A DNA stretch of 63,789 nucleotides, filler included, from Stramenopiles sp. TOSAG23-3 (lineage: Eukaryota), in assembly GCA_900128585.1 (NCBI GenBank). It is 48 parts of 48 records of this genome, joined end to end, with 100 filler letters (N's around TTAATTAATTAA, not from the genome) between each part and the next. Parts side by side here need not be neighbours in the genome. Positions count along the whole stretch, not along the records: positions 21,421 to 22,653 come from LT646207.1; 47 more parts are not named here. One strand, written 5' to 3'. Under the pieces are notes generated by a model. It was not told the DNA's origin. It saw nothing but the letters and a program-made list of their open reading frames with translations, and did not search any database. Within the stretch, counting starts at the first letter, position 1. Every line of letters starts with the position of its first letter. Below, in pieces: positions 1 to 63,789 of the stretch. The position numbers and the translations under genes were made by a program.

Positions 1-306
1 TCCTCCCCTCTTTCTTTTTTTTTTAATAATCTACTCGTAAAAATATAATAAATTAATCATCAATCAATCATCCTTCATTCCTATTATTTCATTCATCCAC
101 AATAAATAATAATAATAATATAATAATAAAAAAATATAAGAAAATAATAAAACAAATGAATGATTAAAAACAAAACGAAATACGTATTAAAAACATATTT
201 TAAGAAAAATATTTATTAATCGATCGCAACAACAACGTCTGTTCCATCTTGCAATCCAATTGCGTCTCGGTTTTGGTGCCGTGTTGCCGTTGTTTGCTAC
301 GAAAAC

Positions 307-1242
307 ATGGTCGATAGAGTCACTCCGAACAAAGCGCGGAAGCTCGTGCAGCAGACATGGAGGGGCAACAACCACTTCGTTCAACTGTGTGGGGGGCGCA
401 AAGTCATGCTTGTGAGGGGGGAGATGGTCCCTTTCATCTCCTTGTTTTTATTGACGCTTGTCTTTGTGACGTACTATGTGGCCGTGGAGCCTTATTTCGG
501 GCCTAGAACGTATTACATCACCACCGTTTTTTCTGGGCTATGTTGTGTTTTGAGTTATCAAAATTTTTGTTTGGCTTGGTTGAGCGACCCCGGGGTTATA
601 CCAAGGCGCCATGTGATCAAGTCAAAGTTCGCACTGTCCCTGGACATCAGCACGTCTCAGCGCTCGAAGCAAGTCCTTGTTATCAACGGGAAAAGGATGG
701 ACTTGCGATACTGCCGAACGTGCAACATCGTTCGCCCCCCGAGGGCACAGCACTGCATCGTTTGCAACAACTGCATCGAACGTTACGACCACCATTGCCC
801 GTGGGTTGGAAACTGTGTTGGTGGAAGAAATTACAGGTACTTTTACCGGTTCGTATCGGTTACGTTCCTTCTGGACGTTTACATGATCGTGATGGCATGC
901 CTGAAGATGGGCTGGCACGCCGACGGCTTCGGCGGCGGAATTGCGGCCGAGCCGTGGAATTTGGTGTTGGTAATATTCAATTTCTTGATGGGCCTGTTTG
1001 TTGGTGGACTGTGGGTGTTTCACACGTACCTGGTCTCGACGAACCAGACGACGTACGACAACCTTCGCCAGGCCAGGGTTGGGGCCTTTGGAACCGGCTG
1101 CGAGCTTCTTGCGGACCTGTTCTATCTGCAAGAACCTTCAAAAGTAAAACCGAACGATTACGTGGAAGGAAGGAAGGAAGGAAGGAAGGAAGGAAGGAAG
1201 GATGGATGGATAAAATTAAAAAAAGTCATTCTATTGCCTTAT
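307..1242 (+). CDS. DHHC-type palmitoyl acyltransferase (ZDHHC family); 3' end uncertain or truncated
   Basis: Cys-rich domain RYCRTCNIVRPPRAQHCIVCNNCIERYDHHCPWVGNCVGGRNYRYF, DPG motif, NQTTYD motif and 4 TM helices. The tail runs into a GGAA microsatellite. Confidence 0.95.
1164..1210 (+). repeat. (GGAA)n/(GGAT)n microsatellite
   Basis: Read directly from the sequence. Confidence 0.9.
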
Positions 1243-1342
1243 NNNNNNNNNNNNNNNNNNNNNNNNNNNNNNNNNNNNNNNNNNNNTTAATTAATTAANN
1301 NNNNNNNNNNNNNNNNNNNNNNNNNNNNNNNNNNNNNNNNNN
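1243..1342. other. Artificial contig spacer (N-run + TTAATTAATTAA + N-run); first of 47 in the window
   Basis: The same 100-bp pattern recurs about every 1.33 kb. The linker has stops in all six frames, and contig lengths fall steadily from about 1242 to about 1221 bp. Confidence 0.99.
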
Positions 1343-3419
1343 CTTCCCATTACCATGTGTTGCTCGTACGCTCATCGTGTTATCAAGTCCCGCAGCGTCC
1401 GCGGGGTACGTACAAGATTTATTGCCGCAAGAACAACTTTTGCTTAACTTTTTTCGTGAAAATCCCTTTGTGGAAAGTTGTCTGGATTCCTGATAACACA
1501 AACTTGCAGTCAATTATATCTTATGCTTCGCTTTCAAGAATGCAATACGTAACACAATACAGAGTATGGAATAACACACACCTCTTGAGAACAAGGCAAT
1601 TAAATAAACGGAATAGAAACCGAACGCATGTATAATACAATTTTATATTCTTATTTTTTTATTATTGAGTTGTTGTTGTTGTTTTTAGTTTTTTTTTAGT
1701 TTTAATAATCGTCTTCGTTCTCTCTCTTCACTTCTATTATATTGTTCAAACCAACATATTTTATACATCATAGTCTAGAATAATAATTAAATAACTGCTG
1801 GGGGGACATTTATTATTAGACCCTACTATTAATAGTTAAAATAGCATCGGACAACAGCGCATGTCTTGCAATGCGCGCACGTGAGACTCGACCGATGTAA
1901 CCGTTCTTTTGCGTCATTCCTATTCCATTCTATTGTATAACCGTGTTAGTCTATTAGTCTGTCTATATAATTTAATGGTTTAGATAGTCTAGGTACGAGG
2001 AGGAGTTGCAGTTTGTCAATTTCTACAAAGTATTTCTTGTTCCATTGAGTAGTCTAGTTATTAGTCTACGAGAAGTTAATATATATTTTATACAACTACA
2101 GACGACTAGTTATTTACAAATTAAAAAGAAGAGTATAGTGATTTGTGCATCACCCAATTGCACGCAAGTACGAGTTAAATTAAACCATTTCGAGGATCGA
2201 GGACTGCATAGACTAAAATTAATCAGCTTTATTATGACTACGAGGATTAGTAGTCCTCGTGAAGTCGTGCTTAGCCTCGACTCGACTCGTATAATATTAT
2301 AGTCGTCTTTTCATTTTGATTAGTCGTCTACGAGGATACGAGGAATCTACCGAGCTCTCGTACTCCTCGTACTCCTCATAGTAGTTTAACAAACAAACAA
2401 CTGTGTGTTCGAATGTCAGCAGTTGAACTTTCATAATAATTAATGCAGCAAGCAGAATATACGAACGTAAAATTTTTTTTATTTTATTATTATTTTTTTA
2501 TATTATACATTGAATAATATTAAAAGTTTTAACAGGTAAATAGCGATACATCCTTATTTTCATCGTCGCTTTTTTTTTTTTTTTNNNNNNNNNNNNNNNN
2601 NNNNNNNNNNNNNNNNNNNNNNNNNNNNTTAATTAATTAANNNNNNNNNNNNNNNNNNNNNNNNNNNNNNNNNNNNNNNNNNNNTGCAGATGGTACATTT
2701 CTCTCCTTGTTCACCAACCCTACCTCCGCCAAAAAGAAAGAAAAAAAACAACAAACTAACTAAGTGTACATACACTAGAGAGGTACGCTGTACATATAAA
2801 TACCCACACTCCCACAACCAACCAGGCACTAGCTACACAAGACCCACGTGATGAACGAACAAATGAATGAATTAAAGAGATAAATAAAAACAATTCTATT
2901 CAAACCGATGGACAAAACGTACACATTCTTTATCTAATCCTGTCATTCTTTTCCTACCTTATCTACAACCTTCGCCATTTTCTTGAAACTTGAAAATTGA
3001 AAATTGAAAGTATATAGAATCTTTTGTGACGTCTTTTCTTCTTCTTCTTTCTTCGATGTGAAGAAGAAGAATGATTTTTTGATCTCATCGCGCGGGAAAC
3101 GACAAGGACCATTTCTATAACCCTATTTATAACACATAGGGTTACACATAATGTTATAATTAGGGTATATAGATGGCCACAAAAAAAAACAACAATTTTG
3201 TTGTTGTTTTTTTTTGATGGAAGAAATATTTTTGGAAAATTGGAGGAACATGTGGACGAATGCGATTTCCTAAAAAAAGAAGAGAAGGTTATTTATACGT
3301 TTGAATGAAATTGAAAGGAAAGTATTTGATGCAATTAGTTCGACTAGATTTGATACGGAAGTTTATTACGGATTATTGTTATTTTCTTTTTGTTCGTTTA
3401 TTGTATTCTTTTCTTGAGC

Positions 3420-3926
3420 ATGGGACGAAAGCGAAAGCATGGTGGCGGAGGGGACGGGTGTAAGAAGAAGGGAAAGGGGAGTTCTTTGGTCGCGAGGGCA
3501 AAGCTGTTACGGCAGCAGAGTCATATGCGGGGGAAAGACATTAGCGTTTTGAAACGAAAGGAGGAGGCATGGGTCCAGGTAAGAAACAAGTACCAGCGTT
3601 CTATTGCGAGAATCCCTTACCTTCCGCAGATGGACACGCTGCTTGTGGGGGAGGGAAACTTCAGTTTTGCGCGGGCGTTGACGCGACACTTTCAGCGGCT
3701 GCGCGAAAAGAGGGAGCGGCGGCAGGCAAAGTGGGAGGCGAAGAAGGAGGACGAGGCCAGTGCCACCACCGCCACAAACACGGGAAAAGGAAGTGCCGAC
3801 GATGCGGCGGTGGACACGGAAAAGGCCGCAAAGGCGCTTGAGGACGCCGTCTACTTGGCCCAGATGCCAGCGACCGTATACTCGACGACGTCGGTCGCCG
3901 GCTTGAAAAAAGCTCGCCGGCTGGCC
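3420..3926 (+). CDS. DUF2431 / BMT5-like rRNA (uridine-N3) methyltransferase, N-terminal part (3' truncated)
   Basis: TLLVGEGNFSFARAL signature of DUF2431 (BMT5/FDXACB1) and a basic N-terminus (MGRKRKH). Confidence 0.8.
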
Positions 3927-4027
3927 NNNNNNNNNNNNNNNNNNNNNNNNNNNNNNNNNNNNNNNNNNNNTTAATTAATTAANNNNNNNNNNNNNNNNNN
4001 NNNNNNNNNNNNNNNNNNNNNNNNNNG

Positions 4028-4110
4028 TGCAACGTGAATGATCTCAACGAGATGACCCTTCTCCACAATTTGCGACAACGGTTTAAGCAGCAGAAGATAT
4101 ACACTAGCTT
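4028..4110 (+). CDS. Fragment of myosin motor domain N-terminus (out of frame with the downstream tail)
   Basis: Translates as CNVNDLNEMTLLHNLRQRFKQQKIYTS, matching the myosin head motif L.E..LL.NL..RF....IYT. Confidence 0.75.
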
Positions 4111-5268
4111 TCAGTAATCAAAAAGAGTCTTACCGATTTGCCGTCGGCGTTCCAGAAAAAATCCACCAGCATCCATAAGTGCATCCTCGGATATTCTAGG
4201 GATAAAAGCATGGCTTTCCCTGCTATGCTGGCACAAAATGTCCTAAAATTAGGAATAGAAAACAACGATCTCTGCGATGAAATATACGTTCAGATTGTCA
4301 AGCAGCTATCCGAAAACCCAAAACAAGAAAGCGTCGAGCGAGTTTGGCAGTTGATGTGCATGTGCGTGGGTACGTTCCCACCATCTGCTGAATTTGAATT
4401 TTTCTTGCTGCACTTCATCGTTAACGCATTGGGCAGTACAGGGATCGTTTCGGACTATGCTAAATATGCTTACCGGCGCTTGGAGGGGATACTATCCCAA
4501 GGTGCTTCTGGTTTTGTTCCAACGGTAGAAGAAATTGATGCGTACAACGACCGACCGCCAATTCTGGTTTCGATTCTTCTGGTAGATGGAAGTCCCCTGA
4601 CAGAAAACTTGCCAATTACCCCCGATTTGAATGTAGGCAAGATCTTGGAAATCTGCAACCATTTCTTGGATGTCGAAGATGAAAGAAAGAAGCACTTTGG
4701 CATCTTTGCTGTTCGCACAGCAGCATCTTCGTTCGCCTATTCTCCAGAACCGCTGAAAAACACTGAGTTCATGGGCGACATTATTGCCAAAGCCAGCCGC
4801 CGTGATGAAAGCATAAAATTCGTTTTCAAAAGAAAAATTGTGCTGAAGAAGCATGAAGTTGAGTCTGAAGACGATATGTTTTTGAGGTTGATGCTGTTGC
4901 AAGCCGTTGATAACTTTATTGAGGGTTTGTATTATATTGAAAACGAAGAAGAAGTTTGCAAAATGGTAGCAAAAACGGTATTTTGCGATGTTGATGGCGA
5001 GTGGCCAGAATCTGTAGCCGATTTAGTCGAAGATGCATGCTTGATAGAGTACGTACCGAAAGCAATCAGGGAAAACTTCAGTGACAATGAATGGGGTGAA
5101 AAGATTTTCTCGTTCGGCGAAACGTTAGACGACCCCACTGACGTTCAAGATGAGGTCCTTCAGTGGGCTACTGAACAGCCATTTTTCGGCTGCCTGCGAT
5201 TTCACTGCACTTTGGAGCCCCCAAAAGAAGGCCAGACTGCTGGCTTGGACATCTTACGTTCTCTGCCG
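4108..5268 (+). CDS. MyTH4-FERM domain region (unconventional myosin tail), partial
   Basis: MyTH4 motifs LCDEIYVQIVKQLSENP and VWQLMCMCVGTFPPS, followed by a FERM-like region (FVFKRKIVL, LMLLQAV, QPFFGC). Confidence 0.9.
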
Positions 5269-5481
5269 NNNNNNNNNNNNNNNNNNNNNNNNNNNNNNNN
5301 NNNNNNNNNNNNTTAATTAATTAANNNNNNNNNNNNNNNNNNNNNNNNNNNNNNNNNNNNNNNNNNNNTGTTCGTTCATCAAAAAAAAAGAAGACAAAGA
5401 AGGCAAAGAAGAAAACAGAACACGAAAACAATTTGGAGCACGGCATTTCCACGATGGAAGACGTGGATGGAATAGACATGG

Positions 5482-6610
5482 GTGACTTTGCCTTGCAGGA
5501 TGATGGAACAGGTCGACGCCAGTGCACACTCGTCGGCAGCCCATGGCAAGCGTCTTATGTCAACCAGCAACGACTCATGTTTCCACATGGTGGGAAACGG
5601 CCAAAATGTCATGAATTACTTTTCTAATTGCTTTGACAGCGTTATTGTTGAAAAGTGCTACTTTCATTTAGAGGCAGAAGCCCCCAACCCAAAATTAAAC
5701 AGCAAGCAAGTAAAAAAACTAGAAACAAAACGGGAGGATGGTTTGGTAAAAGACTTTGCCCTCCTATCGGACATGTTTGAAAGCACCTGGAAAGGTGATA
5801 CAAGCACAGATTTCCCAGAAAGGGGTCCCGATGATGACTTCTCCAACGATTATTATGAGTCCATGCCCCGAAACGACTATTCGTTATGGCCAAACGGTTC
5901 TTTGGTTGTGGCCAGCTTAGGCGAACGTGGCCACGAGGTCGCCAAAGTTTTAAAGATGAAGGATACGAACGCCAGGGCCAATACTGTGTACACTCGTGGA
6001 AACAGGGTAGACTCTGCATTCAAGTCGCACCAGGAAGGATTTAACTCCATTTTCTTGATCGTAGACATTGTTTCAGACGCTGAAAACTTCAAGAATTTTT
6101 TAGAGAAAGACCGAAAGGGTTTGCCCTTGACGGTTGTCGGTATATTACCTGGAGACCAGGATGGGACTGAGAAATGGGCCCAGGTTGCCGACTTTTTGTG
6201 CGCCGAACTCACAGAAGCTGACATGACCATATTCATCCAAGCACCTGGTGGGGTTGTCAGCAGCCACACGTACTGGTTTTTGTTAAATATTATAAATTGC
6301 CCAACATGCTTGAGTACTGTAGCAAAGCACATGAACCCGTTTAAGGAGGTTCACCATGCAGTCGGATTCGTGGCAATGAGTGGTATTGGCTTCATGCCTT
6401 TAACGTCCGTGTCTCTGTCTGCAGACGAGAGAGAAGATCTCAACTTAAGCGTGTATGCGTCGTGGTGCATTTTTCGAGGGCAAGGCGGTCTTGGGGATGG
6501 GTTCGATGGAAAAGACGAGATGGAATCGCAGCAGGGCATAGAAAAAGCCGTCATGGATTTCACCCAAGCCCGAACTCCACTGTCGCCATTTGTATCGGCA
6601 ACGGCATCGA
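5482..6610 (+). CDS. Uncharacterised protein with possible degenerate tubulin-like domain (partial)
   Basis: Long ORF whose segments line up in order with tubulin motifs (see findings) but which lacks GGGTGSG. Confidence 0.45.
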
Positions 6611-6728
6611 NNNNNNNNNNNNNNNNNNNNNNNNNNNNNNNNNNNNNNNNNNNNTTAATTAATTAANNNNNNNNNNNNNNNNNNNNNNNNNNNNNNNNNN
6701 NNNNNNNNNNCGTAAGAAGAGAAGGGAG

Positions 6729-7247
6729 ATGACGGCGGAAGAAAAGGCGGAAAAGGAGAGGGAGCGGGCCGAGAAGAGAAAAGAGGACCAAAGGATAAGG
6801 GACGAAACCAATGCATTGTTCACAAAGCGGCAGCTTACGCGTTCTCTGTACGAAGAAAGTATGCCCAGCAGTACAAGGCTGACAAAGCGAAAGCAAGTGG
6901 TGGATGCATTTTATGAATGGGAGGATGAGGCCAGTGGAAGTGATGACAGATTTGAAACTTTTCTTCAGTCGTGTGATGGCTACATCAAGAACTTTTACTT
7001 GGAAATGGGAGAATTGGAAAATCAAAAGTTGTTCTTCCAACACCATTTTGTGAACAATTATATGGGTTCCAATTGCAATCGTGGGGAGGCGTTAGAAAAA
7101 ACGTGGAAAACGTTTAACTCGACTTTTAAAACGATCCAACGGTCAGGGTTACCAGTGAAAAACCACTTGTCAGAACTTCCGAATGAAGCGATTGTTCCAG
7201 TAGACGTACCCAGTGCGGCGATGAAACGCTTGCTAACAAGTTCCTAA
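6729..7247 (+). CDS. Hypothetical protein (possibly 5' truncated)
   Basis: 172-aa ORF with coding-like composition, followed by an AT-rich UTR. Confidence 0.55.
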   Translation: MTAEEKAEKERERAEKRKEDQRIRDETNALFTKRQLTRSLYEESMPSSTRLTKRKQVVDAFYEWEDEASGSDDRFETFLQSCDGYIKNFYLEMGELENQKLFFQHHFVNNYMGSNCNRGEALEKTWKTFNSTFKTIQRSGLPVKNHLSELPNEAIVPVDVPSAAMKRLLTSS

Positions 7248-7384
7248 AATTAAGAATACCATGGCAGATTACATAAATTACGAAGTCTCGTCTTCAATTT
7301 AGTTCTTAAAAAATATGTTCACAGTATGTGAAGGAACGTAAACATTTAATGGACAAAAAAGGAGACAACAATATAGTGATTGAC

Positions 7385-7594
7385 GAAGAAGAAAGAAGAA
7401 AGAAGAAAGAAGAAGTGGAAAAAAAGAAGCAAGGAAGAAGAAGAAAGAAGAAAGAAGAAAGAAGAAAGAAGAAGAAGAAAAGAAGCAAGAAGAAGGAAAA
7501 GAAGCAAGAAGCAAGAAGCAAGAAGCAAGAAGCAAGAAGAAGAAGAAAGAAGAAGAAGAAGAAGAAGAAAAGAAGCAAGAAAGAAGCAAGAAGA
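7385..7594 (+). repeat. Degenerate (GAA)n/(AAGAAGC)n purine microsatellite
   Basis: Read directly; it explains the spurious K/R/E-rich and F/S/L-rich ORFs here. Confidence 0.95.
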
Positions 7595-8051
7595 TAGAAG
7601 TCGCACTGCTGCACGAGGAGGTACGTAGCGGTAGTTTGTAATTTTAATGATGTAAAATAATAATTACATTATTCTTTGTGTACAAAAGTGAGGAAAAGGT
7701 AATACAGATGGACGGCTGTAAAGAATACGGCAGGTTAAAGATGTAACATTTAGTTGGTTGTTGCACGTTTAAGTTGATAGACATTATTGTGCAGTGTATT
7801 GGTATCATTTGTGTTTTAGGTTGAGAGTGTTTAGGTGTACTGTTAGAATTGTTGACAATCTTCTAACGATGCCAAGGAAAGGAACTAAACGTATAGTTCA
7901 CCCACAAATCAAGAACGCCGACGAGACTATTAGAACTCGCTTTCAAAACGANNNNNNNNNNNNNNNNNNNNNNNNNNNNNNNNNNNNNNNNNNNNTTAAT
8001 TAATTAANNNNNNNNNNNNNNNNNNNNNNNNNNNNNNNNNNNNNNNNNNNN

Positions 8052-8755
8052 AAAACAATACAACCGAAACCCCATATATCGTATGTTTTTGAGCATGAGT
8101 CCAGATGGTTCTCAATTAACAGCCTGACTGTGGCTGTTTCTTTGCACTTGATTGCATGATGAAGTGGTAGGTTGCCTAAAGAGTCTGTTTTTCGGACTGC
8201 ATTTGGGTACTGCTTATAAATTAAATCTATTCCTTTCTTCGCAACGCCATTTTTACACGCCATGTGGAGCGCATACATTCCTTCTTGGCTTTTGATGGAA
8301 CACACGGCACCATCATCTGAGATAATTTTAGCCAATTTATCCAGCCGATTCTGTTCATTTAGAAATTTGTTCTTCTGTCCCCATTCTTCCAATAGTTTCC
8401 GAAATTCATGGTCCGTTTGTGATAAATTTATGAACCGGATCAAATCTTTCTTGCAAAATTTTCGGGCTATTTCCCTTAATTTGCGGTCAACTTTCCATCC
8501 ATGTTTCAAAAGCACTTTCACAATGATCGTATGACCACAAAAGCACGCTATGTGAATGCATTTCATCCCCTCGGCGTAGACGTAATCTCGTGAGTACTTT
8601 TTAGGAGAAATATTGTCTACCATTACTATCTTATCTTCCAGCCCTTCGACCTTCAACTGCTTGTTGAGAGATATGGCCCAATCCACCGCATTCAAATCTC
8701 CGTTTTGGCAGGCAATGTACAAAGCGTCATCATGCGACAAACCATGCGTTTCCAT
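8052..8755 (-). CDS. Ankyrin-repeat protein (3' truncated)
   Basis: ALYIACQNGDLNAV, CIHIACFCGHTIIVKVLL, YALHMACKNG, GNLPLHHAI. Confidence 0.85.
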
Positions 8756-9431
8756 TGAACAGTTCTGACTGAGCTAGACGGCAAAGCACTCAATGAAATT
8801 GAGGCTCAAAACAGAATGTAGGAGTTCAAAACCAGGAGAAATGTTTCTGTGGCTAAAACACTCGGCGCAGCTATTTCAATAAATTGTCGTCGTGTTGGAA
8901 AAGATTTCAATGTGTGTGGTCACCAGTACATTTTAATGCACAATTGGAATTGCCAAATAATCAACAAATGAAAACAAAAGAATATAAATACACAGTAATG
9001 AAATTTTCTTACTTCATTTAATTAATACCAGGTTCAATGTACACTACAAATCCGATTTTGTGTCCAGAGACCAGAGAGGGACGAGGGACGTGAACTTTTT
9101 TTTATTAAAAAACTAGCAGGGAGTTAGTGTTACGCAAAATAACATCTAATAACAACATCTTCTAAAATGACGAAAATTTTCTAAGATAAATTCTTAGTTC
9201 TTTTTTTTTTTTAATAGAAGATATTTTTAATATTTATTCTAGTCGTTCTATTTAAAATATTTAAAATATTTTACCGTTTGTTTTTTTGTTANNNNNNNNN
9301 NNNNNNNNNNNNNNNNNNNNNNNNNNNNNNNNNNNTTAATTAATTAANNNNNNNNNNNNNNNNNNNNNNNNNNNNNNNNNNNNNNNNNNNNAAACCACCC
9401 CCTGAACCGGCTAGCATATGGGACGATTGTT

Positions 9432-9818
9432 TCAGTTGAACTTGAGCGTTATCTTTCCACTTTTTGTAGACAGGTTTCTGCCGTGTTTTTCCCACTCGTC
9501 TTTTATAGACTTTTTGTAGCGGCTGTTCTTTTTTACAATATCTTTTTTGTTGACTCTATCTTTGAGGATAAAGTAGTAATCAAAGGTATCGTCGTCTCCA
9601 CTGAGCTGGGTCATCTTGTAGAAGACGCCCTTTTTGTACTCAAGCTTCGACGTAATGGAACGGTCGCAACTTAATCGGTCTTTGCCGATTTCAATTTTTT
9701 TGCGGTCTTTGTAGAACCACAAACGAACCCAGTCCTCTTTGTCCCTATGTTCGTGCTCCTTGTCGGTGACCGAACTGGGAACGTAGTAGTTGACGCTATC
9801 GATTTGGATAACCGACAT
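9432..9818 (-). CDS. Hypothetical protein, probably viral (PLV-associated)
   Basis: 128-aa complete ORF divergent from the packaging ATPase across only 38 bp. Confidence 0.65.
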   Translation of the reverse strand: MSVIQIDSVNYYVPSSVTDKEHEHRDKEDWVRLWFYKDRKKIEIGKDRLSCDRSITSKLEYKKGVFYKMTQLSGDDDTFDYYFILKDRVNKKDIVKKNSRYKKSIKDEWEKHGRNLSTKSGKITLKFN

Positions 9819-9856
9819 CTATACAATAAGTATATAAATTATCTCAGGTATAGTAA

Positions 9857-10609
9857 ATGGAAAATGACGAGTTAAACATCATTCCAATAAAGGACGATGA
9901 AGACGAAATCAAACGGGGTAAAAAGAAACAGCTACACCCACACTTACCCGACATATACAAAGGTGAACTGCTTGCAATAATCGCCCCAATCCGTAGTGGC
10001 AAGTCGGTACTTTGGAACAACCTGCTACTGTCAGACGCTTTCTTCAACGATATGTTTTCATCGGTGAACATCATAAGCAATACCATCGCTTCTGACAAAT
10101 CTAGCAGGTTCAGTTACAAAAAATTTAAGAACACCTGTCACGACATGTACGACGACTCGATAATTAAAAATTTAATCAAGCGACAAAAGACAAAGATAGA
10201 CAACAACGACGAGGATACAAGTTTCTGTTTGATACTAGACGACTTGCTGAATCAGTTTTCAAAGACAGGAAGGAGGGGACAAGAAGCGATTTCGTTTGCT
10301 AGTCGTTTTAGACACTACCGAAAAATGCCAGACCCAGCCATGCTGCTCTACTCGACCCAGAGGTACTTTGACTTAAATAGGGTTGTTCGAAACAATGCTA
10401 CTGGACTAATGTTTAGCGGAAACATAAAGAGCACAAAGGAATGGGAGGATATCATGGACGACTTCGCCGATGCTTTTGAAGGAAGAAAGCACTTCGAGGA
10501 GATGATAAAGGTCGTACAACAGAAACCGTTTCAATGGTTGTACTTAAAAATGGACAGGACTCCACCAGAGGCGTACCTCAACTTTACGACAAAGCTTTAC
10601 CCAAAATAA
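9857..10609 (+). CDS. A32/FtsK-HerA-like DNA packaging ATPase of Polinton-like virus/virophage type
   Basis: LHPHLP leader, Walker A APIRSGKS, Walker B LILDD, Arg finger SRFRHY, STQ motif and VRNN; 250 aa. Confidence 0.88.
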   Translation: MENDELNIIPIKDDEDEIKRGKKKQLHPHLPDIYKGELLAIIAPIRSGKSVLWNNLLLSDAFFNDMFSSVNIISNTIASDKSSRFSYKKFKNTCHDMYDDSIIKNLIKRQKTKIDNNDEDTSFCLILDDLLNQFSKTGRRGQEAISFASRFRHYRKMPDPAMLLYSTQRYFDLNRVVRNNATGLMFSGNIKSTKEWEDIMDDFADAFEGRKHFEEMIKVVQQKPFQWLYLKMDRTPPEAYLNFTTKLYPK

Positions 10610-10731
10610 TATGTTTAAATATAAATATAATNNNNNNNNNNNNNNNNNNNNNNNNNNNNNNNNNNNNNNNNNNNNTTAATTAATTAANNNNNNNNNNNNN
10701 NNNNNNNNNNNNNNNNNNNNNNNNNNNNNNN

Positions 10732-11970
10732 ATTGCAGCTTTTGCAAGGGAGTGTCCCGCCAGCATGAAGTCTTGCTTGGGCCCAAAGGCACTCCGAGTC
10801 CTAGCCCGCATAGCACGTTCTATGTCATGGGCAGAATCATCGTAGAGCCCACGAACGAACGGAATTTGGTATATAGTCTCATCGTAGTCTTCCAGACCTC
10901 CAGTTTTTTTCCGATTTTTATTGCCACCCTTCATGCCTTCTGCTAATTCTACCATCTGTTTTTCTTTCAGAATTTGGCTCTTATCTTTTGCAACTGCATT
11001 CGCTGCACTGTCGACCATTTTCTCGTCGTGACTCGAGGAGATCCAGTCCATAAAGGACGACACTATATAAAGGGCCATAAAGGATCCCGCAGCGCAAAGC
11101 ATCCACATGCTGAATTCCAGCACACCAATCTGCCCATTTTGTATAATATTGATGTACACGCCATAATCATAAATCACCTTACTGACCAGCCCCGTGGTCG
11201 GGTCCAGAATCTTTTTCCCATCGAGTTTACCCCTCATACCCGGAACTTGCGCCACCCTAATTTCTGCAGTCGGCACGTAAGAAAAGGCTCCTATGTCCAT
11301 TGGTGTTCTGGGAAAATTGTAGTACTCGACCGTGACGCCCAGCACCACACCCGTTTGCCTGTACGTAGACTCAGGCACAGATATCTTTTTCTGCGTATAA
11401 AACCCGTCTTTGTTCACCTTGTCCAGGCTGACAATACTAGTGGCAATCAAATCACCAATGGTCCCCCACTCAATTTTCCCCTGCCCGCTCATTGCCCGGT
11501 TGTCGGATCTAAACACCTTAATACCGTCCGTAAACGTCCTCACTTGCTCGATTTCAGTGAGCTTTATTCCAAAGGTCAAATACTCAGGATGCTTTGTGTA
11601 GTAATAATTCTTGGCCCCCGTTGACAGGTCCTCGACGACCCTCAACGTGCGAATAAAGAACCCGCTTGGCGTCCGCTCTGCGATACAACTTACGCGCGCA
11701 CAAGGCTCGCAACTTGACGCAGTCGTGTCTCCCGCAAAGCCGTTAACTTCCGGTGCCTCAGGGTACAAGTCTTTGTCAAAACCCTTTGGGGCCCCCTTAC
11801 TGCAATAGGCAGGTGTTGGAATGTTTACTAGTTTCGCATCGAACTCGTTACTGCTGTTATAGGCGTACGGCAACACCAAGCTTTCTGGATTGTGGAGGCG
11901 ATACATATTCGGAGTTCCAAACATTTGGTAAACGGTGTATAAGAGCGAGAGAACCACACAACATCCAAAT
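10732..11970 (-). CDS. P2X-receptor-like ion channel (partial)
   Basis: TM1, a Cys-containing ectodomain, then YGVYINIIQNGQIGVLEF + TM2 ending in ..FMDWI, matching P2X YGI.....G..G.F...TM2..D. Confidence 0.7.
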
Positions 11971-12070
11971 NNNNNNNNNNNNNNNNNNNNNNNNNNNNNN
12001 NNNNNNNNNNNNNNTTAATTAATTAANNNNNNNNNNNNNNNNNNNNNNNNNNNNNNNNNNNNNNNNNNNN

Positions 12071-12147
12071 CCGGTTGCTTTGACATCTTCCGCAGCCAGC
12101 GGCGTTGCCAGAATGAGGCAGAGGGCAGCGATTCGTGCAGTTTTCAT
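12071..12147 (-). CDS. 5' end of a putative secreted protein
   Basis: MKTARIAALCLILATPLAAEDVKAT reads as a signal peptide and runs off the contig end. Confidence 0.35.
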
Positions 12148-13407
12148 TGATGAATTTAAGTTCAGATTGATAATGGCTTGTTATTAGAATACGATAAGTC
12201 TTTTTGATGGGGTTCAGAAGGAGAACGGCGGGAAAAAAGTGCACCGTGAATTTGGCAAAGTAGTAGAAACGGTATCCCAGTAGGAAGAAGAAGAGGAGAA
12301 CGACAAGGCCATATAAAATATGCTGCATTGGAAAAATAATGGATTATTTGGTACGCTGTGCGTTGGAAAAAGTAATGGATTATATATGGACGCTGTACCT
12401 CGTACCTCCCCCTCTTTTTTTCTCCTAGAGCATCCACCAATGACAACCAATCATTTATAGACGAATTTATTACAGGTCGTAGCAAACCAAAAGTAAATGA
12501 AAACAAGTACAGAGGAAAGTATGAATAGACTAAGTGGAGTATGGAGAGTAGGGATTGTATAGTATGTACAGGAAAATAGATTTTGAAGTACTTAGTAAAA
12601 AGTTAACGAAAATGAAGTCCCAAAACTTATACATACATTGATCTACTTCACGAAACGAGTCTTCCGACATCTTACCATTTCCCATGCTATACAATGTTCG
12701 TATTGTTCGTCTCTTTTGGAATTTAATACTTCCTTGTTATTTATATGTTAAACTGATTATTTATAATTAAAAAAAAGAAGAAGAATGAAAAAAAAATACC
12801 GAAAATATTTATTACCCAGTGTACACCGAACGGGCGAACGGGGAACGGAACCGGCCTGTCCAATACTATGTACAAAAAGGGACAGTTGAATCGTTGGGCT
12901 GTGCGCAAGAAAAGAAGTGATAAAACAGACACGTTGGCGAGAAGATAGCCACGACCCTTTGTTGCCCGGTTAGTTGGGTATGCACCATTGTGTGATGATG
13001 GACTTGTATCTCATCATATTATTTTTAATGTTTCGTTATTTTATTTTATATTGTGTTGTACTATATATATAGATATATAGGTTACACATAGTAGAGTATG
13101 AAATAGTAGGAAGAAAATACAAAGGCTTTAATAATCAATCACTTATCTTTATAACTTAAATTGAATTTAATCCTCTATTTAGACCAATGAGTATAATAGC
13201 ACTAGACTATAATAAATAATAGGAACAGTAGAACTATTTATCATATCGTACGCATTTTGGTTTTTTGTTCTTCTTAAATTTCATGCGGAAGCCATCAAAT
13301 TGATTTCNNNNNNNNNNNNNNNNNNNNNNNNNNNNNNNNNNNNNNNNNNNNTTAATTAATTAANNNNNNNNNNNNNNNNNNNNNNNNNNNNNNNNNNNNN
13401 NNNNNNN

Positions 13408-13645
13408 CGATGTCCTCCCCCTCGGACGTCGAGGCGTCGCTGGTCGTTTCGTTGTCCTCGCTATGGGTGTCCAGGTCGGAAAAGAGGGACGAGAAGAACG
13501 GGTCATCGTCGAAATTTGTCAGCTGATCGTCCGAATCGATCGATATGGTCGATGGCGAGATGTCCTCGCCCAGCTGTTCCAGTCCAACCTTCTTCTGGCC
13601 AACGACGGGCGGCAGCCCTGCCCCCTTGCCCACCGCGGTAGACAT
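13408..13645 (-). CDS. Hypothetical protein N-terminus (acidic, 3' truncated)
   Basis: GC-rich ORF starting at ATG after AT-rich upstream DNA. Confidence 0.5.
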
Positions 13646-14567
13646 GTTGGTCTGGTGGTGGTGGCGGTGTGGTTCGTAGCGGTACGTGCCAGGCCGAAAC
13701 GTCTATCTCTTTTTCTTTCTTTCGTTAGTTCGTTTGTTACCCCCTGAATCAATAGTTGGTGTTTCTTTCCTGACCGTGTAAGTGATGATGGGTAGCGGAT
13801 ATACATTCGTTGTTTACTTCATTGTCAGAATTTTAAAGTGAAACAGATGTAATTAACTAATACAAACATTTAGCACAAGACGATGTGGGCACGGCGGGGG
13901 TGTTCGATGTCGACGATCTCGGGTGATTATGTTCCAACAACATACAATGCTATTTTTATGTATTCAATGATAGAGGTTGGAGTGGGAGGATGGAGTTCAT
14001 CTTCTTACTTCTTCTTCTTCTTTCTTCTTTCTTCTAAATTCTTTTTTTATTTTTTGGGCTGCTCTACTCCTGTCGTAGTTAAGATGTTTTAGGATTAGGG
14101 ATTCATTCATCAGGGACCCCAATAGAAGTCAAGGTGTTTAAATAGGTAAATAAATGTATAAAAGAATATGCATGTATTATACTTATATGTTTTATGAAAA
14201 AAAGAAAATGCAAAGAACAAATACAAGTACTGTACCAAGGGAAGATGGAATAGGTAGTACAGGATAAATAACATAGGAATAGCTTGGCTACGACAAAGCT
14301 GACTGTTGAATGTGAATATTTTTAAAGAAGAACGGATAAAATACTATTTAAAATGTATAGTCTCTACTATATTTCCTTCCTATATATATGATGATGATGA
14401 TCTCATTATTACTTTACCTATCAACTCAAAATAGTTTAATTATAATTACTGTATAATGTTATATGTAATTTAAACAGTACAGTAGTAAGATTTTAATTTA
14501 AAAAACTCTTTTATTTTATTACCGAGCGAGCGAGCGAGCGACCAGAAAAATTCAATTTGCTCTTGTA

Positions 14568-14644
14568 CTTTCTTCTTTCTTCTTTCTTCTTTCTTCTTTC
14601 TTCTTTCTTCTTTCTTCTTTCTTCTTTCTTCTTTCTTCTTTCTT
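14568..14644 (+). repeat. (TTCTTTC)n 7-bp tandem repeat
   Basis: Read directly; lies at the contig end. Confidence 0.95.
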
Positions 14645-15491
14645 NNNNNNNNNNNNNNNNNNNNNNNNNNNNNNNNNNNNNNNNNNNNTTAATTAATTAA
14701 NNNNNNNNNNNNNNNNNNNNNNNNNNNNNNNNNNNNNNNNNNNNGAAAAGCCACGGGGAACAACAATGCATTTAGTGTTTCTTTTGATAGGGTTGGTGTT
14801 GAAGTATGTTTTGACACCTTGGACGATGGAGTTCATGTAACGGGTGTTAAATTTGGGGGCGGCAAATGATAAGTAGATGTGGGTATTGGGTAGCACTTGT
14901 TATGTATTTTTCATTTTTTAGATCCTGCAAGAATTACGTATCATTATTTAATTCTTTATTTAACCTTGAGTCGCGAAGTAAGATAACTATGCATAACATA
15001 CCAGTATTATAATACAACGTGGTGTCGTTCAAATAAAAAAGAGTGTTTCTCGGTAAAGAAAATGTACGTGAAAAAGACGTTTTTCCCCATTGAAAGAACT
15101 TCTGATAGTAGCGTACCTCTTAAATTCAAGATACACTTCGCAATTTTACCATATTTTATTAAAGATCTTACGACGAAGCTAAATTTAATTACTTAAATAA
15201 CAGCCAATTTTCTTGTTTTAAAATATGGTTTTAGAGCGAGTGTAAATTATAAATACGCGTGCACCAAGATTTTTCTTATGTTATCATACCTTGATAGTCT
15301 ACGAATGATCTCTTTATTTCTCTCGTAGCTAAAAAATATTTTTTCTTGCTTCTGGCAGCGGGGTGGCGACTAACAAAAAAAGAACTAAAGCTGATATATA
15401 ATAATATTCCTGCGATGGTTCTTTTTCTATTCGGTAATATTGTCTGCTCAAGTTTCACCCCCATCTATAAAACTAAATGTGACTGCCATCA

Positions 15492-15980
15492 TCAGCTAGT
15501 ATGCATAAGATCTGAAAGGCGGAGACGAATGGGGCCTTTGTATGGCTCGTCTGTATCCAATACCTTCCCCTTTTGCATCACGTCCAGCTTGCCTTCGCGG
15601 ACGAGTGCTCTAGCAGCTTCTCGAGTGGGCTCCATCAACTCTCTCCAGTTCTGCTTTCGCATTCGCCGAGGGATTTCACTGGGTCAACATGTTTTTCCTT
15701 TATCGCGCGTCCTCAGAAGCTTTAAAATATTTTCTTTCAATAGCACCTTCATACTACCCCCACCCCCCCAGTCTTTGATCAGTGTACTTTGCGACGAGGT
15801 TGACGATTGATTCGAATGCGATAATAACTCCTTTAACCATCGGCTCTCGGCCTGGGTTGGTTCTCGGATAGAACCAGGCTTCAGATCTCCTAGTTGGAAT
15901 GGGCCGTAAGCTACCCGGCGTAAATTCAAGACTTGGTGGTTAAGGTGTGCCAGCATTCTTCTTACATGGCGCTTTTTCCC
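15492..15980 (-). CDS. RsuA/RluB-family pseudouridine synthase C-terminus fused to a DUF3253-like domain, with in-frame TGA at 15684-15686 (candidate Sec)
   Basis: GKKRHVRRMLAHLNHQVLNLRRVAYGPFQLGDLKPG (RsuA family), then ILKLLRTRDKGKTC*PSEIPRR..WRELMEPTREAARALVREGKLDVMQKGKVLD..YKGPIRLR (DUF3253). Ends TGA TGA at 15494-15489. Confidence 0.8.
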
Positions 15981-16080
15981 NNNNNNNNNNNNNNNNNNNN
16001 NNNNNNNNNNNNNNNNNNNNNNNNTTAATTAATTAANNNNNNNNNNNNNNNNNNNNNNNNNNNNNNNNNNNNNNNNNNNN

Positions 16081-16671
16081 AAAGGCAAGCTGTTTCGACA
16101 CATTGAAACACATCCGGGAACGAAAGCGAAAGCCGAATGGGCACAGCATTACATGAAGGCGAAAAAAGGGTGCGTGACAAATTTCTCCGAACGCTTGATC
16201 GCGTTTGCGGCAGTAGAGGGTATTATGTTCTCTAGCTCGTTCTGTGCTCTGTTCTGGTTAAAGAACAAAGGCCTCTGCCCGGGCTTAACTTTCTCCAACG
16301 AGTTAATCTCAAGGGACGAGGGGTTGCACCGGGACTTTGCGGTTGCCATGTACAAGATGTGTCCTAAATTACCACGAAAAAAGGTACTTGAAATCGTGGA
16401 AAGTGCGGTACATGCTGAGATGCAATTCGTCAACCATTCGCTACCGGAAAATTTGAGAGGCATGAACCATTTGATGATGTACCAGTACGTTCAATTTGTG
16501 GCGGACCATCTGTTAAACGCGTTGGGTTACAATAAGCATTACAAGGTTACGAACCCCTTTCCATTCATGGACATGATCAGCCTAGAAGGCAAAACGAATT
16601 TTTTCGAGAGGAGGGTGGCCGAATATTCCAAGCCGTCCGATATCTCATTCGGGATGGACGTTGCTTTTTAA
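16081..16671 (+). CDS. Ribonucleotide reductase small subunit (R2), 5' truncated, probably viral
   Basis: FAAVEGIMFSSSFCALFWLK, SNELISRDEGLH, NPFPFMDMISLEGKTNFFERRVAEY, C-terminal F. Confidence 0.95.
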   Translation, partial: KGKLFRHIETHPGTKAKAEWAQHYMKAKKGCVTNFSERLIAFAAVEGIMFSSSFCALFWLKNKGLCPGLTFSNELISRDEGLHRDFAVAMYKMCPKLPRKKVLEIVESAVHAEMQFVNHSLPENLRGMNHLMMYQYVQFVADHLLNALGYNKHYKVTNPFPFMDMISLEGKTNFFERRVAEYSKPSDISFGMDVAF

Positions 16672-17036
16672 AATTTGAAATTGCACGGTTCAATGGTCAG
16701 TTCTCTTGGATCGCCCCTTGGATCTTCTGCACAATGAGGAAGAAATACAGAGAGTACACTATACCGGTTTAGAATCTGCTGTATTTCTTCCGGATACTCT
16801 CTTTTATTTGGGTTGTTTTCAAACCATTCCAATGCTGTTGCAAAGTCTTGTTCAACCACACGCTTTACTTCGTCCAAATGTTCTTTGCATTTTATGGAAC
16901 ATGCCGTTAATGTACATTCCCCACACCCGGTTGTTCTTAGATAATTGCACATGTGATCTTTGAATTGTCGGATCAGCATTTGCGAAGCTCTGAAACAGTC
17001 CACTGCTTTCTCGAATTTTTGTGGTTGGTTTCCCAT
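16668..17036 (-). CDS. Hypothetical protein (MG start, Cys-rich), probably viral
   Basis: Complete 122-aa ORF whose stop overlaps the RNR stop. Confidence 0.6.
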   Translation of the reverse strand: MGNQPQKFEKAVDCFRASQMLIRQFKDHMCNYLRTTGCGECTLTACSIKCKEHLDEVKRVVEQDFATALEWFENNPNKREYPEEIQQILNRYSVLSVFLPHCAEDPRGDPRELTIEPCNFKF

Positions 17037-17078
17037 TTTTAAAGTGTGTGTATTTATATATACTAAATTGTTTTTTAT

Positions 17079-17315
17079 ATGAGATATTTAAGGTATATTA
17101 TTGTTCTACTGTGTTTGCATGCTTTTGTGGTAACACTTCCTTTTCCATGGATCTGCCGCCACTACACTCCAAAGAATAATACCGGGGGACTGGAATTGTT
17201 ACATCATTTCCATTCCAAGGTCTCCAATTACAGTATTGCCTCTGGTACAGCCCTAGGACTTCGGCGACACGGTAAATTAATTCCATGGGACGATGATTTG
17301 GACGTGGTTGTTCCA
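17079..17315 (+). CDS. LicD/fukutin-family nucleotidyltransferase with signal anchor (3' truncated)
   Basis: GTALGLRRHGKLIPWDDDLDV matches the LicD motif GTLLGAxRH.GFIPWDDDID. Confidence 0.85.
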
Positions 17316-18228
17316 NNNNNNNNNNNNNNNNNNNNNNNNNNNNNNNNNNNNNNNNNNNNTTAATTAATTAANNNNNNNNNNNNNNNNNNNNNNNNNNNNN
17401 NNNNNNNNNNNNNNNTCCCTTTCATTATCTATCAATTCATCGACTTCTTCGTTTAGTTTCTTGTTCTTAATAATGAGCTTATTATTTTCTGCTTAAGTAC
17501 AAACAAACCGTTTGTTGCGTCTCTACTTACAGTCGTTGTAACGGTTTATCCTTTGCGAAAAAAACTGAAATGCGTAATAAAATAATTAATAAAAGAAGAA
17601 GGGGCAAACATTACTTGACGAGAAACTGTATTTATAGGTGGCGGTTTGCCTATCAATTCAATAACAGGACATGAAAGCCGCTATCTTAAAACTTGTGTGA
17701 CCAGTTCCTTTGCGTACGTATACAGTACCGGCACAGTGTAAACAGAACAGCTCTCTGCAGAGGTATTTAATTTATTGTATTACAAGACTGTTTTGCTTCA
17801 TTGCATTCATGCTACAGCTCGTTCATTTGTTACTGGTATTCCTACCTGTACATATATGAAACAGAGTTACAATGCACACCAGTTGGTTACCGAAATAATA
17901 ATAATAATAATAAATTAAAAAAATAACAAACAACTACAGTACAACGTGGACAAGACTAGAACGACTAACTGTTATTTTATTATTCATTCAGTATAATATC
18001 GAATGAGAATGAATGATGGATGAGAATAAAATAATATAAATAATCCAACAAACAGTATTACGCGGGAGTGTGCAGCAGCAACATCGAATGTATGTGTGCT
18101 TCCTTATCCTTATGCCCTTAACCATTGGCACGAAAACTGCCCACGAAAACGTAATAGTGCGATTCCCAAAAAGATTTATAGAATAATTCCAAGAGGGAGT
18201 GATTGAGGGGAAACTAGACTGCATCGCC

Positions 18229-18650
18229 ATGTCGAACCAGGGGAAACATAATGAAACCCGTCCCTCTCGGGGAACGGGCAGTGGTGTTCCAACCAGTATA
18301 TTAAAACTGCGGCCGACGGCGAATCCCACGTGGGAATCGCCCAGGCCGGTTCGAGAAGGTGGCCCGGGTGGAAAATACAGAGAGAGAGAGAAGAAAAAGA
18401 AGAGTTCTGCCGCTCGCAAGCAAACATTGCTAAGGGCAAGGTTGTCCAAGAAGGTTTCTGAGAAAGAGGTGACGGTCGAAGACTTGCAGTCTGAACTTGA
18501 AGAGGCAAAGTCATCCCTTCGGCTAACTCAACAACTAGCCGCAAGTAGGTTATCGGACGCGCAGTTTTTGAAAGCAGAAAATAATAAGCTCATTATTAAG
18601 AACAAGAAACTAAACGAAGAAGTCGATGAATTGATAGATAATGAAAGGGA
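18229..18650 (+). CDS. Coiled-coil protein N-terminus (3' truncated)
   Basis: ORF from GCCATG with heptad-rich VEDLQSELEEAKSSLRL... Confidence 0.55.
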
Positions 18651-20779
18651 NNNNNNNNNNNNNNNNNNNNNNNNNNNNNNNNNNNNNNNNNNNNTTAATT
18701 AATTAANNNNNNNNNNNNNNNNNNNNNNNNNNNNNNNNNNNNNNNNNNNNAGAAATTTAATATATCCCCACACTTACTTTGTCTTCCTGTGTGTGTGTGT
18801 TCGTTTTATGTTTAAAATGTTTGTTTACATAGCTTTACTCGTAGAACGCTATAAATCTTATGATAAGAACGTTATCACAATCTCGCGGGTACGATTACAT
18901 TAATATAATATGTTTTTTTTTTAATTGAATGCATGAACTAGTCGTTCGGTATGATATCATAGTAGAAAAACATGCCAACTTCAGTCATCATTTTAAATGG
19001 AAGCCACTTAATGCAAAAAAACATTCTTCAGTTTGTAGATAATAGAATCCAATTGAACAGTTGTCTGTTTTCTAATACTACGTACGCATAAAAATCTGCT
19101 CTGATTATCGAATGATAGTCCTATGAAGAATTACGATAGTAGTAATTCATACCAGTAACAAAAATATGAAGAGGATGACGCCGCCGGCCGAAAGAAATAC
19201 GAACCAAGGAATAAACAAAAGTACTCTACATAGTTGAGGATTAATCATACTTCCCATTATATTTTCCTGTCTATTCCCAACATCAATTCAAGTTTTATGT
19301 CATAAATTTTAACGAGGAAATACAACATAGTTCAGTAAAATATTTTTATTTTTTATATTACCCACTACGACGCTAAAAAATGCAGCCAAGGGTTTATCAT
19401 TGCTTTGTTTTTAATTTCAGTTCTCTTTTCAATTTTTCAAGACACACAATTATATTTTGACGTTGCAAAAAGATGACTCCTAAAATAATAGCTAAGTTAT
19501 TACGTTTCATCATATTCCTACCTCTCCTCCTTATAATTAATTGTATTAGCTCTTGGTACGTACCTGGTACCTGTAAAGGAACCAGGTACCAGGTATTAAA
19601 TTATTGCTGTACTTACTGGGTCGTCTTCTAATGCATATTTAGTACGACCACGGCAGCGGGCCAATTTGCTATTCATCTCAACTCTCAACAACCCTCCCTC
19701 TCCCGCCTAATACAATAAACTTTTTAACACACACAGACGACTAATACTTGAACGACTTTTCTTATATTATACTCTTCGGAACCTCTTCTTACTTCACACA
19801 ATAGTAATTACCTGTTATGTTGCTACGCCCGAAGCAAATCTATATGCCTCGATTTAAGTCGAGTTATTAGTCGTCTACTTATAATACTATATCTATTGAT
19901 GATATGGAATTAGTTGGTGTAATAATACAAAAAAGTTACCACTGCTGTACAAAAAAAATAATTATTATTATTTCTCAGATTTCTTNNNNNNNNNNNNNNN
20001 NNNNNNNNNNNNNNNNNNNNNNNNNNNNNTTAATTAATTAANNNNNNNNNNNNNNNNNNNNNNNNNNNNNNNNNNNNNNNNNNNNCTGTGTAATGTACCA
20101 AGGTATAAAATGAAGGTTTGGATGGATGGGGAAGAAGAAGAAGAAGATTTCTTTTTTTTGACATAGTTTTTATCCGTAATATTTTCATAGGAAATTAAAT
20201 TCTGATTTATATACTGTGTTGAATTTATATAGACATAGTATTGAAATCAATGATGAATCGAACCAAACAACGTCTTTTTTATTTTTGTGGTAATATGGAA
20301 ATAGAATAGAAATGAAAGAACAAGGGAAATTGATAAAGATAAATATGGTATGTAATGTATTATAAATTATATAGTATTGTTGATAAACTAAGTATATTAA
20401 TAAGGTATACTTTAATGAAAATGACGACTGTATTGTTAGTTCATCATAAAATGTGGAGCTGTGAGCTGTGAGTTGTGAGCTCACAGCCGTCGCTCTTTCT
20501 TATTTACTCGCTATTTTTACCTGGTTCAGATTCTGTGCACCTGTTGTATACGATTACGAAGCAAATAACAAGAGAGTTCTTTCAGCTTTTTGTGGCTGCT
20601 GTGTAAATGATTATTGCCAACAATGATTGACTAAAATACGAAACGCGAAGAATATAATTTTCAACTCTGATGAAACGAAAAATCATTTTAGTTTTTTGTT
20701 TATTCTACATCATATAAACTGGGAACATTACACTACATATACTTCAAACAGTAACGACCAGACTACGGTGTGGACTCTG

Positions 20780-21320
20780 TTACCACGAACCAGCATTGCT
20801 CGAATTTTGGGACAATGCTCTTTTTCGGTATAAAGCCAATCGGTTCGACCCAAGTACACCATTTGTTTCGTTCCAATCGCTGCTGGGGAGGGGGTCTCCT
20901 TCCCCGTCGAGCGGGGAACTAGTCCCAAACGGATCATCCCAGCCGTACGGGTCGTGGGATTTCAGCCTCTCTCTTGCTGGGATTGGTATTGGGCTGGCGT
21001 CAGTTTCCTGGTTCATGTGAGGTACGACCTTCTTTCGGTCTGCGCGGGTGTTTACGGAAATATCACCTTCGTTTAACTTGCCGTCGGTTTCTTTCTGCGT
21101 ATCACCCCAGTGCCTGTACAAGCCCCTCAAATGGTGCGCAGTGCGCCTGAGCAGACAGGGGTCGAACGGAAAGAACGAGTCAAGTGGATTTTCCACGGTC
21201 GCGAGGGCACTGTACTGTTCGTTTTGTTCGCTTTCGCTCACCGAGTTTGGATGATACTGGCTCATTGCTTCTTCGGGTACATTGCAGTTTGCCAGTTGAG
21301 GCGCCACCAGTTTGTTCATG
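20780..21320 (-). CDS. RRN3: RNA polymerase I transcription initiation factor RRN3 (TIF-IA), C-terminal part
   Basis: NPLDSFFPFDPCLLRR....LYRHW is the conserved RRN3 C-terminal motif. Confidence 0.8.
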
Positions 21321-21509
21321 NNNNNNNNNNNNNNNNNNNNNNNNNNNNNNNNNNNNNNNNNNNNTTAATTAATTAANNNNNNNNNNNNNNNNNNNNNNNN
21401 NNNNNNNNNNNNNNNNNNNNATACAATGGACGCCATTTATTATCAATCGTGCAAATGTTATACTGTAATTAAACAAATAATGCTATTAATAAGCTCTATG
21501 TACAATCAA

Positions 21510-22034
21510 ATGGAAACAACAAAGAAGAAGATATTGTTTAAACGTATGAACCAACTGTATGGAATGATAGTAAGACCACCGTATTTAGAAGCACGAAGAA
21601 GGGATTTCATCACATTCATCGAAAACCATTTGTTAAAGATGTTGAAAACAAAGGAATTGTACCGAATATATTACACCATTCTGCCTTTAGAGAAGCATTT
21701 TAAAGGTGTAGAAGAACAGACTTTTATTTCTGCCATAAAGGACGAAAAGACGTATAGAAAAGCTTTAGTACGAATCAAATGTGAAGACTTTCAATGGTAC
21801 CGGCCGAAGAACATTACAGTCACACAAAGTATACCGGTAGAGGCATTGGTGAATAGGGACGGCATGGCTGTGGGCAGAGGCTTGAAAACCGCCGGTAATG
21901 TAGTGTTTCGGTGTTTGAAATGCGGCGAAATAAGCAGTACAGCAGAGTTGTATTGGAAACATCAAGAGACACACGGTAATCTTAGAGTACGAAAAATTCA
22001 AAGAATAGAAAGAGTAAATCCATTTAAGTTTTAA
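21510..22034 (+). CDS. Hypothetical protein with C-terminal C2H2 zinc finger (copy 1)
   Basis: FRCLKCGEISSTAELYWKHQETHG. Probable start METTKK at 21510 (ORF open from 21426). Confidence 0.75.
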   Translation: METTKKKILFKRMNQLYGMIVRPPYLEARRRDFITFIENHLLKMLKTKELYRIYYTILPLEKHFKGVEEQTFISAIKDEKTYRKALVRIKCEDFQWYRPKNITVTQSIPVEALVNRDGMAVGRGLKTAGNVVFRCLKCGEISSTAELYWKHQETHGNLRVRKIQRIERVNPFKF

Positions 22035-22653
22035 AGTTCAAGGAATGTGGACGCGCCTTTATCACTGGCATGTAAGTAAATGCTGGTAGTGGCGATGGAT
22101 GCATGGCCTAAATTTTTCGATACTGTAGCAAGATCGCACTTGTTACGTAGGCTTATCGTAGCAAAAGCATGCCTCAGGTAATGGGCGGAAGCGTTGTATT
22201 TACCTAGCACCTTATTAACGCGTTTTGAGGCAGCACTCTTACTGAGAGCCTTGTTGCATCTGCCTTTGAATATGAAGCCTTTGCGAGTCATCAATATAGG
22301 CTTTAGCAAGGCTGAAGTACGAGGACCCATTGGAATTGTCCTCACTTTTTTGCCTTTACCGATTACCGTAAATGTTAGACAGCCATCGGCACGTTCCTTG
22401 ATCATATTCCTATGTAAAGTACGGCATTCAGTTAATCTGAGTCCTAGGTAGAACAGCAATTGTAACAGCAGTTTTGTATCACCCTTTGCACTGAGTATGG
22501 CTTCGATACACGACTGTTGCGGTAAATGGCGTTCAACTCGGATCTGGTTTTTCCGGGGAACTTTCAAGCATTTTGAAATGTCTTTGTTAAGGTAATCCAT
22601 TCGGTAACAATATTTGAAAAAGCTTTTAACGGCCGCAATGCAACGTCTGCTCG
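22031..22653 (-). CDS. XerC/D-type tyrosine recombinase (copy 1), 5' truncated
   Basis: Catalytic set R (GLRLTE), K (GKGKKVR), HxxR (HYLRHAFAT), H (LGHASIATT), Y (IYLH). The frame stays open to the contig end with RRCIAAVKSFFKY. Confidence 0.95.
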
Positions 22654-23605
22654 NNNNNNNNNNNNNNNNNNNNNNNNNNNNNNNNNNNNNNNNNNNNTTA
22701 ATTAATTAANNNNNNNNNNNNNNNNNNNNNNNNNNNNNNNNNNNNNNNNNNNNATTATAGTATATATATAATAATAGGTATATAGCATAAGTAAATGTTT
22801 TTTCCATCATCAATCACAATTTGGTGCTGCGCTACTTACCTTCTTACTACTTTGAAATCGTTAATTTTTGATTGAGGTATATACAAGGACACAACATGAA
22901 CTGAGTTGCATTAGTACACGCACATGTATAATATTACGAGGACGTAGCTAATGTAATGGTACCGGTATTTTTAGAATACATAGAATGAACGTAGCGTAGC
23001 ATTGGAAACAAAGACAAGTTGAAAGACTTTTGGGAAAAGAATGTATAAAAATAAAATAGGCATTTGTTTGTACTTATATTGTTATTCATATACAATCTTT
23101 GATTTTGTGTCCCTCATTCATCCCTCACCTCAGCCCTCCTCAGCCCTCCTCAGCCCTCAGATCAAAATAGAAAGTTCATAAAAAATAAAAAACGGAGTTT
23201 GTTGTTTTTTTGGATGATTGATTGTGATTGATTGATTGATGGCGTCGTTAAAAAGAAAAAATGACGGCTCATAGTATAATAGCATTGATATATCAACCGT
23301 TATTGTTGTCAGTGCACTTTTTTGTACATTTTTTTCTTCTTTCTTCGTCATCTTCTATTTATCTTCCTTCTTTCTTTCTCCTCCTCTGTCGATCAAAAAA
23401 AAAAAAGAAGAAAAAAGAAGAAGAAGAAAAAAGAGGAATTAAAATATATTAAATACAGCACCATAGCATCATGTATTCAATCAAATCAATCAGCCACAAA
23501 AAAAAAAAACACACAAGAAATAGAGTTGAGATACGCCGTGTTCCCGTTTGTCTGCGTTTGGTTGCACTGATAAATGAAAATTGAAAAGAAACGAAAATCT
23601 ACAAC

Positions 23606-23917
23606 ATGTCTACAACCTACTCCTTTACGTACACCGCCGACGAAAACGGCGAACAAGTTGAAAACGCTGGCCCAGCACAGATGCCCGCCTACGTTGCCAA
23701 GCGACTGAATGGCTCGAAGAAGCGGTTCAAGAAGAAAGGTACCCCTGCAGAGCGAGAGGCAGCAGTTGAAGCCCGCCGCCAAGCTGTTTTGGCAGAGAAG
23801 AAGAACAAAGCCAGGAAGTACATCGACAAAGTTGAGTCGTATGCCCGCAACGCTGCAGCACAGAAGGAGGGCGAAGAGAATGCCGAGGAAGACTTCTCTG
23901 AAAAGTGCGACGAGTAA
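23606..23917 (+). CDS. Small coiled-coil protein, possibly stathmin-like
   Basis: Complete 103-aa ORF; MPAYVAKRL...EREAAVEARRQAVLAEKKNKARK. Confidence 0.55.
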   Translation: MSTTYSFTYTADENGEQVENAGPAQMPAYVAKRLNGSKKRFKKKGTPAEREAAVEARRQAVLAEKKNKARKYIDKVESYARNAAAQKEGEENAEEDFSEKCDE

Positions 23918-24121
23918 GCAAACTTTCAAGCAACAACTGAACCATGCTACGTGTCCCGATTTGGTTTGGCAGGGTTAAGTGGCGCANNNNNNNNNNNNNN
24001 NNNNNNNNNNNNNNNNNNNNNNNNNNNNNNTTAATTAATTAANNNNNNNNNNNNNNNNNNNNNNNNNNNNNNNNNNNNNNNNNNNNTTACAAATTTTTAA
24101 CGAGTTTCATGTCATGCCTCC

Positions 24122-25318
24122 TCACCTCCTCTTCCCCTGAACAGACGGCTTTCTTTCCTGCCAACTGCCCCGATTACTGCTGCTACTTTCACGTCCGCCG
24201 CTTCCCCTTTCACGACTGCTTCTTTTCTTCTCTGGTGAACCACTTCTTTGGCTACCTCGCGAACTGCCCCGCTTTTCCGCCCTTTCCCGCTTACTCCTTC
24301 GTTTGGCGTCTTTGTATTCTTTAATTTTCGCGCCGACAGCTGCAATCTCCGTATTTACAGCATCGTACGCCTGCCGAAGTTCCTCTATGCGCACTGTTAT
24401 TGCCATGTTTTCCTCTCTACTGTCGTCCTGCTCCGACTGGGCCTTCAGGCTAGCGTACCTGCTTTGTGTCTGTTCCAACTGGGCGACCAACTGCCCCCGG
24501 GCCATCTCGTCTGTCGCAAGGTATACCATCGTTTTGTACATGCTGGTCAGTTGCGGGACTCTGCTGTTCACATGGGCTTGCTGGTCCTCTTCCGCCAACA
24601 TCGCTGACAGCTCGTCCTGCATGCGCTTTACCTTTTCTCGATACGAATCGTGCTCTGTGTAACTCGACTTTATCGTCTTGCTGTACTCCTTCTGTTTTGC
24701 CGCAAGTGCCGCTTCCGCTTGCCGCGCAATCGCGGTCCAGTCGCGGAACATGGCGGCAACCAACTCGTTCCAAAACGCATCTTCTAAAGCCTTGATCCCT
24801 TCCCTTGCATTCATGACTGCTGCTCGCTGGTCCACCACTGGCTTGTTCGATGACAGCAAATGCTCGGCGTTTTTTATCCGCCGCTCACACTTTTTCGACT
24901 GCGACACCCAGCTATGGCTTTTTAGGACATCGCACGGCTCGTTCAGTTTTCTATTGTATCGGTTCCTTTTCAATTCTATGGTCAGCTCGGAAATCTGTTT
25001 GCCAAGCGCCTGGGATATCGCCTTGCAAATTTTATTTTTGTATTTGGTCACTACCAGCCTAACCTTTTCGATCAAACTAAATCGAAGCGAGCCGACGTTT
25101 ACCATCGCTACCATGTTTTCTCTCTCTTTGTGGTACCCTTTCCATGCCTGTCCCTTTGCCTTCTCATCCTCCTGGTGGATAAGGGCTGCCAGTGTGCTAA
25201 CTGTCTCGATGTTCTTGCGAAACTCGGTCATCTGTTTCTGCATCCCACAGTACTGAGCATGGGGCATCGTTTCCATTTCAGTTTCTAGCTCGGATATTGC
25301 TTTTAAGTGATCCCTTAC
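24122..25318 (-). CDS. Long coiled-coil protein, C-terminal part
   Basis: More than 384 aa open, heptad-rich, with an RS-rich tail. Confidence 0.7.
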   Translation of the reverse strand, partial: VRDHLKAISELETEMETMPHAQYCGMQKQMTEFRKNIETVSTLAALIHQEDEKAKGQAWKGYHKERENMVAMVNVGSLRFSLIEKVRLVVTKYKNKICKAISQALGKQISELTIELKRNRYNRKLNEPCDVLKSHSWVSQSKKCERRIKNAEHLLSSNKPVVDQRAAVMNAREGIKALEDAFWNELVAAMFRDWTAIARQAEAALAAKQKEYSKTIKSSYTEHDSYREKVKRMQDELSAMLAEEDQQAHVNSRVPQLTSMYKTMVYLATDEMARGQLVAQLEQTQSRYASLKAQSEQDDSREENMAITVRIEELRQAYDAVNTEIAAVGAKIKEYKDAKRRSKRERAEKRGSSRGSQRSGSPEKKRSSRERGSGGRESSSSNRGSWQERKPSVQGKRR

Positions 25319-25418
25319 NNNNNNNNNNNNNNNNNNNNNNNNNNNNNNNNNNNNNNNNNNNNTTAATTAATTAANNNNNNNNNNNNNNNNNNNNNNNNNN
25401 NNNNNNNNNNNNNNNNNN

Positions 25419-26014
25419 TTCGTGTTACGCGAGTCACGGATGCGAGTTGCCAGGCTGTGCAAGTAGTTCCGAACGTTCTCAAGCGCCTCAATGTCTTTGT
25501 GGGAAAGCAAAATCTTCACCGCTGCTTTTGCATTCACGCGTGCGGCTAGCATCAACGGGGTGGCTCCATCCCTCCCGAACGCCTGGTGGTTTACACGGAT
25601 GCCTTTGAACCTGACCAGCCAATTTAATGCCAGTAAATTGTTGTTTTCTGCAGCGTAGTGCAGTGCCGTTTTGCCCAAGTAATTCTCTTTGTTGAACTCT
25701 ATCCCAGATTGGGCCAGGAGCAGCCGCAGAACGTTATCGGCTATGTCAAAAAATGTGACTGCCATCATCAGAGCGGTCCGATGGCGGCGCGGCTCCATTG
25801 CATTTAGGTCGACCTCTGGCATTGCGAGCAACTCACGAAGCCTTGGCAGGTTCACGTCCGAGTTGCATAAATTGATGAACTCGATGGATTCTTCTGTAAT
25901 GTTTTCCCTGGACGCCCTGCTTTCCTCTTTTCGCCTCTCTAACAAGACGTCTTTGGCCTGCCCGTTCCAAACAAACAGGGCGATCACAACAAGAAAGCAT
26001 AAAAAGGACTGCAT
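25419..26014 (-). CDS. Signal-peptide-bearing ankyrin-repeat protein (3' truncated)
   Basis: MQSFLCFLVVIALFVWNGQA signal peptide; RTALMMAV, GKTALHYAAENN, GATPLMLAA. Confidence 0.85.
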
Positions 26015-27572
26015 GGTAGAAACGATTCTTTCCCAAAGTCAATCGCCCACATTCTTACACGTAATTTTTTCTTCATCTTTTTAAAATGTTCAAACCCGTT
26101 CATGAATCATTGTATATGTATAAATTATATTTATACATTTACATATACATCATTAATTAATGCAACAAGAAGACGACTGTAGTCAAACTCCTGACAACAA
26201 TAATATGAAGAAGGAAGAAGGAGAAAAAAATATTTTATTATTATTATTTTTATGTGTTGTTGAGGAGTCATTGCTCATTGCATTGAGTGAGAGACAAAAA
26301 TATGATGATGAAGAATGAAAAAAATACTAAAATAATAGACGACTACCATATACACAGCATAATAAAGAAAAGAGGAATGGAAATGTAAAAAATACAACTA
26401 AGAATATATTTTGGTGTACAAAATTACTTTTTGTATTATTTTTTATTTTCATGATGTTGTAAAAAAAGAGCATCAAATACTTTTACCACTGCACAGCGAC
26501 TTAAGACTCACAAACATACGACGATTTACTTTTGGACCCATTTCGAGTTCTTAATAAAGGAGTGAAAGTTGTAAAGCGATACGTCCATGTACAGTGGGTA
26601 CTGTGCGTATTTGCTCGACGTGTAACGAACGGACCCGTTCCGGACGTACNNNNNNNNNNNNNNNNNNNNNNNNNNNNNNNNNNNNNNNNNNNNTTAATTA
26701 ATTAANNNNNNNNNNNNNNNNNNNNNNNNNNNNNNNNNNNNNNNNNNNNTTCAATGCTCTGTTTATATATTATATAATTTTAATTTTGGCTTCTACGTGC
26801 TGTGCGTACTCTTTTGTTCTTGTAGTTTGTAGTCTATAACTGAACTAAGTATAAATAAGAAGAGAAAGCCAATTAAAAAAGCTTATTGAGATACGAGGGG
26901 CTAAATGACCACAAAGAAGCGTAAAGCAGCACCTCATAAATATAAAACTAGAGACGACTACAAGGACGGTACGTAATAATAATTCTATTTTATATAGGCT
27001 TCGTACGCTCCACTATTTATTATATACAGCCTATAACACCCACGAGTACATCACTTTTCATTTTATAACTATTTATAAATGTAAAATATTTGTAATCGAA
27101 TCGAATAAATAAAAAATGAGGATGTGGCCTCTTCTCCGTCCGTCCGTCCTGCCTGTTGTAAACCAGTAGTAATTTAATGTAATCGTTCTTTCTCTATTAA
27201 TAATCTGCTATGCTTACGTATAATAAATACACTACATACAATATAAATACTGTACCAGGTACTATAACACACTAAATTATAATTTAAATATACTGGTACA
27301 AAAGGTACATATAATAAAGCAACAATTATTTAATAAAAAAAAATAGAACAACAACAAAACAAACAACAAAAAAAAAAAAAAGAAGAAAACAACAACCAGA
27401 CAACAGAATCGCAACAAAAAAAGAAGAAAGGAAAGGCCAATCATTCATTCAATTCGCCAACAGGAACAATTAACAAATTGAACGAGAGTTGGAAAAAGGG
27501 GAGGCGGAATTTAGAACCTAATACCATTGATTTTAGGATTCAACGAATTGTTGCTGGTAAAAGCTAAGTGAA

Positions 27573-27980
27573 ATGAATTTTCTCCCGAGGGTGTTTACCG
27601 TGGCGCGTCGGACGGCCTCAACGCGGATAGTGAGTTTCTCCGTCCAATCACGTTTTGTTCATAGCACAGGCTCTGTAGCGGCAGAAATCGATGATGGCAG
27701 TAATATTGTGGACGCATCAATAGCGATAGAAGATGAGGAGGACGAATACAAAGGCCAAGCGCTTCCAATAGAAATCATGATGGGGGAAGAGGACCCAAAA
27801 GTTTTGGCAAAGTCGGAATACCCGGAGTGGGTGGCGGAGTTAGCAACACCGGGAAAGTCGATGAACGAAATCGAGCGCGAGGCGAAGACGAAAGATATTT
27901 CTATGGACGACATGACGCGGTACCATAAACTGAAGCAAAGGAAAGAAATCAAGACTGCAAACAAGTTTGGAAATGTCATT
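27573..27980 (+). CDS. MRPL54: Mitochondrial ribosomal protein mL54 (Ribosomal_L37 family)
   Basis: Arg/Ser-rich transit peptide; GEEDPKVLAKSEYPEWV and RYHKLKQRKEIKTANK. Confidence 0.8.
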
Positions 27981-28080
27981 NNNNNNNNNNNNNNNNNNNN
28001 NNNNNNNNNNNNNNNNNNNNNNNNTTAATTAATTAANNNNNNNNNNNNNNNNNNNNNNNNNNNNNNNNNNNNNNNNNNNN

Positions 28081-29311
28081 TCATACGCGCCTAGAAAAAT
28101 CGGAAATCCACCATTTTAAAAAAATAGATTCTTTTTCAAATAAATCCTTAAAAATATAGAGAAAAAAGGAGCATTTTTGGTTTTTCTTATTTTTTTTTTA
28201 TGAAGAAAAAAGGGAACTGTACGGTCAAATTTGACTGAAAAGTTATATGTACTCGCACTACTGTATACACTCGACCGAATGGTATGAATATTTTTTGAAC
28301 GTTAACCCACATAAAAATTCATACATGTCTCTATCTTTGTTAAGATAAAAGACTTTTGATAGTATAATTGTTCCAATCTTGTTATTTTCAACGTCGCTCG
28401 CTGTTTTTACCAACCTTTGGGAGAATCTTAAATCAGCGGGCCTTTTCAGTCCAATTGTTGATTTGGAAAGGGCGGTCCGACGAGGCGTTCGTGCGGAAAA
28501 GTAAGTATCTGCACGGAGCTGGTGTGCTAAACGATCGATTTCCACTTGTCCNNNNNNNNNNNNNNNNNNNNNNNNNNNNNNNNNNNNNNNNNNNNNNNNN
28601 NNNNNNNNNNNNNNNNNNNNNNNNNNNNCGTATTTGTATTTTGACTGTGCATAGTGTACTGTGGCAAGGCTCATTTGACACTTGAACGAACGGTCCGACG
28701 AGGCGTTGGTGCGGAAAAGTAAGTATCTGCACGAAGCTGGTGTGCTAAACGATCGATTTCCACTTGTCCCGCTTGATTTTGCAAGGGGAACTGCAGAGTT
28801 TGGCGGACCAGATTCAAGGGAATAGTGTTTACCAGGGCTCCGTATTTTTGTTTGGACGAAGCCCCGTGCGGCGAAGCGCGGCTCATCTCACGGTTAATCT
28901 GATGGCTCAGTAAGCAGTGGGCAAAGGGAGGGGGGTGGATGAAGTGGAATGGAACAAAAATGTACATTGAGAAGAATAGACGCAAAAACTTAGAGATAGA
29001 ACTGAAAACTTGCAGTTTTAAAATTTTGCAAAATGCATTTTTGTCAACATAGTTGAACATGTAATGCACATGCAAGCACAAGAACACATATGAGTTCTTA
29101 TTGAAGAATTGGTTTTTCACTGACTGTATTTTTTTATCTGATTGTGTCGATCTTATATAGGTACATATAGTATAAGAATACAAATAACTACATTATCCTA
29201 GCACTGTTTTAAGGCGATTATATACATTGTAACATCATTAATGCTGTGTTCATGTTAAACCCCAACAGCTTAAAAATGGTGGATTTCCGATTTTTCTAGG
29301 CGCGTATGAAT
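28081..29311. mobile_element. Non-autonomous TIR element (MITE-like) with 37-bp terminal inverted repeats
   Basis: 28081-28117 TCATACGCGCCTAGAAAAATCGGAAATCCACCATTTT is the exact reverse complement of 29273-29309. No transposase ORF. Confidence 0.65.
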
Positions 29312-29879
29312 NNNNNNNNNNNNNNNNNNNNNNNNNNNNNNNNNNNNNNNNNNNNTTAATTAATTAANNNNNNNNNNNNNNNNNNNNNNNNNNNNNNNNN
29401 NNNNNNNNNNNTTCGATGCTTTTCCACTTCGCTGTTTTTTTGAAAGTTTATAATAATTTAAATTGTATTTTTTATTGTATTAATAATATCTATTATTAAT
29501 ATTATGTCGTCATATTTTTTTTAATTCATTCATCATCATTATTATTCGTCGTCGTTCGTCGTTTTTATTTTATTAATAATTATACAGAATTGGTATTAAT
29601 TATATATTAGCCTAATTTAAGGAATATTATAAATATATTAATAACATATTATACTGGATGGTATGGATAGCAACACCTTCTTCATACTATAGAATTTTCG
29701 ACCTTTCCACGTTTATCAGTCGACCAAGTGCCCACGGACCCACGGAGCAAGTGGTATAATACATTGGCGTGGACGTTGGGCGGCTCAACCCGGTACGATT
29801 TCAGCTTATCCTGGGACTAATAGGTTACATATAATAACAGTGTAATAACTCTGGCAAATGAAATATAATATTGTTCATT

Positions 29880-30395
29880 TTAACCGTAAAACTCTTCGTA
29901 ATACCGCACGACCGCCAAGTTCGAACTCCGAAGGGCCTCTCCAAGGGTCGAATTCGGACTACCAAGGGGGGGATCAACGCATGATCGAAGTTGTGACGTT
30001 GGACATCCTTCATCATCATAGTCGACTATTGAGGTTAGTGAATGGCACCTAGCGTCCCCAATGTGCCAAAATGCGCCTGCACTAAACTCCCCCTTGATTT
30101 TCCCCTTCGGCTTTTTCTTGTACGTTTTGAGCGCTGAGGGAATCGTTGCCCCAACTTCTAAAACCGTGAGCTCCCACGTGTTGAAATAGCCTTCGTCGTC
30201 CGAGTCATTACACTCATTGCTTATTAACTCCGTCGGGCTCTCGGGCCAAACAAAGTCCTTGAATGGCATGTTGAGATCCGCGGATACAACTGCCCACCCC
30301 TGTAGCGGACAATAACCAGCCCCATCGCCCCAATTGTAAAAGTACACTTTGAAAGCCGTTTGCTCAGGGCAAAACTGAGTCGCTAGTTCTGTCAT
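29880..30395 (-). CDS. Hypothetical protein
   Basis: Complete 171-aa ORF, GC-rich relative to its flanks. Confidence 0.6.
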   Translation of the reverse strand: MTELATQFCPEQTAFKVYFYNWGDGAGYCPLQGWAVVSADLNMPFKDFVWPESPTELISNECNDSDDEGYFNTWELTVLEVGATIPSALKTYKKKPKGKIKGEFSAGAFWHIGDARCHSLTSIVDYDDEGCPTSQLRSCVDPPLGSPNSTLGEALRSSNLAVVRYYEEFYG

Positions 30396-30562
30396 TTGAT
30401 CGATAAAGTTTTGTTGATATTATTGATGGTATAAAATCTGTATGCTGGTTGAATTAAATTGCTTATTAAATTGATCCATTTCTGTTCGGTATTAATCTCT
30501 CTAAGAGATTAATACCGAAGAACAGGGTTGATTTATTTATTTAGACTAAATTATAAAATAGC

Positions 30563-30641
30563 GAAGGAAGAAGAAGAAGAAGAAAGAAGAAGAAGAAGAA
30601 GAAGAAGAAGAAGAAGAAGAAGAAGAAGAAGAAGAAGAAGA
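30563..30641 (+). repeat. (GAA)n microsatellite
   Basis: Read directly. Confidence 0.95.
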
Positions 30642-30872
30642 NNNNNNNNNNNNNNNNNNNNNNNNNNNNNNNNNNNNNNNNNNNNTTAATTAATTAANNN
30701 NNNNNNNNNNNNNNNNNNNNNNNNNNNNNNNNNNNNNNNNNAAAAATGAAAAATATAGTAGACGACTATGAAATACATATATAAGGACTATGGTAGTTTG
30801 AACAGGTAGACAGTACTGATATTATGCATAATAGGAGATACTGATATAGATCTATTTATGGGGCGGCCGAGA

Positions 30873-31971
30873 TTAGTTTTCTATGCGCTGCTGTTGTAAA
30901 CTTTTAAAACTTTGAAGAATGTCCATTTCGGCGATGCTGCCAGTTGCATAAACCCCTTTCTTTCTCTTAAAAACTTTCAACGCCAATTGGAAGAACCAGA
31001 ACGACCAGTCCAATGTTTTCTTGTTTTCTGCGAGCGACGTTCCGTATGCATGAAGGTTTTCAACAGAGCATAAATCTTTCGCCAAGGCCTTCTCCAGATT
31101 CTGTTGCTGCTCGGTTTTCTGGAAAGAAGAGAATGGGCTCCATTTTATTTTTGGTACCCGGTTCAAACCGTTCGGGCTAAACTCCACGCCACCTTTGAAT
31201 TTGATGTGGGATGGTCCGCTGCCTTGGTCAATTTCGATCACGGTGTCCCCGCTCGTTCCTACTCCCACCTCCTCTTTGCCCTTTACCGCGTCCACTACTA
31301 ACGAAAATACACCGCGCTTGTCAAAACACCAAGAGCGTTGCACCATACCAAACCTCGGGTCCATTCCTCCGTAGAATTCTCGGTGGCCCGCGTTGTACTC
31401 ACGAGGGATGACTGTTTCGAAGAGTCCTCCCCTTTTCAGCAACGCAGAAAGGGAATCAAGGTTGTACTGTACGTGGTGCTTGTCACGGATGTCGTCAAAG
31501 TACTTCTTCGCAGTCGTGTTTTCAGGGTACCGATCCCAATCGGGCACCGCCACTCGCAGAAAACTTTTCCCGTTTCCTTTTAAGAATGAATAGCAATTTT
31601 TAAAGCCTTGCAGCGATTGCTCTATGTCTAGGTGCTCGAACACGTGCTCCGCCATGATAGAATCCACAGAAGAAGGGCCGCCGAAGTAAAACCTGAAGTC
31701 CTCCACGTCCAAAATATTTAAATCGTTCACACTGAACGGGATTTGATTCGGTGCAAAGAACTGACGAGGGTCCTCTATTTGATGCATGGCCGCCCCAATG
31801 ACGATGTGGAAAGGCAAGCCATTGGTCTTTGCAACGGAAACTCTCTTTCGCAAGGCTTCTCTTCTCGAATACTTTATTGCAATTTGTGCATTCACTTTGT
31901 GTACCAGAGTTTTGTACACGTTTTCCTCGCTCCCCATGTTGATGCTATCTACAAATCTTTGGACGGCAGCC
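30873..31971 (-). CDS. Class I SAM-dependent methyltransferase-domain protein (5' truncated)
   Basis: SSVDSIMAEHVFEHL...CYSFLKGNG..LRVAVPD. Confidence 0.75.
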
Positions 31972-32071
31972 NNNNNNNNNNNNNNNNNNNNNNNNNNNNN
32001 NNNNNNNNNNNNNNNTTAATTAATTAANNNNNNNNNNNNNNNNNNNNNNNNNNNNNNNNNNNNNNNNNNNN

Positions 32072-33301
32072 ACGCAGGCGTCGTCCATGCGAACAAACCC
32101 TTCGTTGCACGTGCAATCCTTGATCGAGGTGGAGCCCGTTCCGTTTGTTTCGGAATTGCCCGGGCACACGTTGCAGGCGGTGCTGCCATTCTTGCTGGAG
32201 TAGGTATTGAAAAAACAGGCTTCACAACGCTCGATTCCGCTTACTCTTTTGAAACGACCCGGTGGGCAATTTTGACAAGTGTACCCCTGGACTTCTTGGC
32301 CTGCTGGGCATGCAATCGGTTTGCACTTGATGTAGTCCAACTCGTACTGCCAGGAAGTCCCTAAGGGACAGATGGAAGGTTTCAGATCCTTTACATGCAA
32401 AATATCTGTTGTTTCTTCTGTGGACACGTTCAAAGTTTCACTTGTGTACAGAACTCCGGCATAAATTTGCGTTCTGGACAGGTCGGTCAGGTCCGATTGT
32501 TGGCAGCAATTGGGAAAATAATTGGAACATGTTCCGCCTTTTATTACTTCTCTGGAGGAAAGGTCGGCATTTTGGACAATGCGAATGATCTTGGACTCGT
32601 TTGCCCTAGCAACGACGGGCTGTTTGTTTTCACCCCACAAAACGTCAAGTGCTTGAACGTCTTTTCTTCTATTATTTTTGAAAACTAATGGCACGTACAC
32701 CTTTGACGAATCGCACATAGAGAAAACAGATCCATCTTGCCATTTAAAATTGTTGTTGTATTTCAAGTGAACAAGGGCCGGGGCAGTAATGTTTGTAAAT
32801 TTGCAGTCTATAAATGTCAGTGGACTGGCGTCGGACACTATGGCAGCGGACGAAGCAACTAGATTTTGGAAATGAACGTTTCGAAATAAAATTGGTCCAA
32901 GGGTAATGCCTTTTCTCTCCCCATTTACTCGCACGAAACTTGAGTTGGTAGATGTCCCATCAAAAATAATGTATTCTAGAAATACAGGAGATGTCCCTGT
33001 CCCTCGAATTTGGATGCACGAAATTTTGCTGAACAAGCAGCGCAGTGTGGCGTGACCTCTACTACCCGCCGTTTTTGCCCTTAACACCACTCGAGTATTT
33101 TTCATAAGGATGCTTAAGCCAAATGTGTCATAACCACTATTTTTGTTCAGCAAAGTGAGAAAAATATTTGTGTCAACATCCAGTCGAGCACCCGTCACAG
33201 TTGACGATCTCTCCTTATTGCTGTACCATGCGATTGTATCGTCATTAGAAGAAGCACTTGCAAGGTCCATGTCTCCATCTCCGTCGATATCGGCGGCAAA
33301 T
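32072..33301 (-). CDS. Cell-surface protein with FG-GAP repeat and Cys-rich ephrin-receptor-like (GCC2/GCC3) repeats (internal fragment)
   Basis: ADIDGDGDMDLASASSNDDTIAWY; CQNCPPGRFK..CEACFFNTYS..GSTACNVCPGNSETNGTGSTSIKDCTCNEGF. Confidence 0.85.
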
Positions 33302-33401
33302 NNNNNNNNNNNNNNNNNNNNNNNNNNNNNNNNNNNNNNNNNNNNTTAATTAATTAANNNNNNNNNNNNNNNNNNNNNNNNNNNNNNNNNNNNNNNNNNN
33401 N

Positions 33402-34631
33402 AGCGTCGCTGTCGAAATCTACAGTTAGGTTCGACAAGCGAACGTCACGAACCTGGAGATGAACATTCTTCTGGTTCAACAGCGTGATTGGTGGTACTGG
33501 GACCATGCCCGCATCTGCCTTGAACGATGGCACATGTAGGGTCAGGACGCACGCTTTTAACGACTCAGTTAAGTTGTATATCTCTTGCGTCGAGCTGCGG
33601 GCGTCCCCAGTTTCGTTCGTGCTCGTCGCGCCGCGAGCGCCGTAGATTTTCATGCCATTGGCTCCATCGTCGGCCCCGCTGCTGGCACCAAAAAAGCCAA
33701 AAAATAAATTTTTCACTGCCACGCGCGTAGTTTTTTTGTCAGTGTCAACAACAATGTCCAAGTACCGATGCTGGCCTTGGAACGGGTTCAGTGTGGGCAA
33801 GTCCATCGTCAGCAACATCGTATCGGCACTGTTGCTTGGGGCAACACCCACAAGGCCTGTCGCAGGCACAATGTTCACGGCGCACTCTTGTACATTAAAT
33901 TCCAAGGATTTTTGACCCTCCAAGCTTATATGGCGAATGTTCTCATTGACCATAGGCACGAAAAGCACCGAAAGCAAAAGAAAGACAGAGGACAAGGCCA
34001 GCAAGATGTGAAGTACGGTCTCAAGGCGGGAAAGAGGTTTTCGCATGAAGCCAATGGGGTTTTCTTCTTGCCGTTGTTCCAGGAGCCCTCTGACACCACG
34101 GACAGCACCTGGAGGGCGATAAAAAAGGCGCCGGCAAGACCTCCGTAAAGGAGCGCATAGCCTTCACTCTTTGCCAATTGCAGTTCCACCGCTGTGCCCG
34201 AAACGAAGGAAAGTAGGGATAAATACAGCAGCGTGGTTTCTGTTTTATGCGTCCCTTCCGATTGTAAAATATCGCGTGCGTGTTCAAACGTTACAATGTC
34301 TTTGTACGGGATGGCCCACATGAAATTTCCGCCGTCGTCGTAGTACGGTTCCTCACTAAATGGTTTGTTTACTTTTTTGTACTCTTTGTACTCTTTGTTT
34401 TTTAGGAGCAACACAATCTTCAAGTTTTGGCCACGCTCGTCGACGAACGATTCTATCAATTTTTTCTGTTTCTTTTGCGACGCTTGCTTCTGATCGGTGG
34501 ACCTATGCTCGGGCGAGTAAAGAATTTCCCCCTTCTCATCGTACCGTTGCAGCTTTGCAAAAAGTAGCTTGGAATCTTTAGGAAAATTTCCCGAAAGACA
34601 CTGCTGAACAATATCTTCAAGATTCTTAAAT
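33402..34631 (-). CDS. Multi-pass membrane protein fragment with apparent frameshift near 34050-34090
   Basis: One frame is open from the contig end through two TM helices. A second frame (34046 onward) continues with a TM helix and an ectodomain. Confidence 0.55.
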
Positions 34632-34820
34632 NNNNNNNNNNNNNNNNNNNNNNNNNNNNNNNNNNNNNNNNNNNNTTAATTAATTAANNNNNNNNNNNNN
34701 NNNNNNNNNNNNNNNNNNNNNNNNNNNNNNNATACAATGGACGCCATTTATTATCAATCGTGCAAATGTTATACTGTAATTAAACAAATAATGCTATTAA
34801 TAAGCTCTATCTATATTCAA

Positions 34821-35342
34821 ATGGAAACAAAGAAGAAGATATTGTTTAAACGTATGAACAAGCTGTATGGAATGATAGTAAGACCGCCATATTTAGAAGC
34901 ACGAAGAAGGGACTTCATCACAGTCATCGAAAACCATTTGTTAAACATGCTGAAAAGTAAGGATCTGTACCGAATTTACTACACCATTCTCCCCTTAGAG
35001 AAGCATTTTAAAGGTGTAGAAGAACAGACTTTTATTTCTGCCATAAAAGATGACGCGACGTACAATAGAGCTTTAGTACGAATCAAATGTGAGGATTTTC
35101 AGTGGTACCGGCCGAAGAACATTACAGTTACACAAAGTATACCGGTAGAGGCATTGGTGAATAGGGACGGCATGGCTGTGGGCAGAGGGCTCAAAACCGC
35201 CGGTAATGTAGTGTTTCGGTGTTTGAAATGCGGCGAAATAAGCAGTACAGCAGAGTTGTATTGGAAACACCAAGAGACACACGGTAATCTTAGAGTACGA
35301 AAAATTCAAAGAATAGAAAGAGTAAATCAGTACAAATTTTAA
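34821..35342 (+). CDS. Hypothetical protein with C-terminal C2H2 zinc finger (copy 2)
   Basis: Near-identical to 21510-22034. Confidence 0.75.
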   Translation: METKKKILFKRMNKLYGMIVRPPYLEARRRDFITVIENHLLNMLKSKDLYRIYYTILPLEKHFKGVEEQTFISAIKDDATYNRALVRIKCEDFQWYRPKNITVTQSIPVEALVNRDGMAVGRGLKTAGNVVFRCLKCGEISSTAELYWKHQETHGNLRVRKIQRIERVNQYKF

Positions 35343-35961
35343 AGTTCAAGGAATGTCGACGCGCCTTTATCACTGGCATGTAAGTAAATGCTGGTAGTGG
35401 CGATGGATGCATGACCTAGATTCTTAGAGACAGTCGCAAGATCACACTTATTACGTAGGCTTATCGTAGCGAACGCATGCCTCAGGTAATGGGCGGAAGC
35501 GTTGTATTTACCTAGCACCTTATTAACGCGTTTTGAGGCAGCACTCTTACTAAGCGCCTTATTGTGCCGGCCTTTGAATATGAAGCCTTTGCGAGTCATC
35601 AATATAGGCTTTAGCAGGGCTGAAGTACGAGGGCCCATTGGAACTGTCCTCACTTTATTGCCTTTACCGATTACCGTAAATGTTAGACAGCCATCCGCGC
35701 GCTCTTTTATCATATTCCTGTGTAAAGTACGGCATTCAGAAAGTCTTAGTCCCAAGTAGAACAGTAACTGAAGCAGCAGTTTTGTGTCGCCCTTTGCGCT
35801 GAGTATGGCTTCGATACACGACTGTTGCGGTAAATGGCGTTCCACTTTTATTTGATTCTTCTTGGGAACCCTCAAGCATTTGGAAATGTCTTTGTTAAGG
35901 TAATCCATTCGGTAACAATATTTGAAAAAGCTTTTAACGGCCGCAATGCAACGTCTGCTCG
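35339..35961 (-). CDS. XerC/D-type tyrosine recombinase (copy 2), 5' truncated
   Basis: Same R-K-HxxR-H-Y set as copy 1, with few amino acid changes. Confidence 0.95.
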
Positions 35962-36953
35962 NNNNNNNNNNNNNNNNNNNNNNNNNNNNNNNNNNNNNNN
36001 NNNNNTTAATTAATTAANNNNNNNNNNNNNNNNNNNNNNNNNNNNNNNNNNNNNNNNNNNNATGTGAATACAGAAGGATGTGATGGATCTCAGTACCTTC
36101 ACCACACCACAGCATCCATATTTATTCTATTCTTTTCTTTATATGAGCTAATAGAGTTTGGTATTATATCAGATAGTTATATATAGCGCTAACAGGCGCA
36201 ATTTTCCACATTGTAGTGTGTGCGTAACGGATTGCTTATATAGATATATTAATAGGTAGGTGGATATAGGTTGGGTGTTGGGTACCTACCGTACGTAATC
36301 TACGAGGCGTATGCGTATGCGACGACCCTTGTTGCCTCTTGTCGAAATGTGAACGTTACTCAATATTTACTTGTACGTATTTATATAAAGGAATAGTTAT
36401 ACAAACCCTTTATATAATAGTTATATACGTAGTAGTCGTCTTCTATCCTCCTGAATCCTGAATAACATTTAAAATTGATGAAGCCGGTTTAACTGCTCCG
36501 CTCCTTCTTCTTTTGATAACTTATTTTATGTTTGTATTTTAAATTATTTTATTATAAATTGTAGTATTAATATTATACAGTATTATTCTCATATTATTTT
36601 TTTTGTAAATTTATTATGGATATATTTGTCGCCATTTATTTTATATTATTCATTCAATCATCAACAATTATGTTTTTATAATAATATTTTTTCATATTTT
36701 TTATTATTTTAATATTTTATTTATTATATATGTGTAACTGTTGTTGTCTCCTTCTTTTCTTCTTCCATCATCATGTTCCTTCTTTTCACATTATAATCCA
36801 ACACGAAAGATAGATTGCGTGGAAGCTATACAGTGAACGAAACTGAATTGCATGTGAAGTTAAATATTGACCACATTTTTTCAAGATAGACATTGGGGGG
36901 ATACATAGAGTATTATTAGAAAAGGTTATTTTTCGGTTGTGAAATCGGCTCCC

Positions 36954-37290
36954 ATGAGGAACCAATTGTTCAGGGCAGGGGCCCAATCCAGCAAGATAGC
37001 CCCTAAAGGCACGTTGTCTCCAATAACACGGCCAGCTATCAACCGGAAACCCGTTCACCCAAATGAAGTGGACGAGTACTCGAGCAGGCTGGCAAAGTGG
37101 AAAAAAGAGCGATCCAACCTCCAAGAAATTGACCAATCGAAGGACCTGGGTAAAGGATGGAAACTTTTAAAAAAAAATCGCATTCACGCCAGTTCGCAGA
37201 AAAAAGTGAATGAAGCCATTAAACGCTTGCAATGGCCATGGTACATCGTCCACCCCAACTCTGGGAAGAAAATTCTCTGGGACGTGATAC
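36954..37290 (+). CDS. N-terminus of a cyclic-nucleotide-regulated (KCNH/HCN/CNG-like) ion channel
   Basis: Pre-S1 motif WYIVHPNSGKKILWDVI at the contig end. Confidence 0.65.
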
Positions 37291-37390
37291 NNNNNNNNNN
37301 NNNNNNNNNNNNNNNNNNNNNNNNNNNNNNNNNNTTAATTAATTAANNNNNNNNNNNNNNNNNNNNNNNNNNNNNNNNNNNNNNNNNNNN

Positions 37391-38066
37391 CCAAAAATAC
37401 TGGACGGCACTTCGCAAAAAGATTAAAATCATGCATGACGTCGCCCTTTTAACAAACCGTAGCGGCACGCCTCCACGGATTTGCGAAACAGGGTTCAATG
37501 CTGGCCACTCTGCCTTGATATGGCTGTTATCCCATCCTGGATCCACCGTCGTTTCTTTTGATTTAGGAAAAAACGTTTATGTTCGAGCAGCGTACGGTTG
37601 GTTCAAGGAGTATTTTCCTGGCCGGGTAGATCTGCAATTAGGCGATTCCAAGCAGACCTTGCCTGCGTATAGACGAAAATATCCGGGAGCACCTCCTTGT
37701 GATTTATGGTTCGTTGATGGCGGCCACGACTTTGAGACTGCCTCTAGCGACCTTCAGCATGCGATTGCAATGTCATCGGAACAAACAGTAATCATCATGG
37801 ATGACGTTGATTTTGGCATGGTTTCGAAAGCATGGCAGAATGCAATTGCTTCTAAAAGCATAGCCGAGCTTGGCCGCGTACGAAGTATATACCAGCCATG
37901 CATAGAAATTGAAGATACATATTTTTCGGCAATCACGCCTTGTGCGCTTTGTCAAGAACCCGGTGCAGCAGAAAAATACGGGGAGAACTGCCGTGGCGCT
38001 TCAGTAACTGACGTTACTGTGGCATATGGTCAAGTGCTCTCTGGGGAAAAGACCGTGTTATTATAA
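37391..38066 (+). CDS. Class I SAM-dependent methyltransferase (Methyltransf_24-like), 5' truncated
   Basis: ICETGFNAGHSAL, VVSFDLG, GDSKQTLP, CDLWFVDGGH. Confidence 0.85.
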
Positions 38067-38099
38067 TAGTAGACCCATTCGCAGAGGCAATGACGTTGA

Positions 38100-38300
38100 G
38101 ATTAAGAAGTTCTTTATACTTCGTAAGAATCGATTTTTCGCTACACTGAACGCGAACAACAAGGAGTACAAGCTGTGCGCGATGGTGAACCATAGTGGAG
38201 GCACCGGCGGGGGACACTACACCGCCGCTTGCCGAAGAAAGAACGGGAGTTGGATCATGGCGAACGATAATTTTATCACGGAATTGAATGGACTGGCCAA
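38100..38300 (+). pseudogene. Isolated ubiquitin-specific protease (C19) His-box fragment
   Basis: YKLCAMVNHSGGTGGGHYTAACRRKNGSWIMANDNFITE. There is no Cys box and no room for one upstream. Confidence 0.6.
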
Positions 38301-38719
38301 ATCAAGTGCACACCCACCATATAATATATATATTGTTCTACGCCGTATAGTATGTGCGGGAAAATTGTTCATTGTATCACGCTGGGGATCGCGACCACGT
38401 ACGTATTTTTTGGTAATGATATACATATATGAAGTACCTTTGAATAGGTAAATGCCTACAATATTATATATTCTAATTTCATACTTAACAATATATTTAT
38501 TTTTGATAGGGAATAACTATACAAATATTCATACTTAATTAGTCAATGCAACCTGCAAATTTAACACCCTCCACTTCGATTTCTACGATGCTTCCAAGTG
38601 CTATTATTATTAGTCGTCTNNNNNNNNNNNNNNNNNNNNNNNNNNNNNNNNNNNNNNNNNNNNTTAATTAATTAANNNNNNNNNNNNNNNNNNNNNNNNN
38701 NNNNNNNNNNNNNNNNNNN

Positions 38720-39815
38720 ATTGGAACACTACGCGTTCTTCGTTTAGCATGGCACGCATGATGCGCAAAATGTTGCATGGTTCAAGTCTATGGAACAACA
38801 CTTCCATATCAATGTCTAGCGGAGGGGGGTCCACGTTCAAGCGCATATTCTTTGTGTCGAGGTCCTCAAGCGTCGACTGCAAAATATTATCGCTGGACTT
38901 TCGTTCGAGCCCCGACACTTTCCTCACGGCCGCCGCCAGATCCACATATTCGTCCCCTAAATCCTCGGATTCTTGTCTGGTTGTTCGGAACAATGCCTTG
39001 TTCACCTCTCTGCTTCCCTGGCGGTCAATAAGTCTTAGTCGCGAACCGAGCTTCGAGACGAACCCTTGCTGAACACGCTGCCCGTGCGCTCGTGCCCACG
39101 AAACGATGTCGTTCTGCCACGACGAGCTGTCCGAGTACCGTGGGAGTGGCTTCGTTGCGCTGTCCTGAAGCACTAAGTCTCTGAACAAGGAAGAGATGGC
39201 CTGGTGCTGCTTCCGCTTCGTCGTTAGACAAAATGCCATCGGCTGAAAATATACATCGGTATCCACTGTTGTCTCCTCCGGTAGTTTAAGGCGGCACCAG
39301 CGTATTACGCAGTGCCCGTACAAGTACGACCCATCGCCCTCGGTGATAACAAAAGAATGCCAAGTGGCGTCCGGGGTCGGGATATCTTCCACCCCGTCAT
39401 CACCGACCAGGCCAAGCCCACCCAGCAGGTTCGTATTATTGCTGGAGCTGCGATTCATGCGGTCGCCCCGGTTCGAAACCAGCTTAACCCCGCTCGGAAA
39501 AACAAACGCGCCGAGGTTGCGAGACGGCGTGCGTGGCCCAAAGTGCCCCACTACTTTCATGTGCCCTTTATCGGTTGCCAGTCGGCCCCGCAAACGCGTT
39601 CGGGCCCACCTGATATCATCCTTGTACTCCTTCCCCGCCGCTTCCGATTTGATACGTTCTGTTGTATTGTACTCGATGTCTTTGTCTATTAGGTGGATCA
39701 AAGAATCTATATCAAGGCTAAATATACACACCGTCGCACCACTGCCCCGCGACGCGTCCGTCCCCGCACTGCTGCTGCTGGCCGTGGCGTTTTGGCCATT
39801 CGCAATACTAGTCAT
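38720..39815 (-). CDS. DENN-domain Rab GEF (3' truncated)
   Basis: uDENN FVFPSG and HSFVITEGDGSYLYGHC; PMAFCLTT; LFHRLEPCNILRIMRAMLNEERVVF. Confidence 0.88.
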
Positions 39816-40164
39816 ATATAAATATAAATGTAGACAAAAAGGCCAACAAAAGACACACGGCAACGATAGGATATATGCTGATTGTTGTTTTCCTTCGTCT
39901 TTCCTTTCCTATTCTTTCCACGTTCCACGTTCCATCCCATTCCATTTCNNNNNNNNNNNNNNNNNNNNNNNNNNNNNNNNNNNNNNNNNNNNTTAATTAA
40001 TTAANNNNNNNNNNNNNNNNNNNNNNNNNNNNNNNNNNNNNNNNNNNNATCTTACAAATTATTGTTTTGTATAGACAAAACAATGCACAATGCCGAAATT
40101 AACAAGAGACAAAGCACCTTCAAAGCCAAAACTTTAAAGACTTCTTTTGTACAATTTTCTAAAT

Positions 40165-40626
40165 TTAAATAAAAAAGATTTTATATAGAGAACTTATATT
40201 TATGGAGCTTCCTTTCCTCGCCGCCTCTCTCTCCCGCCGAGAACGCTGTTTTCGCTTGGCCAGGAGAATTTTGGCTTGCACCACCTTCAGCTCAACCTCC
40301 AGCGCCTTGGCCTCTTCCCTCTTGAGGTTGGCCTCTTCCCTCTTGAGGTTGGCCTCTTCCCTCCTCAGGCCCGCCCTGTACTTCTTCTTTGCGGCACTGG
40401 CTTGGATTGCCCGAATCGCATTTTCCTGAGTAATGGAAGGCGGTGGCGGATACGAAGGCAGCGGGGGTGGAAGTTTGGAAGGTCCGGGTGGAAGTTTGTG
40501 CGACCGTGACGGGGGCTCCCGATGGTGAGAGATCCTCGCCTTCGCCCGCTTTTTTTGGGCTTGGACTTTTTTTCCTGCCCTACATCCTCTTTTGCGTCGT
40601 TTCTTTACCATATTTTGTTTTTTCAA
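40165..40626 (-). CDS. Basic low-complexity hypothetical protein with REEANLK repeats
   Basis: GC-rich ORF containing an in-frame 21-bp tandem repeat. Confidence 0.4.
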   Translation of the reverse strand: MKKQNMVKKRRKRGCRAGKKVQAQKKRAKARISHHREPPSRSHKLPPGPSKLPPPLPSYPPPPSITQENAIRAIQASAAKKKYRAGLRREEANLKREEANLKREEAKALEVELKVVQAKILLAKRKQRSRREREAARKGSSINISSLYKIFFI

Positions 40627-41377
40627 TTGAGGATTTTTATCTTTTCTTGTCCTGCTTTGATCCCAATACTCAACTTTTCTTAATCTAAAATTTTATTCTG
40701 GTGCTTGCTTTCCAGTCACTTTTCTTGCATTTGTACAAATACTCTTACTTTCTAGTAAATGTATGAGAAATTAAAAGCACTTCATAAATTCATTTATGAG
40801 GTGGTTACTTTTTTTTTTACTTTGTCAGTGAGAGGATTGTTACATCTACACAGCATGAAAATTAATTATATTTGTATAGGAAAGAAGACACAAACAGCAT
40901 ACACTAATGTTGTACTTAAGGGGTCTATAATATAACAGAAGGACAGTATTGCAACAACAGATTTTACACTACTTACCATCTTAAATAACCACAGGATTGA
41001 ACATCTTCTGTTCAATAGTTTTGTATCTGTAGTATCTCTCATATGTATACATAATATCATAATTCGCCTATCAAGAACATTGAATTGTAACTTTTAATGC
41101 TGTCATGATGTATTGAGTTATTTCTATAAAAATAAATAATAAAAGAAACCCTCTCACTTTTGGTGAAATAAAACCATTATTTTAAATCAGTTGAAAGGAA
41201 GAGTATTCGTATATTGAACAGAATGGAGGGAAAGAAACATTTTCAGCACAATTCCTTTGAGTGGGGATAAAAACAAGNNNNNNNNNNNNNNNNNNNNNNN
41301 NNNNNNNNNNNNNNNNNNNNNTTAATTAATTAANNNNNNNNNNNNNNNNNNNNNNNNNNNNNNNNNNNNNNNNNNNN

Positions 41378-42605
41378 CCTACTCATCACTCCCGAATTAC
41401 GCATTTGCTGCTAGCATTACAAAGTATAATACGTCAAGTATTTAAATATCATATTAGGTTATGGACCTCAAGAACGATTCCCCCGCGCAACACGCGCCTC
41501 AACCGCCTGAAACACGGCAATCACGAGCAAACATTAGTTTTGCACAAAAACTACCGAAAGCGGACCTAAAAGACCACGCTGGGATGAAAACATACCTCAG
41601 CACGCTGGCAGACGTCCTCCCATCGGTAAACGAGCTAGCAGCGGCCATCATACTCGGACACGATTTCGTATCATCATGTGGAACATCCTTCAATGGATTA
41701 ATGAAGATATCCGACACAGAAGAAATCATGAAGCTCACGTTCACCGAAACAACTCGGAACAATGAAGAACCAATCGCACACTTCGATTCAAACGAGAGCA
41801 GTTCCGGCAAGGAACTGATTGCCGCCGACCGAATCCTAAAGTCGATATTCGCCCTGAGCAGCACCCAAGACACATTGAAAACGTTATCAGCTTTCCACAC
41901 TGCCGTCGAAAAGGTAGAGCACATACGCACGTCGCTCATGCTCAAAACACACAGCGATACCACTCGATTGTTCAGCTTCCTACTGATCAACAATTTTTCC
42001 GATTTCGGAAAGTTCTCAACGTGGAGTGCCCACGTATACAAGCACTGGCTCGAAATCGACTTTGACAATATCGATCGATTCGACCTCCTAAAATTCGTAC
42101 TGACAAACACGTCATCGAAGTACAAACCCATCATGGAAGAAATCATGCTAAACCACCCAAATGCAGATTTTGCAGAAATGAACGACCTCGTCAGCAAATG
42201 GGAGGAAGTTCACAGAACAATCAATTCACGATGGTACCGAGACGGACGCCGTGATAACCAACGACGCCCCACAAGACTGGCACACGCAGCACAAACCCGC
42301 AGCGATGGATCGCCGGCCCAAACACGACCGCATGAGACACATGAATATGAATTGTGATGCTGTCCCAGAATTCGACAGAAAAACGACACCCTCAACAGTC
42401 AGTACGCAAAACGAACCCGACAAAAGGGCGCCCACCAAAAACGAAGCGGACGAAAACCTTCCACTCCCTCTTGCGACCAGGGGAGTAGCCGAAGTGCCGT
42501 AGCAACCCCTCAACGATTGAGGGGAGTGTTGAGAATCAGAGAGACTTACGTATCCCACTAAGTCACTCCATATCTCCAAGAAACAATCGCAGTGGTCTTG
42601 CACGC
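41378..42605 (+). mobile_element. Gag-only (non-autonomous or internally deleted) Ty1/copia-type LTR retrotransposon: LTR end - PBS - gag - PPT - LTR start
   Basis: PBS-like GGTTATGGACC at 41457. PPT GAGGGGAG at 42519-42526 is directly followed by TGTTG at 42527. Both lie exactly 79 bp from the contig ends. Confidence 0.75.
41461..42357 (+). CDS. Gag-like protein
   Basis: ATG lies inside the PBS; LLKFVLTNTSSKYKPIMEEIM...DFAEMNDLVSKWEE resembles the copia gag (UBN2/Retrotran_gag_2) helix pattern. Confidence 0.6.
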   Translation: MDLKNDSPAQHAPQPPETRQSRANISFAQKLPKADLKDHAGMKTYLSTLADVLPSVNELAAAIILGHDFVSSCGTSFNGLMKISDTEEIMKLTFTETTRNNEEPIAHFDSNESSSGKELIAADRILKSIFALSSTQDTLKTLSAFHTAVEKVEHIRTSLMLKTHSDTTRLFSFLLINNFSDFGKFSTWSAHVYKHWLEIDFDNIDRFDLLKFVLTNTSSKYKPIMEEIMLNHPNADFAEMNDLVSKWEEVHRTINSRWYRDGRRDNQRRPTRLAHAAQTRSDGSPAQTRPHETHEYEL

Positions 42606-43089
42606 NNNNNNNNNNNNNNNNNNNNNNNNNNNNNNNNNNNNNNNNNNNNTTAATTAATTAANNNNNNNNNNNNNNNNNNNNNNNNNNNNNNNNNNNNNNN
42701 NNNNNCAAAATTACAGAACCAAGTTAGGATTAGGGTATGAGGAAGCTAAATTTAATTACTTAAATAACAGCCAATTTTCTTGTTTTTTTTTATTTAAAAG
42801 TGATTAAAATTAATGTACTGCGAACTGAAATCTAGTAATTATCATTACACAAAGTTGTGATGATCATCTGTAAACTCGTACTCTATACTAAACAATGTAA
42901 ACTAGAAAACAACTATAATCTAAGCTTTTAATCTTGACTCTCTTTAAAACTTCTCTTTTCGTTTCTGACGTCGGTCTCGTATACGCACGAAACCTCGGTG
43001 TGGCTGTACACAGAAGCGCAGGTGCTTAGCGGAATCTGAGAACATCTCAGCGGCGTCATTGAACATTTGGATTAATATTTATTGGATAT

Positions 43090-43932
43090 TCAAAGAATCA
43101 ACTCTTGCGTTAATTTCACAATATTTTCAGTTGAGTGGAAAGGACCATAAAAGTTTCCTAGTTTTACCAGCGACGATTTTGTTGCAAGTGAAAAATGCTG
43201 ATTGGTTAGGACTCCCCGACATTGAACTTCAAACCAACCCCGCCATCGATTAAATTTTATTACCATGGAAACCGCGCTTGTTGCCACGATCTTAAGCACC
43301 AAGCTTTCCAAGTCTATGCTGACAATTAACTTATTTCCTTTGTTCTGCAATTTTAAAATCTCGCTGTGCAATTTCGACATCAGCTTCATACCCACTTTGT
43401 GAAACAAATTGTTCATAAATAACGATATATCCACATTAGGTAGTATTTTCTCGTCTAAAACAATTTCACCGCTGGAAGCTGTGCATTTTATAAAGCTTAA
43501 TTCGGGCCGGAATAAATTCTCTTTCAGTTGGAAAAAGACTGTACCTCCTCCGAGTGGCGAAAGATTCCAAAACTCAATTTTGAGCGAATTTTTCTCCCAG
43601 TTGGTGGGAACGAGTACTTTGACGCCTCTAATTGAAGAGGCTTCCAGTGCCAGGATTTGAATCTTGCGACTAGCACATTTCGCGTTAAGTAATGCAAACA
43701 TATTATCAAGAGAGTTATTTCTACTGAAATATATCGTGAGGTCCTTTTCGCAGTCATTATGGAAAAGGACACTATCGATAAAGGCCTGGTCTATTGTCCA
43801 ATACTCGTATGTAAACTTGTAAATATTAGCAAAGAAGGCTTTATGATTTTCCACCACCATCAAACGTCCGCACAATTCCATAAATTCTTTCTCCCTCCCG
43901 TTGTATTTCAAATCAATTAGTTCTTTGAAAAG
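43090..43932 (-). CDS. Hypothetical protein, C-terminal part
   Basis: 273+ aa ORF with no recognised motif. Confidence 0.5.
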   Translation of the reverse strand, partial: LFKELIDLKYNGREKEFMELCGRLMVVENHKAFFANIYKFTYEYWTIDQAFIDSVLFHNDCEKDLTIYFSRNNSLDNMFALLNAKCASRKIQILALEASSIRGVKVLVPTNWEKNSLKIEFWNLSPLGGGTVFFQLKENLFRPELSFIKCTASSGEIVLDEKILPNVDISLFMNNLFHKVGMKLMSKLHSEILKLQNKGNKLIVSIDLESLVLKIVATSAVSMVIKFNRWRGWFEVQCRGVLTNQHFSLATKSSLVKLGNFYGPFHSTENIVKLTQELIL

Positions 43933-44032
43933 NNNNNNNNNNNNNNNNNNNNNNNNNNNNNNNNNNNNNNNNNNNNTTAATTAATTAANNNNNNNNNNNN
44001 NNNNNNNNNNNNNNNNNNNNNNNNNNNNNNNN

Positions 44033-45259
44033 TCGCCAACTGCCAACAAAAGCTGTCAGCAAGCTTGCGATGGCAATGGTTCCACGCCATATTCATGCAA
44101 ATGAGCCTATTTATACTGAAGGCTCGTATCCTCGCACAGTTTCATTTGTATACTCTGGAGTCGTGGCGTGCGGTTGCAGATGTAGTTGAAGGTGACTCGT
44201 TTGGAGAAAAAGCGTTACAAAATGATAAACCTAGAAACGCCAGCGTGCGGTGCGAATCAGAATACATGAAACTGTGTGTTATATCACGAGAGCAATACAC
44301 AAAAATCATTGCTCCAAAATCAAAAAGCATAGTCGCAAATATAAAGAGTGCGTCGGCAGTTCTAAACAAAGATCCTTCACAGAGAACAAAAAATGACATA
44401 AATATTCTTCTAAAATTGGTCCAGCCTTTGGATTTTTTCAAGCAACTTCCAGAGGAGCAAAAAATTTTAATTTTGAAATGCTGTACCGGGTTCAATTTAG
44501 ACAGTGAAAATCTCTTGTTTCGACAAGGTGATGCCGGTGTTTCAATGTACGTTGTTTTAAGAGGGTTTGTAAATGTATATATTAGAAATGCTGAGCAAAG
44601 CAACGATTCTACTGAACTTTCAAATGCAGACAGTAGATGTTTGGGAACCTGCGTGGCTAATCTTGTAGTTGGCGGCTCGTTTGGTGAGCTGGCACTGATG
44701 CGAGGAGAACCTCGTAATGCGACCATTACGGCTGGAATAGATGGGGCACAGTTACTAGTGATTCCTAAAGAAAACTACGACAAAATTGCAAAAAACACAA
44801 ATATTGTGTACAATATCAGTCATCAGCTTGATATCTTGCATAAACCAACGGAAAAGCGCATGCCGGGGGATGTTGATGAATTGCTCTCCTTTGTAAACCA
44901 GCTGGCGTTCTTTAAACAACTCCCAACGGCTTGTGTCAGAGCGCTGCTGAAAAAATTAAATGATAACGCGGTCAGAGAATTGTTCGAAAGTAAGAGCATT
45001 GAAAAAATTGAAGCAAGGAGTCTATCTCCTACCAAGAAAAGTCTTGACGCCCCAGGTACGGTCGAAGACACCATGCAATCAGTTTCATTGAACTCCACAA
45101 GATCGACTCTGAATGATAATTCTATACTGAACAAAGGAGACTCAGGATTTTATCAAGAGAATTCCGTGACCTTGACCTATACACCGCATCTGTCTTTTCA
45201 TGAGAGACCAGCGGCAAAGCAAAAGTGGAAGATGAATATTGCCCAGATGGTCCAAGCCC
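44033..45259 (+). CDS. Multi cyclic-nucleotide-binding domain protein (internal fragment)
   Basis: GDSFGEKAL..PRNASV; LFRQGDAGVSMYVVLRG...GGSFGELALMRGEPRNATI. Confidence 0.92.
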
Positions 45260-45359
45260 NNNNNNNNNNNNNNNNNNNNNNNNNNNNNNNNNNNNNNNNN
45301 NNNTTAATTAATTAANNNNNNNNNNNNNNNNNNNNNNNNNNNNNNNNNNNNNNNNNNNN

Positions 45360-46586
45360 CGGACGATGCGTTTGCAAAAGAAAACGACCAAGGAAAACTT
45401 ATTACTGACATCATAAAATCGCGATCGCAATCAAGGAGCACCTTGAAGAATACTTGAGCGGCCGGCCTGCCGTTGGCTTGTCCGAGGAGGAAGAGGAAAC
45501 CTTCAAAGGCATCCGTGTCAAGGCAGTGGAGTTTGGCAAGGGCGACGGCAAAATCATAAAAATGAGAAAGAAGCGTGGCGCACTTGTGCACAAAATCGAT
45601 CACGAAAAGGGGCATATGAAAAAGGTCAAGTCAAAGCTGAAGGCACACGCATTGGAGCACGCAGAAGGGAAGCTCGAGAAAATGGTGCAAAAACTGGCTG
45701 CTATCGACGACAAGATCCGGGAAGAAAAGCAAAAGGTTGGCACGAACAACCCTGTTTGTGCGTACGTGACCTTCTCCAGAAACGAGGGCCGACTGCGCAT
45801 GGAGGACAACTACCCCAACCAAACGCTGCCGTACTTATGCCAGCCGTGCTGCAAAGGGAAAGAGGCCCTTCTCAGAGGAAAGTACCGTTACCACGTAGGC
45901 GACGCCCCCGAGCCAGAGAACATCTGGTGGGAGAACCTAGCAGTTTCGAAAAAGAGTCGGTGCTGCCGAAAATTGTTTTCTGCGCTCGTAACGTTGGTCC
46001 TTCTCATTATATCGATCGGAGGGATCAGTGTAGTGAAGGGGTTTAACTCAAAGCTTGCGCGGATGTACTCGCCAGTAGAATGCAAGTCCCTGAGAAAACA
46101 GTACACGGGCGATGAAAACGGGAAAATAACGAAAATAGACGTTGAGTTAGACCAATTGAATTTATTTCTAGAGCCGGTACTATCGGGCAACGAGAGCATC
46201 AAGTTGAAGCCTGGGGAGACGTACAGCGGGCCGACGAGGTTGGCAAGGAAGCCGACAAAGGACAACGTGTTTCAGTGCTATTGCCAATCGGTGCTGTTGG
46301 ACCCCGATGATACCGTGAAGGAACATATATTTGCCCCAAAGGCGGACTTCATGGCTCAAAACATTACGTCGGCCCTCAACCTCACAAAAATCGACAAGGA
46401 TATGTTGGACGAATACGACATAGTGAGCAAAGACCTGGACATGCCCAAGGGCAGCTGGTGCGTCAAATACGCATATGATTACGCGCAAATTACCGGCTTA
46501 ACCTTTGGTTCCGTCATTTTGGTTGTTGTCATCAATATGGTGCTGAAAATGTGCATGAAGCGCCTTGTTAAGTTCGAGAAACCAAT
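45360..46586 (+). CDS. OSCA/TMEM63 (CSC1)-like mechanosensitive channel (internal fragment)
   Basis: CAYVTF and APEPENIWWENL followed by TM helices; LVKFEK. Confidence 0.85.
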
Positions 46587-47091
46587 NNNNNNNNNNNNNN
46601 NNNNNNNNNNNNNNNNNNNNNNNNNNNNNNTTAATTAATTAANNNNNNNNNNNNNNNNNNNNNNNNNNNNNNNNNNNNNNNNNNNNAAGTAAAAGAAGGA
46701 AAAGAAGAACTCTATAAAAATGAAAAATGAGTATAGAATCCTTACTTTTATGCAGTAGTTTAAATTAAGGGACGATAGAGCATCATCGTCTGCTCCACTA
46801 CTTATAATAACTATAATAATAATATAATATTTTTATTTTTTTTATTATTAGACTATTATTACTGTATTTTTTTTTTTTTGTGTTGTTGTCGCAGCGTTTT
46901 TTTTTTTATTATTGTGAGATCTAAATATATATCTATAATACATAATGATGGAATGAATGTATTTACTGGGTGGGAAAATACACAGCCTTTGACATGTTTT
47001 TTTGATTACGTCAGATGCGTGTTCCCTTTACTTCCTGCGTATATATATTTGTACCTTTCCCAAACGAATATTAAGGAAGAGAAGAAGAAGC

Positions 47092-47625
47092 ATGGCCTCC
47101 CAAGCTGCTGCCGCTGCGGGCACGCCGAAGCCCGCGTTTGACTCGAGCACCGTGAAAACCGTGTCCAAGATACCTCTGTTGACCATCAATGCGGGGCCCC
47201 GCGATGGTGATCTATGGAACAAACGGTTAAGAGAGGAATTCACAGGGCTAATAACGTACATCAAGAACAATAAGGCGGACGATAACGATTGGTTCAACAT
47301 TAAGCCCCGTGACAAGACAGGGACGTTTTGGGAAGGCAAGTGTTGGGTTTATTACAAAGGGTTGAAATATGAGTTCAAATTGGAGTTTGCCATTCCAGCA
47401 TCCTACCCTGCAGCGGCGCCGGAACTCGCCGTTCCTGAATTAGAAGGCAAAACTGCAAAGATGTACCGTGGTGGTAAGATTTGCTTGGACATTCACTTCA
47501 ATCCGTTGTGGCAGAAAAATGTGCCAAGATTTGGCATTGCGCACGCAATAGCGCTCGGATTAGGACCATGGCTAGCTGCAGAGGTCCCTGACTTGGTAGA
47601 AAAATCCATCATTACCCATAGCTAA
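47092..47625 (+). CDS. UFC1: Ufm1-conjugating enzyme 1
   Basis: [51 protein letters not shown]. Confidence 0.97.
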
Positions 47626-48013
47626 GAACAGGTTGACTAAAGAAACAAATTATATAGTATGGTTTAAGTCAAAAAAGAAAAAAGAAGGTAAAACCGTTCA
47701 ACGTTGACTAAAGATCTTACGCGCGTTACGTTTCAGTAAGTTTAATGTTAACTTAATTTACTTACGACGAATGGCATGTGCTAAACTTTAAAATTAATAA
47801 ACGAGCTTTTAGGCGTCGTCGTCAGAATCCACCTCAATAGAAATGTCGGCCTTGGTCAAAACCAGCTCTTTGATCTTTTCTTTGCTTGGCGGGTGTATGT
47901 CATAGTGCATGGANNNNNNNNNNNNNNNNNNNNNNNNNNNNNNNNNNNNNNNNNNNNTTAATTAATTAANNNNNNNNNNNNNNNNNNNNNNNNNNNNNNN
48001 NNNNNNNNNNNNN

Positions 48014-48517
48014 GAGGTCCGTCGTGTCGGGACGGTGGTTCGAACCCAGATTCCCTTAAAGCTGGCCTGGGCGATGACGATACACAAGAGCCAGGGTCTT
48101 TCCTTGGACTGGCTAGAAGTTCATTGCCGAAAAACGTTTACCGATGGGCAGGCGTACGTGGCGCTCAGCCGTGCCGTAGATTTAAACTCCCTTGCACTGT
48201 GTGGTGGCCTTCCCTCTTACCGAGGCCAAACCAGCCCCCTGGTAGGAAGGTTTTACAGCCTGAACGCTGCGGATGGCGGTGGCAGCGCGACTGAAGGAAG
48301 TAGCACCGGCGCGCCGTCACGATTTTGTTGCGCCAATGGCCTTCCCCGATGGGACGAAGAAAATGCACCGACGTGCAGCTGTGGACGCAGGTGCGCCAAA
48401 AAAACAGTGCCCCCGGGGGATGGCGATGATTATGTCCCAGGGACAGGACGGCGGATTGAATGGTTTTGTTCAAAAAAACTATGCGGGTATATTTCGCACT
48501 CCAAAGAGATTTGTTGA
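48014..48517 (+). CDS. PIF1-family helicase C-terminus with GRF-type zinc finger
   Basis: [38 protein letters not shown]...[15 protein letters not shown]. Confidence 0.9.
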
Positions 48518-49340
48518 TTTTTTGATGTGTGTGAGAGGTATTAAATGATCACCCCCCATCAAGAAGAAGTAAATAATTCCAATAATTGGCAATAATACAT
48601 ATACGCACGAAGTAGAAGATCTTCTGTGACTACACTCTCCCCCACCACATCCTCGAAGCAGCACCCAAATAGAAGACAGAAGTTGACTAGTAGTTCGTAG
48701 AAGTAAAAAAAATACACTTGTACTTTTTTATAATGAAAAAAAGAGCACATCGCACAGCAAACCTGTGCAACGGTACGAACGCTGTGTCCATACGAAGCCT
48801 ACGAGGAGCAGTCCAATTCCTATTATTATAATAATTAATATTTAAAAACCCGAATTTAGCTACGGTACCGGTACGGTACGTACGACGAGGTCGTACTCCA
48901 CTCGCTGCTTTTGGAGGAGAAAGCACATTTTCATATTATAATACTTGGTAGCTATATATTTATAGACGTTATTATTATTACACACAGGCACCTTGTTTGT
49001 ATCAGTGGTGTATGCCTGTAACAACAATGATGGATGGGAATATATTACCCAACAATATACGCATCATCAACACCACACTGTAATTCTTATTTTTTATTAA
49101 GGTCACTGCTTGGGACAGTGAATTGAAGTTTTGGCAACTGCGTAACTAAAACCCAAACGCGTCCCATACACAAACCAAAATCGACGTACCAGGGATCAAA
49201 CAGGCATAGCAAAAGGTTGTTCGAATTAGCAATTGAAAACNNNNNNNNNNNNNNNNNNNNNNNNNNNNNNNNNNNNNNNNNNNNTTAATTAATTAANNNN
49301 NNNNNNNNNNNNNNNNNNNNNNNNNNNNNNNNNNNNNNNN

Positions 49341-49831
49341 GTGGTGACAAAGTTGACCATTACTTTCACGTTGTTTATTGTTATACCCGAATCATAGTCA
49401 ACTTCAATGTCCAAATCTAAAACCTCCGCGCCGTAAGAGGAAAAATAGTCATTCATGTACTCAGGGAGTTTTGATCTTTTGGCTATAACAATGGCCTCAA
49501 CAACAATGGCCTCTTTCTTCAACACTTCGAGTACACGTATGCACTGGGCAGCATGGCCCAGGCCATTTGTGCATACACTTACAATAATACTTTTGCGCTC
49601 CCCCCCCTTAGCCCCGCTTCTGGCCCGCTTCTGGACGATTTCGCCGGACAACAAAAATTGCAGCTTGAAAATTATTACGACAATCTTATATACATAGCTG
49701 GAAAATAACTCCAGCACCGAAGAGTTGCCCCCATGGGTTGCCACAGAGTGCAGAGCAAAGGAAAAAAAGAGAGCAACAAAAATAAAAAGCAAATACCACA
49801 TAGCCATCGCAGACAAATAAAACAAACACAA
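49341..49831 (-). CDS. Membrane-anchored GT-B glycosyltransferase N-terminus
   Basis: TM helices, then IIVSVCTNGLGHAAQC (G.GH motif). Confidence 0.65.
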
Positions 49832-50665
49832 ATGCGAGAATATTTAAATGCTAGCTGTGTTGTTTTCCAGAGAAATATTTTATGTTGTTGTCGGAAACCT
49901 CTTGCCAAGGTTAAAGAGAAAGCAGTAGTACTATTGCGCCACAATATAAAAGCAACGGCACGAGCACGGTCACTGTTGTACAAAAAAACAAAACACAAAA
50001 ATTGAAGAAGATTTTTTTGTATATTATTATTTTTATTTTTTTTTTTCTTATTGGTGGTGGTATTGTTCCAAGTTCCAAGTTGGCCAAAAAAAAAATAGGA
50101 AATATCAGTATTATATAATAAATAATACAGGAACATACGTTAAGGGTGATTATTAACAAATACATAGAATTAGCACAGAGAAAGGCACAACGAAGAAAAA
50201 AGGACAACGTACGTAAACAAAATAGAATAATAAAAACAGACAAAAAAAAAAAGAAAAAACAGAAGAAAGAAACCAATTCAATTGAATGAAACAATCTTAA
50301 TTTGATGTTCAATATTTAAAATATACTAGTCTAGTCAGTCGGTCTATTATTATTCCAATTATTCCACAACAATAGACTAATAATATTTTATAAAATTTTT
50401 TTTTTAAATTAAATAAAATAAAAAAAAGAAGAAGAGAAAATGATGATTTATTTTTCAATTTCTGCTCTCTCTGCTCCTTACATTATTATTAGTCCTATAT
50501 TAATATTATTAAGCGTCAGTCGTCTATAGATTGATGATTGAAGGAGGTGATGCGGTATGTCTGTTNNNNNNNNNNNNNNNNNNNNNNNNNNNNNNNNNNN
50601 NNNNNNNNNTTAATTAATTAANNNNNNNNNNNNNNNNNNNNNNNNNNNNNNNNNNNNNNNNNNNN

Positions 50666-51691
50666 CTGCCCGTCGCCGGTTTTTTTAAACTCCGCCGTTA
50701 CGTACGTTTAAAACGTCTTACCGACCCCTCGGTTGAATTTCGGTATGGTATGCTATATAGTGGGTACCAGTACAAACGGTGGTGGTGGGACGCAGTCGTT
50801 GCATTGCGAAAAGCGACTGTTGCGTTAGTAACCAGTTGTGTACCCGAAGACGCAGAAATTCATGTTATGCTGTGCATTCTCACCGCGGCAATCTTTCTGC
50901 ACGAACGGGGACGTCCGTATTTTGACGATGCCGCACTGCAGCAAGAGCGTCGAAGAAAACTGCACAGGTTTGATGGCAACGCCCTCATAATGGTGTACAT
51001 AACCGCATGGACGGGATTTTACTTCAAGATAACTCCAAATTGCGAGCATAACGAGGTGTCGTGCATAATACTTGTAACAATACTAGCATTCGCAAACATG
51101 TCGTTCTTCCTATACTGCATCTACACGATTTGGAACGAGCAGGTAGACGTTTCAAAAATTGAAAATACACTCAGAACCGCTAGGAATAAGGCTCGAAGAA
51201 CTGTCAAGAGGATAAAAAAAAGAGGGCTCAAGCGGAAGAACGGGGGGATAGAAAAAGCCAGCAGCAGATTTAAGCTCAATATGGGGCAGCAAAACCCAAT
51301 GCTTGTGGACAAAAATGCTACGAAGGGCACATATTTAAACCCAATGTTCAGAAAGAAACGAACATCCACTTTGGGGAGTGCTCTATCCCTAACGGAGCGA
51401 ACGGTTTCTTTTAGTCATCATAGCAGGTCGTTGCAAATGACGAATATTCGCTTGCCTGAGGGGTGGAAGAAGCTAAGAGACCCGGTGGCGGGAACCCTTC
51501 TGTACTTTTTTGCTTCAGAAGACGACTCGAGCCTAGGCTATGTTACCCATGAAAAACCTAAAGTGCCGAAAGGATGGAAAACCGCTTTTGACAAGGACAC
51601 ACACACCCTGTACTACTACAACAAAAAAACACACGAGTCTGTTTTAACTTTCGACAAGAGACCCGCGAACGTGCGATCTCGCATAATCTAG
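50666..51691 (+). CDS. Multi-pass membrane protein C-terminus with two WW-like domains
   Basis: YGMLYSGY..WWWDAVVALRK TM region; LPEGWKKLRDP and VPKGWKTAFDKDTHTLYYYN. Confidence 0.75.
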   Translation: MPVAGFFKLRRYVRLKRLTDPSVEFRYGMLYSGYQYKRWWWDAVVALRKATVALVTSCVPEDAEIHVMLCILTAAIFLHERGRPYFDDAALQQERRRKLHRFDGNALIMVYITAWTGFYFKITPNCEHNEVSCIILVTILAFANMSFFLYCIYTIWNEQVDVSKIENTLRTARNKARRTVKRIKKRGLKRKNGGIEKASSRFKLNMGQQNPMLVDKNATKGTYLNPMFRKKRTSTLGSALSLTERTVSFSHHSRSLQMTNIRLPEGWKKLRDPVAGTLLYFFASEDDSSLGYVTHEKPKVPKGWKTAFDKDTHTLYYYNKKTHESVLTFDKRPANVRSRII

Positions 51692-51989
51692 TTACGTTCT
51701 CAGTTCGTAAATTTGCGTATAAGAATATTAAATATTCGCCAGAGAGTATTTTGTTTTAAAAAATAATATTAATATTTTTTAGAGATTAAAAACTGAATTA
51801 GGCTTTTTTAATTCTTTTATTGCTGCCTCCTTGGAAAATCACACAGTTATTGTTTCATCTATGAGTGAGGCATCGGATGAGGAAGTTGANNNNNNNNNNN
51901 NNNNNNNNNNNNNNNNNNNNNNNNNNNNNNNNNTTAATTAATTAANNNNNNNNNNNNNNNNNNNNNNNNNNNNNNNNNNNNNNNNNNNN

Positions 51990-53213
51990 GGGCAGTCCTT
52001 GTGGGAATCGCCGTGGTCTCAACACCCCCTTGACAGTAATCTTGCCAAGGTCGATCAAAATAATATAGTCGTGCTCATGTTCGATAGCTTGCACAAACTA
52101 AGGTTGTCTTTTAGATCCGACGAAGATGCTAGTTTGTATTTCAAAATGCTTAATGCACTTTTGTGCTTAAGTCATTATGGGCATGCTGCACAATTATTTT
52201 ACGTAAACAAGTTTTTCGAACGCATCGTCACTTCTGCCAATAAAGATGCGAATCAACTCTTGTCTACGTGCAGCTGCGAGTGTATCCAGGAATCAATAGC
52301 ACAAATCGCATTTTCTCCGGTTGGAATTATTGAACTCTCTAGGGCTAGTGGAATGCTGTACCCAGTTGCTTATGTCGAATCTATATTTCGCCAGCGTTCA
52401 GCTGGGTTGAAAGACGATGATTATGACAAGGACTTGCATGTTGGAAAGTTATTGGCATCGCTGGCATGCTCTCCGAGTGCAAATGGTATTATATCAAAAA
52501 GTGAGATACCACGATTGTTGAAGCATACACTTCAACAATGCATTTTTACGGATTCGAAGCAAGGACTGCTTTCGAACCCCTTAATGTTGCACTGTCACCC
52601 TGAAGAAAGTTGTGCATTGACAGCATTTTTACAAATTTATGGACAAATGTTATCATCTAATTTCACATCGGAACTTATTAGAAATAGGAAAAGTAAGGAC
52701 AATCTGGTCAAGTTTATCGTTGAAGACCTGTTGTTGAACCCAAAAGACGAGCAGAAAAACCCTGCAGTATTTGAGCAGTACTCCATAGGAATGCATTTGA
52801 TGCAGGAGATGTTCACATCATTGGACAACATAATTGCAGTGGAATCAGTTTATGCGATGACAAGCAAGATTTTGTGTCACTTAAATAGGGTGGGGCGGGA
52901 TTCTAACAAGGGGAGCAGCAGTATAACAGCAGCGACAGAGGGTGTAGCAACGAGCACGAAGAGTCCCTCAAGTCCTAATCGAATCGGTACTGCTGGCGCT
53001 AGCATTATCATAGACGAGCATTCTTTTAGACATTTTTATGCGCTGCAGACACTAAATTGCATCGGGGGCATCTCTGAGCGCTGGTATGGGTTTCGCCCGA
53101 AAAGTCGCGACTTAAGCTCCCCGTGGAGAATTCCTCGTGCTATTTTTGATGGTATAGCATGCTACAAGCCCCCGTGCTTGAAAGAGCCGGAGGCACAAAA
53201 GCTGTGCAGTAAT
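51990..53213 (+). CDS. Probable Broad-minded/TBC1D32 ciliary protein (internal fragment)
   Basis: SLDNIIAVESVY and IIIDEHS....LNCIGGISER resemble BROMI motifs as I recall them (CLDT.LLLESQY; IID..S.ERN....VGGP.ER). Confidence 0.55.
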
Positions 53214-53313
53214 NNNNNNNNNNNNNNNNNNNNNNNNNNNNNNNNNNNNNNNNNNNNTTAATTAATTAANNNNNNNNNNNNNNNNNNNNNNNNNNNNNNN
53301 NNNNNNNNNNNNN

Positions 53314-54536
53314 CTAGTATTGCCGCCACGGCTGCAGTCGCCGTTCGCGTTTGTGAAAAACCGTTGAAAGAGGGGAAAGGAAACCGTGGCAAGTGCGACA
53401 TTATTTCGTACGAAGCCCCGAATTGCCGCAACGGAAATAACCCACGAATTCACGTTACGGAAGATGGAGTGTGCCATCCCCGAAACAACTGGTTCACATC
53501 GCATCAAAGCTATACCACCCGAAATACTGGGGTCAGATACCATTACCCATACACGATCACTGGTAATAATGTGAGAATGTATACGCCGGGCTGGTGGCAA
53601 TATGGCTGGTACCATCACCAAAAGGGCGCAGGAGGCTGTGATCGTGGAGGAGCCTGCAAGAGTTGGTATGGATGTGGAAATTGGGGAGGTTACTTGAATG
53701 CATATTTGACATTTACCGCCCCAAGGGATGGGCGCACACAAGGGGTGTGTGGAGACTTCAGTGGCCACTCTGGGCGTGATTACAACGAGATGATCGCTTC
53801 GGGCAGGAGAGGGGGGAGCATGTGGGGGAAGACGGCGCGTGACAAATTTATGGTCTCGGCAAAAGATTCGTTTTTCAAATGCGGTGTCTTGGACTATTCT
53901 TACAGGTATTCTGCATACAGTTTCAAACAGACAACTCGAGCAACAGCTCAGCAAAGAATGGCTATGGCGACTCAAGCATTAGCACAAGAGTTCGCAGAAG
54001 ACAAAATAATGAACAAAAATGCCGGCAAGGCGTCAAAGAAAGTGAGCAAAGCTGATGCTACCAAACGTTGCAAAGGGAAGAAGCCAGCTCCTTCTACGGA
54101 GGAAGCGTTGAAAAGCTGTGTGTCGGACATGATGATGGTGGATGACGACCAAGTCCGAAAGAGCGCTGCAAAAGAATCAACAGAAGAGATTGAAGAAGCC
54201 TACCATGAAGCGGAAGCAGATGAAGCAGACGAAAAGCTAGAATTAATCGCCGAGGCCAAGCTGAAGCGCCCGGGGCCGTTGGATCCTGTCATTCAGTACT
54301 GCGTTCAGCACGGCAATACAAGCATGGAATTGAAGGCTAGTTGTTCAGAAGATTCGAAGGGATGGAACCAATTGAAGGCTTACCCTGCGAAAATTTATGG
54401 TGATTATTTCAAAACTTGGAAATACATGACTGCAAGAATCCCACCAGCTGCAATGGGTGAGTCCGTCCGTTTTCGATTTTACCAGAAGAGGCATACTTGC
54501 TATTGCTGCGACCAGTTTGCTATCGACAAGGTAAAG
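53314..54536 (+). CDS. Extracellular protein with VWD-like and reelin-repeat-like segments (internal fragment)
   Basis: YLNAYL...TQGVCGDFSG (VWD end); VRFRFYQ...DQFAIDKV (reelin-like). Confidence 0.55.
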
Positions 54537-54636
54537 NNNNNNNNNNNNNNNNNNNNNNNNNNNNNNNNNNNNNNNNNNNNTTAATTAATTAANNNNNNNN
54601 NNNNNNNNNNNNNNNNNNNNNNNNNNNNNNNNNNNN

Positions 54637-55859
54637 CTTGAAGCCTGAAAACATCTTTGTGGACAAAGCAGCTGGTACTGTCGTCCTCGGGGATTTCGGG
54701 ACCACGCGCATTCTACGGGAGTCGGTAGGAACGGTGCCCTCTCAAGTGCGGGGTACGTTTAATTACATGTCACCAGAGCAAGCCATGGCGAAAGATTTTT
54801 ATGACAGCACGAAACAGTCCACAGTGACCACGAAATCAGATTCCTGGACATTCGGAACAACAATGATTCACTTCTTGAGTGGGAAAATACCGTGGCAACC
54901 TGGTATCGTGTTCCCCCCGCCTCCATTATACAACCGAGAAGCCCCCCCGTATTCAGTGCCAGAGGGCACCCCTTCTGAGCTTGTGCAACTAGTCGAACGG
55001 TGTTTAAAACCAAATCCAGACGACCGCCCTGGGTTTGATGCGATTGTCGAACAGTTGGAAGAGATTGCTCCAGAGACTCCATCTAGTCCCGCAGCGCCAA
55101 GCCCGCTGCCGGCTCCTACGCCAAGGGCACCGCCCCCGAACCGTGACTCAAACATTGCGCTCCTTGACTTTGAGGAGGAACTACAATGCTACGAGGAGGA
55201 AAGTAGAGCAGAAGCGATCGCACAGTACAACAAGGTTGCACAGCATGATGCTGACCTGTCTCGTTTAAAAGAAAGGCAGGGTGCAGAGGCACGTCAGTTG
55301 GAGAAGGAGAAGGAAGAGCTGGAGAAAGAATTAAATACAGCGGTAGAAAGGGACGATTGGAAAACCGCTGCGGCAATGGAGAGTTCAGTCGATGCAAAAA
55401 CGCGAGAGATTGAAGCGTTGCGTGTTTCAAACCTAGAACTACTGGAAAAGGCGACAAAAGCAAACAACGCGGAACGATTGCGATGCCAAGCACCCATGGA
55501 ACTTTTGAAAAAACTGAAGGAAAGAATCTTCGACGAGAACGCGAAGATTAAGACGTTAAAACGAGAAAGACCAGCAGGTTTTATTCAAGAAGCATTGAAA
55601 GTCAGCAGCGCGCTCGAAACATTACAAAATATGCTGGTGCGCATTGGCAATGTTGAACGCGTGGGGGTAGCCAGGCAATATGCCAAAGCGGAGGAGGAAG
55701 CAACGAGGCGAAAGGCAGTGCGTGCCATGAAAAAGAGGATCGACAAAGCGGAAGAGAAGGAGGACTGCTCGATCGTGATAACGGCGCTGAAAGAGGCGGG
55801 GGAGGCAGAGGTCGCCGCGTACGCGCTGAAATCGTTGGTCTACTTTGCGAAAGGGACGG
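54637..55859 (+). CDS. Protein kinase (C-lobe) with coiled-coil extension (internal fragment)
   Basis: LKPENI, DFG, GTFNYMSPE, SDSWTFG, RCLKPNPDDRP. Confidence 0.93.
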
Positions 55860-56851
55860 NNNNNNNNNNNNNNNNNNNNNNNNNNNNNNNNNNNNNNNNN
55901 NNNTTAATTAATTAANNNNNNNNNNNNNNNNNNNNNNNNNNNNNNNNNNNNNNNNNNNNTTTGTAAGAATTCGTTGGCGTTGTTGTGTAGGTTGGAAATC
56001 GCCATGTGCTCTTTTATATTCTTCTATTGGCTGCTTAAGATCTGAGGGCAACAGTTCAGTAGCAGTTTCATCTTTGCTTGTCCAGATCACTGTGCTGTCA
56101 AGATTCCCTGCATTCCTGGGTTTAATGTTTCTTTAGGGGAACGTTGTATAGAATGGTCCAATTGAACTTTATTTTATAAAACTCCTGCTGGTGCAACTGA
56201 AAATTAGCTGATTGATAGAAGCATTTACCGATAATTTTTGAAATGTCTACCGAAACTAACTCCATGGACTACAAAATAATTTAAATTGCTCTTTTCAAAT
56301 GGCTACTGTACCACTGTACCACGGTAGTAGTACTTCACACAGTTATCGAGCAGGGTGGGGTTACCCGATCCCCTCGTCACATCCCTACTTGCACGAAGTG
56401 CGTTGTAGGTAGTACGAAGGAACGGGTGAAAAGGGAAATTTTTCTCTGTAAATTTTACAGTCATTTAGTGTCAAAATCATATTCAAGATGTTTCCCCTGC
56501 TGTGCCTATGAAAAAGGATGGAAAAACATAAAATAGTACGATTCAAGGAATTATCTAATCGGATCTTCAGAGAATGATGGTTTAGACGTGACAAGAGCAT
56601 AAAAAAGAAATTATTTTGATAAGTAAAATCACGGGATCACAGATAAGTTAACAGTACACGAAATCATAAGCCTTTAATGGACCAACGGAGCAAGGAGCGT
56701 GGTACGTGAAGAAGATAAAATTTAACTACGAAGTACGTATTACTAAACAGCCAGTTTTTTGGTTTTTTAATCTAAAAAAGTACTCAAAAACAAAATCATA
56801 ATTGATAATAAAGAGAGAGTCTTAAAGCATATGCTATATATAATTTGATTT

Positions 56852-57063
56852 CAAGATTATCAGAATAGCTTTTGGGGCAGATCCAGGCATCTACAACACA
56901 AAAATAGCCGCTGTCTCAAACAATCTTATGATAGTTTGACGCGACCATATGACCTAGGTCACCTTATGCCAAGACTACCAGAATAGTTTTTGGGGCAGTT
57001 CCAGGCATCTACAACACAATAATGGCCGCTGTCTCAACAATCTTATCTTATGATAGTTTGACG
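56852..57063 (+). repeat. Imperfect direct repeat, two ~90-bp copies, period ~118 bp
   Basis: CAAGA..CAGAATAG.TTTTGGGGCAG.TCCAGGCATCTACAACACAA...ATGATAGTTTGACG at 56852 and 56970. Confidence 0.85.
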
Positions 57064-57282
57064 TATCAGAATATTTTTTCGGTTATGTCTTAAGAAATAA
57101 TAGAAGTACACATTGCCTATATAATATATTTCTCACGTTTTTTTCTAAAAATTGTTGATTATTGAATTGAAGGATGCTACTANNNNNNNNNNNNNNNNNN
57201 NNNNNNNNNNNNNNNNNNNNNNNNNNTTAATTAATTAANNNNNNNNNNNNNNNNNNNNNNNNNNNNNNNNNNNNNNNNNNNN

Positions 57283-58037
57283 CCATTTGCGCCTTTGCCG
57301 GCGCAGAGAACTTGAAAGACACCCGAGTATCCCAGGGCATTTCGAGCAAAAGCACTCTTACTAAACAGGGATTACGTGCTGCTTCCAAAACGAAGTCCGT
57401 AAAAAAATACTGGAGAAAGATGACGACATTTGTCAAGGGTAAAGTGTCAAGTGTACTCAAAAAGATCGAGGTAGCATTTGTTAAACTGAAAGGGAAGGCT
57501 AAGGCGAGGTTGGAAGCGCTGAAGAAAAAGAACAAAGGATCCAAAGGTTACGTACTCAAATTGCCGTACTCCCAACATGCCGTGATGGGCACTAATGTAT
57601 ATGTGGCCGCACATCCCATCAACTGCGGCATTGTTTATGAGGGTCTAGGCGAGGAGATCGCCGATGAAGAGTGTGTGAATCATCTGGAAACAGACGAAGA
57701 TCCGGAAGCAGAAGAAGAAAAAACTGAGTTCCTTGAGGTCGGTATGCCGGTTACGTCAAGCCATACGGGCTGCAACGCCAAAGAAATATTTGGCCCTGGC
57801 AAAATTCCTTCAAAATGCTCTGGGAAAGACGAATCAATCGAATGGGTTGCAGATCCTTCTTTTGCAGCGTGCGTTGAATCAATTCACGAAGCTAGGGTAA
57901 GTGTGCAATTCACTAATGAAAACACAAAAGACGGACTCAAGCTTTGGTGGGACAAAGATCATTTGTTTGCCGATATTACTTGTGCTGCGGGTCGACGACG
58001 ATTGCTCCAAGCTGGTAATAATAATGCACAATCATAA
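57283..58037 (+). CDS. Hypothetical (probably extracellular) protein C-terminus
   Basis: 241+ aa ORF, Cys-containing, with GRRRLLQ near the end. Confidence 0.6.
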
Positions 58038-58462
58038 AGATGCCGTCGTGTTGTGATGATCGTAAAACAATTAATCTCGCAGAACTTAACTTGTTCTTTA
58101 TTCGGTATAGTTTATTTGTTTTCTTTTTCATAAGGCCAAAATTTATAAAAAGCTAATTTATGAACTTCGTTTTTTAAGTGAGGAAGAAGGAAGATAATCC
58201 CAGGAAAATTAAAAAAGGGGGGGTTATATTAGTAACGCTATTTGTATGTATTAAGTTTTTGCTAAAAAATATTTATTATTTGGGCTTTTTTATCTATGTT
58301 AAAGTGATTATCCCAAAGAAACGTGACGAAAGGAAGGTAATGGAATTTTTTAATGGTGCACCTGTTCACGCATTGGAACTTTATAAATTGACGTTCAATT
58401 CGAAAAACGATTAACAATCTATTCCAAGGAAGGACACGTTAACATTTGTATTATCAATCACC

Positions 58463-58504
58463 ATGAAAAAAGCAATCATTGTAGTTCTTCTCGTAGCTGC
58501 CATT
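58463..58504 (+). CDS. 5' end of a putative secreted protein
   Basis: ACCATG then MKKAIIVVLLVAAI to the contig end. Confidence 0.4.
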
Positions 58505-59507
58505 NNNNNNNNNNNNNNNNNNNNNNNNNNNNNNNNNNNNNNNNNNNNTTAATTAATTAANNNNNNNNNNNNNNNNNNNNNNNNNNNNNNNNNNNNNNNN
58601 NNNNCCCCCCCCCCCCGCAGAGTCCGTGCCTCCGTCCGCTTCGGTTTCAAACCCGCCATCGTCCTCCGCCAACAAACGCCATATAATAGTTTCGTGTTTC
58701 GAGGTAGGGAATACCTTGTCCCACACAACATGGCACACATCCTGTTCAAGGTGCTGGCAAGATGCGACGGGGGCGATCGTTTTTGCACGGTCTCCCCTCG
58801 CCGCACTGACATGGGCAGCAGTGCACGAGTTGAGCTGCCGCAGCAGATTCAGCAATATCAACGCCGCATCGTTGTGCGGGGCTGCGTACGATACCGACGC
58901 CATACCTAACTGGTCGCCGGCTAGGTTACTGCGGGATTCCTTATTCCTCACCTCCCTTCTCGCTTATTCTTCGTTTGGATGGCTTAGGGATAAAAATCGC
59001 TTGAAAACGTCTTTTTCACGAACGCGAGTCTCAGGGAAAGACAAACAACATATGCGCGAAACTGCGTTCGTCCTTCTTCAGAGAACTGATGCAACAACAA
59101 CAAGACAAACGCCAAGATGCACAACCTAATGCACTTACCCACTCTCGCTCTCTTTCGCTCTCACTCAATCTCTCTCGCTCTCTCTCACTCTCTGGTTAAA
59201 CGTCAAGGAAGAAACACTCTCTGTGCTGGATATTTTCCTTTCTTCTCATTTTCTTTTCTTTATATATGGTCTATATATTATATAGGTTACATTTTTAAAT
59301 TCATCTCGTCGATGATCAAACACAACAATAAATAATAATCATCAAAAAAACAACACGAAAAAATATTTTCTTCTTCTTCTTCTTCTTCTCTTTATTATAT
59401 TAATACTGTGTTGTGTGTTTGATATTAAATTAAAAAAAGAAGAAGAAAGAATGTAAGAATGAAGAAGAAGAAGAAAGGAATTGAAATTAAAATAAGAAAA
59501 AAGTTAA

Positions 59508-59826
59508 TTAAATTTCTAACTTATACGGAGTCTTTCCTTTTTCCCTCCAATCTCTTGTGAACACTTCTTTTAATTCAGATGAGATATTGGGGTTCCTTTG
59601 CAAATAAAGATAAGTCAATGATGGCAACGAACCATTATTAACTAACTCAAGAAGAGATTGACAACCAACATTACCAATCTTATTACCAGACAAACGAAGA
59701 GATTCCAACGATATCTCTGGTAGAACCCTACTACACAGGACAGCAATGGAATCATCTCCTATATTGTTGTCATACAAAGAAAGCCCCTTCAAGTTTGGCA
59801 TTGTTCTTAAGGCCGGAGCGATTGTT
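59508..59826 (-). CDS. RNI-like leucine-rich repeat protein C-terminus
   Basis: LKGLSLYDNNIGDD, LESLRLSGNKIGNVG, LTYLYLQRN. Confidence 0.85.
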
Positions 59827-60614
59827 NNNNNNNNNNNNNNNNNNNNNNNNNNNNNNNNNNNNNNNNNNNNTTAATTAATTAANNNNNNNNNNNNNNNNNN
59901 NNNNNNNNNNNNNNNNNNNNNNNNNNTAGCCCTTGAAGCATTGTGAATATACTTTTTAATATTCTCTTTTTTTTATTTATTATTTTAAAATTGTAAAAAT
60001 ATAAATAATAAAAATGAATAATAATATAAATAATAATAATATTTTAAATAGGTATAATAATATTAATTGTATACATATTATAAGTATATTATGCTTTAAG
60101 ACTCTTCTCATTTTATATCAATTACGATTTCAGTTCCAACCCTAAACCTAAGATGGATTTTTTAATTTCGTTAGCTGCTGCTAAAGGTGATCTGTACACA
60201 ACAAATCGATCCAATTCCTAATGAAAGTCTCTGATAAGTTCACCCATTTTTGGAGACTTTTGCGAGTAGATCACTTCTTCGCCGGACCCATCAGAGTCAC
60301 TTGGAGAATCAATCGTTTCTTTATTACCAAAAGTCAAACAGCGGCTAGATTTGTATATGATATTTAAAATTGATGCCCAGCAGTAAAGTTTTACTCATTA
60401 TTTCCTTCATTCATGTACTGCGAATTTATTTCTGCCCCTGTGGTTTTCTTGATCAATTTACTCTTGTCGTTTGTTTTGAAAGAATCGACCGAGTAAGAAC
60501 TTTAAGAATTTCTTTTTTCCATTTAGGTGGTATGATACACCACACACAAACACACACGCATTTAAATTTACACACGCCTACATCTATTCTATTACGCGCA
60601 GTTACAAACTTAAT

Positions 60615-61147
60615 TTATTCGTTGTCATGATCTTTCTTCAGCACGTTCAAAACATTCCCATTTCTATAGTGGTTTATCGAGGCACAAATTAAACATATCG
60701 ATTGCAGCCAAAACACAGGTATCCAAGATCCGTCGAAAGCGACAAGCAACTTTGAGACGACGAATGGGCCCACTGCCCCAGGGAGGGTTGCAAGGGTATT
60801 TCCTACCCCGCACACGAAACCACTGTATTCGTCTCCACCAACGCTCATGTAGGTTGCCATTAAAAAAGGGTCAAGGGTGCCTAGAAAGAAACTTGCTATG
60901 GTCAAAATGCAAGCAGCTTTCGCAGCAGAGTCTAACAACGGCAGCACAAATATCATCGATGCCATGCAGACTTCCATGGCGCAAAGACCGTGCACCCACG
61001 TCTGGAACATTGTAAATACGTTGTTTTTGAAGATGTACCCTATTGCTGTACCGGAGCAGACGACACCCATCAATTTCCCAAAGTTTCCCGGCAGAAGGTA
61101 GGGGCCAGTCTGGACTAAATCGATACTAAATCGATCCACAAAAAACG
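60615..61147 (-). CDS. MFS transporter (SLC17-like) C-terminus
   Basis: YSGFVCGVGNTLATLPGAVGPFVV...SWIPVF. Confidence 0.75.
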
Positions 61148-61247
61148 NNNNNNNNNNNNNNNNNNNNNNNNNNNNNNNNNNNNNNNNNNNNTTAATTAAT
61201 TAANNNNNNNNNNNNNNNNNNNNNNNNNNNNNNNNNNNNNNNNNNNN

Positions 61248-61463
61248 TTCTTCTTCTTCTTCTTCTTCTTTCTTCTTCTTCTTTCTTCTTCTTTCTTCTT
61301 CTTCTTCTTTCTTCTTCTTCTTCTTCTTCTTCTTGTTCTTCTTCTTCTTTCTTCTTCTTCTTCTCTCTTCTCTCTTCTTTCTTCTTCTTCTTCTTCTTCT
61401 TTCTTCTTCTTTCTTCTTCTTCTTCTTCTCTCTTCTTCTTCTTTCTTCTTTTTTTTTCTTTTT
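61248..61463 (+). repeat. (TTC)n degenerate microsatellite
   Basis: Read directly. Confidence 0.95.
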
Positions 61464-62012
61464 TTAAAACGGCCTCGTAGTGTCATTCATTCATTCGTAT
61501 AATAAATAATACATCATTTTAATTAGCTTTTTTGCTTCAATATAATTGCTTTTCCAATACACGGTAAGGTACCCTCCTCGTAGGTTTCATACCGGTGCCA
61601 GGTGGTAGTTGGGTCTTTTTTTTATAGTATTTTTTAGCCCTTATTTACATCTTCGTGGCAATTTATTTACCTAGACGACTTCGTATTTCATAGTACGTAC
61701 TTTGGTAGTGTCTACGAATATGATTAAAAAAATTTAAAATAGATAGATTTTTTGAAGAAGAAAAAGATTATTCTTTGTTATCAATTGGTAATAATATTAA
61801 ATAAGTACATTTTTATAGTATACTATTCTCCGTCCTTCCTTTGTCACACAAAAAAAAACAATGCTGTGGTCTGTATCAATTAAATTAATATGAAAATAAT
61901 GGGGGGCGGCTAGAGATCGGGAGGAGGAGGAGGATAAAAGGATTATTGTTGTTTGGTGAAAAAAAACCTAATATTTTTACTATGGAGAAATGGGGAAACA
62001 AAACGACTGACT

Positions 62013-62420
62013 TTAAACAGTTTTTCGATCGGTCATAGTCCTAACTATGGAACCTACCCCAGCAGCTGCGACCAAAATACCGTGCCATTTTAACATAGTG
62101 CCGCAACTCGTTGCATTTCCTAGAGCACGGTACAAATACTTCATCAGAGTGTCCTGTTGGTCCGCGTCCAGGCTATCCACTACTTTCTTAATTTCTGACT
62201 CTTTGTCGGGGATACTCGTTATCGCGCGTAGAACAACTTTCCCGTTAAAATCTTTTATCTCTTGGTTTTTCGTTCCTACCGGTGGGTTTTCTAATGCCGT
62301 CTTCAGCGATTCCAAATACTGGTTCCCACGAATAAGCTGCTCTACTTTCGAGGCACGTTCTTGGCACGACTTCAAACGACTCTCGTCAAGTGTCGCTTCA
62401 TCATATTTCTGGTGCGACAT
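62013..62420 (-). CDS. ARPC5: Arp2/3 complex subunit 5 (p16-Arc)
   Basis: ALENPP, DTLMKYLYRAL, LKWH, GVGSIVRTMTDRKTV. Confidence 0.95.
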   Translation of the reverse strand: MSHQKYDEATLDESRLKSCQERASKVEQLIRGNQYLESLKTALENPPVGTKNQEIKDFNGKVVLRAITSIPDKESEIKKVVDSLDADQQDTLMKYLYRALGNATSCGTMLKWHGILVAAAGVGSIVRTMTDRKTV

Positions 62421-62568
62421 TTTCGTTAGCTGCGAGTTAACTGTGTGAACAAAATGTTAAATTTACAANNNNNNNNNNNNNNNNNNNNNNNNNNNNNNNN
62501 NNNNNNNNNNNNTTAATTAATTAANNNNNNNNNNNNNNNNNNNNNNNNNNNNNNNNNNNNNNNNNNNN

Positions 62569-63549
62569 GAGGACCATGTGGCCTCGGCCACGGACGGGCT
62601 CCACGTGACCATGGAGGAAATGGTCCGCATCGAAGAGGACCTCCAGGCGCGGATGGACGGCGTGGACCTCGACGTGCTGCTGGAGAAAACGCTGAAAGAG
62701 GCGCGCATCATCCCGGGGGAAGACCCGAAAGCGGACCAAGAGCTGAACGCGGGGACCGCGACGGACATGATGAACATACCAGGGCCCAGCAACGCGCGGG
62801 GAAACAAGTGGCGCAAGCGCGGGTCCAGCCTGGCATCCATGTACCACACCGAGGGGCACTTGAAAAATGTTGGCGCGACGAACAGCGACGGGGGCGCAGC
62901 GCCGGCGCCCCAGTACTACCGCACGTCGCAGCACCGACTCGTGGTGTACAAGAAAGGGGCGACGACCCTCATCCTGACGGTGAACACGGGCCACAAGAGC
63001 CTGGAGGATATCCCCGCCTTTTGCCGGGCAATAAAGGAGGAAAACGAGGGAAAGATGGTGAAGTTGGGGGAAATGTTGGGGGAAGGGTATGAAAAAATAG
63101 AGAAGAAGCTGCGACGACGCCGCAGCGCGGCCCCGAAGTGCAAGTACATATATTTCAACCGTTTGAACCTGGCCCTTCAAGTGGAGCTCCCAGGGCTAGG
63201 GACCCAACGGCCGAAGAAAGAGAGCAAGAAGAACAGAAGCGCGATGAAGATGCAGAACCTGCAGTGGCCGCTGAGCAGTGCAGAGCTGTGCTCCAAGCTG
63301 GACGAGAACTGTCCCCGCCCCGTGGTCCGCGCCATAAACGAGGTGTACGTAAAACTAAACGAAGAAATCCCCTTCTTGGAAGATCTTCGGGAAATGCACG
63401 TCAAGACGGCAAACAGTGGCTGGGTGTACGGGAAGAAGTCCGGCGATCGAATCTTAATTGTGTGGATGGAGGGGAAACTCAGCCTCATCGAGGTCCAAAA
63501 GGAAGTCGAAACATTGTTGAACACGGTCTTTCAAAGCATCTACTTGTAG
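62569..63549 (+). CDS. CCZ1: Vacuolar fusion protein CCZ1 C-terminus
   Basis: KYIYFNRLNLA, EMHVKT..GWVYGKKSGDR, SLIEVQKEV...FQSIYL. Confidence 0.8.
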   Translation, partial: EDHVASATDGLHVTMEEMVRIEEDLQARMDGVDLDVLLEKTLKEARIIPGEDPKADQELNAGTATDMMNIPGPSNARGNKWRKRGSSLASMYHTEGHLKNVGATNSDGGAAPAPQYYRTSQHRLVVYKKGATTLILTVNTGHKSLEDIPAFCRAIKEENEGKMVKLGEMLGEGYEKIEKKLRRRRSAAPKCKYIYFNRLNLALQVELPGLGTQRPKKESKKNRSAMKMQNLQWPLSSAELCSKLDENCPRPVVRAINEVYVKLNEEIPFLEDLREMHVKTANSGWVYGKKSGDRILIVWMEGKLSLIEVQKEVETLLNTVFQSIYL

Positions 63550-63789
63550 AGTACATACAAGTGCTTCTCACAAATACGAAATTCAAAATAGAAGCGCAAA
63601 CAAAATCTAATTGGGCACACTTGTTAAGGGGCCTGCGAGTGGGGCAGTTACTGGAACGGTTTCGTCGGCCATATCGACAGTATTCGCTTGTATGGCAGTC
63701 TCTTCTATACTTCTTTGAATGGACAAAACATACAACTGGGGGAAAGGTTACAAAATTAAAAACGGAAAATTGGCCCTGTTATTTAAAAA

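What the first reader, a model, noticed from the sequence alone, without database searches (positions are those of the whole stretch)
15492..15760. In-frame TGA at the conserved Cys of a DUF3253-like domain: candidate new selenoprotein (CU motif)
Seen: on the minus strand the frame reads ...ILKLLRTRDKGKTC-TGA-PSEIPRRMRKQNWRELMEPTREAARALVREGKLDVMQKGKVLDTDEPYKGPIRLRLSDLMHTS, then stops. The ORF track ends at the TGA (15684-15686), yet about 63 further codons keep an intact domain. Known: the DUF3253 consensus as I recall it is ..GKTICPSEVARAL..WR.LM..VR.AA..L...G.....QKG.......GPIRLR, so the TGA sits at the conserved Cys. UGA/Cys pairing with an intact downstream domain is the standard selenoprotein signature, and some marine stramenopiles have large selenoproteomes. 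Inference: Sec in a Cys-Sec pair, in a family I do not recognise among catalogued selenoproteins. I found no canonical SECIS by eye, only a long-range ATGAtGGCAG / CTGCCaGA pairing (15492-15483 with 15358-15351) that is too widely spaced.
Basis: partly seen in the sequence, partly recalled or inferred. Interest (0 to 1): 0.85.

Follow-up and report, generated by a model that had tools for sequence, protein, structure and literature searches.

The report
Selenocysteine codon in a DUF3253 domain
The apparent stop codon inside this marine eukaryote's gene most likely encodes selenocysteine at the one conserved cysteine of a small winged-helix domain of unknown function, pointing to a selenoprotein family that gene callers cut short and that I could not find described.

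Summary
On the minus strand a DUF3253 (PF11625) domain runs straight through TGA 15686..15684, which aligns with the family's nearly invariant Cys.

The TGA is not an error. It stands in DNA contigs of two other studies and in one RNA contig.

The decisive result is comparative. 20 of 24 related metagenome loci carry TGA at this same column and 4 carry Cys. They fall into about nine sequence groups and four domain architectures. The sequence after the TGA is under purifying selection, with pN/pS 0.11-0.41.

Several lineages have an ATGA...GA kink-turn hairpin just after the stop.

The window is a chain of about 48 unrelated 1.2-kb contigs. A 12-kb relative, L001, shows the gene is a pseudouridine synthase with a C-terminal DUF3253 domain.

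Weak points:
- No genome was available to check the Sec machinery.

MGMT selenoproteins are known. I found no paper naming DUF3253. Verdict: probable new eukaryotic selenoprotein family.

The parts
15687..15980 (-). Coding sequence before the TGA. It holds the last ~45 residues of an RsuA/RluB-type pseudouridine synthase domain, a Ser/Thr/Gly-rich linker, and helix 1 of the DUF3253 domain up to Cys. The frame is open to the contig end.
   Evidence: The full gene is seen in L001, which is 1 mismatch from the window over this stretch: S4 + PseudoU_synth_2 + DUF3253.
15684..15686 (-). In-frame TGA, the proposed selenocysteine codon (C-U-P-S-E).
   Evidence: Aligned with the nearly invariant Cys. 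Same column is TGA in 20 of 24 related loci. No other letter is reported here in DNA runs X1 and X5 or in RNA run X15.
15495..15683 (-). 63 codons after the TGA, making up the rest of the DUF3253 winged-helix domain.
   Evidence: Pfam match runs to 15516. AlphaFold model has pLDDT 93.3 and TM 0.86 to 2ns0. There are 0 differences from L001 here, against 12 in the 747-nt 3' flank.
15516..15740 (-). Extent of the Pfam DUF3253 (PF11625) match.
15489..15494 (-). Tandem TGA TGA terminators. Their overlap spells ATGA at 15492..15489.
15351..15492 (-). Candidate, non-canonical SECIS. The 5' ATGA (15492..15489) faces the 3' GA (15352..15351) in an internal loop. Above it lie a 7-bp helix, a ~19-nt side hairpin, a 6-bp GGGGUG/CACCCC helix, unpaired AAA and a long A/U-rich apical stem.
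   Evidence: MFE -43.5 kcal/mol, z -3.56, 0 of 200 shuffles as stable. Two of the four window-versus-L001 differences inside it fall opposite U and keep the pair. By pattern alone it is not significant.
14747..14872 (+). End of the convergent neighbouring gene (TsaA/TrmO-like by my reading of its motifs, not tested). It bounds the 3' UTR to about 615 nt.

Best explanation
The TGA at 15686..15684 is a selenocysteine codon. The gene belongs to an uncultured, A+T-rich marine eukaryote. It encodes an S4 + RsuA/RluB-type pseudouridine synthase with a C-terminal DUF3253 winged-helix domain. That domain's single conserved Cys, just before helix 2, is replaced by Sec next to a Cys (C-U-P-S-E). Translation continues through the UGA, directed by a SECIS element in the 3' UTR, and ends at the tandem UGA UGA 63 codons later. 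This is one member of a wider eukaryotic DUF3253-Sec clade. The same domain, with UGA at the same column, is attached to an MGMT alkyltransferase domain that itself has UGA at its active-site Cys, to a SAP domain, or stands alone. Shown: the UGA/Cys alignment, its conservation across lineages, selection on the downstream sequence, and SECIS-like hairpins in several relatives. Inferred: actual Sec insertion, which RNA element serves this gene, and the role of the residue. I take that role to be a reactive nucleophile or redox centre on a nucleic-acid-binding module.
For: (1) DUF3253 spans the TGA at E 3.8e-24. The TGA aligns with the Cys of 2ns0 and of all full-length homologues aligned. The closest full-length homologues read T-C-C-P-S-E, including one from Chlamydomonas sp. 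UWO 241 and a Telonema subtile transcript.
(2) 20 of 24 loci fetched from metagenome contigs have TGA at this column and 4 have Cys. The TGA loci give 13 distinct proteins in about 9 groups at 45-99% identity to the window, in 4 architectures confirmed by Pfam.
(3) In the MGMT fusions the only two in-frame TGAs fall at the two conserved Cys positions, P-U-HRV and C-U-PSE, while the other Cys are ordinary.
(4) pN/pS after the TGA is 0.11-0.41 in 8 of 8 pairs tested.
(5) A strict ATGA / helix II / GA / helix I pattern occurs within 150 nt after the stop in 8 of 12 non-duplicate TGA loci, against a background of 0.046 per 150 nt (35 hits in 114,972 nt). L016-L021 have one 30 nt after the stop by a fold-based scan. 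The L002/3/5/7 hairpin has 22 pairs, 3 of them with compensatory changes, and z about -3. The two Cys-form loci tested have none near the stop.
(6) The TGA stands in DNA contigs of runs X1 and X5 and in an RNA contig of X15. A poly(A) RNA contig of X16 covers 15389..15632.
(7) Window versus L001: 1 synonymous difference in 486 coding nt and 12 in 747 nt of 3' flank.
(8) TGA also ends 6 of 18 long ORFs in the window, so it is not generally a sense codon there.
(9) There is no bacterial-type hairpin after the TGA, z 0.0.
Against: No canonical SECIS was found in the target's own 3' UTR by my strict scans. The only candidate has a 19-nt side hairpin inside helix II and a ~87-nt apical part, and my loose pattern that admits it fires at 0.11 per 150 nt. 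Rfam found no SECIS anywhere, but it also missed the best-looking candidates. L013 has no convincing SECIS, and those of L009 and L014 are doubtful. L010 has too little 3' sequence. SECIS hairpins of L011, L012 and L018 are not more stable than shuffles, z -0.2 to -0.7. No genome is held, so tRNA-Sec, SPS, EFSec, SBP2, PSTK and SecS could not be sought, and there is no tRNA in the window. The 20-of-24 count comes from a search seeded with the window's protein and truncated relatives (alignment A2), so it is biased towards the TGA clade. One 85%-identical relative of L018 has Gly at the column (P0154). Contigs, not raw reads, were laid, so rare variants would not show.
Confidence: 0.78

Rival explanations
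1. In this lineage the TGA is a working stop. The protein ends ...GKTC, and the 63 downstream codons are a recently stranded relic, for example after loss of a functional SECIS.
For: No canonical SECIS in the target. Compared with the L002-type element, the matching stretch of L001 lacks the ATGA and has GT where relatives have GA; I judged this by eye. Gene callers end the protein at KTC (P0166).
Against: The TGA is shared with 19 other loci, so it is inherited and not a new nonsense mutation. All nearly invariant residues after it are intact. There are 0 differences from L001 in the 189 nt after the TGA, against 12 in 747 nt of flank. A stop there would leave only helix 1 of the domain. A very stable hairpin places ATGA opposite GA.
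Confidence: 0.09
2. The UGA is decoded without selenium, either because the organisms read UGA as Cys or Trp or through SECIS-independent read-through.
For: UGA=Cys would restore the family consensus. Under that reading the frame would end at a TAG 12 codons later. One public gene call already reads the L010 gene with W at both TGAs (P0291).
Against: In every read-through protein the TGAs sit only at the one or two conserved reactive Cys positions, while the other Cys use ordinary codons. About 400 codons of the L001 gene hold a single TGA. TGA ends 6 of 18 long ORFs in the window. The pattern holds in A+T-rich and G+C-rich lineages alike. SECIS-like hairpins are enriched after the stops.
Confidence: 0.06
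3. Sequencing or assembly error, or a bacterial contaminant with a bacterial selenoprotein gene.
For: The contig is only 1,236 nt and sits in a bin of short contigs. DUF3253 is mainly bacterial: 25 of 151 genomes in one class sampled, a count that includes two genomes flagged unpublished.
Against: The TGA is identical in contigs of two other DNA studies, one RNA study and the 12-kb L001. There is no hairpin directly after the UGA. The closest pseudouridine-synthase relatives include an MMETSP transcript and Polarella glacialis. A poly(A) RNA contig covers the gene's end.
Confidence: 0.02

Closest known systems
DUF3253 / PF11625, with the solved structure PDB 2ns0 (RHA04536 of Rhodococcus sp.)
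   Same: Same domain: hmmscan E 3.8e-24, phmmer E 5.9e-13, model-to-structure TM 0.86 at 41% identity. Same C-P-S-E motif before helix 2.
   Different: The known members carry Cys, are mostly bacterial and about 80-130 aa, and are often fused to the DUF2256 zinc ribbon. Here the Cys column is UGA, the host is a eukaryote, and the domain is appended to a pseudouridine synthase.
[quoted passage not shown]
   Same: Relatives L003, L009, L010, L013 and L014 have a PF01035 domain with TGA at the P-C-H-R-V Cys, that is the MDP type.
   Different: The window's gene has no MGMT domain. The text I read mentions no second Sec and no DUF3253 domain in MDP, and it calls GST-MSRA the first fusion of two selenoprotein genes. 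The supplements and the authors' database could not be seen.
Vicinal Cys-Sec redox pair of thioredoxin reductase (the GCUG C-terminus; recalled, not tested)
   Same: Adjacent Cys and Sec, with Cys-Cys in the Cys-form eukaryotic homologues.
   Different: Here the pair is internal, at the N-terminus of a helix in a winged-helix fold. L010 has Ala-Sec and bacteria have Ile/Met/Ala-Cys, so the first Cys is dispensable.
Canonical eukaryotic SECIS (kink-turn AUGA...AA...GA hairpin in the 3' UTR; description recalled, with PMC2375036 section 8 read)
   Same: L011, L012, L016-L021 and L002/3/5/7 have an ATGA/GA core, helix I, helix II of 7-11 pairs and, in some, unpaired A's, 20-90 nt after the stop.
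   Different: In the target the ATGA is made by the two stop codons, helix II is interrupted by a side hairpin, and the element spans about 140 nt. In clade L002-L007 the loop after helix II often starts AG rather than AA.

Membership tests
Eukaryotic selenoprotein gene | In-frame UGA aligned with Cys in homologues | tested here: met
Eukaryotic selenoprotein gene | UGA kept at the same column in diverged orthologues, with coding constraint continuing downstream | tested here: met
   20 of 24 loci. pN/pS 0.11-0.41 in 8 of 8 pairs.
Eukaryotic selenoprotein gene | SECIS element in the 3' UTR of this gene | tested here: inconclusive
   Strict scans find none. There is a stable non-canonical hairpin with an ATGA/GA loop, z -3.56, but the loose pattern is not significant. 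Rfam finds none.
Eukaryotic selenoprotein gene | SECIS element in the 3' UTR of relatives carrying the same UGA | tested here: met
   8 of 12 loci by the strict pattern against 0.046 expected per locus. L016-L021 by the fold-based scan. Compensatory pairs in the L002-L007 clade. L013 has none; L009 and L014 are doubtful.
Eukaryotic selenoprotein gene | Sec machinery in the same genome (tRNA-Sec, SPS, EFSec, SBP2, PSTK, SecS) | not testable with these tools
   No genome held. No tRNA in the window.
Eukaryotic selenoprotein gene | Selenium shown in the protein (75Se labelling or mass spectrometry) | not testable with these tools
   Uncultured source; an experiment is needed.
DUF3253 (PF11625) | Profile match above the gathering score, and the winged-helix fold of 2ns0 | tested here: met
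   85.1 bits against 22.1. pLDDT 93.3. TM 0.86.
RsuA/RluB-type pseudouridine synthase | S4 + PseudoU_synth_2 domains upstream in the same frame | tested here: met
   In L001: PF00849 E 2.3e-16, PF01479 E 9.7e-07. The window contig holds only the last part. The catalytic Asp of the 'GRLD' motif is present in L001; the motif is recalled.
MDP (MGMT selenoprotein) | PF01035 domain with UGA at the PCHR Cys | tested here: not met
   Not met for the window and L001 gene, which has no PF01035. Met for relatives L003, L009, L010, L013 and L014.

The most novel reading that the evidence does not exclude
DUF3253 is a reactive, not merely DNA-binding, winged-helix module. Its Cys/Sec would be a nucleophile or redox switch that acts on damaged or modified nucleic acids. 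Marine protists have upgraded it to selenium and bolted it onto repair and modification enzymes, including a double-selenocysteine MGMT-DUF3253 protein. In the window's lineage it would be served by a new SECIS variant whose AUGA core is formed by the tandem stop codons and whose helix II carries an extra side hairpin.
Probability: 0.2. Interest if true: 0.8.

Novelty: new member of a known kind. Interest (0 to 1): 0.62.

Why it matters
Almost all known selenoproteins are thiol oxidoreductases. A Sec-bearing winged-helix domain fused to a pseudouridine synthase, to MGMT or to a SAP domain would widen where selenium is used.

It would also give the first functional handle on DUF3253, whose structure was solved in 2006 without a function. 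Sec replaces Cys almost only where the Cys is chemically active.

The fusions with MGMT support a link to nucleic-acid damage. So does the photolyase FAD domain found in 4 of 29 bacterial DUF3253 neighbourhoods sampled.

In practice, public gene calls of this clade are wrong in three ways:
- cut at ...KTC (P0166, P0159-P0161);
- started after the UGA (P0002, P0040, P0054, P0085, P0106);
- read with Trp (P0291).

Tried and rejected
- Rfam at E up to 10 on the contig, at gathering score on 19 of the 24 loci, and on the two best SECIS candidates alone gave no SECIS hit anywhere. I therefore treat the library as uninformative here.
- A covariance model built from the L002/3/5/7 hairpin found nothing in the window or in 12 other loci. 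It is probably too sequence-specific.
- MAFFT alignment of the L001 3' UTR with the clade L002-L007 UTRs was not clean.
- GTGA-type cores in L001: one weak candidate about 310 nt after the stop, not convincing.
- Tiny-intron idea for the 19-nt insert in helix II (GT...AG ends): the poly(A) RNA contig X16 record 22 runs through it without a gap, so there is no support.
- No other TGA-bridged frame in the window looks like a coding region by eye; none was tested against Pfam.
- The whole genome is not held.
- The search for related loci with the broad alignments A4 and A5 failed for lack of a conserved stretch.
- The first neighbour tally used poor ORF choices in G+C-rich DNA. I repeated it with GC3-guided ORFs. 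Still only 7 of 29 DUF3253 ORFs were picked up, so the neighbour counts are lower bounds.
- Earlier notes of this scan held nothing on this genome or on DUF3253.
- Parts of the contig without RNA cover in X15 and X16 are not used as evidence.

Full report
WHAT THE WINDOW IS. The 63,789-base window is not one locus. It is about 48 contigs of about 1.24 kb, in descending length, joined by N44-TTAATTAATTAA-N44 linkers. The finding lies on the piece 14745..15980, so the neighbouring 'genes' in the window are unrelated contigs. No whole genome is held for it.

THE OBSERVATION. An open frame comes in from the contig end at 15980, reaches ...RTRDKGKTC, then TGA at 15686..15684. It continues for 63 codons as PSEIPRRMRKQNWRELMEPTREAARALVREGKLDVMQKGKVLDTDEPYKGPIRLRLSDLMHTS and ends in TGA TGA.

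Read through, the frame matches Pfam DUF3253 at E 3.8e-24, with the match running across the TGA. The solved DUF3253 protein 2ns0 aligns its Cys to the TGA. In 53 aligned sequences the C-P-S-E motif is nearly invariant; nine of those rows are TGA loci that I read as C.

IS THE TGA REAL? The contig's words occur in marine metagenomes of 14 studies. I laid four runs as contigs. A 2,010-nt DNA contig of X1 and a 607-nt DNA contig of X5 cover the codon with no other letter. So does a 234-nt contig of the metatranscriptome X15 (15520..15753). A poly(A) library contig of X16 covers 15389..15632. These are contigs, not reads, and X1 may be the source sample. An assembly error is still very unlikely.

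THE DECISIVE COMPARISON. A full HMMER search with the read-through domain found 1,241 relatives at E up to 0.001. I fetched 24 of the best 150.
- The closest full-length ones read T-C-C-P-S-E. They have long K/R-rich N-termini.
- One of them is from Chlamydomonas sp. UWO 241.
- Eight short gene calls begin just after the Cys column and are the most similar in the C-terminal half.

An alignment of the window's protein with seven of these short calls (A2) was used to fetch DNA from metagenome contigs, giving 24 loci. In frame, 20 of the 24 have TGA at exactly this column: K-T-C-U-P-S-E in most, A-U in L010 and S-C-U in L013. Four have Cys. The search was seeded from the TGA clade, so 20 of 24 is not a population frequency. 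The TGA loci still give 13 distinct proteins in about nine groups, at 45-99% identity to the window.

After the TGA, pN/pS is 0.11-0.41 in all 8 pairs compared. A stop codon that stays at one column while the 60 codons behind it evolve under purifying selection is the comparative signature of a recoded codon.

WHAT THE GENE IS. L001 is 99% identical to the window's protein and has 1 nucleotide difference in 486 coding nt. That difference is synonymous, CTA/CTG. It comes from a 12-kb contig and shows the whole gene. Pfam finds S4, PseudoU_synth_2 and DUF3253 in one frame.

The closest pseudouridine-synthase relatives are 35-49% identical over 67-74% of the query and include an MMETSP transcript; a Polarella glacialis protein matches at 45% over 34%. 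The eight I read (P0167-P0174) end right after the synthase domain. The DUF3253 tail is therefore an addition in this lineage. The public call for the same gene stops at ...GKGKTC (P0166).

The other TGA loci carry the domain in other settings:
- L002, L003/L004, L005, L009, L010, L013 and L014 (L006, L007 and L008 by close relationship): behind an MGMT DNA-binding domain (PF01035) whose own active-site Cys is also TGA (P-U-H-R-V). Pfam confirmed this in the five scanned (L003, L009, L010, L013, L014).
- L011: behind a SAP domain.
- L012 and L016-L021: as about 90-120-aa stand-alone proteins.

In the read-through proteins I inspected the TGAs sit only at the one or two conserved reactive Cys positions, and the other Cys are ordinary codons. 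This argues against a UGA=Cys code. So does TGA ending 6 of 18 long ORFs in the window, some of which are probably antisense artefacts.

A Telonema subtile transcript of the MGMT-linked type has Cys-Cys at the column. Sec and Cys therefore alternate between fairly close relatives. One relative of L018 has Gly there (P0154).

SECIS. Rfam gave nothing, not even on the two best candidates presented alone. I relied on my own scans.

A fold-based scan found well-formed elements shortly after the stop codon:
- L016-L021, 30 nt after the stop: gcacacgtatgc-ATGA-...-AA-...-GA-acctatatgtgc.
- L011, 22 nt after the stop: a type-II-like shape with a GGGGAA/UUCCCC mini-stem.
- L012, 61 nt after the stop.

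A pairing-count pattern found the conserved GAGTGA-ATGA-C(A/G)AAACTG...CAGTTTTT-GA-TGTACCCC element of L002, L003, L005 and L007.

With fixed thresholds this pattern hits within 150 nt after the stop in 8 of 12 non-duplicate TGA loci. Elsewhere in the same loci, on both strands, it hits 35 times in 114,972 nt, or 0.046 per 150 nt. Four of the eight hits belong to one clade. The two Cys-form loci tested have no hit near the stop.

RNAalifold on the four clade members gives 22 pairs, 3 with changes on both sides. The two members of this clade that I folded alone (L002, L007) have z about -3. The hairpins of L011, L012 and L018 are SECIS-shaped but no more stable than shuffles. L013 has none that convinces me. 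L009 and L014 are doubtful. L010 has only 69 nt after its stop.

THE TARGET'S OWN 3' UTR. The 3' UTR is bounded by a convergent gene that ends at about 14869, which leaves about 615 nt. No canonical SECIS is in it.

From base to tip, that fold has:
- an internal loop in which G-A-U-G-A (the ATGA made by the two stop codons) faces G-A, flanked by a short lower helix;
- a 7-bp helix UGGCAGU/(G/A)CUGCC(A/G);
- a small side hairpin of about 19 nt;
- a 6-bp GGGGUG/CACCCC helix, then unpaired AAA;
- a long A/U-rich stem.

If the side hairpin is ignored, the AAA lies 13 nt from the core, which is the canonical distance as I recall it.

Two of the four differences between the window and L001 inside this structure lie opposite U and keep the pair. 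Such transitions would do that by chance fairly often. The looser pattern needed to admit this element fires at 0.11 per 150 nt. So the structure is a candidate, not a demonstration. The poly(A) RNA contig retains the 19-nt insert, so a tiny intron is not supported.

WHAT THE DOMAIN MAY DO. The AlphaFold model (pLDDT 93.3) is a winged helix, with the Cys/Sec three residues before helix 2. Foldseek finds 2ns0 (TM 0.86) and then, weakly, generic DNA-binding winged helices: Fur, kleisin/ScpA, DsrD, Z-alpha and MarR.

Several observations point to nucleic-acid damage or modification:
- fusion to MGMT, SAP and a pseudouridine synthase;
- fusion to the DUF2256 zinc ribbon in bacteria;
- a photolyase FAD domain in 4 of 29 bacterial neighbourhoods, from rough ORF calls with 1.5-4 kb flanks and with two unpublished genomes left out.

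That Sec replaces this Cys, in the same proteins in which it replaces the MGMT alkyl-acceptor Cys, suggests the residue is a nucleophile or redox centre. This is inference only.

WHAT IS KNOWN. 'DUF3253', 'PF11625' and 'IPR021660' occur in none of about 8.4 million full texts searched. Other searches turned up:
- The MGMT selenoprotein ('MDP') is listed for algae in PMC7539508 (passages and section 11 read).
- One Sec-containing sequence of this family (against 2,879 Cys homologues) is listed for the GOS data, whose selenoproteins of families shared with eukaryotes the authors assign to bacteria, in PMC2398784 (passages read).
- PMC7539508 lists a 'Hypo' family. PMC2375036 lists three 'hypothetical protein' selenoproteins of Ostreococcus (passages and section 8 read).

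The sequences of these unnamed families are in supplements I could not open. I therefore cannot exclude that a DUF3253-Sec protein is already tabulated without a name. The text I read describes neither a second Sec in MDP nor this domain.

VERDICT. The TGA very probably encodes selenocysteine (0.78). The kind of thing, a eukaryotic selenoprotein with a Cys/Sec pair, is well known. The family, its architectures (including a double-Sec MGMT-DUF3253) and possibly the target's SECIS shape appear new.

Noticed in passing
window 1..63789 (linkers, e.g. 14645..14744 and 15981..16080): The window is a pseudomolecule of about 48 contigs of about 1.24 kb in descending length, joined by N44-TTAATTAATTAA-N44. 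Adjacency of genes across linkers means nothing.
   Followed up: yes
window 15171..15219: About 47 nt are present in the window but absent from L001 and from the X1 contig that spans the site. The same about 40 nt (15180..15219) is matched by over a thousand contigs per metagenome, with unrelated flanks, and also in RNA runs. Many copies share '...CAGTTCGCAGTACAT' on one side. It could be a short dispersed repeat, low-complexity A/T-rich matching, or an assembly insertion. Unexplained.
   Followed up: partly
L003 2467..3258; L009 2091..2816; L010 501..1274; L014 2569..3204; L013 677..1252: MGMT (PF01035)-DUF3253 fusion genes with two in-frame TGAs, one at the alkyl-acceptor Cys (P-U-HRV) and one at C-U-PSE. 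That would make a double-selenocysteine protein served by one 3' hairpin.
   Followed up: partly
window 21369..22705 and 34680..36013: Two contigs carry near-identical copies of a gene pair: a zinc-finger-like ORF (...CLKCGEISSTAELYWKHQETHG...) and, convergent with it, a tyrosine-recombinase-like ORF (...ASAHYLRHAFAT...HASIATTSIYLH...). This looks like a repeated mobile element. The recombinase reading is by eye only.
   Followed up: no
P0291 (public gene call of the L010 gene) and P0166, P0159-P0161: Public gene calls of this clade are either cut at the TGA (...KTC) or translated with Trp at both TGAs, as if by a TGA=W code.
   Followed up: yes
P0154 (relative of L018, 85% identical): It has Gly (K-T-C-G-P-S-E) at the Sec/Cys column, one base away from TGA if the codon is GGA. 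This is either a real loss of the reactive residue or an error in a single 894-nt contig.
   Followed up: no
L025-L058 (bacterial DUF3253 loci): A photolyase FAD-binding domain (PF03441) lies within 1.5-4 kb of DUF3253 in 4 of 29 bacterial loci, and amine-oxidase-type flavoproteins in 3. DUF2256 is fused or adjacent in 2. DUF3253 was found in 3 of 201 genomes sampled from one class and in 25 of 151 from another. The latter count includes two genomes flagged unpublished, whose sequences I did not use.
   Followed up: partly
L001 3843..4952 (minus strand in L001) = window 14747..14869 (+): The convergent neighbour looks like a TsaA/TrmO-type tRNA methyltransferase, so two RNA-modification genes sit tail to tail. 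This reading is by eye from motifs and was not tested with Pfam.
   Followed up: no

Follow-up and report, generated by a model that had tools for sequence, protein, structure and literature searches.

A convergent tyrosine recombinase and zinc-finger gene pair in a stramenopile assembly: two diverged copies, probably from a larger eukaryotic DNA element or virus

Two contigs from an assembly of the protist Stramenopiles sp. TOSAG23-3 (GCA_900128585.1), each carrying a tyrosine recombinase (YR) gene that faces a zinc-finger gene, are probably two diverged copies of one 1.2-kb stretch of a larger eukaryotic DNA element or virus. This larger element would be at least 20 kb long, gene-dense and widespread in seawater. 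Both copies would have been present in the source DNA of the protist assembly and would have remained unmerged by the assembler, each forming one arm of a bubble. We infer a viral or mobile nature for the element, and the stretch recovered here most likely derives from a eukaryotic virus or integrative element that is as yet unclassified.

The window, i.e., the whole 63,789-nucleotide stretch of DNA that was analysed, is composed of 49 unrelated contigs of about 1.2 kb each, arranged in order of length with N-TTAATTAATTAA-N spacers between them, and neighbours in the window are therefore uninformative on genomic context. Copy 1 is the whole 1233-nt contig at 21421..22653 and copy 2 the whole 1230-nt contig at 34732..35961, neither being assigned a strand. 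In a global alignment the two copies are 92.05% identical, with 98 of 1233 columns differing (including one 3-nt indel), and the differing columns run from 80 (the first) to 1154 (the last). Exactly 79 nt are identical at both contig ends, which identifies the two contigs as bubble arms that share a graph node on either side, as the initial annotation had proposed. The left node (21421..21499 = 34732-34810) and the right node (22575..22653 = 35883-35961, inside the recombinase gene) likewise have no strand. No other such pair is present among the 49 contigs, in which copy 1 and copy 2 share 682 31-mers and the next pair 30. Both contigs carry the same convergent gene pair, a zinc-finger ORF on the + strand facing a recombinase ORF on the − strand, and the genes overlap at their stops by 4 nt (TTAA), in line with two further observations of that annotation. 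An Rfam scan of the window gave 0 matches. A third, divergent gene begins in the left 16 nt of each contig (21421..21436 in copy 1, − strand), where the contig contains its start codon and first codons and then stops. This gene is orthologous to a 219-aa ORF on a related metagenome contig (L003:9298-9957): read by eye, the reverse complement of 21421..21436 gives M-A-S-I, like the L003 ORF, and an RNA-library contig with a loose end at 21424 runs on into the 219-aa ORF.

The recombinase genes (22031..22653 in copy 1 and 35339..35961 in copy 2, both on the − strand) comprise the C-terminal 206 codons and the stop, the N-terminal 58 residues of copy 1 lying off the contig. The full protein has 264 aa, of which the piece in the window lacks the N-terminal part, and copy 1 is 97% identical to the 264-aa relative P0004. 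A 189-aa segment with about seven amino acid changes had been described at first; the seven changes stand, but the frame is open to the contig end and the length is 206 aa. The two copies thus differ at 7/206 aa, with a dN/dS of 0.06 and a dS of 0.39 (Nei-Gojobori). Copy 1 matches the Pfam family PF00589 (Phage_integrase) with 80.8 bits (cut-off 27.1) and its relatives with 81.6-85.2 bits. The SAM-like N-terminal core-binding domain (PF02899), which is cut off by the contig end in the window copies, scores 30.1-30.7 bits (cut-off 22.3) in the full-length relatives of loci L001-L003. The catalytic residues R130, K157, H215, R218, H241 and Y250 (P0004 numbering) are invariant in the family alignment. 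The catalytic R-K-HxxR-H-Y set is also intact in both window copies, as had been stated, and each aligns with the corresponding XerD motif. Aligned along its entire length, the family profile matches E. coli XerD (1a0p; profile positions 6-254 to XerD 12-281, E 3.2e-40), and archaeal XerA was matched too. This full-length match and the presence of all catalytic residues confirm the earlier assignment of the enzyme as bacterial-type and Xer-like. A recombinase tree of 73 rows unites the six members of the family on a single branch (support 100), which marks them as a distinct clade.

The partner ORF (21426..22034 in copy 1 and 34737..35342 in copy 2, both on the + strand) has a maximal frame of 202 and 201 aa, respectively. 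In copy 1 translation likely starts at the ATG at 21498 or 21510, which would give about 174-178 aa; the relative P0124 begins MYNQMET. The copies differ at 14 of 202 aligned positions, one of them being the indel, and their dN/dS of 0.149 (dS 0.24, Nei-Gojobori), like the lower ratio of the recombinase, upholds the view that both genes are under purifying selection. The zinc-finger motif, C-x2-C-x12-H-x3-H, lies at 21912..21974 on the + strand (C163, C166, H179 and H183 of the 202-aa frame), and its ligands, which show the C2H2 spacing, are invariant in all 12 rows of the family alignment. The partner does contain a C2H2-type finger, as initially noted, and has a single one, although the Pfam zf-C2H2 score (PF00096, 18.3 bits in copy 1 and 18.1-18.5 overall) is below the cut-off of 25.2 and 6/12 family members match at E<=0.1. 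The predicted structure (pLDDT 86.6) consists of an N-terminal helical bundle of about 95 aa followed by a beta-rich C-terminal part. A model of this C-terminal part (pLDDT 77.9) aligns with many solved C2H2 fingers, though only at Z 2-3.2. The protein resembles classical C2H2 zinc fingers in ligand spacing and may also do so in a predicted beta-beta-alpha unit, which superposes on AFV1p06, ZFAT, IKZF1, Miz-1 and others (Z 2-3.2), and differs from them in that its single finger is framed by two long beta strands that follow a helical bundle. For the whole protein, Foldseek against PDB, BFVD and VIA-align wide gave no significant fold match: the best PDB row is a TFIIS chain (E 0.047, TM 0.24), the best BFVD row has E 0.16, giant-virus TFIIS proteins appearing several times at E 0.3-0.8, and VIA-align wide reaches Z <=7.2 for the helical bundle alone, inside the noise range. 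A TFIIS-like layout may be kept as a lead only. A profile search of 1.84 billion entries found only eight representatives of the family, and this lineage-restricted protein of about 175 aa is probably a nucleic-acid-binding regulator.

Relatives of the gene pair occur at metagenome loci L001-L003, in which the pair is colinear within a larger gene-dense stretch (the L003 contig is 19.9 kb long). Over about 1230 nt, identity to L003, L002 and L001 is 93.0, 91.5 and 78.1%, respectively, for copy 1 and 94.5, 90.8 and 76.6% for copy 2. Synteny of the three loci extends beyond the gene pair on both sides, and at a fourth locus, L004, the convergent partner of the zinc-finger gene is instead an unrelated ORF of 877 aa. 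These two observations contradict the proposal that the pair is a self-contained module or a small YR-mobilised element. A break in homology between L002 and L003 upstream of the recombinase was considered as an att site or element boundary and rejected: it is a fast-evolving intergenic region of tandem repeats, beyond which synteny resumes. Neither the comparison of L001-L003 nor repeat searches revealed an att site, a terminal repeat or a host junction. The repeats within the contig are just pairs of 12-13 nt, a size expected by chance, and none flank the gene pair.

The gene content of L003, based on 15.3 kb of the 19.9-kb contig and 21 ORFs (the largest of 367 aa), includes a RING finger (37.6 bits, above the Pfam cut-off), an HNH domain (50 bits) and a match to an endonuclease-VII PHROG (E 2.5e-23). 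Kinase-like and methyltransferase matches are slightly under the Pfam cut-offs, and an orthologue in L002 has a chromo-like N-terminus (E 3.8e-4, under cut-off). No capsid, packaging ATPase or polymerase was recognised by Pfam or PHROGs among these 21 ORFs. About 80% of this part of L003 is coding, with genes on both strands and short AT-rich intergenic regions, and the 40-nt regions upstream of its genes are rich in A (46%) and poor in G (9%). Of 18 genes, 0 have a Shine-Dalgarno-like motif, which against a background of 8.5% is not significant alone, and AATCA, a motif picked post hoc, occurs within 25 nt of the start in 7/18 genes compared with a background of 3.4%. One repeat motif is found in each of four divergent intergenic regions. 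Relatives of the pair thus sit among genes with eukaryote-type domains and without Shine-Dalgarno-like motifs. In accord with the initial view, the contigs are probably not ordinary host sequence, although a gene-dense nuclear region of some protist may be their source.

Word matches were obtained in 20 runs of 14 studies, all of them marine or seawater except for the possible source runs. In one marine metagenome (X4) three contigs are at least 99% alike, and the source run X1 and run X3 have high word shares. Two small contigs of an oligo-dT RNA library match at 93-98%, which could reflect DNA carry-over. The literature searched contained no description of the recombinase/zinc-finger pair (supplements, which lay outside the search, may list such genes) and no paper linking XerC, tyrosine recombinase and Nucleocytoviricota.

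Another contig of the window (9392-10631), which encodes a packaging ATPase, belongs to a separate group of polinton-like viruses. Joining it to the recombinase element was considered and discarded: a tblastn search with the ATPase against L001-L004 came back empty, and the L003/L004 proteins had no matches in 80 ATPase-bearing IMG/VR loci. Profiles built from these ATPase-bearing loci match contig 9392-10631 only, and in a tblastx comparison with L001-L004 the two recombinase contigs were the only part of the window to match. Since there are no cross-matches between the 9392-10631 group and L001-L004, the two are separate entities.

Several known recombinase systems can be compared with the family. 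It shares with XerC, XerD and XerA (E. coli XerD 1a0p; archaeal XerA 4a8e and 5hxy) a two-domain organisation, with an N-terminal SAM-like core-binding and a C-terminal catalytic domain, and the conserved catalytic R, K, HxxR, H and Y motifs. In contrast to XerD, to which they are about 30% identical, the family proteins are shorter (264 aa) and form their own clade, and unlike bacterial XerC/XerD their genes are located among eukaryote-type genes (RING and others) and not in a bacterial chromosome. With identities of at most 39% in prokaryote genomes, a separate clade and eukaryote-type neighbours, they are not orthologues of bacterial XerC/XerD, and neither a paired second Xer gene nor a dif site nor an FtsK context was seen by the family's recombinase genes. 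Crypton and DIRS/Ngaro are eukaryotic transposons and retrotransposons with tyrosine recombinases and, compared by description only, resemble the window family in that the recombinase resides in eukaryotic DNA. However, no reverse transcriptase or RNase H is found among the neighbours in L001-L004, unlike in DIRS/Ngaro, and in L001-L003 the recombinase is embedded in synteny conserved on both sides and not in a short repeat-bounded unit, unlike in Crypton. The likeness to the recombinases of polinton-like viruses, virophages and virophage-like elements (OLV11-like, Guillardia theta PLV type, Sputnik type and EMALE type) is that the window family too would be carried by an element or virus of an aquatic protist. 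According to PMC4642659 and PMC8547959, those recombinases are proposed to integrate a small eukaryotic dsDNA element. The window family is distinguished from them, on descriptions and not on sequences, by its plain Xer match and by the lack of an adjoining morphogenetic module. From its family membership, the recombinase would cut and rejoin two short DNA sites via a Holliday-junction intermediate. There is about an even chance that it would mediate integration and excision of the element, and it is conceivable, if rather doubtful, that it would resolve replication multimers of a circular genome.

Two of the competing explanations are themselves viral. That the contigs are a piece of a large Nucleocytoviricota (giant-virus-like) genome, infecting or endogenised, is possible but rather unlikely. 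It would fit the RING, kinase-like, methyltransferase, HNH and endonuclease-VII-like genes in their dense two-strand layout with short AT-rich intergenic regions, the repeat motif shared by the four divergent intergenic regions, the fact that relatives are known only as fragmentary contigs, and the weak, non-significant fold rows that link the zinc-finger protein to giant-virus TFIIS (E 0.3-0.8). However, the domain matches in L003 are generic and these fold rows are at noise level. Moreover, IMG/VR scans with the three proteins tried (the recombinase, the zinc-finger alignment and the L003 kinase-like protein) returned no relative, and none of the giant-virus core genes (capsid, A32 ATPase, PolB, D5-like primase-helicase and VLTF3) is among the 21 ORFs of L003, whose 15 kb would be little of such a genome. 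We consider it unlikely that the element belongs to the polinton-like viruses or virophages (Preplasmiviricota), with a genome of about 20-25 kb and its own tyrosine recombinase for integration. Polinton-like viruses and virophage-like elements that encode recombinases are described in PMC4642659, PMC8547959 and bioRxiv 10.64898/2026.06.19.733378, the last of which also names methyltransferase and endonuclease among the accessory genes of polinton-like viruses; the 19.9-kb length of the L003 contig would suit such an element, and the same assembly does contain a contig of a polinton-like group. Against this, the 15.3 kb of L003, where the largest ORF is that of 367 aa, show no recognisable capsid, penton or ATPase gene. 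A tblastn search with 21 L003/L004 proteins against the 80 polinton-like IMG/VR loci (1.03 Mb) yielded 0 matches at E<=1e-3, while the ATPase used as positive control was found in 80/80, and 28 family profiles from one virus group (80 polinton-like IMG/VR contigs) gave 0 matches on L001-L004. The related contigs are all fragments of 2.5-19.9 kb that do not pile up at one genome length, whereas the ATPase group does so at 22-28 kb. Also, recognition of OLV11-like recombinases required PSI-BLAST, as stated in PMC4642659, whereas the window family matches XerD directly.

It is quite improbable that the arms represent ordinary nuclear genes of the protist, either as heterozygous alleles or as recent paralogues, i.e., domesticated recombinase and zinc-finger genes. 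Alleles do yield bubbles with identical flanks, both genes evolve under purifying selection, and the GC content of the two contigs (0.40-0.41) falls within the range of the other window contigs (0.33-0.54). However, for alleles a dS of 0.24-0.39 is very high, a bubble of this kind is formed by no other pair among the 49 contigs, and the identity of each arm to variants from other samples (L003, 93.0 and 94.5%) equals or exceeds that between the arms (92.05%). The HNH and endonuclease-VII-like neighbours in L003 would also be unusual for nuclear genomes. That bacterial, plasmid or phage DNA has contaminated the assembly is the explanation given the least credence and is highly improbable, although the recombinase is of Xer type, its nearest relatives outside its own family, at 30-36% identity, come from bacteria (Ignavibacteriae, Kapabacteria and similar names) and its ESM Atlas neighbours are mostly bacterial clusters. 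No close relative exists in the prokaryotes (one genome each of 185,579 species), where recombinase relatives, cyanobacterial ones among them, are at most 39% identical and the zinc-finger family has 0 matches. Nor is there one in 50,697 phage records, in which recombinase matches are at most 31% identical, or in 72,556 plasmids, which gave no DNA match. These searches speak against contamination, in agreement with the initial annotation. In addition, the 18 L003 genes with their A-rich, G-poor leaders lack Shine-Dalgarno-like motifs, and a RING-finger gene is present on the same contig.

The preferred reading thus remains that of two copies of part of a larger eukaryotic element or virus. A more far-reaching idea, which is speculative, is that they represent a lineage, so far undescribed, of DNA viruses or integrative elements of marine eukaryotes. 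Such a lineage would have captured a canonical Xer-type recombinase, combined it with chromatin-directed (chromo-like and RING) and private C2H2 proteins, and would persist as several diverged copies in protist genomes. It would have no member in IMG/VR and no kinship with the polinton-like group examined here. The existence of recombinase-bearing viruses and elements of marine protists is already known, and their diversity is poorly charted. If the source assembly represents one cell type, the two arms would tie the lineage to a host; otherwise, the result is one of annotation, in which the contigs are no contaminant, no stand-alone transposon and, as yet, no classified virus. The recombinase/zinc-finger pair itself provides a clean and conserved marker for one lineage.

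The contigs at 21421–22653 and 34732–35961 differ in 98 of 1233 alignment columns (92.05% identity, one 3-nt indel included), and all differences are confined to columns 80–1154, which leaves exactly 79 identical bases at either end. Such identical ends, matching exactly in length, are characteristic of shared graph nodes, and the two contigs are thus arms of an assembly bubble, as the initial annotation had proposed. The arms have 682 31-mers in common, against at most 30 for every other contig pair of the window. Each arm contains on the plus strand a zinc-finger ORF of 201–202 codons (maximal frame) that is convergent with a tyrosine recombinase ORF on the minus strand, and the stops of both ORFs overlap by 4 nt; the convergent pair with overlapping stops reported earlier is therefore present in both contigs. 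In addition, a third gene, on the minus strand, has its start and initial codons within the leftmost 16 nt of either arm, as read by eye against a 219-aa ORF of the metagenome locus L003. Between the arms, 7 of 206 recombinase residues differ (about seven changes had been noted before), with a dS of 0.39 and a dN/dS of 0.06, while 14 of 202 aligned positions differ in the zinc-finger ORF, with a dS of 0.24 and a dN/dS of 0.149 (Nei-Gojobori). These ratios indicate that selection maintains both genes in both copies, in agreement with the purifying selection suggested previously.

The recombinase frame is open up to the contig end in both arms. With 206 codons, against the 189-aa segment originally described, it represents a truncated gene. 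It matches Pfam Phage_integrase with 80.8 bits (cut-off 27.1), and its near relatives are 264-aa proteins of 97% (P0004), 89% (P0005), 72% (P0006) and 43% (P0007) identity; beyond these, identity is at most 36%, and some of the proteins are labelled bacterial XerC/XerD by their sources. The full-length relatives also contain an N-terminal SAM-like domain that scores over its cut-off. The family profile aligns with E. coli XerD (1a0p) along its entire length (E 3.2e-40) and also matches archaeal XerA, IntI4 and XerH. When the two sequences are aligned pairwise, every catalytic motif (Arg, Lys, His-x-x-Arg, His and Tyr) lies opposite its XerD counterpart, which upholds the assignment as a XerC/D-like recombinase with intact catalytic motifs. 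In a FastTree phylogeny of 73 rows (both window copies and relatives P0004–P0074), the six family rows form a single branch with support 100; long branches are flagged, the root is arbitrary and no donor is claimed. In the ESM Atlas, the recombinase has generic integrase clusters as neighbours, bacterial for the most part.

The zinc-finger family is tiny: a word-indexed search returned four clusters, and a profile search eight proteins in total among 1.84 billion representatives. Its 12-row alignment contains an invariant block, G-x2-V-G-x-G-L ... C-x2-C ... Y-W-x-H-x3/4-H, and Pfam zf-C2H2 scores 18.3–18.5 bits, under the cut-off of 25.2. The AlphaFold2 model built on this alignment (mean pLDDT 86.6) predicts a helical bundle (residues 1–95) followed by a beta-rich part with the finger. 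The whole protein has no significant fold match in the PDB (Foldseek, best E 0.047), BFVD (best E 0.16) or VIA-align, where Z is at most 7.2 for the bundle only, inside the tool's stated noise range. TFIIS chains appear repeatedly among the weak rows of these model-based searches and may serve as a lead only. The C-terminal 81 residues, modelled separately (pLDDT 77.9), superpose on many solved C2H2 fingers with Z 2–3.2, a result that would fit a single classical C2H2 finger, weakly by itself.

With the zinc-finger alignment as query, a single metagenome scan produced four loci with relatives of this gene (L001–L004). The first three are colinear with both window arms, with identities to the two arms of 93.0/94.5% (L003), 91.5/90.8% (L002) and 78.1/76.6% (L001), so that each arm is about as near to variants found in other samples as it is to the other arm. 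The L002–L003 alignment extends over 3.4 kb and apparently parts just upstream of the recombinase start. An element boundary at this point was considered and rejected, because the same small ORF begins in both loci beyond a divergent, repeat-rich and AT-rich intergenic region. In L004, a longer, 373-aa frame (1099–2220, plus strand) ends in the zinc-finger domain, and its N-terminal extension has a weak NADAR match (E 0.008). This frame is convergent, again with stops overlapping by 4 nt, with an unrelated 877-aa ORF (2217–4850, minus strand) that has no significant Pfam match. The different partner means that the zinc-finger and recombinase genes are not an obligatory pair and, together with the lack of a boundary upstream of the recombinase in L002/L003, argues against the recombinase plus zinc-finger module that had been put forward.

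The longest context is provided by L003 (15.3 kb of a 19.9-kb contig), with 21 ORFs on both strands and about 80% coding sequence. From left to right, it encodes a RING finger (37.6 bits, above the Pfam cut-off) and an endonuclease-VII-like product (PHROG E 2.5e-23), followed by a 299-aa protein, the orthologue of which in L002 weakly matches a chromo domain (E 3.8e-4, under cut-off), and by the 219-aa ORF. Next come the zinc-finger and recombinase genes, then products resembling a methyltransferase (26.7 bits, cut-off 27) and a kinase (29.2 bits, cut-off 31.7), and finally an HNH endonuclease (50 bits). The other ORFs have no match in Pfam or PHROGs; no capsid gene is recognised among the 21, and no element end or integration site was seen. 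Over the 40 nt preceding 18 L003 genes, A makes up 46% and G 9%. A Shine-Dalgarno-like motif is absent from all 18 (background 8.5%, not significant alone), and AATCA, a motif picked post hoc, occurs at most 25 nt from the start codon in seven of them against a background of 3.4%. The window zinc-finger gene has ACAATCAAATG at 21500–21512. Four divergent intergenic regions of L003 (1316–1340, 4098–4124, 8290–8321 and 11361–11388) contain a TGGGATGT-type repeat of about 25 nt, the copies being 80–96% alike and one lying immediately upstream of the recombinase gene. L002 does not conserve this repeat, which may be a promoter or protein-binding element common to the four regions.

Database distribution argues against a prokaryotic, phage or plasmid source. 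Among 185,579 prokaryote species, each represented by a single genome, recombinase relatives (one peptide pattern used) reach at most 39% identity and the zinc-finger family is absent; phage records contain recombinase relatives of up to about 31% identity, and plasmid DNA gave no match. In IMG/VR, neither the recombinase nor the zinc-finger family nor the L003 kinase has a relative. Words sampled from the stretch were found in 20 runs from 14 studies, all marine or seawater bar two possible source runs, and one marine metagenome of the four runs examined holds three contigs that are alike to 99% or more. Two small matching contigs (93–98%) come from an oligo-dT RNA library, and one of these continues into the adjoining 219-aa ORF (translation read by eye); they may represent DNA carry-over and are not counted as expression. 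The ATA at the left end of both arms (21421–21423 and 34732–34734) lies outside the arm alignments to L003, which begin at base 4, and also differs from the RNA-library contig continuing leftward; a variant could explain it, as could an artefact of the contig end.

The 63,789-base window is no continuous piece of a chromosome but consists of 49 contigs of 1221–1242 nt ordered by length (one interrupted by a gap) and joined by N-TTAATTAATTAA-N spacers with stops in six frames. As a length-sorted concatenation, it places unrelated contigs side by side, and any reading from contig adjacency is wrong. A second virus-like contig is found at 9392–10631. Its 250-aa ORF (9857–10606, plus strand) is not recognised by Pfam alone and falls in the ESM Atlas (score 0.98, 231/256 features) among A32-like packaging ATPase clusters that are 82–100% viral (Nucleocytoviricota and Preplasmiviricota). 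Relatives occur on many contigs of 22–28 kb and on at least 80 IMG/VR contigs. The contig has a second ORF at 9435–9818 (minus strand). Twenty-eight family profiles built from the 80 IMG/VR loci match both ORFs (E 2.6e-94 and 3.9e-35), with no further match among 449 frames of the window and L001–L004. When 21 L003/L004 proteins were searched by tblastn, the 80 loci yielded no match at E≤1e-3, the ATPase control matching 80/80. These results indicate that the assembly has a polinton-like virus fragment and that the recombinase/zinc-finger element is a different entity; 9392–10631 is part of a separate polinton-like/virophage-size marine virus group. The remaining contigs are eukaryotic. Pfam matches among 43 long frames include DHHC palmitoyltransferase, MyTH4, ankyrin repeats, RRN3, UFC1, Arp2/3 p16, uDENN, WW and protein kinase domains, and an Rfam scan of the window gave no match. 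Pfam also identifies a ribonucleotide reductase small chain fragment (16081–16668, plus strand), a helicase C-terminal fragment with a weak Herpes_Helicase match under cut-off (48014–48514, plus strand) and a Methyltransf_24 domain (37392–38063, plus strand). Such genes are found in hosts and large DNA viruses alike.

In all, the initial observation is confirmed and its interpretation partly supported. Earlier work already describes polinton-like viruses, virophages and virophage-like elements that carry a recombinase (PMC4642659; PMC8547959; 2026 preprint bioRxiv 10.64898/2026.06.19.733378), so the kind of element is known, and PMC9356565 mentions zinc-finger genes in elements of this kind. 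In contrast to the highly divergent OLV11-like recombinase, as characterised in PMC4642659, the recombinase studied here is of plain Xer type. The two arms fit part of an unclassified eukaryotic virus or integrative element, which belongs to a lineage missing from the IMG/VR collection searched and is particular in combining a plain Xer-type recombinase with a tiny zinc-finger family.
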